From the NCBI GenBank assembly GCA_965261595.1, contig CBDHDG010000007.1:800001-864000 (forward strand): 64,000 nt of DNA. The letters run 5' to 3'. This document shows, piece after piece, positions 1-64,000 of the stretch. Position numbers and translations under genes: made by a program. Position 1 is the stretch's first letter. The number at the start of each line of letters is the position of its first letter. Under the pieces are notes generated by a model. It was not told where the DNA came from and did no database searches. It saw only the letters and a list, made by a program, of their open reading frames with translations. The stretch is from a bacterium. GTDB lineage: Bacteria; UBA8248; JACPRG01; G963555815.

Positions 1-1
1 C

Positions 2-100
2 GGCAAGTTCATCTGCCGGGCCCGACGCCCCAATTGCGACGCGTGCCCGCTTGTGAAAGACTGTGTTTATCCGGAAAAGAATTTCTCTGAGGCGAGGTAA
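2..100 (+). CDS. nth: Endonuclease III, C-terminal end (partial at window edge)
   Basis: Frame 2 reads GKFICRARRPNCDACPLVKDCVYPEKNFSEAR*, the C-x6-C-x2-C-x5-C [4Fe-4S] motif that ends EndoIII proteins. Confidence 0.75.
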   Translation, partial: GKFICRARRPNCDACPLVKDCVYPEKNFSEAR

Positions 101-111
101 AGGCAAAGTCC

Positions 112-405
112 CAGGGGGGCGCTTTTTGAAAACCGCCCCCCCTGGAACCCCCCCGGAAAACTTCTTGCGGCCAAGCCTTGGGCTTGGCCTTACTGGGCTG
201 GGTGTTGGATTGGCTGAACAGTCTGTCTGTGACCTATCGTGGCTTCTCGCTTTGTCCGGATGCCCGTCTGCCTGCGCCAGCCGCAGCATCCGGCCAATAG
301 GCCAGTTTTTTGCGATAGCGTGCCGCCCGAAGGGCGGCACGCTATCGCAAAACGAAAGTTTTCGAGGGGGGAATTGGGGGGACAGTTTTCAAAATGTCCC
401 CCCAA
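112..405. repeat. Intergenic palindromic/MITE-like element
   Basis: GGGGG..TTTTTGAAAA..CCCCC unit at the left end and an inverted TTTTCAAAA unit at the right end; internal perfect 21-bp hairpin (308-328/332-352); left part recurs at about 33915-33990. Confidence 0.6.
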
Positions 406-425
406 GATCTTAATGGTTTTGATCT

Positions 426-1622
426 GTGAATAATACAGAGAAGCCTCGGAAAGGTCAGATCGCCCTGGTGAGCGCGGGTCATTTGATCAACGACACGTAC
501 ATGGGTTTCATCGCCGTCCTCTTGCCGTTCTTCGTCACCCGGTGGGAGATTTCCCTGACCGAAGCGGGCGTCCTGGTGACCGCGTTTCTTTCAGCCTCGT
601 ATTTCGGCCAGCCGGTGTTCGGATGGTTTTCCGACCGGTTGGGCGGAAGGCTCCTCCTGGCCGGCGGGCCGCTTATGTGCGCCTGCTTCATCGGAACGCT
701 GGGGGTGCTTCCGTCGTACGGGTGGGCGGTTCCGTGGGTGATCATCGCGGGCGTTGGCGCGGCGGCCTTCCACCCCCCCGCGGCCGGTGTCGCTCACTGG
801 GCCGGCGGCAATCGGCGCGCCTTGGGAATGTCGATCTTCCTCATGCCGGGGTTCCTCGGCGTCGCCTTGGGTCCGATTGAGATTCTGGCTGTCGTCACGC
901 GCTTTGGATTGAAATTCTCCGGCCTCACCGTGATCCCCGGGGTTGTCGCTTCCTTCCTGCTGTTCAAGTACGCCGATCTCGGGGCGGCGCTGAAAACGAT
1001 GGAGAACCGCCCATCTCAATTTTCCGATCTCGCCGGCGCCCGGGGAACGTTGTCGGGGCTATGGGCGATTGTCGTTTTGAGAAACTTCACCTACGCGGCT
1101 TTCTCAAGCTTTCTCCCATTGATGTTGCAACAGCGCGGCCTGTCGGTGTGGGCGGGCGGGACGGTCCTTTCGGCCTTTCTGGCCACGGGCGCGGTGGGGG
1201 GCGTCCTGGGGGGCTATCTCTCCGACCGCTTCGACCGGAGGGCCATCATTGCCCTGACCATGGTCGCGGCCACGGTCCTGCTGGGTCTCTTCCTTGGAGC
1301 GCGCGGCCCGTCGGGGATGGTTTTTCTGATTTTCGGCGGTTTCTTTTTGATGATGTCGGGTCCCATCAACGTGGTGATATCCCAGGAGATGTTCCCGGAA
1401 CATGCCGGTTTGATGGCCAGCTTGATGATGGGTTTCGCGTATGGGGTGGGAAGCGTTGGGATCGTTGTCGTCGGGGCGGTGGCGGACAGGCTCGGCATTC
1501 CGGCGACGCTGTCCGGGGCGGTTGCGGTCCCCCTCATCGCCGCGTGGCTGGGAAGCCGATTGCCGAGAGGCGCCGCCCGGCCGAAAAGATCCATGTCGGC
1601 GGCCCACCCTTTGAGTCCGTGA
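426..1622 (+). CDS. MFS transporter (Fsr/fosmidomycin-resistance-like)
   Basis: 398 aa, about 12 hydrophobic segments, GHLIND, GWFSDRLGGR and AAFHP motifs. Confidence 0.85.
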   Translation: MNNTEKPRKGQIALVSAGHLINDTYMGFIAVLLPFFVTRWEISLTEAGVLVTAFLSASYFGQPVFGWFSDRLGGRLLLAGGPLMCACFIGTLGVLPSYGWAVPWVIIAGVGAAAFHPPAAGVAHWAGGNRRALGMSIFLMPGFLGVALGPIEILAVVTRFGLKFSGLTVIPGVVASFLLFKYADLGAALKTMENRPSQFSDLAGARGTLSGLWAIVVLRNFTYAAFSSFLPLMLQQRGLSVWAGGTVLSAFLATGAVGGVLGGYLSDRFDRRAIIALTMVAATVLLGLFLGARGPSGMVFLIFGGFFLMMSGPINVVISQEMFPEHAGLMASLMMGFAYGVGSVGIVVVGAVADRLGIPATLSGAVAVPLIAAWLGSRLPRGAARPKRSMSAAHPLSP

Positions 1623-1692
1623 GGCGGCGGCCGTTTCGGATGGCGCGGTATGGCGTAGGAGACGGGACCCCGGGCGCCGGGGTCCGGAGGGT

Positions 1693-2967
1693 GTGTCGCG
1701 TCAAGATTCGCCGATTCTCAACGTTGATGGAGACGCTGTATTGAACGATGCCGGGAGGACGGATTCGGCGAAAGTCAAAAAAGGACAGGCGGCCGTTCTG
1801 GCGGCGGGCCACCTGATCAATGACACCTACGGGGGTTTCATCGCTCCCCTTCTCCCGTATTTCGTCGTGCGTTGGGGGCTCTCGCTGGCCGAGGCGGGCA
1901 TCTTGGTCACGGCGTTTTTCACGGTCGCGAATTTCGCCCAACTCTTTTTCGGCTGGTTGACGGACCGCCGCGGCGGCCGGTGGTTCCTGAGCGGCGGCGT
2001 CTTTGTGGCCGCGATATTCCTGGGCAGCCTGGGCGCGGCGCCCTCTTTCGGGTTGGCGATTCCCTGGGTCGTCATCGGCGCCGTCGGCGCGGCGGCCTTT
2101 CACCCTACGGCGGCGGGCTTGGCGAGACGCGCGGGGGGGAGTAGGGGGAGCCTTGTCACCTCGATCTTTCTCCAGTCCGGATTCCTGGGGATGGCTTTGG
2201 GGCCTTTGGAGATCCTGGCCGTCGTCGAGCGCTTCGGTCTGGAGTCCTCCTACCTGTCCGCCGCTCCCGGGGTCCTGATCGCCTGCCTTCTTTTCAAGTG
2301 CGCGGGCCGGCCGAAGGACGAGCCGAAGGCGCGGCGTGAAAGCCCGCCCACGCTCTCCGCGTTTGTCCGAACCTGGCCGTCGCTGTCCACCCTGTGGACG
2401 GTTGTGGTCCTGCGGTCGGTCACGAACAACGCCTTCGCGGGTTTTCTTCCCCTTCTGATGGTGGATCGGGGCGTTTCAAAGCTCATGGGCGTGACGGCCC
2501 TGACGGTCTATCTCGTCGCCGGCGCCGTCGGCGGGCTTGTCGGCGGTTATCTGGGCGACCGGGGAAATCGGCGGCGTCTCATTTGTATGAGCTTGTTCCT
2601 GGGCGTTGTCTTTTTGTGGGGATTCCTCCTCGCTCAGGGACTGCTTTCGCTGGCGTTGCTGGTGGTCGGCGGAGGGTTCCTCATGCTTTCCGGCCCCATC
2701 AACCTGGTAATGGCCCAGGAGCTGCACCCGGAGCGGACCGGTCTGGTGTCCAGCCTGATGATGGGCGGCGCCTACGGAACGGGCAGCCTGGTGCTGGTTG
2801 CGGTGGGGGCCGTCGCGGACCAGGTCGGCATGCACGCGACCCTGGCCGGTGTGACGGCGATCGGCCTCATCGCCTCGTCTTTGAGCCTCCGTCTGCCCAA
2901 GGAAAACGGTCCCCCCCGGCCGGTGTTTGCCGATGTGGAGAATCCGGGCCCCGGGCTGGAAAGCTGA
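1693..2967 (+). CDS. MFS transporter (Fsr-like), tandem paralogue; start may be TTG at 1741
   Basis: Same GHLINDTY, GWLTDRRGGR and AAFHP motifs as the upstream gene. Confidence 0.85.
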   Translation: MSRQDSPILNVDGDAVLNDAGRTDSAKVKKGQAAVLAAGHLINDTYGGFIAPLLPYFVVRWGLSLAEAGILVTAFFTVANFAQLFFGWLTDRRGGRWFLSGGVFVAAIFLGSLGAAPSFGLAIPWVVIGAVGAAAFHPTAAGLARRAGGSRGSLVTSIFLQSGFLGMALGPLEILAVVERFGLESSYLSAAPGVLIACLLFKCAGRPKDEPKARRESPPTLSAFVRTWPSLSTLWTVVVLRSVTNNAFAGFLPLLMVDRGVSKLMGVTALTVYLVAGAVGGLVGGYLGDRGNRRRLICMSLFLGVVFLWGFLLAQGLLSLALLVVGGGFLMLSGPINLVMAQELHPERTGLVSSLMMGGAYGTGSLVLVAVGAVADQVGMHATLAGVTAIGLIASSLSLRLPKENGPPRPVFADVENPGPGLES

Positions 2968-3240
2968 ATGATTCCTTGGCAGGGCGCTGAAAAACGCCCT
3001 CAATGGGTCATACGGGACGTTTTTTGGTCATTCGACGGCCTCTCTGTGTAGGGGGGAGCCCCTTTCCGCGGGCGCCCACGCGGGATGGCGCGATCCCCCA
3101 ATCATATTCAGCCGAAATCGCCCAAAACCCGCGATCCGCGATGTTGAAGCGGAGCGGTGGGGATTTGGTACTGGTTTTGCAACCGATACCCGTGGGGTTA
3201 GAAATGAGTTTTGTCCGATCCGTGATCGGAGAGAGACGAA

Positions 3241-4062
3241 ATGGAGCGAAGATTCATCGAGGGCCAAACGGTCGACCTCAGCATCCTCGGTAGCGAGGGC
3301 GCCTCGGCCCACACGACATCGGTGCTCGATGTCTCGGAAGAGGAGATTATCCTGCGGAGGCCGCCGACGCTGAATGGCGCCGACCAAGGAGGGGTTGTGG
3401 TGGAATTTCGCCCCGAAGGCGATCAGGCGCCGCCCGAGCGCGGTGAGATCGAATCCGTTTCCGACCCTCGGATTCTGAAGCTCCGACGTCTGGAACTGTC
3501 CGAAAGCGGCGCCCAAAGGAGAGAATTGCTGCGACAGGCGGATGAATTTCCGATTGAATTCCGATTCATCTCTTTCTCGGAGCACAGCAGCCGGAAGATT
3601 CACTTTGAATTGAATGCGCCGGCTTCCTCCGCCTCGAGGGTCGGCCCTTCCACACGATCCTCCGAAGAGATGAGCGAATCCGAATCCCTGATGCTCGGAT
3701 GTCTTCAGGAAATGAACCACAAGTTCGACCGGCTTGTCGAGCTCATGACCCGACGCGTGGAGAATGAGACCTTGATGGGCACGGGCATGATTTGCGACAT
3801 CAGCGGCTCCGGATTGCGGTTCCGGATGGACCGGCCCCCGGGGAAAGACTCCTATCTGGAAATTTGGATCGATTTCCCCGGACAGAGGGAAGGTCCGGTG
3901 GGGACGCTTGGAGAGATCAAGCGCGTTCAGAAAGACGCGAGCCCCGATGGAACTCCTTGTTGGATTCTGGCCGTTCACTTTACGGCGGTTGCGGAGTCCG
4001 ACCGGGACCGGATTGTGGCCTACGTCCTGAGACGGCAGCGGGCCGAGCTCAAAAGCCCGTAG
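3241..4062 (+). CDS. PilZ-domain c-di-GMP-binding protein (YcgR-like)
   Basis: QRRELLR (RxxxR) and DISGSG (DxSxxG) motifs; C-terminal DRDRIVAYV helix. Confidence 0.8.
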   Translation: MERRFIEGQTVDLSILGSEGASAHTTSVLDVSEEEIILRRPPTLNGADQGGVVVEFRPEGDQAPPERGEIESVSDPRILKLRRLELSESGAQRRELLRQADEFPIEFRFISFSEHSSRKIHFELNAPASSASRVGPSTRSSEEMSESESLMLGCLQEMNHKFDRLVELMTRRVENETLMGTGMICDISGSGLRFRMDRPPGKDSYLEIWIDFPGQREGPVGTLGEIKRVQKDASPDGTPCWILAVHFTAVAESDRDRIVAYVLRRQRAELKSP

Positions 4063-4355
4063 CCGATTGCGGTTGCTTCACCCGCCCGGCGTCCGCCGGA
4101 CGGACCCTCCACTCAATTCCGGGCAACGCTTCGAAATCCTTCGAGATCCCCCCCCTTCTCTCCCAAAAAATCGGCCAGTACGCGAATCCTTCTTCTTTCT
4201 GCTCCGTCTAAACCATGCAAGAGCGGAGTCTCCGGATTCCCGGGCGGCCGTGCAAGGGTCCGCTGATCTATTTTCGACTAATCTACTAGACCGTACTGCC
4301 GATAAGAAAGGATAGAAGAACCGAGGAAGCTGTTTTCTTTAGGGAGGTCCAGGCC

Positions 4356-5207
4356 ATGACTCGATTAGCCCTTTTGACAGCCATCACTTGGTTTCTGGTC
4401 GGATGCGCCGGTCTTCCGACCCCTCAGCCGCTCGCTCCCGCGGCATCCATCGCCGACATGCGCGACGGCCACTATGACAACAACACCTTCCTGGTCAGGC
4501 CGAGGAAAATGAGCCTGAACCGGGTGATTGAATCCCTCTACCGGGTTCGCACGTAGGTGGAGTTTCGGCTGAATGCAGATGGCCGGAGATTGAAAAAAAG
4601 CATGGAAGGCACGGCCGTCGCTTTGTTCGGGAAATACCTGTTGACGGTCGAGCACGTTGTTTCGATCGAACAACCCACCGCCTCCACACCGGTTGGCAGG
4701 GTCACCCTCGCCGCGACGAAGATCGGTGAGCGGACGTTTCTTGAATACCAGGGCAGGCGCTACCCGTTGGAGCGTCTGGTGGCCGATAAGGCCGTCGATG
4801 TGGCCCTCTTTCGGGTTCCTGCGGGCCTGAATTTGAAGTCCTTTCCCTATCGCATCGGAAATAGCGATGACCTGGAGGTGGGGAATTACATTTACCTGAT
4901 CGGCAATCCGATGAATTTCGGGATCAACGTCCGAGAGGGTGTCGTCAGCTCGCTGAACGCGCCCCGGGTGATCACCAAAGTGGATTCCATCGCCGCGAAC
5001 GCCTTCATGGTCTCCAACGGCCTGAACCCGGGGGACAGCGGAACCCCCGTCATCGCCATCCGCGACGGAAAATATGAATTGGTGGGGTTGTCCCAGGGTT
5101 CTTTTGTCCGGTCTCAGCGGCTCGGGTGGGTGATCCGGATCAACACCGTTCTCCAGCGTATCCGGTCTTCTTTGGGGGTGCAATTCGCCTCCTTGGGCAG
5201 CCCGTAA
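4356..5207 (+). pseudogene. Trypsin-like serine protease lipoprotein with in-frame TAG at 4554-4556
   Basis: Lipobox LVGC; same frame continues after TAG with triad motifs LTVEH, DVAL and NPGDSG. Confidence 0.75.
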
Positions 5208-5246
5208 ACCGGCGCTTTCCCGGCCCGCCGCCCCAACGGGGGTCCC

Positions 5247-5975
5247 TCACCGCACGTCGGGATAAAGCCGCTTCAGCTTCGCCGGGGAGATCCCGCACCG
5301 GTAACCCAGGGCGATGGCCCACATCACGAAAATCGTTCTCCACGGCCCCAGGCGCTCCCACCGCCGGGCCGAGGTGACGATGGGCGATTTCAGGAGCTTC
5401 ACGCGCCCCGTCTTCCGCATCCGCGAAATCAAATCCGCGTCTTCCAGGATCTCCATTTCCCGAAATCCGCCCAACGTCTCAAAAACCTCCCGCCGCACGA
5501 AGAGCGCCTGGTCTCCGTAGATCACCCCGAGCCACCGGACCCGCAGGTTGGACATGAAAGAGATCAGCCGGTAGAGAAAACCCCCTCGATCGAGGCCGTG
5601 GCGAAACGCGCCCCCCGAACAACTCGGGTCCGCCAGCGACTCGCGGATGAGCGAAATCGCGTCGGGGGGCAGACGGGTGTCGGCGTGAACGAAGAGAAGG
5701 ATGTTCCCGCGTGCGGCCCGGGCGCCGGCGTTCATCTGGACGGCCCGGCCGCGCGGCGCGGAGAGGACGCGGGCAAAAGGGCGCGCCCGCTCAGCGGTCG
5801 CGTCCCGGCTTCCCCCGTCCGCCACGATCACTTCGAATCGGCCGGCGTCCGGATGCGAGGAGAGGGCTTGAAGCGCTTCTTCAATGGTCGATTCCTCGTT
5901 CAGCGTCGGGATGATCACTGAAATTTCCGGTGGCGGGATCTCAGAGGGTCGGGCCATCCTGTCTCCCTTGGACAT
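5247..5975 (-). CDS. GT2 glycosyltransferase, TIGR04283-like
   Basis: ISVIIPTLNEE, DGGSRD, GRAVQMNAGA, FVHADT, YGDQALF and TSARRW motifs. Confidence 0.85.
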   Translation of the reverse strand: MSKGDRMARPSEIPPPEISVIIPTLNEESTIEEALQALSSHPDAGRFEVIVADGGSRDATAERARPFARVLSAPRGRAVQMNAGARAARGNILLFVHADTRLPPDAISLIRESLADPSCSGGAFRHGLDRGGFLYRLISFMSNLRVRWLGVIYGDQALFVRREVFETLGGFREMEILEDADLISRMRKTGRVKLLKSPIVTSARRWERLGPWRTIFVMWAIALGYRCGISPAKLKRLYPDVR

Positions 5976-5981
5976 GTCGGG

Positions 5982-6872
5982 TCAGGACCGTTTTCTCAAG
6001 AACTCCTTGAAGCGTTTGCAGATGGGTGTGGTGTACCGGGCTTTATGGCCGACCGTATAGATGTCCCGACCGAGGTTGACGCCTTCCAGAAGGATTTCCT
6101 TGAGCAGGCCGGCCTCCAGGTCGCTCCGGACGGCGAGGCGCGAAAGGATGCTGACCCCCATTCCCGCCTTCACGGCCTCCCGGATTCCCTCGTTGCTCCC
6201 GAGCTCGGCGGCGGTGGTCAACATCCCGGGCCCCAACTCAGTTGGGGCGAGCCGCTCCTCCAATGTTCTCCGGGTCCCCGACCCTTCTTCGCGATGGAGA
6301 AAGGGTTGTCCTTTGAGCTCGTGGACCGGGACGGAGGGCCGTCCGGCCCAGGGATGGTCGGGAGGGACCACGAGAATCAGCTCGTCTTTCGCGATGACCT
6401 CGTAGACCAGACGGCTCTCATTCAGCTTCGCGCCGACGATCCCCAGCTCCACCACGCCGTCCAACACCATCTGGGATATGATTTCGGAGTCTTCGATTTT
6501 CAGGGCGATTTGCGTCTCCGGGTGCGACTTCTTGAACTCGCCCAGGATGCGGGGGAGCAGGTAATCGCCCGGAATCGAGCTTGCCCCGAGCCGGAGCGCT
6601 CCACGGTCCGCCCCGGCGAACTCCCGCATGGCGTCCAGGGCCTCCTGTCTGAGGGCGATGATGCGCAGGGCGAAATCGTACAGGATCTTTCCCGCCTCCG
6701 TCAGGAGCACTTCCCGGCCGAGGCGGTCGAACACCCGGACGCCGAGCTCCTCCTCCAGGTTCTTGATGTGCCCGCTGGCGGTGGGTTGGGTGAGCGACAG
6801 CGACTCCGCCGCGCGGGAGAAGCTCTTGCAATCGGCGATTCTGCAAAACAACTCCATCTGGTGGATGTCCAC
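5982..6872 (-). CDS. LysR-family regulator (CysL/selenium-metabolism-associated type)
   Basis: N-terminal HTH SFSRAAESLSLTQPTASGHIKNLE; ASSIPGDYLLP and REEGSGTR motifs. Confidence 0.9.
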   Translation of the reverse strand: MDIHQMELFCRIADCKSFSRAAESLSLTQPTASGHIKNLEEELGVRVFDRLGREVLLTEAGKILYDFALRIIALRQEALDAMREFAGADRGALRLGASSIPGDYLLPRILGEFKKSHPETQIALKIEDSEIISQMVLDGVVELGIVGAKLNESRLVYEVIAKDELILVVPPDHPWAGRPSVPVHELKGQPFLHREEGSGTRRTLEERLAPTELGPGMLTTAAELGSNEGIREAVKAGMGVSILSRLAVRSDLEAGLLKEILLEGVNLGRDIYTVGHKARYTTPICKRFKEFLRKRS

Positions 6873-7043
6873 TCCGGCTCACTCCGCATGCGGCATCTGT
6901 ATAGGAAATTCCAATGGAAATTATAACACCCGCTGAATTTTCGGATGCGGATTCTGGCATGTCTTCCCGGCCCTATGGTAACTTTTCGGGGTCCGGCGCC
7001 CGATCGTAAAGGCGCCCCCATCACGGGGATTGGAGAACTCCTC

Positions 7044-7664
7044 ATGTCCTTGATCGATTTGACTCACCCCCTCAACAACGACCTGCCCGTTTATTGGCCC
7101 TGGCATCCGAAGACGGATCTTTCCCCGCATTCTTCGTACGAGGAAAATAAGTGTCTTGTCCAGAAGCTGACGGTGGGCACGCACTCGGGCACGCACATCG
7201 ACGCCCCTTCCCATTTCTTCCCCGGCGCGCGAAACATCGACGAGATGCCGCTGGATCTCTGGGTGTCGGAAGCCCAGGTGGTGGATTTCACCGGCAAGGG
7301 GGAGGGTGAGGAAATCACCCGGCCGGAGATGGAATCCCGAAGCGTGGAAAAGGGGATGGGGGTCATCGTTCGCACGGGATGGGCCTCCCGCCACGGACGC
7401 GAGGACTTCTACCGGACGTATCCGCCCGTTTCGGAAGGGGCGGGGAGATACCTCATCGAGCGCGAGATCCCCTACCTGGCGGCGGATACGCCTTTCAACT
7501 GGGCGGTCCACGAGATGTTTCTCTCGGCGGGCAAGCCCCTCGTCACGAACCTGAACAACCTGGACCGCGTCACCCGGACCCGGGTCCGCCTGTATGCCTT
7601 CCCCCTCCTGCTCGAGGGCGCCGACGGATCGCCGGCGCGGGTCCTCGCCGAGCAGGCCGACTGA
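7044..7664 (+). CDS. Cyclase family protein (kynurenine formamidase-like)
   Basis: IDLTHPL, HSGTHIDAPSHF and GADGSPARV motifs; GGAG RBS before ATG 7044. Confidence 0.9.
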   Translation: MSLIDLTHPLNNDLPVYWPWHPKTDLSPHSSYEENKCLVQKLTVGTHSGTHIDAPSHFFPGARNIDEMPLDLWVSEAQVVDFTGKGEGEEITRPEMESRSVEKGMGVIVRTGWASRHGREDFYRTYPPVSEGAGRYLIEREIPYLAADTPFNWAVHEMFLSAGKPLVTNLNNLDRVTRTRVRLYAFPLLLEGADGSPARVLAEQAD

Positions 7665-7749
7665 GGGCCCCTCGGCCGCTTCCTTCGTTTGATCCTGCCC
7701 CGGGCGAATCCGCGGGCGGGGAGACGCCCCGCCGATTTCTCGTAGGCCG

Positions 7750-9477
7750 CTATTTCAGCCAGAAAATCATCCCCGCGTACGGGCTGGTGATGTACCGGTC
7801 GAGGCGGGCGAATTCTTTGTCGAACCGGCGGACGGCCTCCGCGTGCCGGAGGTCGCGCACCGGCCCCGGCTCTTTGGAATAAATCCGGGCGAGGCGGCTC
7901 TCCCCGTCATAGATGCTCCCCGCCAGGTGGTAGTGGTCCACGAGCTTTTGCAGGGCCTCCGACACCGGCCCCTCCTCGAGCAGGACGATGTGATCGACGG
8001 GCGGATCGGGCCGGATATTCTTAAACGCGAACAGGCGCTTGCGCCGGGGGTCTCCGCAGGAGCACAAGACCTTCCCGAAATAGAACTCGCCCAGGCGGGG
8101 GTCTTTGTTGACGTACACCCGCCCGCCGGGTTTGCCGAACTTGCGGATCCAGTATCCGGCCGACTTCATCGCGCGTTCATCGCGCGAAGGCCGGTGGGCG
8201 CCGCCGACCGCCCCCTGGCCTTCCGCGGGGTTGTACCAGGAGCCGTTCGGCGTCTTCAGGCTCAGGTTGACCGCGAGGGCGCCCGAAAACGCCTCGATGA
8301 GGACGAGGGCCGTCAGGGCCGCCGCGCCCCCCCGCAGCCATGCCTTCCGGGAAGACATCCCGCGGACCATCCAGTCGGCGGAGAGGAGAAACACGGGGAT
8401 TCCGCACGTCGCGATGAGGTGGACCTCCTGGACGAGAAAGATCCCGAGAAAGGGGAGTCCCAACAAGATGATCCACCAGACCATCAGTCCCCGGACCTCG
8501 AAGCGGAACAGGCGGCGGAAATTTTGGACGAACGCCGCGAGCGCGGCCAGGATGAGGACGTACCCGAACGCGCTGCCGAAGACGGTCAGATCGATCTCGG
8601 AGAAGTTCATCGGGCGCTTGTGGCCGAACGACCACGCCAGAAGCCCCACCAGCTCCCCTCGGCGGAGCGCCACGGCGAACAGGCCGAACTGAAGGAGAAT
8701 GACGATGAGCGGAAGCGCGCCCCACCAGATCAATGTCGTCTCGCGCTTGAACGCCAGAGCCCGCTTGAAGGTCCGGCCAACGGCCTCCCCCCGCTCGCGA
8801 AAACGCATCCAGCCACGGTAGGCGAGAAGGAGCATCGTGAAGGGGAAACCGTTGTTAGAGAGGACCTCCAGACAGAGCATCAGACTAAACAGGACCGCCC
8901 AGACCTTTCGGCGGGTGTCGAACAGTTTCTCCAACACCAGGAACATGAAAACCTGGTTGACGAAGATCCCCGCCATCGGGTGATTAATCCGGGATATCAC
9001 CCCGTGATAAGGGGCCACGGCCGCGAATGCCGCCGCCACAAGCGCCGTGGGCGCGTCGAACCAGCGCCTTCCGAGGAAGTAAAGCCCCACGATGGAAAGC
9101 GTCCCAGCCACCGCGTAGGGAAGGAAGAGGTAGAACTCCCGGAGGGGAATCCCGAGAAGGTTCAGGACCTCGAGATTGACGAACTGGATGAGCGGCGAGC
9201 TTGCCCCGTTGTAGTAAAGAAAGAGTTGGGCGAAGAAGTTCTCGATCCACGGTCCGCCGGGAAGAAAGTTTGATTGGGTCAGGCGGAACCCGGCCAGCAG
9301 GGGGTTCACCTCGTCGTGGTTGGAGTCCACGATCCGGCCCAGGCCGTAGAGCCGTATCCACACAGCGGCCCCCAGGACGGCGATCAGGAGCCACCCCGCG
9401 CGGCGGGTCAGGAACCGGATGCCGGCGCCCGCGTCCTCTTCTCCCCCTTCGGTCCCAAAGGCCCTTTCAGGCGGCAT
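7750..9477 (-). CDS. GT-C membrane glycosyltransferase (ArnT/PMT, GT39-like)
   Basis: First TM followed by NHDE acidic motif, many TMs, soluble C-terminus; start overlaps the stop of the upstream GT gene. Confidence 0.7.
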   Translation of the reverse strand: MPPERAFGTEGGEEDAGAGIRFLTRRAGWLLIAVLGAAVWIRLYGLGRIVDSNHDEVNPLLAGFRLTQSNFLPGGPWIENFFAQLFLYYNGASSPLIQFVNLEVLNLLGIPLREFYLFLPYAVAGTLSIVGLYFLGRRWFDAPTALVAAAFAAVAPYHGVISRINHPMAGIFVNQVFMFLVLEKLFDTRRKVWAVLFSLMLCLEVLSNNGFPFTMLLLAYRGWMRFRERGEAVGRTFKRALAFKRETTLIWWGALPLIVILLQFGLFAVALRRGELVGLLAWSFGHKRPMNFSEIDLTVFGSAFGYVLILAALAAFVQNFRRLFRFEVRGLMVWWIILLGLPFLGIFLVQEVHLIATCGIPVFLLSADWMVRGMSSRKAWLRGGAAALTALVLIEAFSGALAVNLSLKTPNGSWYNPAEGQGAVGGAHRPSRDERAMKSAGYWIRKFGKPGGRVYVNKDPRLGEFYFGKVLCSCGDPRRKRLFAFKNIRPDPPVDHIVLLEEGPVSEALQKLVDHYHLAGSIYDGESRLARIYSKEPGPVRDLRHAEAVRRFDKEFARLDRYITSPYAGMIFWLK

Positions 9478-10768
9478 GCGCTTGCTCCCTTTTGACGGTT
9501 CGGGCGTGCACCCCGACAAGGACGAGAAGCAGGAGCAGCCCCCCCAATCCCGGTCCGCCCAGGATTTTCCACGAATCCAGCGTTGTGGAAAGCGAGGCGT
9601 CCGCCAGCCAGTCGAAGACCCGCATCGGGACGGGCGGGCTCATCATCAAGTAGGCCGCGGCGAGGGCCGCCGCCCAAATCCGGCGCGAGACTTTCCGGCC
9701 GGCGGACGCGTCCTCCCGGAAGAGCTGAACCGCCGCCGCCGAAATCCCCGGCAGGGCGAGGGCCAGATAATACGTCTGGTTGCGGTTGATGAGCATCACC
9801 ATCATCAGCAGGAGGAGACCGCATTCCTGGGCGAGGGGACCCGGCCTCGACGAAGGGATGCGGAGGATTCCGTACGCCGCCAGCATGGCCAGCACGGCCA
9901 GGTTGACCCATCCCGCCCACTTGCGGACTTGCTCGGAATTCCGGACGCGAAGCCAAAGCCCTTCAGGCCGTCCCTCGATGAAAACCCGCTGGATCAGATT
10001 CACCAGGGACTGGTTGTTCGCGTGGGTCATGTCGTGTCCCGCGCCGAATGTCGTGGCCCGATATTCTTTCACCGAGTTGGATAGACGCCAGGGGAGCATC
10101 GGCGACAAGGCGGCCAGGATGATCGCCGCCGCGAGCACGGCGGCGCCCACCCCCTTCCATCGCCGTTTCCAGGCCAGGTAGGAAATGAACATCACGGGCA
10201 GGAACTTCAGCGTGGCGGCGATGACGATCCCGATCCCGCCGCGCGCCTGACGGTCCCAATACGCAAACGCCCAGAGGATGAGGAGCATCTCGGGCAGCTC
10301 GATGGCGCGCTGCCCGATGGAGGCGTGCAGGGGCGTGAAATTCAACCAGATGAGCGCGAGAAAAGACCACTCCACCCATCCGGTGAGATTGAGCAGCCTG
10401 CGGCCCACCAGCCAGAAGGCCGCCCCGATCGAGCACCACAGCGCGAGAAGGACCAGCCAGTCGATCAGGCTGTAGGAGCTGAAGAGGGTCAAGGGAAGGG
10501 TGATCACGTGAAACCCGGGACCGTAATTCCAGTATCCCTGAAGGCTGACGTGACTGTCGGCAAAAATGTTGTCCTTCAGGAGAACCGGATTGTAGGCCTC
10601 GGTGAAGGGCGCGGGGAAGGCTGAATAGAAATCCCCGGTGATGGAGCGGGCGGGCGTGAACACGCCCCCGTACAGGAATCGCAGAATCCCGTAGGCCAAG
10701 AACGCGACGCAGGCTGTTCTTACCCATTTCCGGTGGCGCACCCCTTGCCTTCTCCCTCCCGGCTTCAA
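9467..10768 (-). CDS. GT87-like (DUF2029) membrane glycosyltransferase
   Basis: GDFYS, WNYGP, AATLKFLP and NNQSL motifs in a polytopic membrane protein. Confidence 0.7.
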   Translation of the reverse strand: MKPGGRRQGVRHRKWVRTACVAFLAYGILRFLYGGVFTPARSITGDFYSAFPAPFTEAYNPVLLKDNIFADSHVSLQGYWNYGPGFHVITLPLTLFSSYSLIDWLVLLALWCSIGAAFWLVGRRLLNLTGWVEWSFLALIWLNFTPLHASIGQRAIELPEMLLILWAFAYWDRQARGGIGIVIAATLKFLPVMFISYLAWKRRWKGVGAAVLAAAIILAALSPMLPWRLSNSVKEYRATTFGAGHDMTHANNQSLVNLIQRVFIEGRPEGLWLRVRNSEQVRKWAGWVNLAVLAMLAAYGILRIPSSRPGPLAQECGLLLLMMVMLINRNQTYYLALALPGISAAAVQLFREDASAGRKVSRRIWAAALAAAYLMMSPPVPMRVFDWLADASLSTTLDSWKILGGPGLGGLLLLLVLVGVHARTVKREQAHAA

Positions 10769-11220
10769 CGCCCGGACCGCCCCCTTCCCCCCCTCGGGAA
10801 TCGATCAGGGGCGGGCCAGATGATAGCACCGAGGGGCGCTTGCACGCCAGCCAAGGGCACTTGCGTGCCAGCCAAGCTGCGCCTGAGGCACTTGCGTGCC
10901 GGCCAAGCTGCGGTTGGAGGGCCTTGCGCTGACCACCACGTCCTTGGCGCACGGTGGGGCTTTTAGCCTGGGTTTCTCGCCAACTTTAACGCCCGAACGG
11001 GGTAGTTCGATTGAACCGGTTGGCTCCTCGTCCCGGCCCGCATTGTGTCTCTATCCTTTTCCTTTTCCAATCTGTGTAATCTGTGGATCGCCTTGAGGCG
11101 GAGCGAACGAGGGGGTCCACTGCGGAAGAAACACGGCGAGATCCTCACACGGGGATTTTCAATCCCCACTCAGGATGACAACCTCTGAATCAAGCTAGAT
11201 CGGAAAAAAGTATGGCGGCG

Positions 11221-11312
11221 GAAAAAGGGGTCAGATCTATTTTTCGCAGCCCGGCGAGTCGACGGCAACTCTCGCTCAACGCATGAGATGAAAAATAGAT
11301 CTGTCCCCTTTT
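11221..11312. repeat. Inverted palindromic unit GGGGTCAGATCTATTTT...AAAATAGATCTGTCCCC
   Basis: Near-perfect inverted pair; related units at about 12998-13045, 16349-16372, 17173-17195 and 32347-32393. Confidence 0.6.
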
Positions 11313-11535
11313 TGTCTCCTTGAACGTAAACCATTAGAAACTGCTATTCAACAAACGACGAAAGTAAAACTCTCTGCGCTTAAAAAGACACATGTTACAT
11401 TCATCTCACCTAAGAAAGGTGAACTACCACAAGCCCGTCTAGGGTGAATTCAATATAGCAAGCCATTTAATAAGATAAAACGAGTTAAAAAAAGCTGAAA
11501 ATATCTACACTGAAGGATGTAAGGGAACAAACCTT

Positions 11536-12939
11536 TCCCCCGCTCTAGGGTTTTGTTGGACACTCGATTGATCCATGATTCATGGAGAAAGGGGTGTCGC
11601 GATGAACGAACAAAAGCAAGAGGGGGCTTTGGCGGAGGGCGCCCGCAGGGCGAACGGAGCCAAGGCCCCAGGGCATCGCAGTGAGCGGGGTCGGTTCTCC
11701 TGCCAGCGCAAGCGGGAGGCGGTCCTGCGTCTTTTGCGGGGCGAGAGCCTGGAGACGCTCTGCCGCGAGTTGGGCACGACAGCGGCTCGGCTTTCCGCCT
11801 GGCGCGAGGCGTTCCTTCGCGCGGGCGAGGCGGCGCTCAAAGCCCGCCCGGCGGATGAGCGGGACGAGGAGAACGCCCGGCTCAAGGCCAAGGTGGGCGA
11901 ACTCACGATGGAGGGCGAGGTCCTGCGGGAGAAGATCGACCGCCTGGAGGCCGGCCGCCCTTTAGCCGGCAGGAGGTGGAGGCGATGAGTCAGGCCCGCT
12001 TCACCTCCACGGGCAGAGCCTACGGCCTGAAGCGGGTGTGCGCCCTTTGAGGCTTGGCGCGCTCCACGGTCTACGCGCAACGGCGGCGAGAGGCGGTCCC
12101 CGTTCATGAACGCCCCACGCCCAATAAGCGCGGCCCTGTGGGCCCGTGCACCGATGCGGAACTCCTCGGCCACATCCGGCAGGTCCTGGAGGACTCTCCC
12201 TTCCATGGCGAGGGCTACCGCAAGGTGTGGGCGAGGCTGCGCTTCGCGGGCATCCGCACCAGCAAGGAGCGGGTGCGTCGCCTGATGCGGGAGGCGGGGC
12301 TTCAGGCCCCCCACCGGGTGGGCAAACCCCGAGGTCCCAAGGCCCACAACGGGACCATCCGCACCGAGCGGCCCGACCGAATGTGGGGCACGCACATGAC
12401 GACGACGGTGACCACCGAGGAGGGGATGGCCTCGGTGTTCGTGGCGGTGGATCACTGCTCGGTGGACTGCGTGGGGATCCATGCGGCCAAGAGCGGCAAC
12501 CGCTTCGAGGCCCTGGAGCCGATCCGGCAGGGGGTCGCCGAGCGCTTCGCCGGCTTGGAGGCGGACGTCGCCGAGGGGCTTAAAGTTCGTCACGACCACG
12601 GCCCCGCCTATCTGTCCGATGACTTTCAGCGGGAGATCGCCTACCTGGGCATGACCAGTTCGCCCAGCTTCGTGCGGGCGCCCGAGGGAAATGGCTACTG
12701 TGAGTGGTTTATCCGCATCTTGAAGGAGAATCTCCTGTGGGTGCGCTCTTTCGCCACCGTAGAGGAACTGCGGTGGGCGCTGCTTGAGTTCAAGAACCTG
12801 TACAACCATCATTGGATTCTCGAGGGCTACGGCTACCGAACGCCGGCCCAGGCAAGGCAGGAAAAACTCGCTCAAGTTGCGGAGGCCGCATGAGGTCGAA
12901 TACCCTCACCAGAGTGTCCAATAACCCAGGGGCGGTCCA
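11536..12939 (+). mobile_element. IS3-family element A, copy 1 (1404 bp); orfB has TGA at 12048-12050 and D->H in WGTD
   Basis: Ends TCCCCCGCTC...GGGGCGGTCCA; TSD CCTT; orfA to 11988 overlapping the orfB ATG (ATGA); rve-type orfB. Confidence 0.95.
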
Positions 12940-13099
12940 CCTTTGATTACTTCTTTGAAGCGGAGTGTGAGGAATAATGGCGTCGAGTTATGGAGGGGGA
13001 AAAGGGGTCAGATCTATTTTTTGCGAAATATGGGGTCTGACCCCATTACCCCGCGATTGTCTCCTGTCAAGATTTGACGCCGTCTCATCCTCGAATTCC

Positions 13100-13193
13100 T
13101 GTTTGACAGGTTCGGTAGAGAGCGGTCTAATCGGGCTAAACAGCAAGGAGTGGTGGGTACGGGCCTGTCCTGATTTGAAATGAGAAAATCCGG
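13100..13193 (+). mobile_element. Orphan right end of an IS1380 element with outward promoter-like sequence
   Basis: Aligns by eye with 36690-36783; TTGACA-17bp-TCTAAT. Confidence 0.7.
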
Positions 13194-13282
13194 TCTCTAC
13201 GCCGATGATTTGACACATCCAATTGCGACCCGATGTTCCTTCTTCCCCGCACCGCACCCCTGTCAACCAGGAGGGCAAGCCG

Positions 13283-14775
13283 ATGGCTGGCGATCTCTTT
13301 TTCACCAACGGCTTCATCATCACCCTCAACCCGAATGGGGATATCTTTGAGAATGGCGATCTCCTGGTCCGCGAGGGTGTCATCGAGGCTGTCGGAACAA
13401 ACTTGGAGGCCCCGCCTGATTTCGATGGCTCCCTCATGGATCTCCAGGGAAAGCTCGTCCTCCCCGGTATGGTCAACTGCCACTGCCACTTCGAAGAGAC
13501 GGCCATCCGCACTCTCAACTACGGGTTGCCCCTGGAAACCTGGCTCTCATACAAGATTTCCGCTCTCAAATTTCTCGATCTATCAAAGGAAGAGCTCACG
13601 GCTATCCTGACCCTCACCTGCGTCGACATGCTGGAACATGGCGTGACCTCAGGGCTCAACCACATGAGGGCCGGCAGGGCCGTCGAGGAGGACAGTCTGG
13701 ACGCGGCCATCGCCGCGTTTGTCGCCTCGGGGCTGAGGGCCGTGCTCTGCCCCCAGATCTCCGATCGCCCGTTACGAGACCAAATCCCCATCGACCTGGA
13801 GGGCCTGCCGGATTCGGTCCGGGCGTGGTTCGCGGCGGAGCAACCCCCCCCACGGAATTGATCCTCGAGCGCGCGGAGGCCGTGCTTGACAAGGCCGAGG
13901 GCGCCCGGTCTTCCCGCGTCTCGGGAGGCATTGGCCCCTCATCGCCCCGGGGGTGCACGGACGCGCTTCTCCGGGGTTGTGCGGACTTGTCGGAAAAGCG
14001 CGGCGTTCCGCTTCACACCCATCTTCTGGAAAGCCGAACGCAGGTTCATCAAGGACGGAAGATGTACGGTTCCACCATCCCGGAGCACCTCCGCGACCTG
14101 GGTTATCTCTCCCCCCGGACATCCTTCGCCCATGCGATCTGGGTCAGTGAAGGGGACATCCGGCTTTTGGCCGAGACCGGTTGCAGGGTGGCGCACAACC
14201 CCGCGTCCAACCTTAAATTGGGGAGCGGAATCGCGCCCGTGCGGAAATACCTGGATGCCGGCGTGCCCGTAGGGCTTGGAATCGACGGAGCGAACAGTAG
14301 CGATTAGGGGAGCGTCTTTCACCAGGCGCATCTCGCGGCGCTGGTTCACAACATTCGGGAAGGGGATCCAGAGCGTGGGGTGGCCCCTGTCGAAGCCCTC
14401 CGTATGGCCACCACGGGCGGTGCGGCGGTGATGCTGATGGAGGATCGGGTGGGAACCATTGAGCCGGGCAAGCACGCAGACCTGGTCGTGCTGAACCGGA
14501 CGCTGAATTTCGAGCCCTGGATCGACCCTTTGAACAGCCTCGTTTTTGCGGAGGATGGGGAATCGGTCGATCAGGTTTTCGTGGAAGGCGAAGAGGTGGT
14601 TCGAGACGGGCGGGCCGTCTGCGCGAATCGGGAGGAGATGCTGAAAACCGTCGAAGGGGCGGCGAAGCGGCTCCGGGAAAATCGTCCCGCCGCCCTGGCC
14701 GAAGCGGATGAGTTACACCCTCACCTCATGGCCTTATCCAGAACGTACTCCGCCCTTCCGCTGGATCACGCCTGA
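13283..14775 (+). pseudogene. Amidohydrolase (AtzA/TrzA/MTA-SAH deaminase-like), disrupted
   Basis: PGMVNCHCH, HTHLLE, AHNPASN and GIDG motifs; frameshift in C-run at about 13844-13851; in-frame TAG at 14305-14307. Confidence 0.85.
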
Positions 14776-15056
14776 GAGGTTTCCGGTCTCAGGATGAGGG
14801 TCGGCGGCGGGCTGTCCGATGATGGGAAAGATAGGGGTCGAATCTTTCGTCAACGGGATAATCCCGCGAACCTCCCCCACCTGACAATCCCCGCCTGCCG
14901 TGGATCGTGAAAAACCAGGAAGCCAATCGGCCCCGGCTCGCTTGCGCCCGCAAATCCCCCCTCCACCGAATCATAGAGCTTCTCCCAGAAGGCTTGCGAT
15001 AGAACCGACCGCGCGACTTTCAAGGTCCGGCGCAAAGACAGGGGGTTGTTTGAGAC

Positions 15057-16316
15057 TTACGACGTCTTCACCGGCGGTGATTTAATGGCCGCGCAACAAG
15101 CCGACGCACCGGCCAGAAGTCCGGCGGTCAGGAAGAAGATCAACCGATAGCTTCCGGTGGCGTCGAAGGTCGCCCCCGCCGCATAAGGCCCCATCAGGGC
15201 GCCCAGGGAATGCCCAATCAACATGTATCCGTGAAGGGTCCCCAGCGGGTTTCGTCCAAACAGGTGGGCCGACATCCCGGGAGTCAGGGGGGTTGTGGCC
15301 TGATGGAAAAGTCCGTAGAGGACGACTACGCCGAACAGCATGACTACGCTGTCCGTTAGGCCAAGGAGCAGAATCCCCACGCACCGAATGGCGTAGATCA
15401 TCACGAGCGGAGCGCGATATCCAATCCGATCGGCCCATGCGCCCATCCAGAGGACGCCGATGATGGACAAGCCGCCGATCAGGCCGAACGCGTTAGCGGC
15501 CGTCTGTTCTCTGACGCCGATTCCGGTGGCGAAGATGGGGAAATGAACGTAAATGACGAAATCCGTAAATCCGCACGCGACATAGCTGGCGAAAAGGAGC
15601 CAGAAGGATCGGGTCCGCAAGGCTTCCCGGACTTCTCCCCGGGGAATCCACGCGATTCTCCTGTCAATGGGCTTCGCGGGACCGGATTCTGATGTGGCCG
15701 CGCCGTCCGGTGAAAGGCCCATCTTTTCCGGGGATTCCCGAAGAAACAGATACACTGCCGGTGCGAGAAGCCCCCAAAGCATCCCGGCCCAAATGATAAA
15801 TGTCCAGCGCCAACCATAGGCCCCGATGAGGAATTGCGAGAACGGGACGAGCAGGAGCTGCCCGGCGTTATAGCCGGCGATGGATATGGCCAGCGCCTTT
15901 CCGCGGGACCGGACGAACCACCGGGAGATCAGAACGGCGTTGGTCGTCATCGTCGCGAGGCCGGTTCCCGTCGCGACCAGCAGGCTGTAAGTCGCAAACA
16001 GGGCCCAGGCGGATGTCGCGAAGGAAGAAAGAAGACACCCCAACCCCATCAGGCCGACACCGAAGAGGTTCAACCGCCTGGCGCCGAACCGATTCACGAG
16101 GGTTCCGGCCAGAAATGCGCCCGCCGCCCAGAAAATCATCCCGACGGTGATGATCAGCGAGAGCCTCCCCCGGGCGACGCCGAATTCCGCCAGCAGCGGC
16201 TTGAAGAACACGCCGAAACCCGACCAGATCCCCCCCGCGAACGCCAAGCTGGAAAATCCGAGAAGGACAATGACCCACCCGTAGAAAAATCCCCCCTGTA
16301 CGGATTTGGGGTGCAT
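15057..16316 (-). CDS. MFS transporter (OFA/monocarboxylate-like)
   Basis: FYGWVIV start, WFVRSRGKA and GAWADRIG motifs, about 12 TMs. Confidence 0.85.
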   Translation of the reverse strand: MHPKSVQGGFFYGWVIVLLGFSSLAFAGGIWSGFGVFFKPLLAEFGVARGRLSLIITVGMIFWAAGAFLAGTLVNRFGARRLNLFGVGLMGLGCLLSSFATSAWALFATYSLLVATGTGLATMTTNAVLISRWFVRSRGKALAISIAGYNAGQLLLVPFSQFLIGAYGWRWTFIIWAGMLWGLLAPAVYLFLRESPEKMGLSPDGAATSESGPAKPIDRRIAWIPRGEVREALRTRSFWLLFASYVACGFTDFVIYVHFPIFATGIGVREQTAANAFGLIGGLSIIGVLWMGAWADRIGYRAPLVMIYAIRCVGILLLGLTDSVVMLFGVVVLYGLFHQATTPLTPGMSAHLFGRNPLGTLHGYMLIGHSLGALMGPYAAGATFDATGSYRLIFFLTAGLLAGASACCAAIKSPPVKTS

Positions 16317-16404
16317 GTCATGCTCTCCAAAATATCTCTTGGGGGGAAATTGGGGTCAGGTCCAACATTTCCCAAGTTTCTCACGAAGGTCGGGAAAGAG
16401 GAAA

Positions 16405-16934
16405 GTGGCCAGCTTCAGGGCCAGGCGCATCAGTTCCGGATTGGCGTCGTTGTTGGCATTGGCCAGATGCTCCAGAAACCGGCTCCCGGTCTTACCGATC
16501 TTCGGCGCCACCTCCGTCAGCCAGATAGTGCACCTCAACCGCTTCCACCTGGCAAAAAAATGGCCGTATCTCGTTGAACTTGTGATGCCGCCAATGCTGG
16601 AGCAGGCGCGCCGTTTCCGGCGTGACCTGCCAATCGTTGGGATTCGGCAGGCTGCGCCACCGGTCTACATGGCGGCGCAGCTCATTGATGACCGGCGTGG
16701 GGTCGTACCGTTGCTCCTCGGTCGAAAGCCCTTTGCCTTCGTCAAAGACGATGGTTTTTTGCTCGGTAGCGCCCTTGCGCTTTCGGGGCTTTGGCACAGG
16801 CGTGATGAACTCTGCGTGGCGACGTCTTTCGATGATCTGGTGGGTCGGCTGGCCCTCCTCATCCAACTCCCAGTGGCGAGCTGGGTGCTCGTAAGGGGAA
16901 TTGAGGATCGGGTGCTCAAAAAAGGCTCAGTCAT
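16405..16934 (-). pseudogene. N-terminal fragment of a type III restriction (Res-like) endonuclease
   Basis: Across frames reads PILNSPYEHPARHWELD..TPETARLLQHWR..RPFFCQVEAVE..IWLTE..RLALKLAT and stops just before the expected Walker A GxGKT. Confidence 0.7.
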
Positions 16935-17511
16935 TCAGAAGGCTCCAGACAGGCCAATTATTCGATTGCTAGGAAATGACCATGTCAGGCGACATAATCC
17001 CCCAAGGATCCCATTTTTAGAAGAACCTTAGCACAATACTCTCTTTTCGGGCCAAGCATCTCCTCATGGCGGGGTCGGAGGATGGAGCAGACCGCGAAGG
17101 AGGCCCAGGGCCAAGTCTTACATTCTAATGTTTTCCGACTTTCGTCCTACTTTTTGAAAAGAAAAGTGGTGGAATTGGGGTCGGACTCTAATTTCTTGCT
17201 CCGACGACTCCAGTCAAAACCGGGTCAACTCCAGGGGTGGATTGGGGCGGGGGATTTTTCGGGCCTCCCCCGGAAGGGCCGTGAAATTCGGGTTCGGCGA
17301 CCTCACAAGACCAAACACCCAACGGGGCGGGTCCGGGGAAGCCGGTTCAAACCAGCAACACCGTCCCGCTTCATTGACAGATGAGAGATGTTAAAGATAA
17401 AAGGAAAACTTAATGAAACATCGTTTTGAGATGGGGGTGACGGCGTGAAATCCGGCCATGACGGGCGAGAACGCGGCCATTTCCTTCGTTCAACAAAGGG
17501 GGGGATTCGAG

Positions 17512-18510
17512 ATGGTTTTTGCGAGACGGACGTGCAAATGGGCTTTCGGAACGGCTGCCGTTCTCGGGCTGGTTCTCAGCCTGGGGGTCGCCGCTTATCC
17601 GGCCGAGAAGATCCAGTTCCAGAACTGGTGGGTCTGGCAGCCGAACACCAGCCCCTTCTGGCTGGCCATCGACAGTGGCTTCTATAAGGCGGAGGGCCTG
17701 GACGTCAATTACGTCGAGGGCAAAGGGTCGTCGTACGCCATTCAGGCCGTCGGGGCCAATAAGGCGGACATCGGCGTGTCCGACCTGGGCACGGCCGCTT
17801 TCGGCATATCCAAAAAGACCCCCCATCAAGGCCATCTTCTCCTTCCTGCAAAGCGGGCCCCAGGCGGTCATCTCGCACAGGGAGACCGGGATCAAAAACC
17901 CGAAAGACTTGGATGGAAAGCGGCTGGCGTTCGGCCCGGCGGACAGCGGCTGGATCCTCTTCCCCGCCTTCGCCAGCGCCAACGGCATCGACATGTCGAA
18001 GATCATCCAGGTGAGCGCGGGGCCGGCCTCGATGCGCCAGCTTCTTCTCGCCAAAAAGGTAAACACGATTCTCAACTACTTCACCTCCATTCCCGAGATG
18101 GCGTCCCGGGGCGCGGACCTGACCTATCTTCGCTACGCCGACTATAAGGTGAGCCTCCTGGGCGGCGGGCTGATTGCCCATACCGAGACCCTCAAGAACC
18201 GGGGCGCGATGCTCCGAAAGTTCGTCAAGGCCACAACGAAGGGGTTTGCGGAGGCCATGAAGGATCCGGAAAAATCAATCACCGGCCTGATGAAGCGGGC
18301 CCCCATGACGGTCTCGAAGAAGAATATCGCGATCCAAAACCTGAAGATGTCGCTGAGCCTGCTGCACACGAAACGCTCCAAAGGCAAGGCCATCGGCTGG
18401 ATGGACAGGAAGGACTGGGAGAGCACCATCCATCTGTTGGCAAAGTATCGGAAAATGAAGCCGCTCGCTGTGGATCGGTACTTCACCAACGCATTTTCCC
18501 GAAGAACTGA
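17512..18510 (+). pseudogene. ABC substrate-binding protein, NMT1/THI5 family; two compensating frameshifts
   Basis: 999 bp like the intact paralogue; +1 C at about 17820 and -1 T at about 18495, both in homopolymers. Confidence 0.8.
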
Positions 18511-18559
18511 GCCGCTTAACCCGGACCGCTCGGCGGCATTTACGCAGGTGCCCCCTCTT

Positions 18560-18735
18560 GTCATTCCCGCGCAGGCGGGAATCCAGAAGTGTTTCAGATC
18601 GGTCCCAATCAATCTGACCTCCACCTGCACCGAAGGCCTTTCTCCCTCTCGTATACTTCTCTATTCAATGATCACTTGGGCAGGAGGATGGACCCGCGGC
18701 TCAGAACGCTGGATTCCCGCCTGCGCGGGAATGAC
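18560..18735. repeat. 27-bp perfect inverted repeat pair (ATTCCC-N8-GGGAAT core; REP/RS3-like)
   Basis: GTCATTCCCGCGCAGGCGGGAATCCAG at 18560-18586 and its exact reverse complement at 18709-18735. Confidence 0.85.
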
Positions 18736-18967
18736 GGCTTGGGGTGGATGTTTGACAGCGCCTGTTATCGAGATCGCTGGCACCGCGCGGCCGATTAAAA
18801 ACCGGGGATCTCTGACTGTCCCGCTTCATTGACAGATGGGAGAAGTTGAAGGTATAAGGTAAACTTACAGGGATGTCGTTTCTGGATGACGGTCGCTGCG
18901 TGAAATTCGGCCGCGATGGATGAAGAATGCGGCCATCTTCTTCGTTCAACAAAAAGGATGATTCGAG

Positions 18968-19966
18968 ATGGTTTTTGCGAGACAGATGTTCAAATGGACT
19001 TTCAGTATGGCTGCTGTTCTCGGGCTGGTTCTTAGTCTCGGGGCTAGCGTTTACGCGGGTGAGAAGATCCAATTCCAGAACTGGTGGGTCTGGAACCCAA
19101 ACATCAGCCCCTTCCACCTGGCCATCGACAACGGCTACTACAAAGCGGAGGGCTTGAATGTTAACTACGTCGAAGGCAAAGGGTCATCGATGGCCATTCA
19201 GGCGGTCGGGGCCGAGAAGGCGGACATCGGCGTGTCCGACCTTGGAACAGCAGCCTTCGCCATATCCAAAAATACCCCAATTAAGGCCATTTTCTCCTTC
19301 TTGCAAAGCGGGCCCCAGTCGGCCGTCTCACACAGGGAGACTGGGATCAAAAAGCCGAAAGACTTAGAAGGAAAGCGGATTGCATTCGGCCCAGCAGATA
19401 GTGGCTGGATTCTCTTTCCCGCCTTTGCGGCCGCAAATGGCATCGACATGTCGAAGATCATTCAGGTGGCTGCGGGACCTTCCTCCATCCAGCAGCTTCT
19501 CCTCGCTAAAAAGGTGGATGTCGCCCTCACCTATTTCACCTCCGTTCCCGAGATGGCGTCCCAAGGCGCGGATCTCACTTATCTTCGTTACGCCGACTAT
19601 AAGGTTAGTCTTATTGGTGGTGGGTTAGTTGTCCATACCAATACAATCAAAAATCGGGGAGCGATGCTTCGAAAGTTTGTCAGAGCTTCGTCGAAGGGAT
19701 TTGCAGCAGCTCGAAAAGATCCGGAGAAGTCAGTCGCAGGTCTTATGAAACGGGCTCCCATGACTATTTCAAAGAAGAAGATTGCTGTCCAAAACCTAAA
19801 GATGTCACTGAGTCTCTTGCACACGAAACGCTCCAAAGGCAAGCCCATCGGCTGGATGGCTCCGGAGGATTGGGAGGACACGATTCGCCTGTTGGCGAAG
19901 TACCGAAAGATGAAGGCGCGGCCCGTGGATCAGTACTACACCAACGCGTTTTTCTCGAAGAACTGA
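18968..19966 (+). CDS. ABC substrate-binding protein, NMT1/THI5 (SsuA/TauA-like) family
   Basis: Signal peptide; GYYKAEGLNV, GKGS and GIKKPKDLEGKRIA motifs. Confidence 0.85.
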   Translation: MVFARQMFKWTFSMAAVLGLVLSLGASVYAGEKIQFQNWWVWNPNISPFHLAIDNGYYKAEGLNVNYVEGKGSSMAIQAVGAEKADIGVSDLGTAAFAISKNTPIKAIFSFLQSGPQSAVSHRETGIKKPKDLEGKRIAFGPADSGWILFPAFAAANGIDMSKIIQVAAGPSSIQQLLLAKKVDVALTYFTSVPEMASQGADLTYLRYADYKVSLIGGGLVVHTNTIKNRGAMLRKFVRASSKGFAAARKDPEKSVAGLMKRAPMTISKKKIAVQNLKMSLSLLHTKRSKGKPIGWMAPEDWEDTIRLLAKYRKMKARPVDQYYTNAFFSKN

Positions 19967-20200
19967 GACGGAGCGGGACCTGGGCCAGTCCGCCCGGGTC
20001 CCGCCCGTGAGGCCTCTCTGAAGTGTTCCGATGGTCCCCGGTTCCACCCGCGGCCGAGGTCGGGGCGATAGGCGCGAGCATTACCGGGAAAGGGGACACC
20101 TGACGCGGGGTCCCCGGCGGGCCGGACAACGCCGGAAGCATCCGGAATCTGGAATCCCCCCCCCTCCCCCCCCCTGAGGCCGACGTAGGAGAAAAAAAGC

Positions 20201-21406
20201 ATGGAGTCGAAATTCCGGGTCGACCGACAATTCCCCGTCCAGGTCATGGACGCCGTGACGGACACGAGAGAGATCCTGGCGCACGCCAAGCAACAGGCGG
20301 AGGAGCGGAACCTTCAGGATTACGTCGTTTTCGACGTGGACTCCCACATCATCGAGTCCCTGCACTGGAAAGACGTCGCCCGGTACATCGAAGACCCCGT
20401 CATCCGCTCCCAGGCCATGAATTTCGAAAAGGGCGCCTATGGCTTAAACGCGGCCAGCGGATTGCTTTACCAGGACGTGGGCGGGCGCATTCCTCACGAG
20501 CTGGGATTGGGCGAGCCGGTCGACGACCCCGATGTCCATCGAGATGTCGTCCTGATCCGGCGCGCCATGGACAGCCTGAGCGTGGACTATATGGTGGTGT
20601 TCCCCACGTCGATGCTCCAACTGGGCATGAGCCCGCAGCTCCCCATGCAGGTCCTGCTGACCCAGGCGTTCAACCGCTTTATGGTGGAGGACATCCTCAA
20701 GGCCGATGACCGGATCAAGACGCTGATCTGTCTGCCTTTCAACGACCCGGCGGCGTCCCTGCGCACGGTCGAGGAATTCGCGGACGAGCCCGGCGTGATC
20801 GGATTCATGATCACCAGTGTCCGGAACAAGCCGGTTCAAGACAACCAATACATGAAGATTTACGCGACCCTCGAAGAACGGGGGCTGCCGCTGACCTTCC
20901 ACGCCGGGTATTACTGGCACGAGCCCGTGATGGAGCAATTCCACCGGTTCCTCGGCGTACACTCGGTGGGCTTCGTTCTGTGGAACCTGGTGCATATGGT
21001 CAACTGGGTGATTCACGGCCTGCCGGAGCGGTTTCCGAATCTCAAAGTCATTTGGGTCGAGAGCGGGTTGGCCTGGCTGCCCTTCATCATGCAACGGCTG
21101 GACAACGAGTATATGCTCCGAAGCTCCGAGGCGCCGGGGCTCAAGCGGCTGCCGAGCGAGTACATCCGCGAGATGTTCTTTTCGGGCCAACCCCTGGAGC
21201 GGAGCAACATGAAAGCGCTGGAATTGTCCTTTGAAATGGTCAACGCCGAGACCCAGTTGCTCTATGCCTCGGATTGGCCCCACCAGGACTTCGATTTGCC
21301 CAGCTCGATCTTCGACCTGCCGTTCCTGTCCGAGCAGGGGAAACGGAACATTCTGGGCGAAACCGCGCTGAAACTTTTCAACCTGGAAAGACCGAACGGG
21401 AAGTAA
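20201..21406 (+). CDS. Amidohydrolase_2 family protein (metal-dependent hydrolase/decarboxylase)
   Basis: DVDSH, FHAG, ERFPNLKVIWVESG and ASDWPH motifs. Confidence 0.85.
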   Translation: MESKFRVDRQFPVQVMDAVTDTREILAHAKQQAEERNLQDYVVFDVDSHIIESLHWKDVARYIEDPVIRSQAMNFEKGAYGLNAASGLLYQDVGGRIPHELGLGEPVDDPDVHRDVVLIRRAMDSLSVDYMVVFPTSMLQLGMSPQLPMQVLLTQAFNRFMVEDILKADDRIKTLICLPFNDPAASLRTVEEFADEPGVIGFMITSVRNKPVQDNQYMKIYATLEERGLPLTFHAGYYWHEPVMEQFHRFLGVHSVGFVLWNLVHMVNWVIHGLPERFPNLKVIWVESGLAWLPFIMQRLDNEYMLRSSEAPGLKRLPSEYIREMFFSGQPLERSNMKALELSFEMVNAETQLLYASDWPHQDFDLPSSIFDLPFLSEQGKRNILGETALKLFNLERPNGK

Positions 21407-21524
21407 CTCCCGAATTCGCCCACGCCGGACGCTCATCGGGCCGCTCTCGCAGGAAACCCGGCGCGCCTCCGGGGGAGGAGAGGGCAGGGGGAGACCGGCC
21501 GCCGCACACCACGGAGAATTTTAC

Positions 21525-22895
21525 ATGCCTTTCGATGACCCTCGGGATTTCTGCGCGCACCTGGAAGAGCGGGGAGAGCTCATCCGGATCCGCGACGAGG
21601 TGGACCCCGCATACGAAGTCGGCGCGTACATCCGCAAGACCTCCGACCAGCAGGGGCCCGCTCTCCTGTTCGAGAATGTCAAGGGACACGACATGTGTAT
21701 GGTCGGAGGGATTTTCGCCAGCCGTCGGCGGGTCCTCCTGGCCCTGGCCTACGACCGGGAGGACATCTACGAACGGTTCGGCCACGGGATCGCCAACCCC
21801 GTCCCCAACCGTCTCGTGGACACCGGCCCCTGTAAAGATGTTATCCTGAAAGGGGACGAGGTGGACCTCGGCCGGCTGCCCATCCCCATCTATTCCGAGC
21901 AGGACAAGGGCCCCTTTGTCACGCACGGCATCCAGATCAGCAAAGACCCGGAAGACGGGACGAAGAACGCCTCGATCTACCGGATGCACCTCGCCGGGAA
22001 ACGCGAATTCAGCATTCACGCCGAAAAGCATCACCACCTGACGTACCAACATGTCAAGGCCTCGGCCAAGGGCGAGCCGCTCGAGATCGCCGTGGCCATG
22101 GGATGCGACCCCGTCGTGATGCTGGCCACCCAGGTGGGGGCCTCCTATGGGGTGGATGAGCTGGAGATCGCCGGCGGCCTGAAGGGCAAGCCCGTCGACA
22201 TCGTCAAATGCGAGACAGTGGACCTGGAAGTGCCCGCCGCGACGGAGATCGTCTTCGAGGGCCTGCTCCACCCCGAGCGGCGGGAGCACCACGGGCCCTT
22301 CGGAGAATACAGCGGGTATTACGGCGAGATCACGCACTCTCCCATCATGGAGGTGACGGCCATCACCCACCGGCGGGACCCGGTCTATCACGCCGGCCTG
22401 ACGGGGATGCCCATGACGGAGAACCACTTCCTCAAGCAGATCCCGCACGAGGTCACCCTGCACCAGGAGTTGAAATCGAAGTTCCCCGGCCTCCGGGACA
22501 TCCACTCCACGGCGGCCGGGTGCTGTGATTTCATGGTCTTCATCAATCTGAAGCCGAACATTCCGGGGGAAGCGCGCAACGTCATTCTGGCCGCCATGGC
22601 GAGCGCCAAGCGCCCCAAGTTCGTCGTCGTGTGCGACGAGGACATCGACATCTTCGATCACACCCAGGTGCTCTGGGCGATCTCTACGCGCGTGCGCCCG
22701 GCGAAGGACGTGATCATCATCCCCGATTACAACACGCCCGCCCTGGACCCGTCGGTGGGGCAAAACCAGTTGGGTTCGGCGATGGGGCTCGACGCCACAC
22801 GGCCCTTCGGGGAGCCGTTCGCCGAAGTGCCCGCCTTCCGCGGGATGGACCGCGTTCCCGACCTGCTGGCGCTGATGCGGGCCGGACAATCGTGA
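21525..22895 (+). CDS. UbiD-family (de)carboxylase
   Basis: GPALLFENVKG, NASIYR, VPAATEIVFEG, HGPFGEYSGYY and VLWAISTR motifs. Confidence 0.9.
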   Translation: MPFDDPRDFCAHLEERGELIRIRDEVDPAYEVGAYIRKTSDQQGPALLFENVKGHDMCMVGGIFASRRRVLLALAYDREDIYERFGHGIANPVPNRLVDTGPCKDVILKGDEVDLGRLPIPIYSEQDKGPFVTHGIQISKDPEDGTKNASIYRMHLAGKREFSIHAEKHHHLTYQHVKASAKGEPLEIAVAMGCDPVVMLATQVGASYGVDELEIAGGLKGKPVDIVKCETVDLEVPAATEIVFEGLLHPERREHHGPFGEYSGYYGEITHSPIMEVTAITHRRDPVYHAGLTGMPMTENHFLKQIPHEVTLHQELKSKFPGLRDIHSTAAGCCDFMVFINLKPNIPGEARNVILAAMASAKRPKFVVVCDEDIDIFDHTQVLWAISTRVRPAKDVIIIPDYNTPALDPSVGQNQLGSAMGLDATRPFGEPFAEVPAFRGMDRVPDLLALMRAGQS

Positions 22896-22953
22896 TTGAA
22901 TCGTTCGGGGTTGCCTGAGAACGGAAGAGCATCCGGCCGCCCCCCCGGCGGCG

Positions 22954-24387
22954 ATGGAACCCGACACAAGAGAAGGAGCCCGCGACGTGCCCAAAGATCT
23001 AAGAACCTTCCTCGAGCTGGCGGAGATGAAATTGCCGGGCGGCGTTCGCCGGGTCCGACGCGAAGTCGACCCCGAGTACGAGCTCTGCGCCATTCTTCGC
23101 AAGCTTCAGCTCCGGGGGGAAGTCCCCATCGTCATCTTCGAGAAGGTGAAGGGCTCGGACATGCCGCTGGTGGTGAACGCCATCGCCGACGAGCCGAAAC
23201 TCGCCCTCACCCTCGAGGTGACCGAGCGGGAGCTTCTCAAAACGTTCGTCAAGCGCGAGGCGAATCCCATCCCGCCCAAGGAGGTCAAGGACGGGCCGGT
23301 GATGGAACAGGTGTTCACCGGGAAGGATGTGGACCTCTACCGCCTTCCCATGACCACCCAATGCGAGAAGGACAGCGGGGCCTTCCTCACCGTCGGGGTG
23401 ACCATCTGCCGGGACCCCGACACCGGCACCTACAACTCCGGGATCTACCGGCAGATGCGCCACGAGCGCAACGTGCTCGGGATGAGCTTCGAGCCGCAAT
23501 CTCACCTGGGCTACTGCTACCGGAAGATGGAAAAACAGGGCAAAGGCCTGCCCATCGTCACCTACCTGGGCCACCATCCGGCCACGCTGCTGGGGAGCCA
23601 GTCGCGGCTTCCCCTCGGGGGAAACGAGATGAGCGTCATGGGCGGGCTGATGGAAGAGCCGCTCGAGCTGACGCCCTGCCAGAGCCAGGATCTCATGGTT
23701 CCGGCCCGCGCCGAGATCGCCATCGAGGGGTTCATCCGGCCGAACGAGCGGCGGTGGGAGGGCCCGTTCGGCGAATACACCTGGTACTACGGCTACGCGC
23801 GAAACAGCCCCGTCTTCGAGGTCACGGCCATCACTCACCGTAAAAACCCGTACTACCAGGACCTGTTCAGCGTCTTCCCCGAGCACCTGCTGGCCGGCCG
23901 GGTCGGGCGCGAGGCCGTCCTGTTCGAGAAGGTGCGGGCCAGTTGTCCATCGGTCCGTGACGTCTCCATGCCCATGTCGGGCACGTGCCGGCAGACGGCC
24001 TACGTCCAGATCGACAAGCAGTTCGACGGCGAGGCGAAGATGGCGGCCCTGGCGGCCATGGCCTCGGACGCCTTCATCAAATGGGTGGTCGTGGTGGACA
24101 AGGACGTCGACGTCCACAACGAGAGCCAGGTCCTGTGGGCCATCTCCACCCGGACGCAGCCGGACCAGGACACGTTCTTCGTTCCGAACTCCGTCGGCTC
24201 CCGTCTCGACCCCTCCGGTTACTCGGTGTGGAGCCGCCACGAGCGAAACGGGATGAACACCAAGTGGGCCATCGACGCGACCATGCCCATCGAGGCCCCC
24301 TTCGAGGAGGTGGCCGACGTGCCCCAGGACGTCCTGGACCGGATCGACCTGGGGGATTACTTCGAGGATTTAAAGGAGACGCACTGA
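22954..24387 (+). CDS. UbiD-family (de)carboxylase, second copy
   Basis: NSGIYR, VPARAEIAIEG, EGPFGEYTWYY and VLWAISTR motifs. Confidence 0.9.
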   Translation: MEPDTREGARDVPKDLRTFLELAEMKLPGGVRRVRREVDPEYELCAILRKLQLRGEVPIVIFEKVKGSDMPLVVNAIADEPKLALTLEVTERELLKTFVKREANPIPPKEVKDGPVMEQVFTGKDVDLYRLPMTTQCEKDSGAFLTVGVTICRDPDTGTYNSGIYRQMRHERNVLGMSFEPQSHLGYCYRKMEKQGKGLPIVTYLGHHPATLLGSQSRLPLGGNEMSVMGGLMEEPLELTPCQSQDLMVPARAEIAIEGFIRPNERRWEGPFGEYTWYYGYARNSPVFEVTAITHRKNPYYQDLFSVFPEHLLAGRVGREAVLFEKVRASCPSVRDVSMPMSGTCRQTAYVQIDKQFDGEAKMAALAAMASDAFIKWVVVVDKDVDVHNESQVLWAISTRTQPDQDTFFVPNSVGSRLDPSGYSVWSRHERNGMNTKWAIDATMPIEAPFEEVADVPQDVLDRIDLGDYFEDLKETH

Positions 24388-24388
24388 C

Positions 24389-24745
24389 ATGGCGGAAACC
24401 AGCACGGCAACGGAGATCGGCGAGCTTCGTCAGGCGTTGTCCGTCCTTCACCTGGACCTTCTCATCCACAAAGGCTTCTCGGCCAGCGCCCGCTGGAAGG
24501 CGGAGCGGGGCGTGGACGCCGCGCTCCCCGAGTTCGACGCGGCCGGCCGGGTCCTGGAAGGATCCCCCTGGTCGGATGACGCCCGCGCGGCGGTGAAAAA
24601 TCTCGAGGGGGCGCTCGCTGGATACCGGGAGGCCATCGCCTCCTTCGATCCAACACGGGAGACCTATTTCCGCACCCTGCTGATCGACGCCCTCTGGGGC
24701 CTCAAAGAGGCCGTGTTCGGCTGGCCGCCGGAGCATGGCGTCTAG
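24389..24745 (+). CDS. Hypothetical helical protein, translationally coupled to the second UbiD
   Basis: ATG one base after the UbiD stop, AAGGAG RBS, host-like codon usage. Confidence 0.65.
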   Translation: MAETSTATEIGELRQALSVLHLDLLIHKGFSASARWKAERGVDAALPEFDAAGRVLEGSPWSDDARAAVKNLEGALAGYREAIASFDPTRETYFRTLLIDALWGLKEAVFGWPPEHGV

Positions 24746-24869
24746 GCGGCGTCTACACAGGGGGGCTCCGAACCATCAGGGTCACCCGCCGTCATCGGGC
24801 GGAAGCGCAGGAAAGCAAGGCAAAGAGGGTTCATCCCGCATCCTGAATTGGGCTCCCGGTTAAGGGAGC

Positions 24870-25914
24870 GTGACACGGAAAGGAGAGGGGAGAATAAAGA
24901 CTCGCATAGCCGTTCTCGCCGCGTTTCTGTTCTTATCGGGAGGGCTGAGGGGGCAAACCGCCGCGGCCGGGGAGCCGTTCCTGCTCGACTGGATCATCTA
25001 CGGGAAGCACGCGCCCTTCTTCGTGGTCCAGGACAAAGGATTTTTCAAAAAGGCGGGGCTGGACGTCTCGTACAAGCGCGGATTCGGCTCCGGCGACACG
25101 ATCAAGAAGGTCGGGGCGAAGGCCGCCCGTCTCGGGTTCGCCGACGCCAGCTCGCTGGTCGAGCGCCAGGGCCAACGCCAACGTCCCGGTGAAAGAGGTC
25201 GCGATGATCCACGCCAAGTCTCTGGAGATCGTGGGCTTCCTCAAAGAGAAGGGCTACAAGACGCCCAAGGACCTGATCGGCCAAAGGTACGGCAATCCGC
25301 CGTACAACCGCTGTTGCTTCCCGGCCCTGGCGGGCGCCAACGGATTCGACGCCAAATCCATCAAGGAGATCGGGATGGAGGTCGGCTCACTCATCCCCTC
25401 GCTCCTGACCAACCGGGTCGATTTCATCGCCCTGTTCGCCACCGAGCTGCCGACCCTGCGCGCCAAAGCCGCCGACGTCGGCAAAAAGGTCGGCGCCTTC
25501 TATTTCTCCGACTGGGGCGTGGACGCCTATAACAACGGCATCGTCGTCCACGAGGACAACATCCGATCCGACCCGAAGTTCGTACGCGGCGCCGTCAAGG
25601 CCGTCATGGAAGGCTGGGCGTGGGCCCTCCTTAATGTGGATGAGACGGTGAAGAACTTTTTGAAATACGCGCCGGGCATGAGTGAGAAGCTGATCCGGGG
25701 GCATCTCAACGTCGCCATCGAGCACCTGTTCGATGATGGCGTCCGGCAGCACGGCCTGGGGTACATCGACCACGACAAAATGGGCGCGACCGCCGGGATC
25801 ATCACAAAATACTTGAAGCTGAAGAAGCGCATCCCGGCCGAAGACCTCTACACGAACCGGTTCCTTCCCCAGTGGGCCTCGATCAAGGCGGCCCTGGGCG
25901 ATCGGGCCAGGTAG
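24870..25914 (+). pseudogene. NMT1/THI5-family substrate-binding protein with frameshift near 25160
   Basis: LDWIIYGKHAPFF..GFFKKAGLDV..GFGSGD in one frame, continuing as 25189..25914 ending DLYTNRFLP. Confidence 0.75.
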
Positions 25915-26064
25915 GCCCTCTTGCCCGCCAGGGCGAACATCTGAACGGGGTGGGTAAGTGTGACGGGCGGGGATGCGTCCGCTGTCGCGCGGCGCGGCAC
26001 AGGCGCCGGCGGAGGTCCATTCGGCAAGCAACCCGCGAGACCGCCGGTTTGTGAGAAACGCGGG

Positions 26065-26928
26065 TCATCCCCCGGCGGACATCGAGATCACGACGACGCC
26101 GATGAAGACCGTCAGCGCGCCCGCGGCCAGCCGCCAGGTGACCTGTTCGAGCTTCTGGATCAGAACCCTCGCTATCAGGATGGAAACAAGCGGGGAGGTG
26201 TAGATGAGGGGGGTCACGAAGCTGACGGTCCCGAGGCTCACGGCCTTGTAGAGGGTGATGAAGGCGGAAGCGTACCCGAGACCCCCCATGAGGAAGAACC
26301 CAATCCCCCGGAGGTCCCCGCCCCACCGGCTTTCGCGCGGAACCAGGGACACGCCCGCCAACAGGGCGATGAGCGCTCCCCCCGAGGAGATGGCGGTCCC
26401 GAGCAGGGGGTCCGGCAGAGACCGGATGCCCATTCGCATGAAGACGGGAATCAGGGCGAAGAAGACCGTTGGAATTAGACCGAAAACCGCCGCGGACGGG
26501 GATATCCGCGTCGCGGACCGATCGACCAGGATGCTGACGACCCCCCCGACGATGAAGACGGCGCCCACCGGGATGTGCCATGTGGGCCGCTCCCCCATGA
26601 AAACCACGCCGATGAGGATCACCAGAAAGGGCGTGACGGAGTTGAGCACCGCCGCCCGCGAGACGCCCAGCCTGCGGATGCTGAAGTAGTATAGGAGCCG
26701 CCCAGGCGCCAGGCCCGCCACTCCCACAAGGAAAAACCACCCGGCCGCGGGCCAAAGCGCGCCCGGCCCGCTCCCCCGAATCCCGATGACGATCCCCAGG
26801 GCCGTGGCCATGGAGATGGAATTGAAGATGGCCCCGGTGTAGGGCGTGGCGGTTCGAACGCCCATCCGGGTGAAGATGTCGGCCGCGCCGAAGCAGAACC
26901 CGCTCAAAAGCGCCCAGAAGACCGTCAT
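26065..26928 (-). CDS. DMT/EamA family transporter
   Basis: 287 aa, about 10 TMs, two EamA repeats (GVSRAAVL, GERP). Confidence 0.85.
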   Translation of the reverse strand: MTVFWALLSGFCFGAADIFTRMGVRTATPYTGAIFNSISMATALGIVIGIRGSGPGALWPAAGWFFLVGVAGLAPGRLLYYFSIRRLGVSRAAVLNSVTPFLVILIGVVFMGERPTWHIPVGAVFIVGGVVSILVDRSATRISPSAAVFGLIPTVFFALIPVFMRMGIRSLPDPLLGTAISSGGALIALLAGVSLVPRESRWGGDLRGIGFFLMGGLGYASAFITLYKAVSLGTVSFVTPLIYTSPLVSILIARVLIQKLEQVTWRLAAGALTVFIGVVVISMSAGG

Positions 26929-27189
26929 GTGGCGATCAAACCGTGCGCGTCCTTTTCAAAAAAATTCTCCCCGATCCCGCCCGCCCGCCGGTTCGCCGTT
27001 CCGGGGCTACCCTAGCATTTCTCGCCAACGCGTCGCCTGAATCCTGATTTGCCGAGGAATCACCCCTGGTGGTTCGTTTCCGCTGATGCTGACAGATGAT
27101 TCTTCAAGCGCTCGGTTTCCGGGCAGGGGCGGACCCTCCGCCCGTGGACAGGTCGCCGAAGCGAATGGTTCTGAACGGATTTAGTTATG

Positions 27190-27379
27190 GCCCAAAAAAA
27201 TACCGGGCGAGGACGTTCGGCCTAAGCCTACCAGCCCCCGCCCGGCGGGTTTTGTATTCGGTCCCGGCCTGATTCGGACGAGACCCAGGAGCGAGTCTAG
27301 GCTTCAGGACGCACACTCCCCGCTCCCGTAAGAGACGGGAATTCCGGCGGCGGCGGCTCTATCTCCACCGTTTCCGAAG
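27190..27379 (-). ncRNA. Putative structured DGR spacer RNA following the TR, ending in a T-run
   Basis: Segment directly 3' of the TR with short hairpins (e.g. TCCCGT..ACGGGA) and terminal CCGG-T7; position matches the spacer of DGR RNAs. Confidence 0.45.
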
Positions 27380-27506
27380 CCTTGGCGCAACGAAACGAAA
27401 TCCTGTTATTCCGGTTGTCTGGTTGCCTATTGTTGCGATTCGCTGCGCGGAAGTTCGTCGTATTGTCGTTGTTCCAGGAACCGCCGCGCAAAACGCGCCC
27501 GTTTTT
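27380..27506 (-). other. DGR template repeat (TR), FGE-sulfatase/CLec-type
   Basis: Translates as KNGRVLRGGSWNNDNTTNFRAANRNNRQPDNRNNRISFRCAK with 11 AAC/AAT codons, no gene upstream in frame, adjacent to the RT. Confidence 0.85.
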
Positions 27507-27509
27507 GAC

Positions 27510-28807
27510 TCACCCCTTTCCTGCAAAAACAGCGTCTCTCAAAACCCTCCCCCTGACCCGATACGCATCCGCGTGGGAGGCATGGGCGATCCAACTCATG
27601 ACCGACTGTCGGACGTCATCAAGCGTAATGGTTCCCTCCCGATAACCCGCTTGCAGCTTTCTCAGCCTTCGCCTCGCGTGGCGGACATTGGATTTTCGCA
27701 ACAGCCGGTGGGTCGGAAAAACGCGGTAGCCCAGGAAATCAATCCCGTCGCTCACGCGGTAGACGCGGCTTTTTCGGGGGTGCAGCCTGAGGCGAATCGC
27801 CCCCAGACGCTCCCGGCAGGCCGCCAGGGCGTCCCAAAGGGCGGGCTTGTCGTCCCCGAAGATGACAAAATCGTCCACGTACCGGACGTAGAACCTCCGC
27901 TCAAGGGTCTCCTTCACCCAGTGGTCGAACCCGGTCAGGTGAACGTTGGCGAAGAACTGGCTGGTCAGGTTGCCGATGGGGATGCCGTGGGGTCTCTCAA
28001 ACGGCGTGAACAGGTCGTCCCCGGAGAAGTAGAGACCGTCCTCGGAGCGCATCGATCCCAGGACCTTTCGGATCAGCCCGAGGGTTCTCTCGCACGCGAT
28101 CCGTTTCGCGACGGCCGCCATGAGGATCTCGTGGTCCATGCTCGGGAAATACCGCACGATGTCGCCCTTGAGGACGTACCGGTTCTTCCGGCAGAACGCC
28201 TGATACCGGTCCACGGCGGCGTGGGTCCCCTTTCCCCTCCGGCAGGCGTACGAGTCGCCTGGACGGCTACCGGGACCTGTGGATGACACCCTCTGAACAT
28301 CCCCGGAGAAGTAGAGACCGTCCTCGGAGCGCATCGATCCCAGGTCGGATCAGCCCGAGGGTTCTCTCGCACGCGATCCGTTTCGCGACGGCCGCCATGA
28401 TCTCGTGGTCCATGCTCGGGAAATACCGCACGATGTCGCCCTTGAGGACGTACCGGTTCTTCCGGCAGAACGCCTGATACCGGTCCACGGCGGCGTGGGT
28501 CCCCTTTCCCCTCCGGCAGGCGTACGAGTCATGGATGAAGGTCTTGTCGAAGATCGGCTTGATGACGTTGCACAAGGCATGGTGGACCACCCGGTCGCGG
28601 AATGACCCGGGGCTTGGTGTCCCGGACGGTGAACCGCGTGTAGCCGCCGGGTTGATAAGTTTGGTCAAGCAATTCCCTCTGAAGCCGGGGGATCTCGCGC
28701 TCCAATTCGAAAAGGAACCGCGCGGTGGAGGGTTTCGAGCGCTTGCCTTTGGCTGCCTTACGAGCCGCCAGAAGGAGGTTATCGAAAGAGCACACTTGAG
28801 AATAAAG
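27510..28807 (-). pseudogene. DGR-type reverse transcriptase, disrupted
   Basis: [61 protein letters not shown] and YVRYVDDF motifs; start removed by IS, small deletion, internal duplication. Confidence 0.9.
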
Positions 28808-30211
28808 TGGACCGCCCCTGGGTTATTGGACACTCGGGTGAGGGTATTCGACCTCATGCGGCCTCCGCAACTTGAGCGAGTTTTTCCTGCCTTGCCTGGG
28901 CCGGCGTTCGGTAGCCGTAGCCCTCGAGAATCCAATGATGGTTGTACAGGTTCTTGAACTCAAGCAGCGCCCACCGCAGTTCCTCTACGGTGGCGAAAGA
29001 GCGCACCCACAGGAGATTCTCCTTCAAGATGCGGATGAACCACTCACAGTAGCCATTTCCCTCGGGCGCCCGCACGAAGCTGGGCGAACTGGTCATGCCC
29101 AGGTAGGCGATCTCCCGCTGAAAGTCATCGGACAGATAGGCGGGGCCGTGGTCGTGACGAACTTTAAGCCCCTCGGCGACGTCCGCCTCCAAGCCGGCGA
29201 AGCGCTCGGCGACCCCCTGCCGGATCGGCTCCAGGGCCTCGAAGCGGTTGCCGCTCTTGGCCGCATGGATCCCCACGCAGTCCACCGAGCAGTGATCCAC
29301 CGCCACGAACACCGAGGCCATCCCCTCCTCGGTGGTCACCGTCGTCGTCATGTGCGTGCCCCACATTCGGTCGGGCCGCTCGGTGCGGATGGTCCCGTTG
29401 TGGGCCTTGGGACCTCGGGGTTTGCCCACCCGGTGAGGGGCCTGAAGCCCCGCCTCCCGCATCAGGCGACGCACCCGCTCCTTGCTGGTGCGGATGCCCG
29501 CGAAGCGCAGCCTCGCCCACACCTTGCGGTAGCCCTCGCCATGGAAGGGAGAGTCCTCCAGGACCTGCCGGATGTGGCCGAGGAGTTCCGCATCGGTGCA
29601 CGGGCCCACAGGGCCGCGCTTATTGGGCGTGGGGCGTTCATGAACGGGGACCGCCTCTCGCCGCCGTTGCGCGTAGACCGTGGAGCGCGCCAAGCCCCAA
29701 AGGGCGCACACCCGCTTCAGGCCGTAGGCTCTGCCCGTGGAGGTGAAGCGGGCCTGACTCATCGCCTCCACCTCCTGCCGGCTAAAGGGCGGCCGGCCTC
29801 CAGGCGGTCGATCTTCTCCCGCAGGACCTCGCCCTCCATCGTGAGTTCGCCCACCTTGGCCTTGAGCCGGGCGTTCTCCTCGGCCCGCTCATCCGCCGGG
29901 CGGGCTTTGAGCGCCGCCTCGCCCCCGCGAAGGAACGCCTCGCGCCAGGCGGAAAGCCGAGCCGCTGTCGTGCCCAACTCGCGGCAGAGCGTCTCCAGGC
30001 TCTCGCCCCGCAAAAGACGCAGGACCGCCTCCCGCTTGCGCTGGCAGGAGAACCGACCCCGCTCACTGCGATGCCCTGGGGCCTTGGCTCCGTTCGCCCT
30101 GCGGGCGCCCTCCGCCAAAGCCCCCTCTTGCTTTTGTTCGTTCATCGCGACACCCCTTTCTCCATGAATCATGGATCAATCGAGTGTCCAACAAAACCCT
30201 AGAGCGGGGGA
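28808..30211 (-). mobile_element. IS3-family element A, copy 2 (no TSD; WGTH allele)
   Basis: Same 1404-bp sequence; flanks AAAG and CAGC differ. Confidence 0.95.
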
Positions 30212-30392
30212 CAGCCGCTCAACTCACCGACTATACTGAAGATGCCCAGCCTGTAATCCAGGCAGAGATTCGCAAGCGGGGCATACAAAGGTATGAGGTT
30301 GAGCGAAAAAGAATTTCGAACACAATCCCTTCGCCAACACTGGCTGGCACCGGGACCCAAAATATCCAACGAAAACTTCCTATTTGGACCAC

Positions 30393-31652
30393 TGGAGTTG
30401 ACCCGGTTTGGTGGACACCTGATGATTTGGGGGTAAAGGAGGTGTTCACGATGCCACAGACTCACCCACGCTATCCAATGGAGTTCCGCTGCCAGATGGT
30501 AGAGTTGGTCCGGGCGGGACGCACGCCCGAGGCGCTGGCGCACGAGTTCGAGCCCTCGGCGCAGACGATCCGCACCTGGGCCCATCAAGCCGACGTTGAC
30601 GAGGGGCGTCGCAAAGACGGGCTCACGAGCGATGAGCGGGAGGAGTTGCGCCGACTTCGCCGCGAGAACCGACAGCTCCGCCAGGAGCGGGAGATCTTAG
30701 CAAAAGCCGCGGCCTGGTTTGCTCGGGATACCGATTCGATCCCGTCCGGATCTACGGGTTCGTGAGGGCGAACCAGGCCATGTATCGGACCGCCACCATG
30801 TGCCGGGTGCTGGGCGTCTCCTCCAGCGGCTACTACGCGTGGCGCAGGCGCGCGCCGTGTGCCCGCTCGTGTGCCGATCGGGCGCTCACCAAACGCATTC
30901 AGGCGATCCACGAGCGTTCTCGGGGGACTTACGGCGTGCCGCGCGTCCATGCCGAGTTGGAGGCTGAGGGAGTGCGTGTGGGCCGCAAGCGCGTCGCCAG
31001 GCTGATGCGTGGGGCGGGACTTGCGGGCGTCAGTCGGCGCAAGGGAGCGCGCACGACGCAGCGCCGGCAGGAGGCGCGGCCGGCCCCTGATCTGGTGGAC
31101 CGCAACTTCACGGCCGAGGCCCCCGACCGGCTGTGGGTGGCCGACATCACCTACGTTCCGACATGGGCGGGGTTTTTGTATCTGGCCGTGGCGCTCGATG
31201 CGTTCAGCCGGCGCATCGTGGGGTGGTCGATGGCCACACACCTGCGGGCCGAGTTGGTGCTCGACGCGCTCGACATGGCGCTGTATAAGCGCCGTCCCCG
31301 GGCCGTCATCCACCACTCCGACCAGGGCACGCAGTACACCTCGGTCGCCTTTGGGCAGCGCTGCCGCCAGGCGGGCGGGCGTCCCTCCATGGGTTCGGTC
31401 GGGGACTGCTACGACAACGCGCTGTGTGAGAGTTTTTTCGCCACGCTGGAGTGCGAGCTCCTCGCTCGCCACAGTTTCCGCACCCGGGCCGAGGCGCGCA
31501 TGGAGGTGTTCGGGTTCATCGAGGGCTTCTACAACCCGCATCGTCGGCACTCCTCCATCGACAACCTGTCACCCGTTAACTACGAAAGGAGACAACAACG
31601 CACACCCTGAAAACCCAAGTGCTTAACTCTCCACGAAACCGGGGTAAGTCCA
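30393..31652 (+). mobile_element. IS3-family element B (1260 bp): orfA 30451-30765, orfB to 31610
   Basis: TG..CA ends with imperfect IR; orfA ends ILAKAAAWF with an AAAAG slip-like site; orfB has WVADITY, HHSDQG and DNALCESFF. Confidence 0.92.
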
Positions 31653-32204
31653 GGTGCAATTGGGGTTGGATTGGCATATAAATCCCTTGTGTTGCAAAAG
31701 ACTCCGGACTTTTCACTCGGGCAGACAACATCATCCGAGCAAGAGGAGGAGCAATTACGCGGGGAAGCGAGGGATGAAGCGGAAGTTGCGAGATTGTTAA
31801 AGGAAAAGGAGAACCGGAACGCCAATCCATAACTTCCTCTATGGTGCTCAAGATTCCCACCACACACCCTGCTCATTTTTTCAGTGGTCTGCCCCCGTGG
31901 AACGCGACCCAAGCTGGAAGGTTGGAGAATTTGGAAACCGGGTTTGGGTTTCCTTTTGTCCTGAGGGTTGGTGGGAAATTTCCATCGCCAGGGAAAATCA
32001 GTTCGGAGTAAGAAAAGGCGGAGTGGAGTGTGCCGGATAGAAACTTTTTGGGGCTTTGAAAAGGGTCCCATGTAGGGTTAGTTCGAGGCCCCTGGGACCC
32101 CCCAAGAGCCGCGAGGCGTCTGAATGGGTCGCGGCCTCTGAACCGGGGGCCAAAAGGGGCTAACATGCCTCGCAGGGGTCCCTTGAGTCACGGAGGAGAA
32201 AAAC

Positions 32205-32351
32205 ATGACAGGGGCAAAATCTTCAGCAATCCTGACGGTTCTCGGTATTCTGGCGGTACTACTGGTTAGCTGCGAATCTGGTCAAGAGAGTCGTGCAAAG
32301 CGAAGCCAACCGAAAACCTTGAAAGAGAGTCTCTCGCTATGCGGGAATTAA
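32205..32351 (+). CDS. Small lipoprotein-like ORF (48 aa), probably truncated
   Basis: GGAGGAG RBS; MTGAKSSAILTVLGILAVLLVSC lipobox; stop falls in a palindromic repeat. Confidence 0.4.
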   Translation: MTGAKSSAILTVLGILAVLLVSCESGQESRAKRSQPKTLKESLSLCGN

Positions 32352-32788
32352 GGGGACACCATACTTATTTCTGGAATTATGCATGGTGTCCCCAAATCCA
32401 TCTCAGATCGAAAAAATGGTTGCCGGATCATTGAATTCGTATTAGTTTCGTTCTATGGATTGGGCCTGCCGGAATGGAAGATTCATTGGATTGGGACAGG
32501 GAGCGGTCGGCGATCCCCTCTCCGCGGGGGTGGAGCGGTTGAAAAACATAAAAGTACGATCCAAACCCAAAGGCGGAACAAGAATAAAATCAATCTGTTT
32601 TGAATTCGAGACAACATGAAATCAGGTTATTGACCTAGCAGTTGGTTGAATCGCCCGTTTCCCCCCCCCTGCCGTTGGCCCCTTGCGGCCGCCCATTCAT
32701 GCGGTAAACTCCAGGGGCGGCTGTTTCAAGCCTTTCCTTGGCGGCGCCGGAGGAAGCTTCTCCTGGAAACCATTTAAGGAACGACAAA

Positions 32789-33904
32789 ATGCCCCCCCCA
32801 CCCCCTCACCCCCCCATCGCCGTCCTCGGCGGAGGGAACGGCGCGCACGCCCTGGCGGCGGACGCCGCTCTTCAGGGTTACCGCGTCCGGATGTACGAAG
32901 ACCCGGCGTTCGAAGAGCATTTCCGCCCCACGCGCGAGGCGGGGAAGATCGAGCTCATCGCACCTCACCGAAGCGGCGTCGCGTCGCTCGATTGCGCCAC
33001 GCACGACATGGCCGAGGCCCTTGAAGGCGTCTCCCTGATCAACATCGTCACGCCCACGGGCGGCCACCCCCCGATGTTCGATCGCCTCGTTCCGCTTCTC
33101 AAGCCGGGCCACAAGGTCATCGTCTGGGCGGGACGGTTCGGCGGCATGCGCCTCGCCAAGCGCATCCTCGACGCGGGGAAGGCGGACGAAGGTGTCGCCG
33201 TCGCCGAGACCAACACCCTGCCCTACGGGACGCGCCTCACCGGCCCGGCCCGGGTGACGGTCTTCTACCCGGCCGTCCGAATCTTCGTGGGGACGATCCC
33301 GGCGGCGGGGTCCCCGGCGCTCACCGAAGAGATCAAGGGATTCTGCCCCATCGCCCTGCCGGCGTGGGACATCCTCTCCGCCGCGTTCCGAAACGGCGCC
33401 ATCGTCGTCTATCCGGCGGGGGCGCTGCTCAACGCCGGCCGGGTCGAGCGCTCGGGCGGCGAGTTTTTCATGTTCAGAGAGGGGATCACGCCCGCCGTCG
33501 CCCGGGTCATCCGCGCGCTCTACGGGGAGCTCGAGGCGGTCGGCGAGGCCCTGGGTCTTGACGTGGAGCGGTATCCCGAGGAGGCCTTCGACCCGCCGCA
33601 CTCCATCGAGAAGGAGGAGTTCAGCGACCCCTCGGGCTCGTCGGCGCCGCTGAACAACCTCAAGGGCCCGGTCTCGATCCCGACGCGCTATCTCTACGAG
33701 AACCTCCGGGACGCCTTGGCCGTTGTGGCCGAGCTGGGCCGGGTCGCGGGCGTGCCGACGCCCGGGTGCGAGGCGATGGTCCGCCTGGGCGGGATGCTCA
33801 CCGGCGAGGATTTCTGGGCCGGCCGGCAGGGGCTGGAGACGATGGGCCTCGACGGCCTGGACGCGGAGGGGATCAGGGAAAGACTGGCCAGGGGTCTGTC
33901 TTAA
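32789..33904 (+). CDS. NAD/NADP octopine/nopaline (opine) dehydrogenase family
   Basis: IAVLGGGNGAHALAAD Rossmann motif, ETNTLPY, LLNAGRVE, EGITPAV and GVPTP motifs. Confidence 0.85.
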   Translation: MPPPPPHPPIAVLGGGNGAHALAADAALQGYRVRMYEDPAFEEHFRPTREAGKIELIAPHRSGVASLDCATHDMAEALEGVSLINIVTPTGGHPPMFDRLVPLLKPGHKVIVWAGRFGGMRLAKRILDAGKADEGVAVAETNTLPYGTRLTGPARVTVFYPAVRIFVGTIPAAGSPALTEEIKGFCPIALPAWDILSAAFRNGAIVVYPAGALLNAGRVERSGGEFFMFREGITPAVARVIRALYGELEAVGEALGLDVERYPEEAFDPPHSIEKEEFSDPSGSSAPLNNLKGPVSIPTRYLYENLRDALAVVAELGRVAGVPTPGCEAMVRLGGMLTGEDFWAGRQGLETMGLDGLDAEGIRERLARGLS

Positions 33905-33914
33905 CGGCTTGTTA

Positions 33915-33990
33915 GGGGGGCCTTTTTGAAAACTGCCCCCCCTAAGATCCCCCGGAAAACTTTTTGCGGCCAAGCCTTTGGCTTGGCCTT
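33915..33990. repeat. Second copy of the palindromic unit at 112-190
   Basis: GGGGG..TTTTTGAAAA..CCCCC..GGAAAACT..GCGGCCAAGCCTT.GGCTTGGCCTT shared. Confidence 0.65.
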
Positions 33991-34084
33991 TTCGCGTTGT
34001 GGGTCGAGCTGTTCATCGTGGGGTTTTACCGCGCGGAGCGGTCGGACGATCCGACTTGAGCGAGTGAAACCGAACCCCAATTTC

Positions 34085-34112
34085 TTGACATCTCCCAGGC
34101 CAGGCCTAAAAA
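34085..34112 (+). promoter_or_regulatory. Sigma70-like promoter for tRNA-Arg-tadA
   Basis: TTGACA-16bp-TAAAAT about 40 bp before the tRNA. Confidence 0.55.
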
Positions 34113-34152
34113 TAAAATCGTCTAAGAAGTGATGACTCAAGCCATGACCGAT

Positions 34153-34229
34153 GCGCCCTTAGCTCAATTGGATAGAGCGTCGGACTACGGATCCGAAGGT
34201 TGGAGGTTCGATTCCTCTAGGGCGTACCA
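34153..34229 (+). tRNA. tRNA-Arg(ACG)
   Basis: Cloverleaf; anticodon arm TCGGA-CTACGGA-TCCGA; GGTTCGATTCC; CCA end. Confidence 0.97.
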
Positions 34230-34244
34230 TTTCTGTTTGCGGAG

Positions 34245-34733
34245 TTGATCTCCCGCGTGCCTGACCCGGATCTTCGGTGGATGCGCCGCGCGGTCGATCT
34301 GGCCGAAGAGGCGGCCCGGGCGGAAGAGGTGCCCGTCGGGGCGGTGATCGTCCGGGACGGGAAGGTCGTCGCCGAGGCCCGAAACGAGGTCGAGGCGCTG
34401 GGAGATCCCACCGCGCACGCCGAGATGCTTGCGATCCGGCGGGCGGCGGGAGAACTCGGCCGGCCCCGGCTGGAGGGGGCGGCCCTGTATACAACGCTGG
34501 AGCCCTGCGCCATGTGCGCGGGGGCCGTCCTCCTCGCGCGGGTCGACCGGCTGGTGTTCGCGGCCCGGGACCCCAAGGGAGGATGCGCGGGCAGTCTGTA
34601 TGACCTGTTGACCGACCCGCGGTTCAATCACCGGGTCGTGGTGGCGAAGGGCCCGCTAGCCGAGGAGTCGGCCGGCCTGCTTCAAGCGTTCTTCCGGGCG
34701 CGCCGGAACGCGGCGGAGGAAACGCGCGGCTAG
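34245..34733 (+). CDS. tadA: tRNA adenosine(34) deaminase
   Basis: EVPVGAV, DPTAHAE, TLEPCAMC and FFRARR motifs. Confidence 0.93.
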   Translation: MISRVPDPDLRWMRRAVDLAEEAARAEEVPVGAVIVRDGKVVAEARNEVEALGDPTAHAEMLAIRRAAGELGRPRLEGAALYTTLEPCAMCAGAVLLARVDRLVFAARDPKGGCAGSLYDLLTDPRFNHRVVVAKGPLAEESAGLLQAFFRARRNAAEETRG

Positions 34734-34760
34734 CGGAGGAGGAAGACCGGAGCACCCGTC

Positions 34761-34850
<90 letters not shown>

Positions 34851-34979
34851 ACAACTAGTAGTAAATCATTTATTATAAATCACTTATCTTGTATTGAAAA
34901 AATAGGTTATCACTAATGTTATCAATTCTCCATTATTTGCCGTCTCATCTTCACCGCGGTAAGCTTCTCGTCTCTGAAG

Positions 34980-35100
34980 CGTAGTGAAGCCGGGCAGCTG
35001 GCTTGGCGTGATGACCGTTTCCGGCGCTGGCGGCCGGTATCCTAGGCTGCTATATGGGCGGACCGTTTTGTTGTGGTACCACCATGCCTCGATGAGGGCC
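34980..35100 (-). mobile_element. IS3-family transposase C-terminal remnant
   Basis: Minus strand reads LIEAWWYHNKTVRPYSSLGYRPPAPET. Confidence 0.6.
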
Positions 35101-35103
35101 TAG

Positions 35104-36783
35104 CCCGCATTTCCCATTTGGGTCATAAGATTCGACAGACCGAAAGGCGCTTTCTCATGTAAAATCAGCGTGTTGGCTTCCCCCTGCCACGTTCTCGCGG
35201 GGTAACCCTATGGGTGAAGCGAAAAAGACGGCATTGCGGGTCCATTTTAACCGTAGGCTGAGGCTTGACTTTCACGGAGCCAGAATCACTTCAGATACAG
35301 GATTGCTGGCCTGCCGGGAGTTGGATGATGCGCTGGGTTTGACGGTGAGAGCGCCAGCCCACTTGCAAGAGATCCGTCATGGCCGGAACGTCCAGCATGA
35401 GTTGGTGCCGCTATTGCGCCAGTCACTCTATAGTCGCCTGGCCGGGTACGAGGACACCAACGATGCTGAGCGATTGGCGAGAGACCCTGCTATGCAAGCC
35501 GTAGTTGGCCGGCGGGCACTTGAGAAGCAGGCGGCCAGTACCAACACATGGAGCCGGTTCGAGACTGAAGTTCTCTGCAGCGAGGAGAACCTGAGTAGGC
35601 TGAGGCAACTGAACACGGAATGGGTAGAGCGGGCCATGAGCCGCACGCCGCATCAGCGGGTCATCCTGGACATGGATAGCTCGGAAAGCCGGGTGCACGG
35701 ACAGCAGGAAGGGACTGCCTATAACGGTCACTTCGGTTCCCTCTGCTACCATCCCTTATTCTGCTTCAACCAGTTTGGGGACTGCGAGGGGGCGATGTTG
35801 CGTCCGGGCAACGTTCACAGCGCCGATGGGTGGCGAAAGTTGTTGGAGCCCATCACGGCCCGCTATGAGCACGCGGATGTTCGCCGTTCCTTTCGGGCCG
35901 ATGCCGCCTTTACGAGCCCCGAGGTCCATGAGTACTTGGAAGAGCGTGGCTTCCTCCACGCCATCCGGCTCCCTGCGAACGAAGTGCTCTACCCACGGAT
36001 CGACTTCCTGCTGACTCGCCCGGTCGGTCGCCCGCCCAAGAGACCCATCATCTTCTATCACGACTTCCGGTATCAGGCTGGAAGCTGGGACCACCCCCGA
36101 GGGGTGGTGGCGAAGGTGGAATGGCACTCAGGCGAACTCTTCCCTCGCGTCGGATTCATTGTCACGAACCTGACGGCTCGACCCGAGGGGGTCGTGCACT
36201 TCTACAACCAGCGAGGCACAGCCGAGCAATGGATCAAGGAAGGCAAGTACGCCCTGAACTGGACACGCCCTTCCTGTCACCGGTTCGTGTGCAACCAGGT
36301 GCGGCTCCTTCTCTTCGTCCTGGGGTACAACCTGGGCAATTTCCTGCGGAGGCTAGCCTTGCCCAGGGGGCTCAAGCACTGGTCGCTGCGAAGCCTCCAG
36401 GTCAAGCTCATCAAAATGGGCGGCCGGATTGTGCGCCATGTCCGGCACATCATCTTTCAGTTGGCCGAGGTAGCCGTATCCAGGGAGGTGTTCGCTCTCA
36501 TCCTGGACCGGATCAACCGATTGCGGCCCGTACCTGTCCAACCGCTCTCAGCGCAGTCCACCCGAGGACAAAATGGTGAATGTTCTGTCCCTTCCAGATG
36601 ACCTGCTGGGAAGGCTCGCCTACCCGGAGGGGTGGCATGATTTTCAATGGTGGACAACGCTCCGATTAGGGTTTCAGGCACCTGAAATGCGATTGACAGG
36701 TCCGGGAGAGAGGGGTCTAATTGACTTAAACAGCAACGAGTGGTCGGTACAGGCCTGTCCGGATTTGATATGGGAAATTCCGG
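35104..36783 (+). mobile_element. IS1380-family element; transposase 35210-36601
   Basis: Ends CCCGCATTTCCCAT and ATGGGAAATTCCGG; LDMDSS, YNGHF..YHPL, RADAAF and YNQRGTAEQWIKEGK motifs. Confidence 0.92.
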
Positions 36784-36870
36784 TTCATTCATGAGGCCGT
36801 CCTGGCGATGTCGGACGGGCCTCCATAAGGCGTTGAAAGAGGAATTCCTGGTGTCCTGAAAATCAGAGAA

Positions 36871-39292
36871 ATGGAGAGGGCGATGATCGGGCGAATTCTC
36901 TGGAAATACGTTCTTGGTTGCGTGCTGACGGCGGTGCTGGCGGTGGCGCCGATGGCCGGCTCCGCTGAGGCGGCAAAAAAGATCCGCGTCGCCATTGCCT
37001 TCAATGGGCCCATTAAAGACTTGGGTTGGGCCCAAGGGGGGTTCAACGGGGCCATGAAGCTCAAGGAAGACCCCGGCGTGGCGGAGGTCACATTCCATGA
37101 GAGAATCAAGAACGCTGACATCGAGCGGACGCTGCGGCGATGGGCGGTTGCGGGATACGACCTCATCATCGGACACAGTTTCGAGTTTGGCGAGCCTGCC
37201 TTAAAGGTGGCCCCCAGCTTCCCGAACAGCGTCTTCGCCGTGCCCTATTTTTTCAAGACGGGTGGGAACCCGAATATGGTGACCTACGGGCCTGGACCGC
37301 CCCTGGGTTATTGGACACTCGGGTGAGGGTATTCGACCTCATGCGGCCTCCGCAACTTGAGCGAGTTTTTCCTGCCTTGCCTGGGCCGGCGTTCGGTAGC
37401 CGTAGCCCTCGAGAATCCAATGATGGTTGTACAGGTTCTTGAACTCAAGCAGCGCCCACCGCAGTTCCTCTACGGTGGCGAAAGAGCGCACCCACAGGAG
37501 ATTCTCCTTCAAGATGCGGATGAACCACTCACAGTAGCCATTTCCCTCGGGCGCCCGCACGAAGCTGGGCGAACTGGTCATGCCCAGGTAGGCGATCTCC
37601 CGCTGAAAGTCATCGGACAGATAGGCGGGGCCGTGGTCGTGACGAACTTTAAGCCCCTCGGCGACATCCGCCTCCAAGCCGGCGAAGCGCTCGGCGACCC
37701 CCTGCCGGATCGGCTCCAGGGCCTCGAAGCGGTTGCCGCTCTTGGCCGCATGGATCCCCACGCAGTCCACCGAGCAGTGATCCACCGCCACGAACACCGA
37801 GGCCATCCCCTCCTCGGTGGTCACCGTCGTCGTCATGTCCGTGCCCCACATTCGGTCGGGCCGCTCGGTGCGGATGGTCCCGTTGTGGGCCTTGGGACCT
37901 CGGGGTTTGCCCACCCGGTGGGGGGCCTGAAGCCCCGCCTCCCGCATCAGGCGACGCACCCGCTCCTTGCTGGTGCGGATGCCCGCGAAGCGCAGCCTCG
38001 CCCACACCTTGCGGTAGCCCTCGCCATGGAAGGGAGAGTCCTCCAGGACCTGCCGGATGTGGCCGAGGAGTTCCGCATCGGTGCACGGGCCCACAGGGCC
38101 GCGCTTATTGGGCGTGGGGCGTTCATGAACGGGGACCGCCTCTCGCCGCCGTTGCGCGTAGACCGTGGAGCGCGCCAAGCCTCAAAGGGCGCACACCCGC
38201 TTCAGGCCGTAGGCTCTGCCCGTGGAGGTGAAGCGGGCCTGACTCATCGCCTCCACCTCCTGCCGGCTAAAGGGCGGCCGGCCTCCAGGCGGTCGATCTT
38301 CTCCCGCAGGACCTCGCCCTCCATCGTGAGTTCGCCCACCTTGGCCTTGAGCCGGGCGTTCTCCTCGGCCCGCTCATCCGCCGGGCGGGCTTTGAGCGCC
38401 GCCTCGCCCCCGCGAAGGAACGCCTCGCGCCAGGCGGAAAGCCGAGCCGCTGTCGTGCCCAACTCGCGGCAGAGCGTCTCCAGGCTCTCGCCCCGCAAAA
38501 GACGCAGGACCGCCTCCCGCTTGCGCTGGCAGGAGAACCGACCCCGCTCACTGCGATGCCCTGGGGCCTTGGCTCCGTTCGCCCTGCGGGCGCCCTCCGC
38601 CAAAGCCCCCTCTTGCTTTTGTTCGTTCATCGCGACACCCCTTTCTCCATGAATCATGGATCAATCGAGTGTCCAACAAAACCCTAGAGCGGGGGAGGCC
38701 CTCGCCCCACGAGGCGTTTTACTTGGCCGGCGCCCTGGCCGCCCTGATGAGCAAGTCCAAGAAGATCGGCAGCATTGGCGGGTTCCCCATTCCCCAACAG
38801 AACGCCGAACATAACGCCTACAAGCTGGGCGCCCGTGCGGTGGTCCCCAATATCAAGGTGGCGACCGTGTTTATCAGTTCCTGGTCGGATGTCTTCAAGG
38901 GCAAGGAGGCCGCCTTAGCTATGATGGACCAGGGCGTGGATGTGGTTGTTGGAACCGGCAGCCCGATGTTGTTCGGGGCCATCAAGGCCGCGGAGGAGAG
39001 GGGGGTTTACGCCATGGGGGACTTCCTGGACGTGAACAAATCCGCGCCTGATACGGTCATCACGAGTGTCGTTTACGGCTGGCACGCCCCCTTGAAGCAG
39101 ATCGTTCTGGGCATCAAGAAGGGAAAGGTCAAGCAGGTGAACCTGCTCGGCTTGCGGGATGGCGGGGCGACGTTGGCGCCGTTCAATCGCAAGGTTCCCC
39201 CCGAGGTCGCGCAGAAAGTCCGGGGATTGGAAAAAGACATCATGGCCGGCAAGATTAAGGTTCCTTGGTTGGCCAAGAAGTTGATCGACTAG
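36871..39292 (+). pseudogene. BMP-family ABC substrate-binding protein split by IS
   Basis: GPIKDLGW..GYDLIIGHSFEF before the IS; EAFYLAGALAA..KIGSIGG after it; TSD GGCC. Confidence 0.88.
37293..38696 (-). mobile_element. IS3-family element A, copy 3 (TGA in orfB; WGTD allele)
   Basis: 1404 bp; TSD GGCC. Confidence 0.95.
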
Positions 39293-39314
39293 CAGGTTAC
39301 GGAAAAACGCCTAA

Positions 39315-39787
39315 CCCGCATTTCTCACCAACCGCTCAGCGGATGCATTATCGAGTGTGATTTGGAGTATTTTCTGCTGTCTGGCGCTTTGGCGGTGGAA
39401 CCAGGTCGGTGGATGGGTGAAGTTGACCCGTGAGCGGGGCTTTTTGGCCGTTTTGGCCCGGCCCCGGACGCACCCCTACCTCTCCCCCCGCTACTGCTTC
39501 ATTTTCAGGTGTGGCTTAGACGGCGGGCTCCGCCTCCGGCCCCGCGCGCAGGTTCCGCCAGGCGTGGAAGAACACCTTCACATACGGATTGCCCGAGGCC
39601 AAGGCCACCTGGATCCGCCTGACGCTCACCCGAACCTGCGCCCCGATCTTTAGCAGCCGCGTACGCACCGTCCCCACCGTCGCTTTGGCAAACGCCGTCC
39701 CCCGAAGGCCCAGACGACGCAACGCATGCATCAGTTCATAGGCCACCGCCGACAGGTAGAGCCGCAACTGGTTGGAGCGCATCCGCG
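39315..39787 (-). mobile_element. IS1380 remnant (3' end; closely related to 60405-62099)
   Basis: MRSNQLRLYLSAVAYELMHALRR.. nearly identical to the C-terminus of 60496-61899; end CCCGCATTTCTCACCA. Confidence 0.88.
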
Positions 39788-42700
39788 ATTCAATGTCCTG
39801 AAGACGGTTCTGAGCTGGCTGGCCCGCCTAGTTCCTGCGCTAGAGGAGTGGTATCCCACGCTGCCGTCCGGACCAGTCGCGCTCCGGTTCCGGTTCCCGG
39901 ACATCGAGACATTCGGCCAGCGCGAGATTGACCTGGAGCGAACGGCGGGGGCACCTGCGGTAGCGGTGCAGGACAGAGAAATCGTGATCGACTTCCACCC
40001 GCGTTACCTGCAGAGTTTCCTTGCCCCAGGCAATCTCGGCGACCGCCTGATGATCGCAGCGATGGCACGAGGGCTGGAGGCGTTGTGCGGCAGCGAGCCT
40101 CTCGCAGAGTCAGCGATGGAGGTGTGGGTGCGAACCGTGGCGGGGTCGGATAACGACCGTTTCCTCAAGATGAGAACCAGCAGGACACCTAACGACCTCG
40201 TCTATGATGTTGCCGCGCTCCCGGAGTTGCGTCTGCCGATGCCGGAGGACCTGGCCCGGAGCCGGCTGGACCTGGCGCGGCTCGCGGGATACGAGGGCGA
40301 ACCGGGTCCGATCCCGTCCTCTCTAGCTGGGAACCTCCTCAATTCCGCGGTCGATGCGGTGTGGAAGCGCGTGGCAGAGCGGCTCGCGGGACTCTCCCGC
40401 GAGAGCACGGTCGAACGAGCGCTCCTGAACTACGTCGCCGCCTGTCAGGAGCACAGGGACTGGCTGCTCGCGATGGCGCCGCGGCTCGCTGTCTACGATG
40501 CGGCACAGATTATGGACGCCTCGACCGAGCGGATCACCTTGCGGGACATTGCCAGTCTCACGTCCCGGGTCATTGCGGAGATGGCGTTGTGTGCGTCTCC
40601 CTGCAGCGGCGGGGCCGCTTGCGCGGAGATGGACTTAGACCTTCCTGATCGCGGAGGTGTGGACGCTTGTAGAATGCGCCAACCAAAGCGATGCATTGCA
40701 CTACGGCCTCGCGGATCGGCCGCCGGTTATGCGCCCGAACGGCTCTGGACCGCCCCTGGGTTATTGGACACTCGGGTGAGGGTATTCGACCTCATGCGGC
40801 CTCCGCAACTTGAGCGAGTTTTTCCTGCCTTGCCTGGGCCGGCGTTCGGTAGCCGTAGCCCTCGAGAATCCAATGATGGTTGTACAGGTTCTTGAACTCA
40901 AGCAGCGCCCACCGCAGTTCCTCTACGGTGGCGAAAGAGCGCACCCACAGGAGATTCTCCTTCAAGATGCGGATGAACCACTCACAGTAGCCATTTCCCT
41001 CGGGCGCCCGCACGAAGCTGGGCGAACTGGTCATGCCCAGGTAGGCGATCTCCCGCTGAAAGTCATCGGACAGATAGGCGGGGCCGTGGTCGTGACGAAC
41101 TTTAAGCCCCTCGGCGACGTCCGCCTCCAAGCCGGCGAAGCGCTCGGCGACCCCCTGCCGGATCGGCTCCAGGGCCTCGAAGCGGTTGCCGCTCTTGGCC
41201 GCATGGATCCCCACGCAGTCCACCGAACAGTGATCCACCGCCACGAACACCGAGGCCATCCCCTCCTCGGTGGTCACCGTCGTCGTCATGTCCGTGCCCC
41301 ACATTCGGTCGGGCCGCTCGGTGCGGATGGTCCCGTTGTGGGCCTTGGGACCTCGGGGTTTGCCCACCCGGTGGGGGGCCTGAAGCCCCGCCTCCCGCAT
41401 CAGGCGACGCACCCGCTCCTTGCTGGTGCGGATGCCCGCGAAGCGCAGCCTCGCCCACACCTTGCGGTAGCCCTCGCCATGGAAGGGAGAGTCCTCCAGG
41501 ACCTGCCGGATGTGACCGAGGAGTTCCGCATCGGTGCACGGGCCCACAGGGCCGCGCTTATTGGGCGTGGGGCGTTCATGAACGGGGACCGCCTCTCGCC
41601 GCCGTTGCGCGTAGACCGTGGAGCGCGCCAAGCCCCAAAGGGCGCACACCCGCTTCAGGCCGTAGGCTCTGCCCGTGGAGGTGAAGCGGGCCTGACTCAT
41701 CGCCTCCACCTCCTGCCGGCTAAAGGGCGGCCGGCCTCCAGGCGGTCGATCTTCTCCCGCAGGACCTCGCCCTCCATCGTGAGTTCGCCCACCTTGGCCT
41801 TGAGCCGGGCGTTCTCCTCGTCCCGCTCATCCGCCGGGCGGGCTTTGAGCGCCGCCTCGCCCCCGCGAAGGAACGCCTCGCGCCAGGCGGAAAGCCGAGC
41901 CGCTGTCGTGCCCAACTCGCGGCAGAGCGTCTCCAGGCTCTCGCACCGCAAAAGACGCAGGACCGCCTCCCGCTTGCGCTGGCAGGAGAACCGACCCCGC
42001 TCACTGCGATGCCCTGGGGCCTTGGCTCCGTTCGCCCTACGGGCGCCCTCCGCCAAAGCCCCCTCTTGCTTTTGTTCGTTCATCGCGACACCCCTTTCTC
42101 CATGAATCATGGATCAATCGAGTGTCCAACAAAACCCTAGAGCGGGGGAGCTCCTTCGAATTCGATGTGTCGGCCCTACAGACGTCAGCCCCGATGATAG
42201 GCGAACGTTGGCGCCGGAAATTCCGCGATGCAGCGGAGCAACGTGGCGAGGATGAAGAAACACTGGGTCGAAAATTCCAGCATGTGTTCGCCGCCGAGTT
42301 CGGCCTCACGCCGGAACAGTACGGGGAGTTCGTCCTTCAAGCGGCGATTGAGGCTGTGGATGCCGGCGCGGCCCTTGTAAAGCTACGGAGAAGTAAAGTA
42401 GTGCGGTGGTTGCGGGACGTTGGCGCGGCGGATGCGGACCACGCGTTCGAGGCGCTTGTCCTCCGCCCCAGGGACCGGTGGAATGAGAGCCGGCCGGCGA
42501 ACGCGGAGGCAAGGGACTGGTATCCGTGGCGGTTCAACAGGCGTTTGTCGGTATTAAGGCGGCCTCTCATCCAATTGTCTAGGGAGGACGACCCGACCGT
42601 TATCTTGGCTTCCTCGATACTTGCCGATACGCTGGGTTATCTGGGGATGGCGGAAGTCGGCGGACGTCTCGAATCCCTCTTCGACAGTCCTGAAATGATT

Positions 42701-43193
42701 GCTTTCGTTGGCAGGGCCACAGATAGGCATGGGCATGCATTCGCGCGGAAAGTGGAGAATCGGCTCGCCGACCTGGATTGGAAGACGGCGAGGGAGCTGG
42801 GTCTCACACGGTTTGGAGGCCCGGATTCGCTTGGAGACGTGGATGTCCTCTGCTGGCACCCGTCGAGCGGCGTAGTTTATGTGATCGAGTGCAAGAGTCT
42901 ACGGTTCGACAGCACCCTGGGCGAGATCGGGGAGCGTCTGGCGGAATATGCTGCCGGGACCGTCGGGGGGAAGCGCACTCCCCTGCAGAAACATCTCGAC
43001 CGCATGTCTTTTTTCGAGACTAACCCCCAAAGCCCTCGCAGATTTCACCGGCATCCCAGCGCCTCGGGTGCGGCTGCGCTCGGGGCTTGTGACGGAGAGC
43101 CTCGGTTCGTTGCAATTCGGAGGAGATGCCCGCAAGATGCTGGATGTCGTTACGGACTACGAACTGCTCGAAGAGCAGCTGCCTAAGATATGA
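39788..43193 (+). pseudogene. Large protein with C-terminal PD-(D/E)xK-like nuclease; 5'-truncated, IS-split and frameshifted
   Basis: GDVDVL..VIECK motif; reading resumes across IS copy 4; frameshifts near 40640 and 43028. Confidence 0.65.
40746..42149 (-). mobile_element. IS3-family element A, copy 4 (orfB open, WGTD)
   Basis: 1404 bp; TSD GCTC. Confidence 0.95.
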
Positions 43194-43256
43194 ATTGATG
43201 TCGATGAGGAGGTAGAACATCTTCATGCCGATATCTGAAAAGAGAAATCGAGCAAT

Positions 43257-46200
43257 GTGAACGGTTTGAGATCACGATCGCAAGGGCCAGGTAAACACTT
43301 GAAGGCGGTCGCGCACGATTGGGACAAGGATAAGACCCGGATCCTAGCGTCCAACACGGCGCAGGGTGTGCACAAACACCTCCGAACCCTGGAGTCCAAC
43401 CGCTCGCGCGTCCTTCCCCGCTGGATCTGGGAGCTTCTCCAGAACGCCCGGGACGTCGCGAACGGAGACGCGAGCCTGGTCGCCTCGGTGGAGGTGTGCA
43501 ACGGAGAGCTGATTTTCTGTCACAACGGACGCGGATTTGAACCCGACGAGATCACGCACCTCATCTACTACGGCTCCACGAAACTCGAGCAGAAAGACCC
43601 GATCGGCCAATTCGGCAGCGGATTTCTGACCACCCACCTGCTGTCCCTCACCATCGACGTGTCCGGGCAACTGACCGACGGCCAAACATTCGCTTTCCGG
43701 CTCGACCGGAGTGGCGATACTGTGGCCGACCTGCAGCAACGCATGGACGCCTCGTTCGAGGCCTTCAAGTGCTCTTTGGCACCTGCGGGCGACGGTAATG
43801 TTGCTGGAGCTGGAGCGGCCACCACGTTTCGGTACCCGATCGACGAGCGTGCTTCGGAGGCTGTGCAGAAGGGTGTACAGGCCTTGGAGCTAACCGGACC
43901 CTACGTGGCCGCTGTCAACCAGGAGTTCAAGCGCATTCAATTCCTGACGGCGGAGTCCGGAGTCGTTCTCGAACTGAGGAACCGACGCTGCCTCGCCGAA
44001 CACATCGAGCAAGTGGAAGTCAATGTCTCAGCGCAAGATAGCGCGGGAGAGGAGCGTTGTAGCCAAGTCGTCGCCGAATTCGATGGGGTAGCCGTGACGG
44101 TCCCCTTCGAACGCCGAGGCGAGGATGTGGCCCTGGTGCCGCCGACAAACGGGCCTAAGCTGCTGTTGGGGTTTCCGCTGATCGGGACGGAAGACTTCAG
44201 CTTCCCCGCGGTCGTTCACAGCCTTCGGTTCTCGCCCACCGAGGAGCGAGACGGGGTCTATCTCGGACAGAGCGACGATCAGGTCAACCAAGAGAATCAG
44301 GCAGTTCTCGAACAGGCTTGTCGGCTGCTTCTTTCGATCATCGGATTCGCGGCGGAGTCGGGCTGGTCGCGCATCCATGTACTCGCCGAATTACCGCCCG
44401 TCCGTGCGCAGCGTTGGCTGGACGAGGCTTGGTTGCGAAATTGCCTCAGGACACATCTGGTCGATCCGATCCGCACCACGCCGTCGGTTCTGACCGAGTC
44501 TGACAGCGTCATCGCGCCGATCGACTCCACGATGCCGATGGCCAACTCCCCTGAGGCGGTGAACCGTTTGTGGTTGCTGGCCCGCGCTCTGACGACTCTG
44601 AAGGACAGACTTCCCAGGCAGGCGGAGGTGCAGGCTGGTGTAGTGCGGCCCGAAGCTGGACGGCCCTGCAGGATTGCCTCCCCGGCGAACTCAAAGAGAT
44701 GACGATGGACGGACGCGATCTCGCTGCTCACGCCGAGGACGTGGGATCGACGGATGCGTTGCAAGCCCAGATCGAAGACGGCGACGCGACGAGTTGGCTG
44801 GACGAGCTTTACGGGTTCCTGTCGACCAACGGCTTCGACGACGCGCTTCGAGGTCTAAAGATTGTCCCGAACCAGAACGGTCGGTTCAGCACGCTCACGA
44901 ATCTGCAACGTGACCGGGACATACCCGGCGAGTTGAAGGAGATCGCACAGCTCGTCGGCTGGGATCTCCGTGGGGAGCTGCGGGACACGGGCTTCCGTAC
45001 ACTCGCCGACGAACCTGGAGCGGGAGACGTCGATGGAGACGTTGTCATCCTGAAGCTGATCGACCATCTAAGCGAACGCATGGAGAATGCGCTCGACGAC
45101 GATTCCAAGGTCGCCAGCGTCCGGCTCTTCGGATGGCTCGCAGCGAACGGTCGATGGCGTCACCTCGAAGGATTCCCCGCGTTCTCGGACGAAGGTGCCT
45201 CAAGCACTCCCATGAAGCTGCTGCGACACGAGGACGATGCGTCTGAGCGGCGGCCCCTCGCACCCATGCGGACATGGGTGAAACCGCTTCGGCAATACGC
45301 GGACCTTTTCCCGAGACGCCGCATATTGGCTGACGACTTCGCCGCCGGACTCGACAGCCCTTCCATATGGTCCGCCCTGGACAAGTGCGGCTTTCTCCGC
45401 ACGAGTGTCCTGTACACCCGAACGGTACCGTTCGACGGATTTCTTCCGGACGAACCCCTGCCCGAAGACGACGAGGGCGAGGTCGAGCACAAGGTAGACG
45501 GCACCGTCGAGGTCACGGACGTCGCCTTTCTGTCAGGGGGCGACATTGCAATCCTGTCTAGGGTCCGCCAGAGCCGGAACTTGGCACAGCTCTTCTGGGA
45601 CTTTCTGGCTCAATGGCTTGCGGTCGAGGATGCCCAAGGACTTAAGGCCCAGGAGTCGATGTGTGTATGCGGATCGACTCACCGCTACTACCCGGCCGCG
45701 TGGCTCATTCCCGTCGCACGTAACCAATGGGTTCCGCTGGGACGCCGGCGCGCCGACCGGGTCAGCGCACACTCCCTCGCGAATCTCGTCCGCGACAGCG
45801 GATGGCCGGTGGACCTCCTGCGAACGAGTCCGCAGGTCATTACTCTCCTGAAGGCGCTCCGGGTCGGCGTGCCTGAACTCATCATGGAGCTCTTCACGAC
45901 GGACAACGAGGAGCGAGAGTCTCTGGACAAGACGCTCGCGCAACTGCTGACGTCGGTCGGCAGCGACTGGGACCGTTTGCAGGCGCTCGCCGAGGACATT
46001 CAGGAGGACGGGGAACTCTTCGACCACCTCGATGAACGTCGGCACCGCCGTCGCATCGTACGCGAAAATCAGAGACTAGGAGCGCTCGTCGAGGAACTGG
46101 TCAGGGAGAGCCTAGAGGGCGAGGGCTTCAATGTCCGACGTACGGGCGTCGGCTCGGACTTCGCCATACAGCTTCGGCCGACGGTGGAAGATGAGGAGAT

Positions 46201-46627
46201 CCAGCTCGAGTTGACCCGAGACGGTCGGACTTGGCTAGTCGAGATCAAGTCCGCTCGCGAGGACAGTGTGAGGATGACCTCCGTCCAGGCGCGAACCTCT
46301 GTAGTACACGACTCAGACTACCTGCTTTGTGTTGTGCCGATCAGCCCTGGACCAGAGGATCCGGACAAGGATGCCGTTCGCCGAAGCATGCGTTTCGTCG
46401 ACGGAATTGGCGCCCGCCTCGCGGACATCTGCGCCGATCTGGACCGATTCGAGAGCTTACGCGACAGAGTCACGGTCGAAGACTCGGCGGGACTCCGCCT
46501 GGAGCTCGATTCGGGCTCGCCGCGCATCCGCATCGACAACACGGTGTGGGAGGCCGGATTCGGGCTTGAGAACCTGCTCTCCCGACTGACCGCACCGGAC
46601 AGCGGTGGCGGCAGTGCCGCCAGCTAG
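43257..46627 (+). CDS. Sacsin/GHKL-type ATPase with C-terminal DUF3883-like nuclease; one frameshift near 44633
   Basis: RWIWELLQNARD, HNGRGF and GQFGSGFLTTHLLS GHKL motifs; C-terminal GSDFAI..LVEIKS. Confidence 0.72.
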
Positions 46628-47010
46628 AAGGCCAAGCGACGCTGTCGGAGCTGAGAGGTTCGTATCCCTGCCGAGAGTGGCGTGTCATCACCGTGTTGAT
46701 CGTCATGGGTAAGGACGCGACAGGAAACGACAGACGTCGCCATTGGGCGTCACAGGGCGCGGAATTTCGGGTCGGACGCGGTGTTGCAATGGTGTTGACC
46801 GCTGGTTGGTCACGACCGACTCGTTTTCTTGCGCTCGTATAACTTATTGAAATAAAGCCTGTTTTTTCGGCCGAAAGAGCAGGATTCTCCCTAGACGGAA
46901 GCGTTGACTGTTTCGCTTGAGAACTCCAACGAGCAACAAAGCCTAAAAGAAATTGTCGAAAAGGAAAGTTTGCCAAGAGCGTATGAGGACAAATTAGAGG
47001 AACTCGAAGA

Positions 47011-47205
47011 ATGAGTCCCGCGATCTGGTCTCAAAAAAAGAATAAAGGACGACACTGTATAGTTTGCGGCCAGTCAAAAAAGTTACAGTTTGACAAAAGG
47101 ATCTGCTCGGAATGTCGGGAACTTCCAAGTGATGTCCGCCGTAAGAAGCGTGCAAAAAGAAAACCTCGAGGAAGTATAAGAGCCGTCTCTGGCGGTTTGC
47201 CGTCC
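47011..47205 (+). pseudogene. Small basic CxxC..CxxC ORF cut by IS
   Basis: GAGG RBS; CIVC and CSEC; runs into IS copy 5. Confidence 0.35.
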
Positions 47206-48249
47206 TGGACCGCCCCTGGGTTATTGGACACTCGGGTGAGGGTATTCGACCTCATGCGGCCTCCGCAACTTGAGCGAGTTTTTCCTGCCTTGCCTGGGCC
47301 GGCGTTCGGTAGCCGTAGCCCTCGAGAATCCAATGATGGTTATACAGGTTCTTGAACTCAAGCAGCGCCCACCGCAGTTCCTCTATGGTGGCGAAAGAGC
47401 GCACCCACAGGAGATTCTCCTTCAAGATGCGGATGAACCACTCACAGTAGCCATTTCCCTCGGGCGCCCGCACGAAGCTGGGCGAACTGGTCATGCCCAG
47501 GTAGGCGATCTCCCGCTGAAAGTCATCGGACAGATAGGCGGGGCCGTGGTCGTGACGAACTTTAAGCCCCTCGGCGACGTCCGCCTCCAAGCCGGCGAAG
47601 CGCTCGGCGACCCCCTGCCGGATCGGCTCCAGGGCCTCGAAGCGGTTGCCGCTCTTGGCCGCATGGATCCCCACGCAGTCCACCGAGCAGTGATCCACCG
47701 CCACGAACACCGAGGCCATCCCCTCCTCGGTGGTCACCGTCGTCGTCATGTGCGTGCCCCACATTCGGTCGGGCCGCTCGGTGCGGATGGTCCCGTTGTG
47801 GGCCTTGGGACCTCGGGGTTTGCCCACCCGGTGGGGGGCCTGAAGCCCCGCCTCCCGCATCAGGCGACGCACCCGCTCCTTGCTGGTGCGGATGCCCGCG
47901 AAGCGCAGCCTCGCCCACACCTTGCGGTAGCCCTCGCCATGGAAGGGAGAGTCCTCCAGGACCTGCCGGATGTGGCCGAGGAGTTCCGCATCGGTGCACG
48001 GGCCCACAGGGCCGCGCTTATTGGGCGTGGGGCGTCCATGAACGGGGACCGCCTCTCGCCGCCGTTGCGCGTAGACCGTGGAGCGCGCCAAGCCCCAAAG
48101 GGCGCACACCCGCTTCAGGCCGTAGGCTCTGCCCGTGGAGGTGAAGCGGGCCTGACTCATCGCCTCCACCTCCTGCCGGCTAAAGGGCGGCCGGCCTCCA
48201 GGCGGTCGATCTTCTCCCGCAGGACCTCGCCCTCCATCGTGAGTTCGCC
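47206..48249 (-). mobile_element. IS3-family element A, copy 5 (truncated in orfA)
   Basis: Right end and orfB present; cut by copy 6. Confidence 0.92.
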
Positions 48250-49653
48250 TGGACCGCCCCTGGGTTATTGGACACTCGGGTGAGGGTATTCGACCTCATG
48301 CGGCCTCCGCAACTTGAGCGAGTTTTTCCTGCCTTGCCTGGGCCGGCGTTCGGTAGCCGTAGCCCTCGAGAATCCAATGATGGTTGTACAGGTTCTTGAA
48401 CTCAAGCAGCGCCCACCGCAGTTCCTCTACGGTGGCGAAAGAGCGCACCCACAGGAGATTCTCCTTCAAGATGCGGATGAACCACTCACAGTAGCCATTT
48501 CCCTCGGGCGCCCGCACGAAGCTGGGCGAACTGGTCATGCCCAGGTAGGCGATCTCCCGCTGAAAGTCATCGGACAGATAGGCGGGGCCGTGGTCGTGAC
48601 GAACTTTAAGCCCCTCGGCGACGTCCGCCTCCAAGCCGGCGAAGCGCTCGGCGACCCCCTGCCGGATCGGCTCCAGGGCCTCGAAGCGGTTGCCGCTCTT
48701 GGCCGCATGGATCCCCACGCAGTCCACCGAGCAGTGATCCACCGCCACGAACACCGAGGCCATCCCCTCCTCGGTGGTCACCGTCGTCGTCATGTGCGTG
48801 CCCCACATTCGGTCGGGCCGCTCGGTGCGGATGGTCCCGTTGTGGGCCTTGGGACCTCGGGGTTTGCCCACCCGGTGGGGGGCCTGAAGCCCCGCCTCCC
48901 GCATCAGGCGACGCACCCGCTCCTTGCTGGTGCGGATGCCCGCGAAGCGCAGCCTCGCCCACACCTTGCGGTAGCCCTCGCCATGGAAGGGAGAGTCCTC
49001 CAGGACCTGCCGGATGTGGCCGAGGAGTTCCGCATCGGTGCACGGGCCCACAGGGCCGCGCTTATGGGGCGTGGGGCGTTCATGAACGGGGACCGCCTCT
49101 CGCCGCCGTTGCGCGTAGACCGTGGAGCGCGCCAAGCCCCAAAGGGCGCACACCCGCTTCAGGCCGTAGGCTCTGTCCGTGGAGGTGAAGCGGGCCTGAC
49201 TCATCGCCTCCACCTCCTGCCGGCTAAAGGGCGGCCGGCCTCCAGGCGGTCGATCTTCTCCCGCAGGACCTCGCCCTCCATCGTGAGTTCGCCCACCTTG
49301 GCCTTGAGCCGGGCGTTCTCCTCGTCCCGCTCATCCGCCGGGCGGGCTTTGAGCGCCGCCTCGCCCCCGCGAAGGAACGCCTCGCGCCAGGCGGAAAGCC
49401 GAGCCGCTGTCGTGCCCAACTCGCGGCAGAGCGTCTCCAGGCTCTCGCCCCGCAAAAGACGCAGGACCGCCTCCCGCTTGCGCTGGCAGGAGAACCGACC
49501 CCGCTCACTGCGATGCCCTGGGGCCTTGGCTCCGTTCGCCCTACGGGCGCCCTCCGCCAAAGCCCCCTCTTGCTTTTGTTCGTTCATCGCGACACCCCTT
49601 TCTCCATGAATCATGGATCAATCGAGTGTCCAACAAAACCCTAGAGCGGGGGA
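48250..49653 (-). mobile_element. IS3-family element A, copy 6 (WGTH allele)
   Basis: 1404 bp; CGCC on both sides. Confidence 0.95.
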
Positions 49654-49796
49654 CGCCCTTGGCAAGGGACGTTAATCACTTCTTCCTGTTTTATCTCCAA
49701 ATTAGGTGTACACTTAGGTATCTTCCCGGACAACTGAACTCGTTCAAAGGGGGTGTGAGGTCCCCGAAGACAGAAGAAGACAGAGCGGTAGGAACC

Positions 49797-50030
49797 ATGA
49801 CAACGTCAGAGAAGAAGGTTGTGAATCATCAACTCATCGCCCTACAGCTAGCCTAGGCCCTGGGCAACGTATCGGAGGCCTGCCGGCGGCGGGGGGCATG
49901 AGCCGCAGCTAGTTCTACGAGTACAAGCGCCGCTTTCAGACCCACGGGGTGGAGGGCCTCAGAGACCTGCTCCCGATACACATCTCCCAGCCCTTCACCA
50001 TCCCGCCCGAGGTGGTGAAGTCGAACCTGA
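49797..50030 (+). mobile_element. IS481-family transposase N-terminal remnant
   Basis: LQLA*ALGNVSEACRRRG / MSRS*FYEYKRRFQTHGVEGL HTH with stops and a frameshift. Confidence 0.7.
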
Positions 50031-50046
50031 TGCCGGAGACAAAGAG

Positions 50047-50625
50047 ATGGAATCTTTCGAACAGCATCTCAAAGAATTTGTTGAATTTTCTACCAGCGCC
50101 CTTCAAACAGAGGACGAGTTTCTCCGCAAAGCCTTCTCGCAATATGTGAACACCCAACATTACGGGGATTGGCCCCATGGGATCACGATTCTATTTGAGA
50201 CGACATTGGTCTATTTCATTTTTCGGGAATTGCTTTCAAGAAAATTTCCTTTGGAAGTACTTTGGGAGCACGAATACCCGTCAAATCGCAGTTTGAAGGC
50301 CGACCTAGCATTGAGAGATATCCGGGGAGGCATGTTAAAAGAGCAGGCATTTCTAGAATTCAAGATTTGGAAATCCGATACAACCGAAGAAATCTCAACT
50401 GACATCAAGAAATTGAAAGATAATCTTGGTGATTACAAAGAAGCCCCAACCCAAGCGTTTGTTTTTATTTTTTGGTGGGAGCCCGAGCAGAATGAAGAAG
50501 ACAATTTGAAATGGCTCGAGAATGAATTGGGGATCGATTTATTCAAAAGTTCAAGTTTTCGGACGAAATGGAAGGGGTCGAGTTATCGCATGGCGACTCT
50601 AGCCCTTTTTGAAGTTCGGCTCTAA
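50047..50625 (+). CDS. Low-GC hypothetical protein, PD-(D/E)xK-like
   Basis: EHEYP..KADLAL..FLEFK..DIKKL pattern; AT-rich codon usage. Confidence 0.55.
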   Translation: MESFEQHLKEFVEFSTSALQTEDEFLRKAFSQYVNTQHYGDWPHGITILFETTLVYFIFRELLSRKFPLEVLWEHEYPSNRSLKADLALRDIRGGMLKEQAFLEFKIWKSDTTEEISTDIKKLKDNLGDYKEAPTQAFVFIFWWEPEQNEEDNLKWLENELGIDLFKSSSFRTKWKGSSYRMATLALFEVRL

Positions 50626-51180
50626 ATCAAGCGGTGAGCTTCTTGTATTCTAGTACTTCGGTGTTCATGATGCGCTTAAGAGTATCGTAGATATGTACAG
50701 ATTGGGTATTTGCCTGACACTGCTGCCTCAATGGCGGACCTTGTTGCCGATAGTACGCATGGGCAGACCCCCAGAAAATCGAGGTTGACACGGGCTTGGG
50801 GATTTGCTACAAGGAGGGTCTGTGAGGTCCTCTCTTGTAGCAACGCCCCGGGGTTCCCTCGGGGCTTCCACCCTTTGAAGTTCCATATACCACATGTAGT
50901 GGGTCGGATTCAATTTTCGAGGGACCACCATATCTTGTGTCTTACTGCGTCAAGGGCATAATCACGATTTATTCAAAAGTTCAAGTTTTCGGACGAAATG
51001 GAAGGGGTCGAGTTATCGCATGGCGACTCTAGCCCTTTTTGAAGTTCGGCTCTAAATCAAGCGGTGAGCTTCTTGTATTCTAGTACTTCGGTGTTCATGA
51101 TGCGCTTAAGAGTATCGTAGATATGTACAGATTGGGTATTTGCCTGACACTGCTGCCTCAATGGCGGACCTTGTTGCCGA
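50535..51180. repeat. 216-bp direct repeat (50535-50750 = 50965-51180) around a 214-bp insert
   Basis: Identical by eye at offset 430. Confidence 0.9.
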
Positions 51181-51181
51181 G

Positions 51182-53789
51182 TTACGCCGCACCCGATCTC
51201 CAACCCTCACCCAGAATATCCACCGCGATGCTCCCTGCAATACGCTCCGCAGCCTCCTGCACCGAATCCCGCGCCAGATGGGCGTACCGGGCCGTGGTCT
51301 CGACCTGGCTGTGGCCCAACAGCTTTCCGATCATCGGCAAGCTCTCGCCCAGCGCCAGTGCACGGCTGGCATACGAATGACGTAGATCATGAATTCGAAA
51401 GTCCTCCAAGCCGGCCCGCGCCCGGATGACCTGCCAGGCCTGATCCACGTTGCTCATATGCGTGCCCGGCTTCCGGCCGGGAATGACACACGGGTTGGCC
51501 TCCCCCGCTCTAGGGTTTTGTTGGACACTCGATTGATCCATGATTCATGGAGAAAGGGGTGTCGCGATGAACGAACAAAAGCAAGAGGGGGCTTTGGCGG
51601 AGGGCGCCCGCAGGGCGAACGGAGCCAAGGCCCCAGGGCATCGCAGTGAGCGGGGTCGGTTCTCCTGCCAGCGCAAGCGGGAGGCGGTCCTGCGTCTTTT
51701 GCGGGGCGAGAGCCTGGAGACGCTCTGCCGCGAGTTGGGCACGACAGCGGCTCGGCTTTCCGCCTGGCGCGAGGCGTTCCTTCGCGGGGGCGAGGCGGCG
51801 CTCAAAGCCCGCCCGGCGGATGAGCGGGACGAGGAGAACGCCCGGCTCAAGGCCAAGGTGGGCGAACTCACGATGGAGGGCGAGGTCCTGCGGGAGAAGA
51901 TCGACCGCCTGGAGGCCGGCCGCCCTTTAGCCGGCAGGAGGTGGAGGCGATGAGTCAGGCCCGCTTCACCTCCACGGGCAGAGCCTACGGCCTGAAGCGG
52001 GTGTGCGCCCTTTGGGGCTTGGCGCGCTCCACGGTCTACGCGCAACGGCGGCGAGAGGCGGTCCCCGTTCATGAACGCCCCACGCCCAATAAGCGCGGCC
52101 CTGTGGGCCCGTGCACCGATGCGGAACTCCTCGGCCACATCCGGCAGGTCCTGGAGGACTCTCCCTTCCATGGCGAGGGCTACCGCAAGGTGTGGGCGAG
52201 GCTGCGCTTCGCGGGCATCCGCACCAGCAAGGAGCGGGTGCGTCGCCTGATGCGGGAGGCGGGGCTTCAGGCCCCCCACCGGGTGGGCAAACCCCGAGGT
52301 CCCAAGGCCCACAACGGGACCATCCGCACCGAGCGGCCCGACCGAATGTGGGGCACGGACATGACGACGACGGTGACCACCGAGGAGGGGATGGCCTCGG
52401 TGTTCGTGGCGGTGGATCACTGCTCGGTGGACTGCGTGGGGATCCATGCGGCCAAGAGCGGCAACCGCTTCGAGGCCCTGGAGCCGATCCGGCAGGGGGT
52501 CGCCGAGCGCTTCGCCGGCTTGGAGGCGGATGTCGCCGAGGGGCTTAAAGTTCGTCACGACCACGGCCCCGCCTATCTGTCCGATGACTTTCAGCGGGAG
52601 ATCGCCTACCTGGGCATGACCAGTTCGCCCAGCTTCGTGCGGGCGCCCGAGGGAAATGGCTACTGTGAGTGGTTTATCCGCATCTTGAAGGAGAATCTCC
52701 TGTGGGTGCGCTCTTTCGCCACCGTAGAGGAACTGCGGTGGGCGCTGCTTGAGTTCAAGAACCTGTACAACCATCATTGGATTCTCGAGGGCTACGGCTA
52801 CCGAACGCCGGCCCAGGCAAGGCAGGAAAAACTCGCTCAAGTTGCGGAGGCCGCATGAGGTCGAATACCCTCACCCGAGTGTCCAATAACCCAGGGGCGG
52901 TCCAGGCCGGTTCTCGCGGCAGACCGGAAAGAAGCCTCACCGCCGAGGGCGACAATGGAACCACCCGTGCGCCCGTCTTGGCGTCGGGCAGTCTCAATTC
53001 GTTCTGATCCAGCGCCACGTCCTCCCACCGAAGGGTCAGGATCTCGTTCTTCCGGCATCCGGTCAGCATAAGCAGACGGAGAGCGATCACCGCGGATGCC
53101 GACGCGCCGCCCCGGGTCTCGACCTCATCCAGCACCTTTCCCAGGCGGGTGAACTCGCCATCGGTCAGAAACCTTTCCCGCTTGCGCTCGGGAAACCTGA
53201 CCGCCAACCGGCAGGGGTTGCATCCCTCCGGAACGAGCCCCCAGCTCTCGGCCAGCCTGTACATCAGCGACAGGGTGCGGACCACCATGTTCGCCATCGC
53301 AGGGGTCTCGTAGAGTTCGTCATGCAGCTCCATGACCCGTGCGCGGCTGACCGCCTCCAGCGGTAGCTGACCGAGGGCGGGCACGATATGACGATTCACC
53401 ACCGTGCGGGTCGACTTCATGGTGCTCGGCTTGTAGCGCACCGCCACGTGCTCTTCGAGAAACCGCCTCGCAAGCTGGCCCACTGTCGGCCCACCGGACA
53501 GCTTCACCGCCATGGGCTCGGGCACCGGCTCCTCGCCGGCCTTGACCCGGGCGATGATCAGAGCCGCCCGCTGACGTGCCTGCTCCGCGCCGAGCACCCC
53601 GTGCCGGCCCACCGTGACCCGCTTCGGTCCCCCCGGTCCCCGGGCCTGGGCGACATAGACCTTGCCGCCCGCGGGATAGACCCGCACCCCGAAGCCGGTG
53701 AGCTCGTGATCCCAGAACACCGTGTCTTTTTCTACCTTCAGCTTCTCGACCGTGCGGTTCGAGAGCGTCTTGTATTCCAGCTTCGCCAT
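51182..53789 (-). pseudogene. Tyrosine integrase (arm-binding N-terminal domain) split by IS
   Basis: LTGCRKNEIL before the IS; HDLRHSYAS..LLGH..TARY after it; TSD GGCC. Confidence 0.9.
51501..52904 (+). mobile_element. IS3-family element A, copy 7 (orfB open, WGTD)
   Basis: 1404 bp; TSD GGCC. Confidence 0.95.
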
Positions 53790-53800
53790 GTCATCCAGCC

Positions 53801-54985
53801 TCATGCCGCCTCGGTGCTCCGCGGTCCGATGTGGGCGCCGATGCTGTCGCCCACCCGGGTCGCGGCCTCCTTCTCCGCGTCACGCATCAGGTGTGCGTAC
53901 CGCGCCGTGCTCGACACCTTCCTGTGACCGAGCAGCTTGCCGATCGTGGGCAGGCTCTCGCCCAGCGCCAGGGCCCTCGATGCATAGCTGTGCCGGATGT
54001 CGTGAATCCGGACGTCATCCAAGCCGGCCTGCGCCCGGATGGGTTGCCAGTAGTGGTCGAGGTTCGTCAGACCGGTCCCCGGCCTTTGTCCGACAAGCAC
54101 CCAGGGAGTGCCTTCGATACGGGGAATGCCGTTAAGCACTCTCAGCACGTGTCCGGTTAGGGGCGCCATGCGCGGACCCGACTTGGCGTCCCTGAGCCTC
54201 AACTCGCCCGCCGTCCGGTCCACGTCGTCCAAGCGCAACGTCAGGATCTCGCTCTTCCGGCATCCGGTCAGTAGCAGCAGCCGGAGCGCCGCAATCACCG
54301 GCGGCCACACCGAGCCGTCCGTTTCCGCGTCCCTCAACACACGGCCCAGCCGCCGGAACTCCTCCGGCGTCAGAAACCGCTCGCACGACCTCTCCTTGTA
54401 GCGGCGCACCGACCGGCACGGGTTCCGGCCGGGCGGCAGTCTTTCCCAGGCTTCCGCCAACGAGAACATTCTCGACAGAACCTTGACCGTCCGGTTGGCC
54501 ATTGCAGGCGTGTCACGAAGCCGGTGATGCAGCGCGGAAATCTCTCTTCGTCCTACCTCGTTGATTGACATCGCGCCCAGGGTGGGAAGAATGTGCTTGT
54601 CGAGCACGCACCGGTACGTTGCAACGGTGCTCGGCTTGCAATGCACCTTGACATGGGTGCGCAGGAACCGTTCGGACAGTTCGGCCAACGTGAGCTCCGG
54701 CTCGGGCGGCGCGGGCACGGGGTCCTCCCCCCGCTTGATGCGGTCGATGACCACGGCCGCCCGCTTCCTCGCCTCCTCGGTCGACATGTCCCCATGCCGT
54801 CCGAGGGTCACTCGCTTCGGTCCGGCCGGCCCCCGGGACTGCACTACGTAGACCTTGCGACCCGTGGCATGGACCCGCACCCCGAAGCCCGCCAGGTCCC
54901 GGTCCCAGAAGACGCCATCCTTGGCATCGACGGTGAGTGCATCCACGGTGCGTTTGGTGATCCTGAGCTCGCTCCTTCTGGGCAT
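53801..54985 (-). CDS. Tyrosine integrase, intact
   Basis: FWDRDLAGFGVRV arm-binding domain; TGCRKSEI, HDIRHSYAS, LLGH and TARY motifs; GGAG RBS. Confidence 0.92.
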   Translation of the reverse strand: MPRRSELRITKRTVDALTVDAKDGVFWDRDLAGFGVRVHATGRKVYVVQSRGPAGPKRVTLGRHGDMSTEEARKRAAVVIDRIKRGEDPVPAPPEPELTLAELSERFLRTHVKVHCKPSTVATYRCVLDKHILPTLGAMSINEVGRREISALHHRLRDTPAMANRTVKVLSRMFSLAEAWERLPPGRNPCRSVRRYKERSCERFLTPEEFRRLGRVLRDAETDGSVWPPVIAALRLLLLTGCRKSEILTLRLDDVDRTAGELRLRDAKSGPRMAPLTGHVLRVLNGIPRIEGTPWVLVGQRPGTGLTNLDHYWQPIRAQAGLDDVRIHDIRHSYASRALALGESLPTIGKLLGHRKVSSTARYAHLMRDAEKEAATRVGDSIGAHIGPRSTEAA

Positions 54986-55146
54986 GGTCGCTCCTTGCCT
55001 TTGTTCTATGGTGATTCGGTATGCAATTCCGTAATCAAATAGAACACACGCTGCATCAAATCGGTGCGTATTTGAGCACAAGCGTGGCGGGAATGCAAGG
55101 AGCAAGAGACGGGGTAATGAAAAATAAATTCAATGTTTACAGCACT

Positions 55147-56097
55147 TTATCTCAGCACAGCGTTCTCGGTCGCACCATTGGCGAGGTGAGATATTTTAAC
55201 CAGGTTTTCCATCTTGTGAAACCAGCACCGCTGATGGGGCGTGAAGGGGTAGACCACCTCCAGCGCCGCCAACAGCCCCGGGTTGCCGTCGGTGATGATG
55301 AGGCGAAGGGAGTGACCCAAAAGCCCCCGGTGGTAGAGGTCGTCGAGGAACTTCGTCCACGTGGCCTCGCTCTCCGAGTCGGCCAGACGGAAGTCGATGA
55401 TCTCCCGCCGGCCCGCGAGTGTGACGCCCATCGCGCACAAAAGGACCTTGCGCCGGCTTCTCGACGCCCCGCGCACCTTGAAAGCCAGGCCATCCAGGAA
55501 CACACAACGGTAGTGGTCGCTCAAAGGGCGGTCGTGGAACGCCGCAACGTCTCGGCTGAGCGCCGTGCACACCCGCGAGACGGTGGAGGCGCTCACCGCT
55601 TCACCCAACAACCCCTTCACGCACGCCCCCACCCGGCGGGTGGACACCCCGGCCAGGAAGCAATCGCGAAGCGTGCGGTCCACCACCGCCCGGCGGCGCC
55701 GGTAGCGCGAACGCCCGGCTCTGAAAGCCGCCGCCGCGAACCCGGGGCACACGCAGGGCGCGGATCAGCCCCCCCTCGGTCCCCAGGTCCCGGACGTAGT
55801 GGCCGTTGGCCCAGTCGCGCCGCTTGGGCGTGCGCTCCCGGAACCCGGCCGCCAGGTAGACGGCCCGCTCCTCGGCCATCAGGCCCTCCAAAAACCCTTT
55901 CAGGCTCGCCTCGATGGGCAACTCCACCTCCCACGTCTCATTCAGCTCTTGAAATGCCCGGCCCAAATCCTTATCCCCAAAAAGCAACTTCGGTTGCATT
56001 GGGTGTGCTCCTCCAAAATGGGTTTCTTGCTCCCAGGAAGAGTACACCCTCTCTTTTTGCCCGAAAACACTTTCTACACACAAAACGGTACATCACC
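55147..56097 (-). mobile_element. IS256-family remnant (frameshifted, 3'-truncated)
   Basis: NGHYVRDL..VPRVR, GVSTRRV, FLDG, ITDG and QRCWFH motifs; end-like GGTGATGTACCGTTTTGTGTGTA. Confidence 0.8.
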
Positions 56098-56551
56098 GGG
56101 CATTCGCCCGCCGTTGACAGAATCGGGTCCGGCGCGTATAAAATAAATGAATGAAGGATTGAATGGCGTTGCCCTCAGAAGAGGGAGGATCTTATGAAGG
56201 TGAACGGGGAAAGGATAAACCGAGGTATGCCAGGGTCCCGCATGGTCCCTTCGGACCACCCTCCGCGCAAACCATGGTTTGACAATCCAAGGCCCCGTCT
56301 CTCCTTCGCCTTTCCGTGTCGATAGCCCCCTTCTAACCGTTTCAAAAGCCTCACATTTCGACAGAAGAAACCGCCTTCCTCAACCAGAGGTGCGGCTGAT
56401 GTTTTTCGGGAATAATTCCCGGAAGATAGCCGTTTTGTAAAGGAGGGGATGTCGTAAAAATCCCCATTTTTGGAAGTTCCAGCGCCGCGCCCGAGGTGGA
56501 TTCGCCTCAAGAATCAGCGCATCTTAGGAAGAGAGAGGGAGGGAAAAGACA

Positions 56552-57400
56552 ATGTCGGAAGGATACGCAAACCCCGAAATGCTGGTCAGCACCGACTGGG
56601 TCGCCGAGCACAAGGCCGACCCCAACGTCCGGCTCATCGAAGTCGATGTGGACACGGCGGCGTATGATGAGGGGCACATCCCCGGCGCCGTCGGCTTCAA
56701 TTGGCAGACCCAGCTTCAGGACGGGCTTCGCCGCGACCTCGCGTCCAAGGGGAACCTCGAGAAGCTGATGGGCGAGAGCGGCGTCTCTCCGGATACGACG
56801 GTGGTCGTCTACGGGGACAACAACAACTGGTTCGCCGCCTGGGCGCTCTGGCAGCTCAAGCGCCACGGCCACCAGGACGTGCGCATCATGAACGGCGGCC
56901 GGGTCAAGTGGCTGGCCGAGGGCCGCGAGACCACGAAGGATGCCCCGGGCGTCACGCCGACCACGTACAGCGCCCAGGACCCGGACGACTCCATCCGCGC
57001 CCGGCGGGATCAGGTCATCGACGCCGTGAACAAAGGGGACGTGAATCTGGTCGACGTGCGCTCGCCTGATGAGTTTTTCGGAAAACTCCTCGCCCCTCCG
57101 GGGCTCGAAGGCAAAGAAGGGTGCCAGCGGGGCGGACACATCCCCAGAGCCAAGAACATCCCGTGGGGAAAAGCCGTCAACGAGGACGGGACCTTCAAAT
57201 CCGTCGGGGATCTCCGGGACCTCTACGGAGGGCAGGAGATCGACGGCAGCGGCGAGACCATCGCTTATTGCCGGATCGGCGAGCGATCCTCGCATACGTG
57301 GTTTGTCCTGAAACACCTGCTCGGCCACGAAAACGTCCGCAACTATGACGGTTCCTGGACCGAATGGGGGAACATGGTGGACGTTCCCATCGAGAAATAA
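56552..57400 (+). CDS. Thiosulfate sulfurtransferase (two-domain rhodanese, SseA/CysA type)
   Basis: LVSTDW, GHIPGA, YCRIGERS and NYDGSWTEW motifs. Confidence 0.93.
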   Translation: MSEGYANPEMLVSTDWVAEHKADPNVRLIEVDVDTAAYDEGHIPGAVGFNWQTQLQDGLRRDLASKGNLEKLMGESGVSPDTTVVVYGDNNNWFAAWALWQLKRHGHQDVRIMNGGRVKWLAEGRETTKDAPGVTPTTYSAQDPDDSIRARRDQVIDAVNKGDVNLVDVRSPDEFFGKLLAPPGLEGKEGCQRGGHIPRAKNIPWGKAVNEDGTFKSVGDLRDLYGGQEIDGSGETIAYCRIGERSSHTWFVLKHLLGHENVRNYDGSWTEWGNMVDVPIEK

Positions 57401-57469
57401 GGTCGTGCGGCCGGATGGTCTTGCCGGTCCCGCGGGATCGGCAAGACCGCGAGGTCCACCCTGAGGAGA

Positions 57470-58399
57470 ATGCTTTTAATGGCGACGAGCAACCGGAAAT
57501 TGGTTGAGCAGTATCCCCTGTTGAGCCTGATCGGGAACACGCCCCTGATTCCCATCCGCCTGTTCGAAGAGACTTGTCCGGGCGTGAAGGTGCTGGCCAA
57601 GGCGGAATTCATGAATCCCGGCGGCTCGATCAAGGACCGGCCGGTGCGCCGGATGCTCCTTGAGGCCATCGCTTCGGGCGCCCTCACGTCCGAGAAGACG
57701 ATCCTGGACTCCACGTCGGGCAACGCGGGAATCGCCTACGCGATGATCGGGGCCATTCTCGAGCAGCCGGTTCTCCTCGTGATGCCGGAAAACGCCAGCG
57801 AAGAGCGTAAGAAGCGGATCCTGGCGCACGGCGCGCAGGTGAAGTTCACCGATCCCATCCTGGGGTATGACGAGGCCCTACGCGAGGCTCACCGGATTTA
57901 CGAGGCGGATCCCGGCCAGTATTACATGGCGGACCAGTATAAGAACGAAAACAATTGGCGGGCCCATTACGAGACCACGGCCGAAGAGATCCTGGCCCAG
58001 ACGGAAGGCCGCATCACTCACTTTGTCGCGGGGGTCGGGACCGGCGGCACCATCACCGGAGTCGGCCGGCGTCTCAAAGAGTACGACGCCTCCATCGAAG
58101 TGGTTCTGGTGGTTCCGGAGGAATGGCCGGGCGTGGAGGGTCTGAAACCCCTCGGTCCGGGCTATATCTCGCCCGAGATTTTCGATGAGGGCGTTGTGGA
58201 CCGCAGGGTTCCCGTCGAGATTGACCGCGCCTTGGATCTCTGCCACCGGGCGGCCCGGGAAGGGTTGTTTGTCGGGCAGTCTTCCGGGGCCTTTCTGGCG
58301 GGCGTGGAGGTCTTGACGCGGGAGATGCGGGAGGGAACGGTCGTGACCATCCTGCCGGATATGGGGGAGCGGTACTTCTCGACGCGTCTTTGGGATTAA
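57470..58399 (+). CDS. PLP-dependent cysteine synthase (CysM-like)
   Basis: IGNTPL, NPGGSIKDR, TSGNAG, GVGTGGT and DMGERYFS motifs. Confidence 0.9.
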   Translation: MLLMATSNRKLVEQYPLLSLIGNTPLIPIRLFEETCPGVKVLAKAEFMNPGGSIKDRPVRRMLLEAIASGALTSEKTILDSTSGNAGIAYAMIGAILEQPVLLVMPENASEERKKRILAHGAQVKFTDPILGYDEALREAHRIYEADPGQYYMADQYKNENNWRAHYETTAEEILAQTEGRITHFVAGVGTGGTITGVGRRLKEYDASIEVVLVVPEEWPGVEGLKPLGPGYISPEIFDEGVVDRRVPVEIDRALDLCHRAAREGLFVGQSSGAFLAGVEVLTREMREGTVVTILPDMGERYFSTRLWD

Positions 58400-58443
58400 C
58401 CCGGCGGAACGCTCGGCCGCGGCGTCTGAAGAGCAAGAGCCCG

Positions 58444-58629
58444 TCAGGCCTTCCGAAGTTGAAGGGTCTCGCGGACGGTTTCGATCACCCGGGCGACGGA
58501 AAAAGGCTGCATCAGACTGAGGTCGGCGTCGGAGGAATCGGGGAGATTTTCTCCTTTCGGCCGGCGGCCCCAACTGGAGAAAAAGATCGCCCGGGGATCG
58601 GACGCGGTTTTCTCAATAACCTGTTCAAA
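58444..58629 (-). pseudogene. Detached C-terminal half of the kinase receiver domain
   Basis: FEQVIEK..IFFSSWG..MQPFSVARVIETVRETL* continues the frame broken at 62100. Confidence 0.75.
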
Positions 58630-60324
58630 CCCGCATTTCCCATATGGATGATAATTTTTAACGCCCCGAAGGCCGTTTTCTCGTGTAAAATCAAGGTGTT
58701 GGCCTCTCCCTGCCATCATCTTGCGAGGGGACCCGATGGGTGAAGCGAAAAAGAGGCCGTTGAGGCTCCAATTCGACGGTCGGCTCAGGCTGGAGTTTCA
58801 CGGAGCAAAGGTTACGAGTGACGCCGGTTTGCTTGCCTATCGTGAACTGGATGAGGTGTTGGGGCTGACGAAGGCGGCCGAGGGGTTTCTGTCCGATTCA
58901 CGGACGGGCGGGAACACCCGGCACAGCCTCACCGCTTTGGTGCGCCAGTCGGTCTACAGCCGCCTGGCAGGATATAAAGACACCAATGATGCCGAGCGGC
59001 TCTGTGTCGATCCCGCCATGCGTCAGGTGGTTGGGGGGCGAGCGAAGTATCACACCGCTGCCTCCACCAGCCAGATGAGCCGATTCGAGACGCAGACCCT
59101 CACCCGGCCCCTTAACCCCTCAAGGCGCTGAGCGGTCTGCCCGGTGTGTTGGTGGATCGTGTCCGCAAACGCAAGCCGATTCGCAAGCTGATCCTGGACA
59201 TGGACAGTTCGGTCAGCCCGACCCACGGTGAGCAGGAAGGCTCTTCCTACAACGGCCACTTCGGCTGCACCTGCTATCACCCACTGTTTTGCTTCAACCA
59301 GTTTGGCGATCTGGAGCGGGCGCTGTTGCGCAACGGCAAGGTCCACAGCGCTGATGACTGGCGGTCTGTATTGGAGCCGGTGGTAGCTCGCTACCGGGAT
59401 GCGAAGGTCTGTCGGTTTTTTCGAGGCGACGCGGCATTTGCCAAGCCGGAGGTGTACCGATACCTTGAGGCGGAGGGCTACTCCTATGCGATTCGGCTTC
59501 CGGCCAACGCCATCTTGTACAGGGACATCGAATGCCTTCTGACCCGGCCGGTTGGCCGACCGCCCAAAAGGCCCATTATCTTCTACCACAGCGTCTCCTA
59601 TCAGGCGGCTAGTTGGGAGAAGCCTCGCCGGGTGGTGGTGGCGGTCGAGTGGCACCAGGGCGAGTTGTTTCCAAGAGTCAGCTTCATCGTGACCAACCTG
59701 CACTGGCGGGAAGAGAACGTCGTGAGGTTCTACAACCAGCGTGGGACGGCGGAGCAGTGGATCAAGGAGGGCAAGTACGCCCTGAACTGGACGCGCCTGT
59801 CCTGCCACGGCTTTGAAGAGAACCAGGTTCGCTTGCAACTATTTGCCTTGGCGTACAACCTGGCAAACTTCCTGCGGCGGCTGGCGTTGCCCAGAGCGGT
59901 GAAGCACTGGTCGCTGACGACGTTACGCGAGAAGCTGATTAAGATTGGGGCCAAGGTGGTCACCCACGCCCGGCACACCACCTTCCAGATGGCCGAGGTG
60001 GCCGTGCCGCGTCAACTGTTCAGGGCAATCCTTGAACGAATTCGACGGTTGTGGTTACCGCCTCCCGTACCAGATACCGGATGACGGAGCAGATGGCCCG
60101 GAAGCTTAGTGACGTGGTGGAGACGGGGGATCAGTCTGTGCCGAACTCCCCTGAGTGTGCCGGTAGAGCTGGGTTTTCAAGGGATTGCGGCTTTAGGACG
60201 GCCGTTGCCCCTCGATTGAGCAGAGGGTTCTGCAAAGAGACCCTGAATCTGTAGTAAAATGGGGTACTTTGATGACACAGGAGGACCGCAGGATGGCTAA
60301 GAGTGGTCATCTGGGAAATCCCGG
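58630..60324 (+). mobile_element. IS1380-family element; transposase 58736-60084 with frameshift near 59115
   Basis: Related to 35104-36783; ends CCCGCATTTCCCATAT and CTGGGAAATCCCGG. Confidence 0.9.
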
Positions 60325-60404
60325 ATAATGTTGTGCGACGGCTCCCTGAAGAGGATCGTGAACGCTGCTCTCTGGACACTACGCCTGCGCCGTGCTGCGT
60401 TTAG

Positions 60405-62099
60405 CCTGGATATCTCACAAAGAAAGAGAGCCAAGCCGGTTTTTTTCGGGTAAACTCTTTTTGATCAACGGGTTGCCCGAAGAAAGGAGACCGACTTGAC
60501 TCGCACACAGTGTATCGCAGAACAGATGGAATTCCAAGGGTTGGGTTCTCGGCGTGTGATCGCCACTTCCAACGGCGGGGCGATCACCTCTGATGCGGGC
60601 GGTCTTTTGCTACGCGACACCGAGGGGCGGGTGAAGCTGATCGCAGGCTTCGCGGCCTGTTTTGAGGACGGTCGGGACGCGAGGCGGGTGGAAGATGAGT
60701 TGTGGGCGTTGTTGCGGCAGCGGGTGTACGCGCTGGCGCTTGGCTATGAGGACGTCAATGACCACGAGCGGCTTCGCTTTGACCCGATGCTCCAGATCCT
60801 CTCGGGCAAGCTGGAGGCCACGCGGCGCAAGGGGGGTCCGGCCCTTGCGGGCAAGAGCACGCTGAACCGTTTGGAGCGTCTTGCGGGCGATGGCGATGAG
60901 CGCTACCACAAGATCGCCTACCGAGGCGAGGCGATCGACCGGCTGTTGGTGGAGGGCTTCCTTCGGTCGCAGAGGCGGGCGCCGGGTCGGATCGTTTTGG
61001 ACATCGACGCCACCGACGACCCGGTGCACGGCTGTCAGGAGGGGCGTTTCTTCCACGGCTATCACGGTCATTACTGCTACCTTCCGCTTTACATCTTCTG
61101 CGGGGATTTCCTTTTGTGCGCTCGGCTTCGGCCCTCCAATATCGACGCCTCCTCGGGGGTGGTGGAAGAGTTGGAGCGGATCGTTGCCCAGATTCGGGCA
61201 CGCTGGCCGCAGGTGTCGATCCTGCTTCGGGCGGATTCGGACTTCTCGCGCGAGTGGATCATGGCCTGGTGCGAGGCGCAGGGGGTGGATTACGTGTTCG
61301 GCCTGGCCAAGACCTCCCGGCTGCAGGAAGCGGTGAAGGACGAGCTGGCCGAAGCGAAGGCGCGTCATCAGAGCACGGGGAAGGGGGCGCGGTTATTCCG
61401 GTCGTTTCCTCACCGGACGCTTACATCCTGGAGCCGGGTGCGGCGGGTGGTCGCCAAGGCCGAGCACCTGGCCAAGGGCGCCAATCCGCGCTTCATCGTG
61501 ACTTCGCTGGACGAGGAGGCGATCGACGCGAAGCCTCTGTACGAGCGCATCTACTGCGCCCGGGGGACGATGGAGAACCGGCTCAAGGAGCAGCAGCTCG
61601 ACCTGTACGCGGACCGGACGTCGTGCACGCGGATGCGCTCCAATCAGTTGCGGCTCTACCTGTCGGCGGTGGCCTATGAACTGATGCATGCGTTGCGTCG
61701 GCTAGGCCTTCGGGGGACGGCGTTTGCAAAGGCAACGTGTGGAACGGTGCGGACGCGGCTGCTGAAGATCGGGGCGCAGGTTCGGGTGAGCGTGCGGCGG
61801 GTGCACGTGGCCCTTGCGACGGGTTATCCGTACATGAATGTGTTCTTCCACGCCTGGCGGAACCTGCGCGCGGGGCCGGAGGGAGAGCCCGCCGTCTAAG
61901 ACAGATTGCAAAATGAACGCGCAGGGAGTCGAGGCAAACGTGCGTGCGGAGCCGAGCCAAATCGGCCAAAAAGCCCCTCTCACGGGTCAACTCCAACCAC
62001 CCACCGGCCCTGGTTCCACCGCAAAAGCGACAGACAGGAAAAAACACTCCAATTCACACCCGATAATCCATCCGCCGAGTGGGTGGTGAGAAATGCGGG
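60405..62099 (+). mobile_element. IS1380-family element of a second subgroup; transposase 60496-61899 open
   Basis: LDIDATDDPVHG, CYLPLY, RADSDF and YCARGTMENRLKE motifs; ends CCTGGATATCTCAC and GTGAGAAATGCGGG. Confidence 0.92.
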
Positions 62100-63574
62100 T
62101 CAAACCCCTTTCCGCCCATTCGCCGGTCCATCAAGATCAGGTCGAGCTTTTCCATGCTGTTTTGCAGGATGGCGGCGGCCGCCTCCGCGTCGGGGGGCGC
62201 GATCACCTCATGCCCATCCATCCGCAGGACCCGTTCGAGCAGCTCGCGGACCTCGGCCTTTCCCGCAATCACCAAGATCTTCGATGAGTCATCCGATTCG
62301 AAGGGCAGGAATTCCTGCAGCGAGATTCCTTCGAGCGGAAGATAGATGGATACGGTCGTGCCGTGGCCGGGGACGCTTTTGAGGCCGATTCGGCCGGCGT
62401 TCCGCTCGACAATCGAGCGGACATTGGCGAGACCCAGGCCCGTTCCATCCACGCCTTTGGTGGTGAAATAGGGCTCGAAAACACGGTTTGTGGTGGCTTC
62501 GCTCATGCCGACGCCGGTGTCCGTGAATCGGACGACGAGCATTTCCTCCTCCACATCGGCGGAAATCGTCAGCGTTCCGCCTTGGGGCATGGCGTCCACG
62601 GCGTTGTAGATCAACTCGGCGATCACCTCCCGAACCTCGGCCTCGTTGATCTGAATGTTCGGGAGGTCGTTGGGAAACCCGCACTTCAATTCGTTCTTGA
62701 TCCCCCGCAAGGCGGGCTCGTCATGCCAGCGGCCTCGGGTGAAGGCGACGACTTCCTCGAGGGTCGCCGCCAGGTCGAGCCGCGCGACCTCTACGTCCTG
62801 CGCGGATTTCGTGAATTCCAGGATCCGGCGGATGCAGTGGGCGCCCTGCATCGACGCCCGTTCGATGTTCTCGAGGTCCTTCAGGGATTCGGCGCCATTG
62901 TTGTCGAGCATCAAGAGCTGGGCCCGGTTCAGGATGATGCCTAGAATGTTGTTGAGATCGTGTGAGACGCCGCGCATCATGGCGCCCAGCGTTCTGTATC
63001 TTTCCGACTGAAGAAGACGGGCCTTGAAGGTCTCGAGCTCCCGTTTGAGTCGAATCTGGCTCAGGGCGATTGCGGCCTGATAGGCAAACACCCGCAACGT
63101 TTCGATCACTTCATCGGCTGGCGTTTTGTCCGAGCCCCCGAAGCACGAAAGGGCGCCCAGCACCTCTCCCTGGCTCTCCAAGGGAAGCCCGACGTACCAG
63201 GAAATTCCCGCGCTCCTCAGCCAATCGAAGGACGACCAGCCTTCTTCACCCGTCACTTGCGGGAGGACGACCGTTTCCCGCAGGGTTGCAACGCGTCCGG
63301 CAACCGTTCCTTCCAACGGAATGATCAGACCCTTCGGTCCAGCGGGTTCCGGTGTCAGCGTCTGGGCCGCGATGATCCGCAGGGACGCCCGCTGATCATC
63401 CAGCGCGAGGATGTGAATGAACGCGCCGGTAAGGGCCTCGGCGGCGGAGCGGGCGATGAACCCGAGGAGCTTTCCGGAATCGCCCTCGGTCAGCAGTTTT
63501 CGGTTGATCTCTTCCTGGATCTTGGTCTCGGCAATGCGGGATTGAGACGAAGCCGAGCCGTTTGAGCGCACCAT
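62100..63574 (-). pseudogene. GAF-HisKA-HATPase-receiver hybrid histidine kinase, receiver interrupted
   Basis: SHDLNN, NAVDAM, DTGVGM, FTTK and GTGLGL boxes; receiver DLILMD followed by IS. Confidence 0.88.
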
Positions 63575-63799
63575 GCGGCTGAGTCCTTGAATCCGTTACG
63601 CGGTAGGTATTGGAGGCGATCCATCTGATAGAAGTCTAGCATCCTTATTCATCGGATAAAACAAAGGAGGGATTGAGGGCTTAACCTGTATTTCCCACAA
63701 AGATTCCGTTACAGGCCCGTGTATGACCGCCCCTTGGATTGTTGCCGACGCATCGGGGCGGGGTAGGAGGGGGGGCGGAGACGCCGCCGCGGAAGCGGT

Positions 63800-64000
63800 T
63801 CAGCAGGCGAGCAGGATTTCCCGAACGCAGCGTGCGGCCGTCACGGCGGAGACGCCTGTGGGGTCCAGGCCGGGCGACAGTTCAACGACGTCGGCGCTGA
63901 CGACGCGGCGCCCCTCCAAGCGGTGAATCAGTCCTTCCAGCTCGCGGAACGTCCAGCCCCCCGGTTCGGGGGTCCCGGTCCCGGGCAACGTCCCGGGGTC
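63800..64000 (-). CDS. speB: Agmatinase/ureohydrolase, C-terminal end (partial)
   Basis: PGTGTPEPGG and ADVVELSP motifs. Confidence 0.75.
   Translation of the reverse strand, partial: DPGTLPGTGTPEPGGWTFRELEGLIHRLEGRRVVSADVVELSPGLDPTGVSAVTAARCVREILLAC

Follow-up and report, generated by a model that had tools for sequence, protein, structure and literature searches.

A probable remnant of a diversity-generating retroelement: a reverse transcriptase pseudogene and an orphan template repeat beside an IS3-family element

A reverse transcriptase (RT) gene that is followed at once by an adenine-rich template repeat (TR), with neither a VR-bearing target gene nor an avd gene in the surrounding 64 kb of bacterial DNA (the stretch analyzed here, hereafter the window), raises the question of whether the locus is a working diversity-generating retroelement (DGR) with an unusual layout and remote targets, or the residue of a more conventional one. 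The evidence set out below makes it very probable that what remains here is the 3' half, in a decayed state, of a chromosomal target(VR)-bAvd-RT-TR element, and that an IS-associated rearrangement deprived it of its upstream half. The features on which this reading is based are collected in Table 1.

Table 1. Features of the DGR locus and of the IS3-family elements in the window, with their positions and the basis of each assignment.
Feature	Position	Strand	Basis and remarks
Structured stretch 3' of the TR, possible cis-acting DGR RNA flank (tentative)	27285..27380	-	Fold prediction
TR, adenine-rich, in the RT frame, encoding the C-terminal ~40 residues of a CLec/FGE-sulfatase fold	27381..27503	-	AAY excess, Pfam, targets of relatives
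DGR RT pseudogene, codon 7 to stop	27510..28807	-	RVT_1; tblastn with P0001 runs through three successive frames; closest proteins are intact 351-aa alleles
RT residues 104-351 and stop, holding GIPIGNLTSQ and YVDD	27510..28256	-	248/248 residues identical to P0001
43-nt filler at the duplication junction	28257..28299	-	tblastn/pairwise alignment
First (5') copy of the internal tandem duplication, residues 104-183, with 3-nt and 5-nt deletions	28300..28530	-	Tandem Repeats Finder, repeat families D1, D3, D4, pairwise alignment
RT residues 169-183	ends at 28300	-	tblastn with P0001
5-nt deletion, second frame shift	adjoining 28345	-	tblastn with P0001
RT residues ~80-166	~28600 to 28345	-	E94K substitution; 3-nt deletion of codon 148
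SAAPF (residues 76-80) missing, frame shift	adjoining 28601	-	~14-nt deletion, size inferred from protein alignment and DNA reading
RT residues 7-75	28601..28807	-	68/69 residues identical to P0001 (tblastn)
IS3-family element (orfA 29759-30172, orfB 28854-29771), abutting RT codon 7, no target-site duplication	28808..30211	-	Pfam HTH_Tnp_1, rve/HTH_21
1404-bp IS3-family copies, 6 full and 1 partial	11536-12939, 28808-30211, 37293-38696, 40746-42149, 47206-48249 (partial), 48250-49653, 51501-52904		99.4-99.7% identity
Second, unrelated IS3-family element	30394..31652	+	NCBIfam transpos_IS3, 350 bits; plasmid IS3 homology 30391-31593; ends approximate, read from sequence

The RT gene lies on the minus strand, matches the Pfam family RVT_1 and terminates in a TGA at 27512-27510; its translation contains the motifs GIPIGNLTSQ and YVDD, just as a first-pass annotation of the window, made from the letters alone, had read them, together with the stop at 27510. 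The same annotation assigned the enzyme to DGRs, and this assignment is sustained, as against group II introns and retrons, by structure matches, by identity to the Bordetella brt protein and by NCBIfam scores. The best match of an intact allele of the protein (P0123, 351 aa) among solved structures is the 328-aa chain 8ub7_A (E = 5.9e-61), and the best match to a structure of a group II intron RT has an E-value of 1.8e-19. The table of matches names 8ub7_A simply 'Reverse transcriptase', and we take the 8ub7 series of PDB entries to be Bordetella bRT-Avd-RNA complexes. Between P0123 and the brt protein of Bordetella phage BPP-1, identity is 38.9% in an alignment that covers 96% of the former. 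With the NCBIfam models, the same protein, which is only 351 aa long, attains 152 bits with the group II intron RT/maturase family (TIGR04416), whose cutoff is 300, and 40 bits with the retron RT family (NF038233), whose cutoff is 235. The JGI label 'retron-type reverse transcriptase' carried by homologs is a generic name. For comparison of the genomic setting, we took as relatives the 79 closest loci in reference genomes, in which the RT is 44-57% identical to that of the window, and searched them for A-biased repeat pairs, i.e. those with at least 80% of the mismatches on adenines of one copy. Such a TR/VR pair is present in 54 of the 79 loci and, along with the Brt-like sequence and the I/LGxxxSQ and YxDD motifs, it places the RT in the DGR clade. 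A distant blastn search of a plasmid collection with the RT-TR stretch returned no match.

Directly past the RT stop, and in the same frame, the DNA reads VKNGRVLRGGSWNNDNTTNFRAANRNNRQPDNRNNRISFRCAK. AAY (AAC or AAT) occupies 11 of the 43 codons of this stretch and constitutes 2.0% of the trinucleotides of the window (binomial P = 7e-10), while adenine makes up 29% of its letters against 19% in the window. The encoded peptide matches columns 217-255 of the 255 columns of the Pfam FGE-sulfatase model with an E-value of 4.5e-4, a match too weak to reach the curated cutoff. When the DGR targets of related loci were aligned to the window by tblastn, 18 of the 36 matched only positions 27369-27509, and each did so by its last ~40 residues, i.e. 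by its VR. Together, these observations identify the stretch as a template repeat and not as a gene remnant. The proposal that the adenine-rich, non-genic stretch with its 11 AAY codons right after the RT stop is a TR therefore stands, in both coordinates and description, though, for want of a VR to align with it, the boundaries given in Table 1 are approximate. A search of longer proteins with the 43-aa TR peptide gave 99 matches, which are, in other DGRs, either small ORFs encoded by the TR or proteins in which the RT is read through into the TR. None of the 99 sits on a contig of 1,383,029, 851,602 or 614,800 bp, the lengths of the contigs with this RT cluster, a weak indication that no cognate VR is present there. 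Several related DGRs combine RVT_1 and FGE-sulfatase in one public protein of 389-520 aa (P0135, P0140, P0146, P0149, P0156, P0183 and others), in which the reading frame of the RT extends into the TR; a single TGA parts the same-frame RT and TR of the window (27503-27512).

The surroundings of the TR may also preserve a structured RNA. The predicted fold of 27180-27520 is stabler than those of shuffled sequences (z = -3.6), and an 11-bp predicted pairing of 27507-27517, in the RT stop region, with about 27287-27297, ~95 nt past the TR, encloses the repeat. This fold recalls the flanking duplex described as the 'cPRT Stop duplex' in bioRxiv 10.1101/2023.10.23.563531. Across 29 elements, the energies of TR-flank duplexes differ weakly between cognate pairs (median -41.1 kcal/mol) and non-cognate pairs (-38.4 kcal/mol; one-sided P = 0.037), and the value for the duplex of the window is unremarkable among them. 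A search of the whole window with Rfam detected two tRNAs and nothing else. A tadA-like cytidine/adenosine deaminase gene (34245-34733) is situated between tRNA-Arg(ACG) and tRNA-Ser(CGA), the three together spanning 34153-34850.

The gene order of the relatives bears directly on the first part of the question. Of the 54 loci with an A-biased pair, 46 have the TR on the downstream side of the RT, separated from the RT match by a median of 50 nt, and the other 8 have it on the upstream side. In 44 of the 46 downstream-TR loci a VR is found upstream of the RT, with a median of 444 nt from the VR end to the RT start; in 15 of the 46 an additional VR follows the TR, and in 2 the sole detected VR is at that place. 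The gap between VR and RT contains an ORF of at least 50 aa in 28 loci. We tested 25 of these 28 ORFs, leaving out three of 50-65 aa, and recovered 24 as bAvd proteins above the Pfam cutoff and one as a GIY-YIG protein. Domain searches with 12 of the 42 target ORFs showed that all 12 end in an FGE-sulfatase domain, that 7 additionally contain nSTAND1, NACHT or KAP NTPase domains, and that one has a caspase domain. The first-pass annotation had considered the order RT-then-TR noteworthy against the Bordetella prototype; with 46 of 54 related loci arranged alike, and architectures A2 (RT-TR) and B2 (avd-RT-TR) already listed in PMC5758913, this emphasis is not warranted.

A distinct arrangement is seen in a sub-group of 13 relatives (L004, L018, L024, L031, L032, L035, L040, L047, L050, L063, L069, L071 and L073), in which only ~80-250 nt without an ORF separate the VR end from the RT, and the TR follows ~380-590 nt after the RT. 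In these loci an accessory gene may lie between the RT and the TR.

The state of the RT gene bears on the second part of the question. Relative to the intact 351-aa alleles in public data (the cluster of P0001, i.e. P0001, P0123, P0127, P0128 and P0130), the remnant in the window lacks codons 1-6 and begins with codon 7 precisely at the IS boundary at 28808. It had been described as short of only these few N-terminal codons, but four more lesions are apparent within it, and the gene is a pseudogene (Table 1). The largest is a tandem duplication of residues 104-183, ~280 nt in length, which Tandem Repeats Finder reports at 28018-28530 with a period of 274, 1.8 copies and 96% matches. On pairwise alignment, the two copies of the duplicated segment show no differences other than the 3-nt and 5-nt deletions, and blastn-short located no source within the window for the 43-nt filler at their junction. 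With codons 1-6 lost and four further lesions present, there is no complete RT reading frame, and hence no complete translatable RT gene, at the locus. The longest ORF, of 274 aa (27510-28334), lacks residues 1-103 and the conserved block contained in them, and its product would presumably be inactive. The lesions are confined to the 5' ~530 nt of the remnant, and the 3' 744 nt encode protein 100% identical to the intact alleles. To judge from its sequence, the element cannot be capable of mutagenic retrohoming on its own, because its RT gene is wrecked by a frameshifting deletion, two small deletions and the tandem duplication.

An assembly artefact has to be considered: the gene might be damaged in the cell at the IS junction only, and assembly would then have created the duplication and the small deletions. 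The internal lesions all fall in the 5' part of the gene, beside a 1.4-kb repeat that is present at least 6 times in the window, and the two duplicate copies differ by no substitutions. The contrast between this damaged 5' part and the unchanged 3' part lends some plausibility to the former being chimeric or misassembled. Against an artefact, the six full IS copies differ at 15 sites, all of them substitutions, and none has an internal indel; the flanking genes are near-identical to public homologs, with a UbiD-family gene 99% identical to P0230; and consensus errors do not typically take the form of a 14-nt deletion or of a 43-nt filler that has no local source. Even if the duplication and the small deletions were discounted, the RT would be left without a start, a promoter, an avd gene and a target. 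We hence consider an artefact very unlikely, and since the six IS copies align without internal indels, the RT lesions are probably real and not assembly noise. Another public assembly (on a 73,085-bp contig) contains this RT in two pieces of 53 aa (P0124) and 300 aa (P0129), broken at about codon 47, and this break differs from those in the window. The differently split allele implies that this RT was inactivated, or misassembled, more than once.

The element at 28808-30211 has the hallmarks of the IS3 family, namely two overlapping ORFs, inverted repeats in the form of 19-nt arms (pair I6), and short duplications around its other copies; its NCBIfam transpos_IS3 score of 150.7 bits is just below the cutoff of 160. 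The five other full copies in the window are bordered by 4-bp duplications (GGCC, GGCC, GCTC, AAGG and CGCC), whereas the copy that abuts the RT is flanked by AAAG and CAGC and has none, in agreement with the earlier observation on the missing target-site duplication. Such flanks point to a later rearrangement associated with the IS. The presence of six full and one partial near-identical copies, with 4-bp duplications and with a nested insertion, suggests that expansion of this IS is ongoing in the genome. In the nested case one copy of the 1404-bp element lies within another, with the junction at 48249/48250. Elsewhere in the window, copies of the element interrupt two genes, one for a Bmp/PnrA-like binding protein (36871-39292) and one for a tyrosine integrase (51182-53804). 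The second IS3-family element listed in Table 1 has no further copy in the window, and a distant blastn search of the plasmid collection with both elements recovered only IS3 elements that are 66-70% identical.

A second mobile-element family in the window comprises three DDE_Tnp_1_4 transposase genes (35210-36601, 58721-60084 and 60496-61899), of which that at 58721-60084 is split into ORFs 58721-59131 and 59146-60084. An NMT1/THI5-like binding-protein gene at 24870-25914 is represented by two overlapping ORFs (24870-25532 and 25189-25914) and is apparently a frameshifted pseudogene, with no IS as the cause. An EamA transporter gene occupies 26065-26928. The GC content falls to 45.6% at 50001-51000, compared to 62% in the whole window, beside a 192-aa ORF (50047-50625) without a Pfam match.

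Neither of the components that accompany the RT in its relatives could be recovered from the window. An adenine-tolerant ungapped scan of the 64 kb for a VR found none, its best other match having 5 mismatches at 26 non-A positions; a masked TR pattern with up to 3 mismatches allowed matched the TR alone; and a permissive gapped blastn search, the same as finds the pairs in the relatives, returned nothing besides the TR. Likewise, no bAvd or 23S_rRNA_IVP match was detected by Pfam among the 51 ORFs of the window, and tblastn with 24 bAvd proteins of relatives gave a best E-value of 0.028. These three VR scans and two avd searches bear out the initial impression that the window holds no VR-bearing gene and no avd. 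Upstream of the RT remnant, the 28808-30211 IS is followed in turn by 182 unassigned bp, the second IS3-family element and ~1.1 kb, and neither Pfam searches of the ORFs nor tblastn revealed DGR-related coding potential beyond the IS.

The side of the RT that is cut by the IS is the very side on which bAvd and the target are encoded in the relatives. Comparison thereby lends support to the suggestion that the IS took away the target, since the VR and bAvd of the relatives directly precede the RT, and the IS-associated truncation accounts for the lack of a target in the window. The earlier presence of an avd gene and a target upstream of the RT is in this case deduced from relatives that are only 44-57% identical in the RT, and their removal by the IS event would follow from the same comparison. 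In working relatives, the RT and Avd copy the TR RNA to cDNA with misincorporation opposite adenines, and this cDNA takes the place of the VR at the 3' end of a gene for a ligand-binding domain of the CLec/FGE-sulfatase fold, which in this clade is often fused to STAND or KAP NTPases. The simplest history of the locus in the window would begin with insertion of the IS at RT codon 6/7; a second step, either recombination of this copy with another or an adjacent deletion, would then have removed codons 1-6 of the RT along with its promoter, the avd gene and the target. The lesions within the RT (the ~14-nt deletion, two small deletions and the ~280-nt duplication) could have arisen after this rearrangement, or before it.

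The condition of the TR allows for another scenario, in which the local RT is dead and an intact paralogous DGR elsewhere in the same genome, with its own RT and Avd, makes use of the TR RNA and its flanks in trans, so that the locus would be one degenerate member of a multi-locus DGR family. The TR is indeed undecayed beside a wrecked RT, its structured flank is retained, and intact 351-aa alleles exist in public assemblies. Moreover, PMC10907252 reports on a bacterium in which one complete DGR locus coexists with several degenerate ones per class, under the shaping influence of transposons. However, nothing links the intact alleles to the genome of the window, a TR without a VR has nothing local to diversify, the IS replaces the promoter side of the RT-TR unit, and recent decay equally predicts an undecayed TR. 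We therefore judge use of the TR in trans to be very unlikely, and the more specific notion that the TR and its structured flanks are kept intact as an orphan template, with which a sister DGR rewrites remote CLec-domain genes, to be highly improbable. If it were true, fragmentation by the IS would have converted what was a compact cassette into a dispersed hypermutation system with multiple templates.

That the locus is instead a working DGR with an unusual RT-then-TR layout, diversifying remote targets elsewhere in the genome, is very unlikely: the TR with its 11 AAY codons looks pristine, the 3' 248 RT codons are identical to those of the intact alleles, remote targets are documented (45 of 372 DGRs in PMC5758913 have non-adjacent ones), and 25 of the 79 related loci show no TR/VR pair within the flanks taken (though many of these are short contigs), but there is no complete RT reading frame, the longest ORF is devoid of the N-terminal conserved block, there is no avd in the window, and the layout is the norm of the clade, with the target adjacent and upstream in 44 of the 46 downstream-TR relatives.

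The locus can further be compared with known systems. The DGR of Bordetella phage BPP-1, the prototype of these elements, has the order mtd-avd-TR-brt. The locus in the window resembles it in the RT family, with the SQ and YxDD motifs common to both, and in an adenine-rich TR that encodes the end of a C-type-lectin-like fold. It differs in that the RT precedes the TR, in the absence of avd, target and VR from the window, in the pseudogene state of the RT, and in its setting, a chromosome-like, IS-rich segment as opposed to a phage. With the B2 and A2 architectures of Wu et al. 2018 (PMC5758913) it shares the core order of RT then TR, the relatives of its RT being of the target-bAvd-RT-TR form; the avd and target parts are missing in the window, and whereas the reference set of that paper consists of putatively functional DGRs, the locus here is not one. 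According to PMC10907252, DGRs of clade 5D diversify CLec sensors fused to STAND NTPases. The 7 of 12 tested targets of relatives with an nSTAND1, NACHT or KAP NTPase domain ahead of the FGE-sulfatase/CLec domain are of comparable design, but no target survives in the window. The same paper reports 'degenerate' DGR loci in Thiohalocapsa PB-PSB1, with the machinery missing or pseudogenized and with transposons shaping the loci.

The locus thus belongs, in degenerate form, to a DGR architecture that is well described, within a genome rich in IS elements, and there is nothing new in its gene order. We recommend that it be annotated as a DGR remnant, comprising an RT pseudogene and an orphan TR, and neither as a working DGR nor as a new architecture. 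Its significance beyond annotation is small. It does serve as a reminder that the Bordetella gene order is not a general rule, and that a TR placed after the RT is the default in the RT clade to which the window's enzyme belongs. The locus also provides a clean, datable snapshot of the death of a DGR during IS expansion: public assemblies contain the same RT in intact form, with 248 residues unchanged, and comparison with these alleles would reveal what the IS-associated deletion took.
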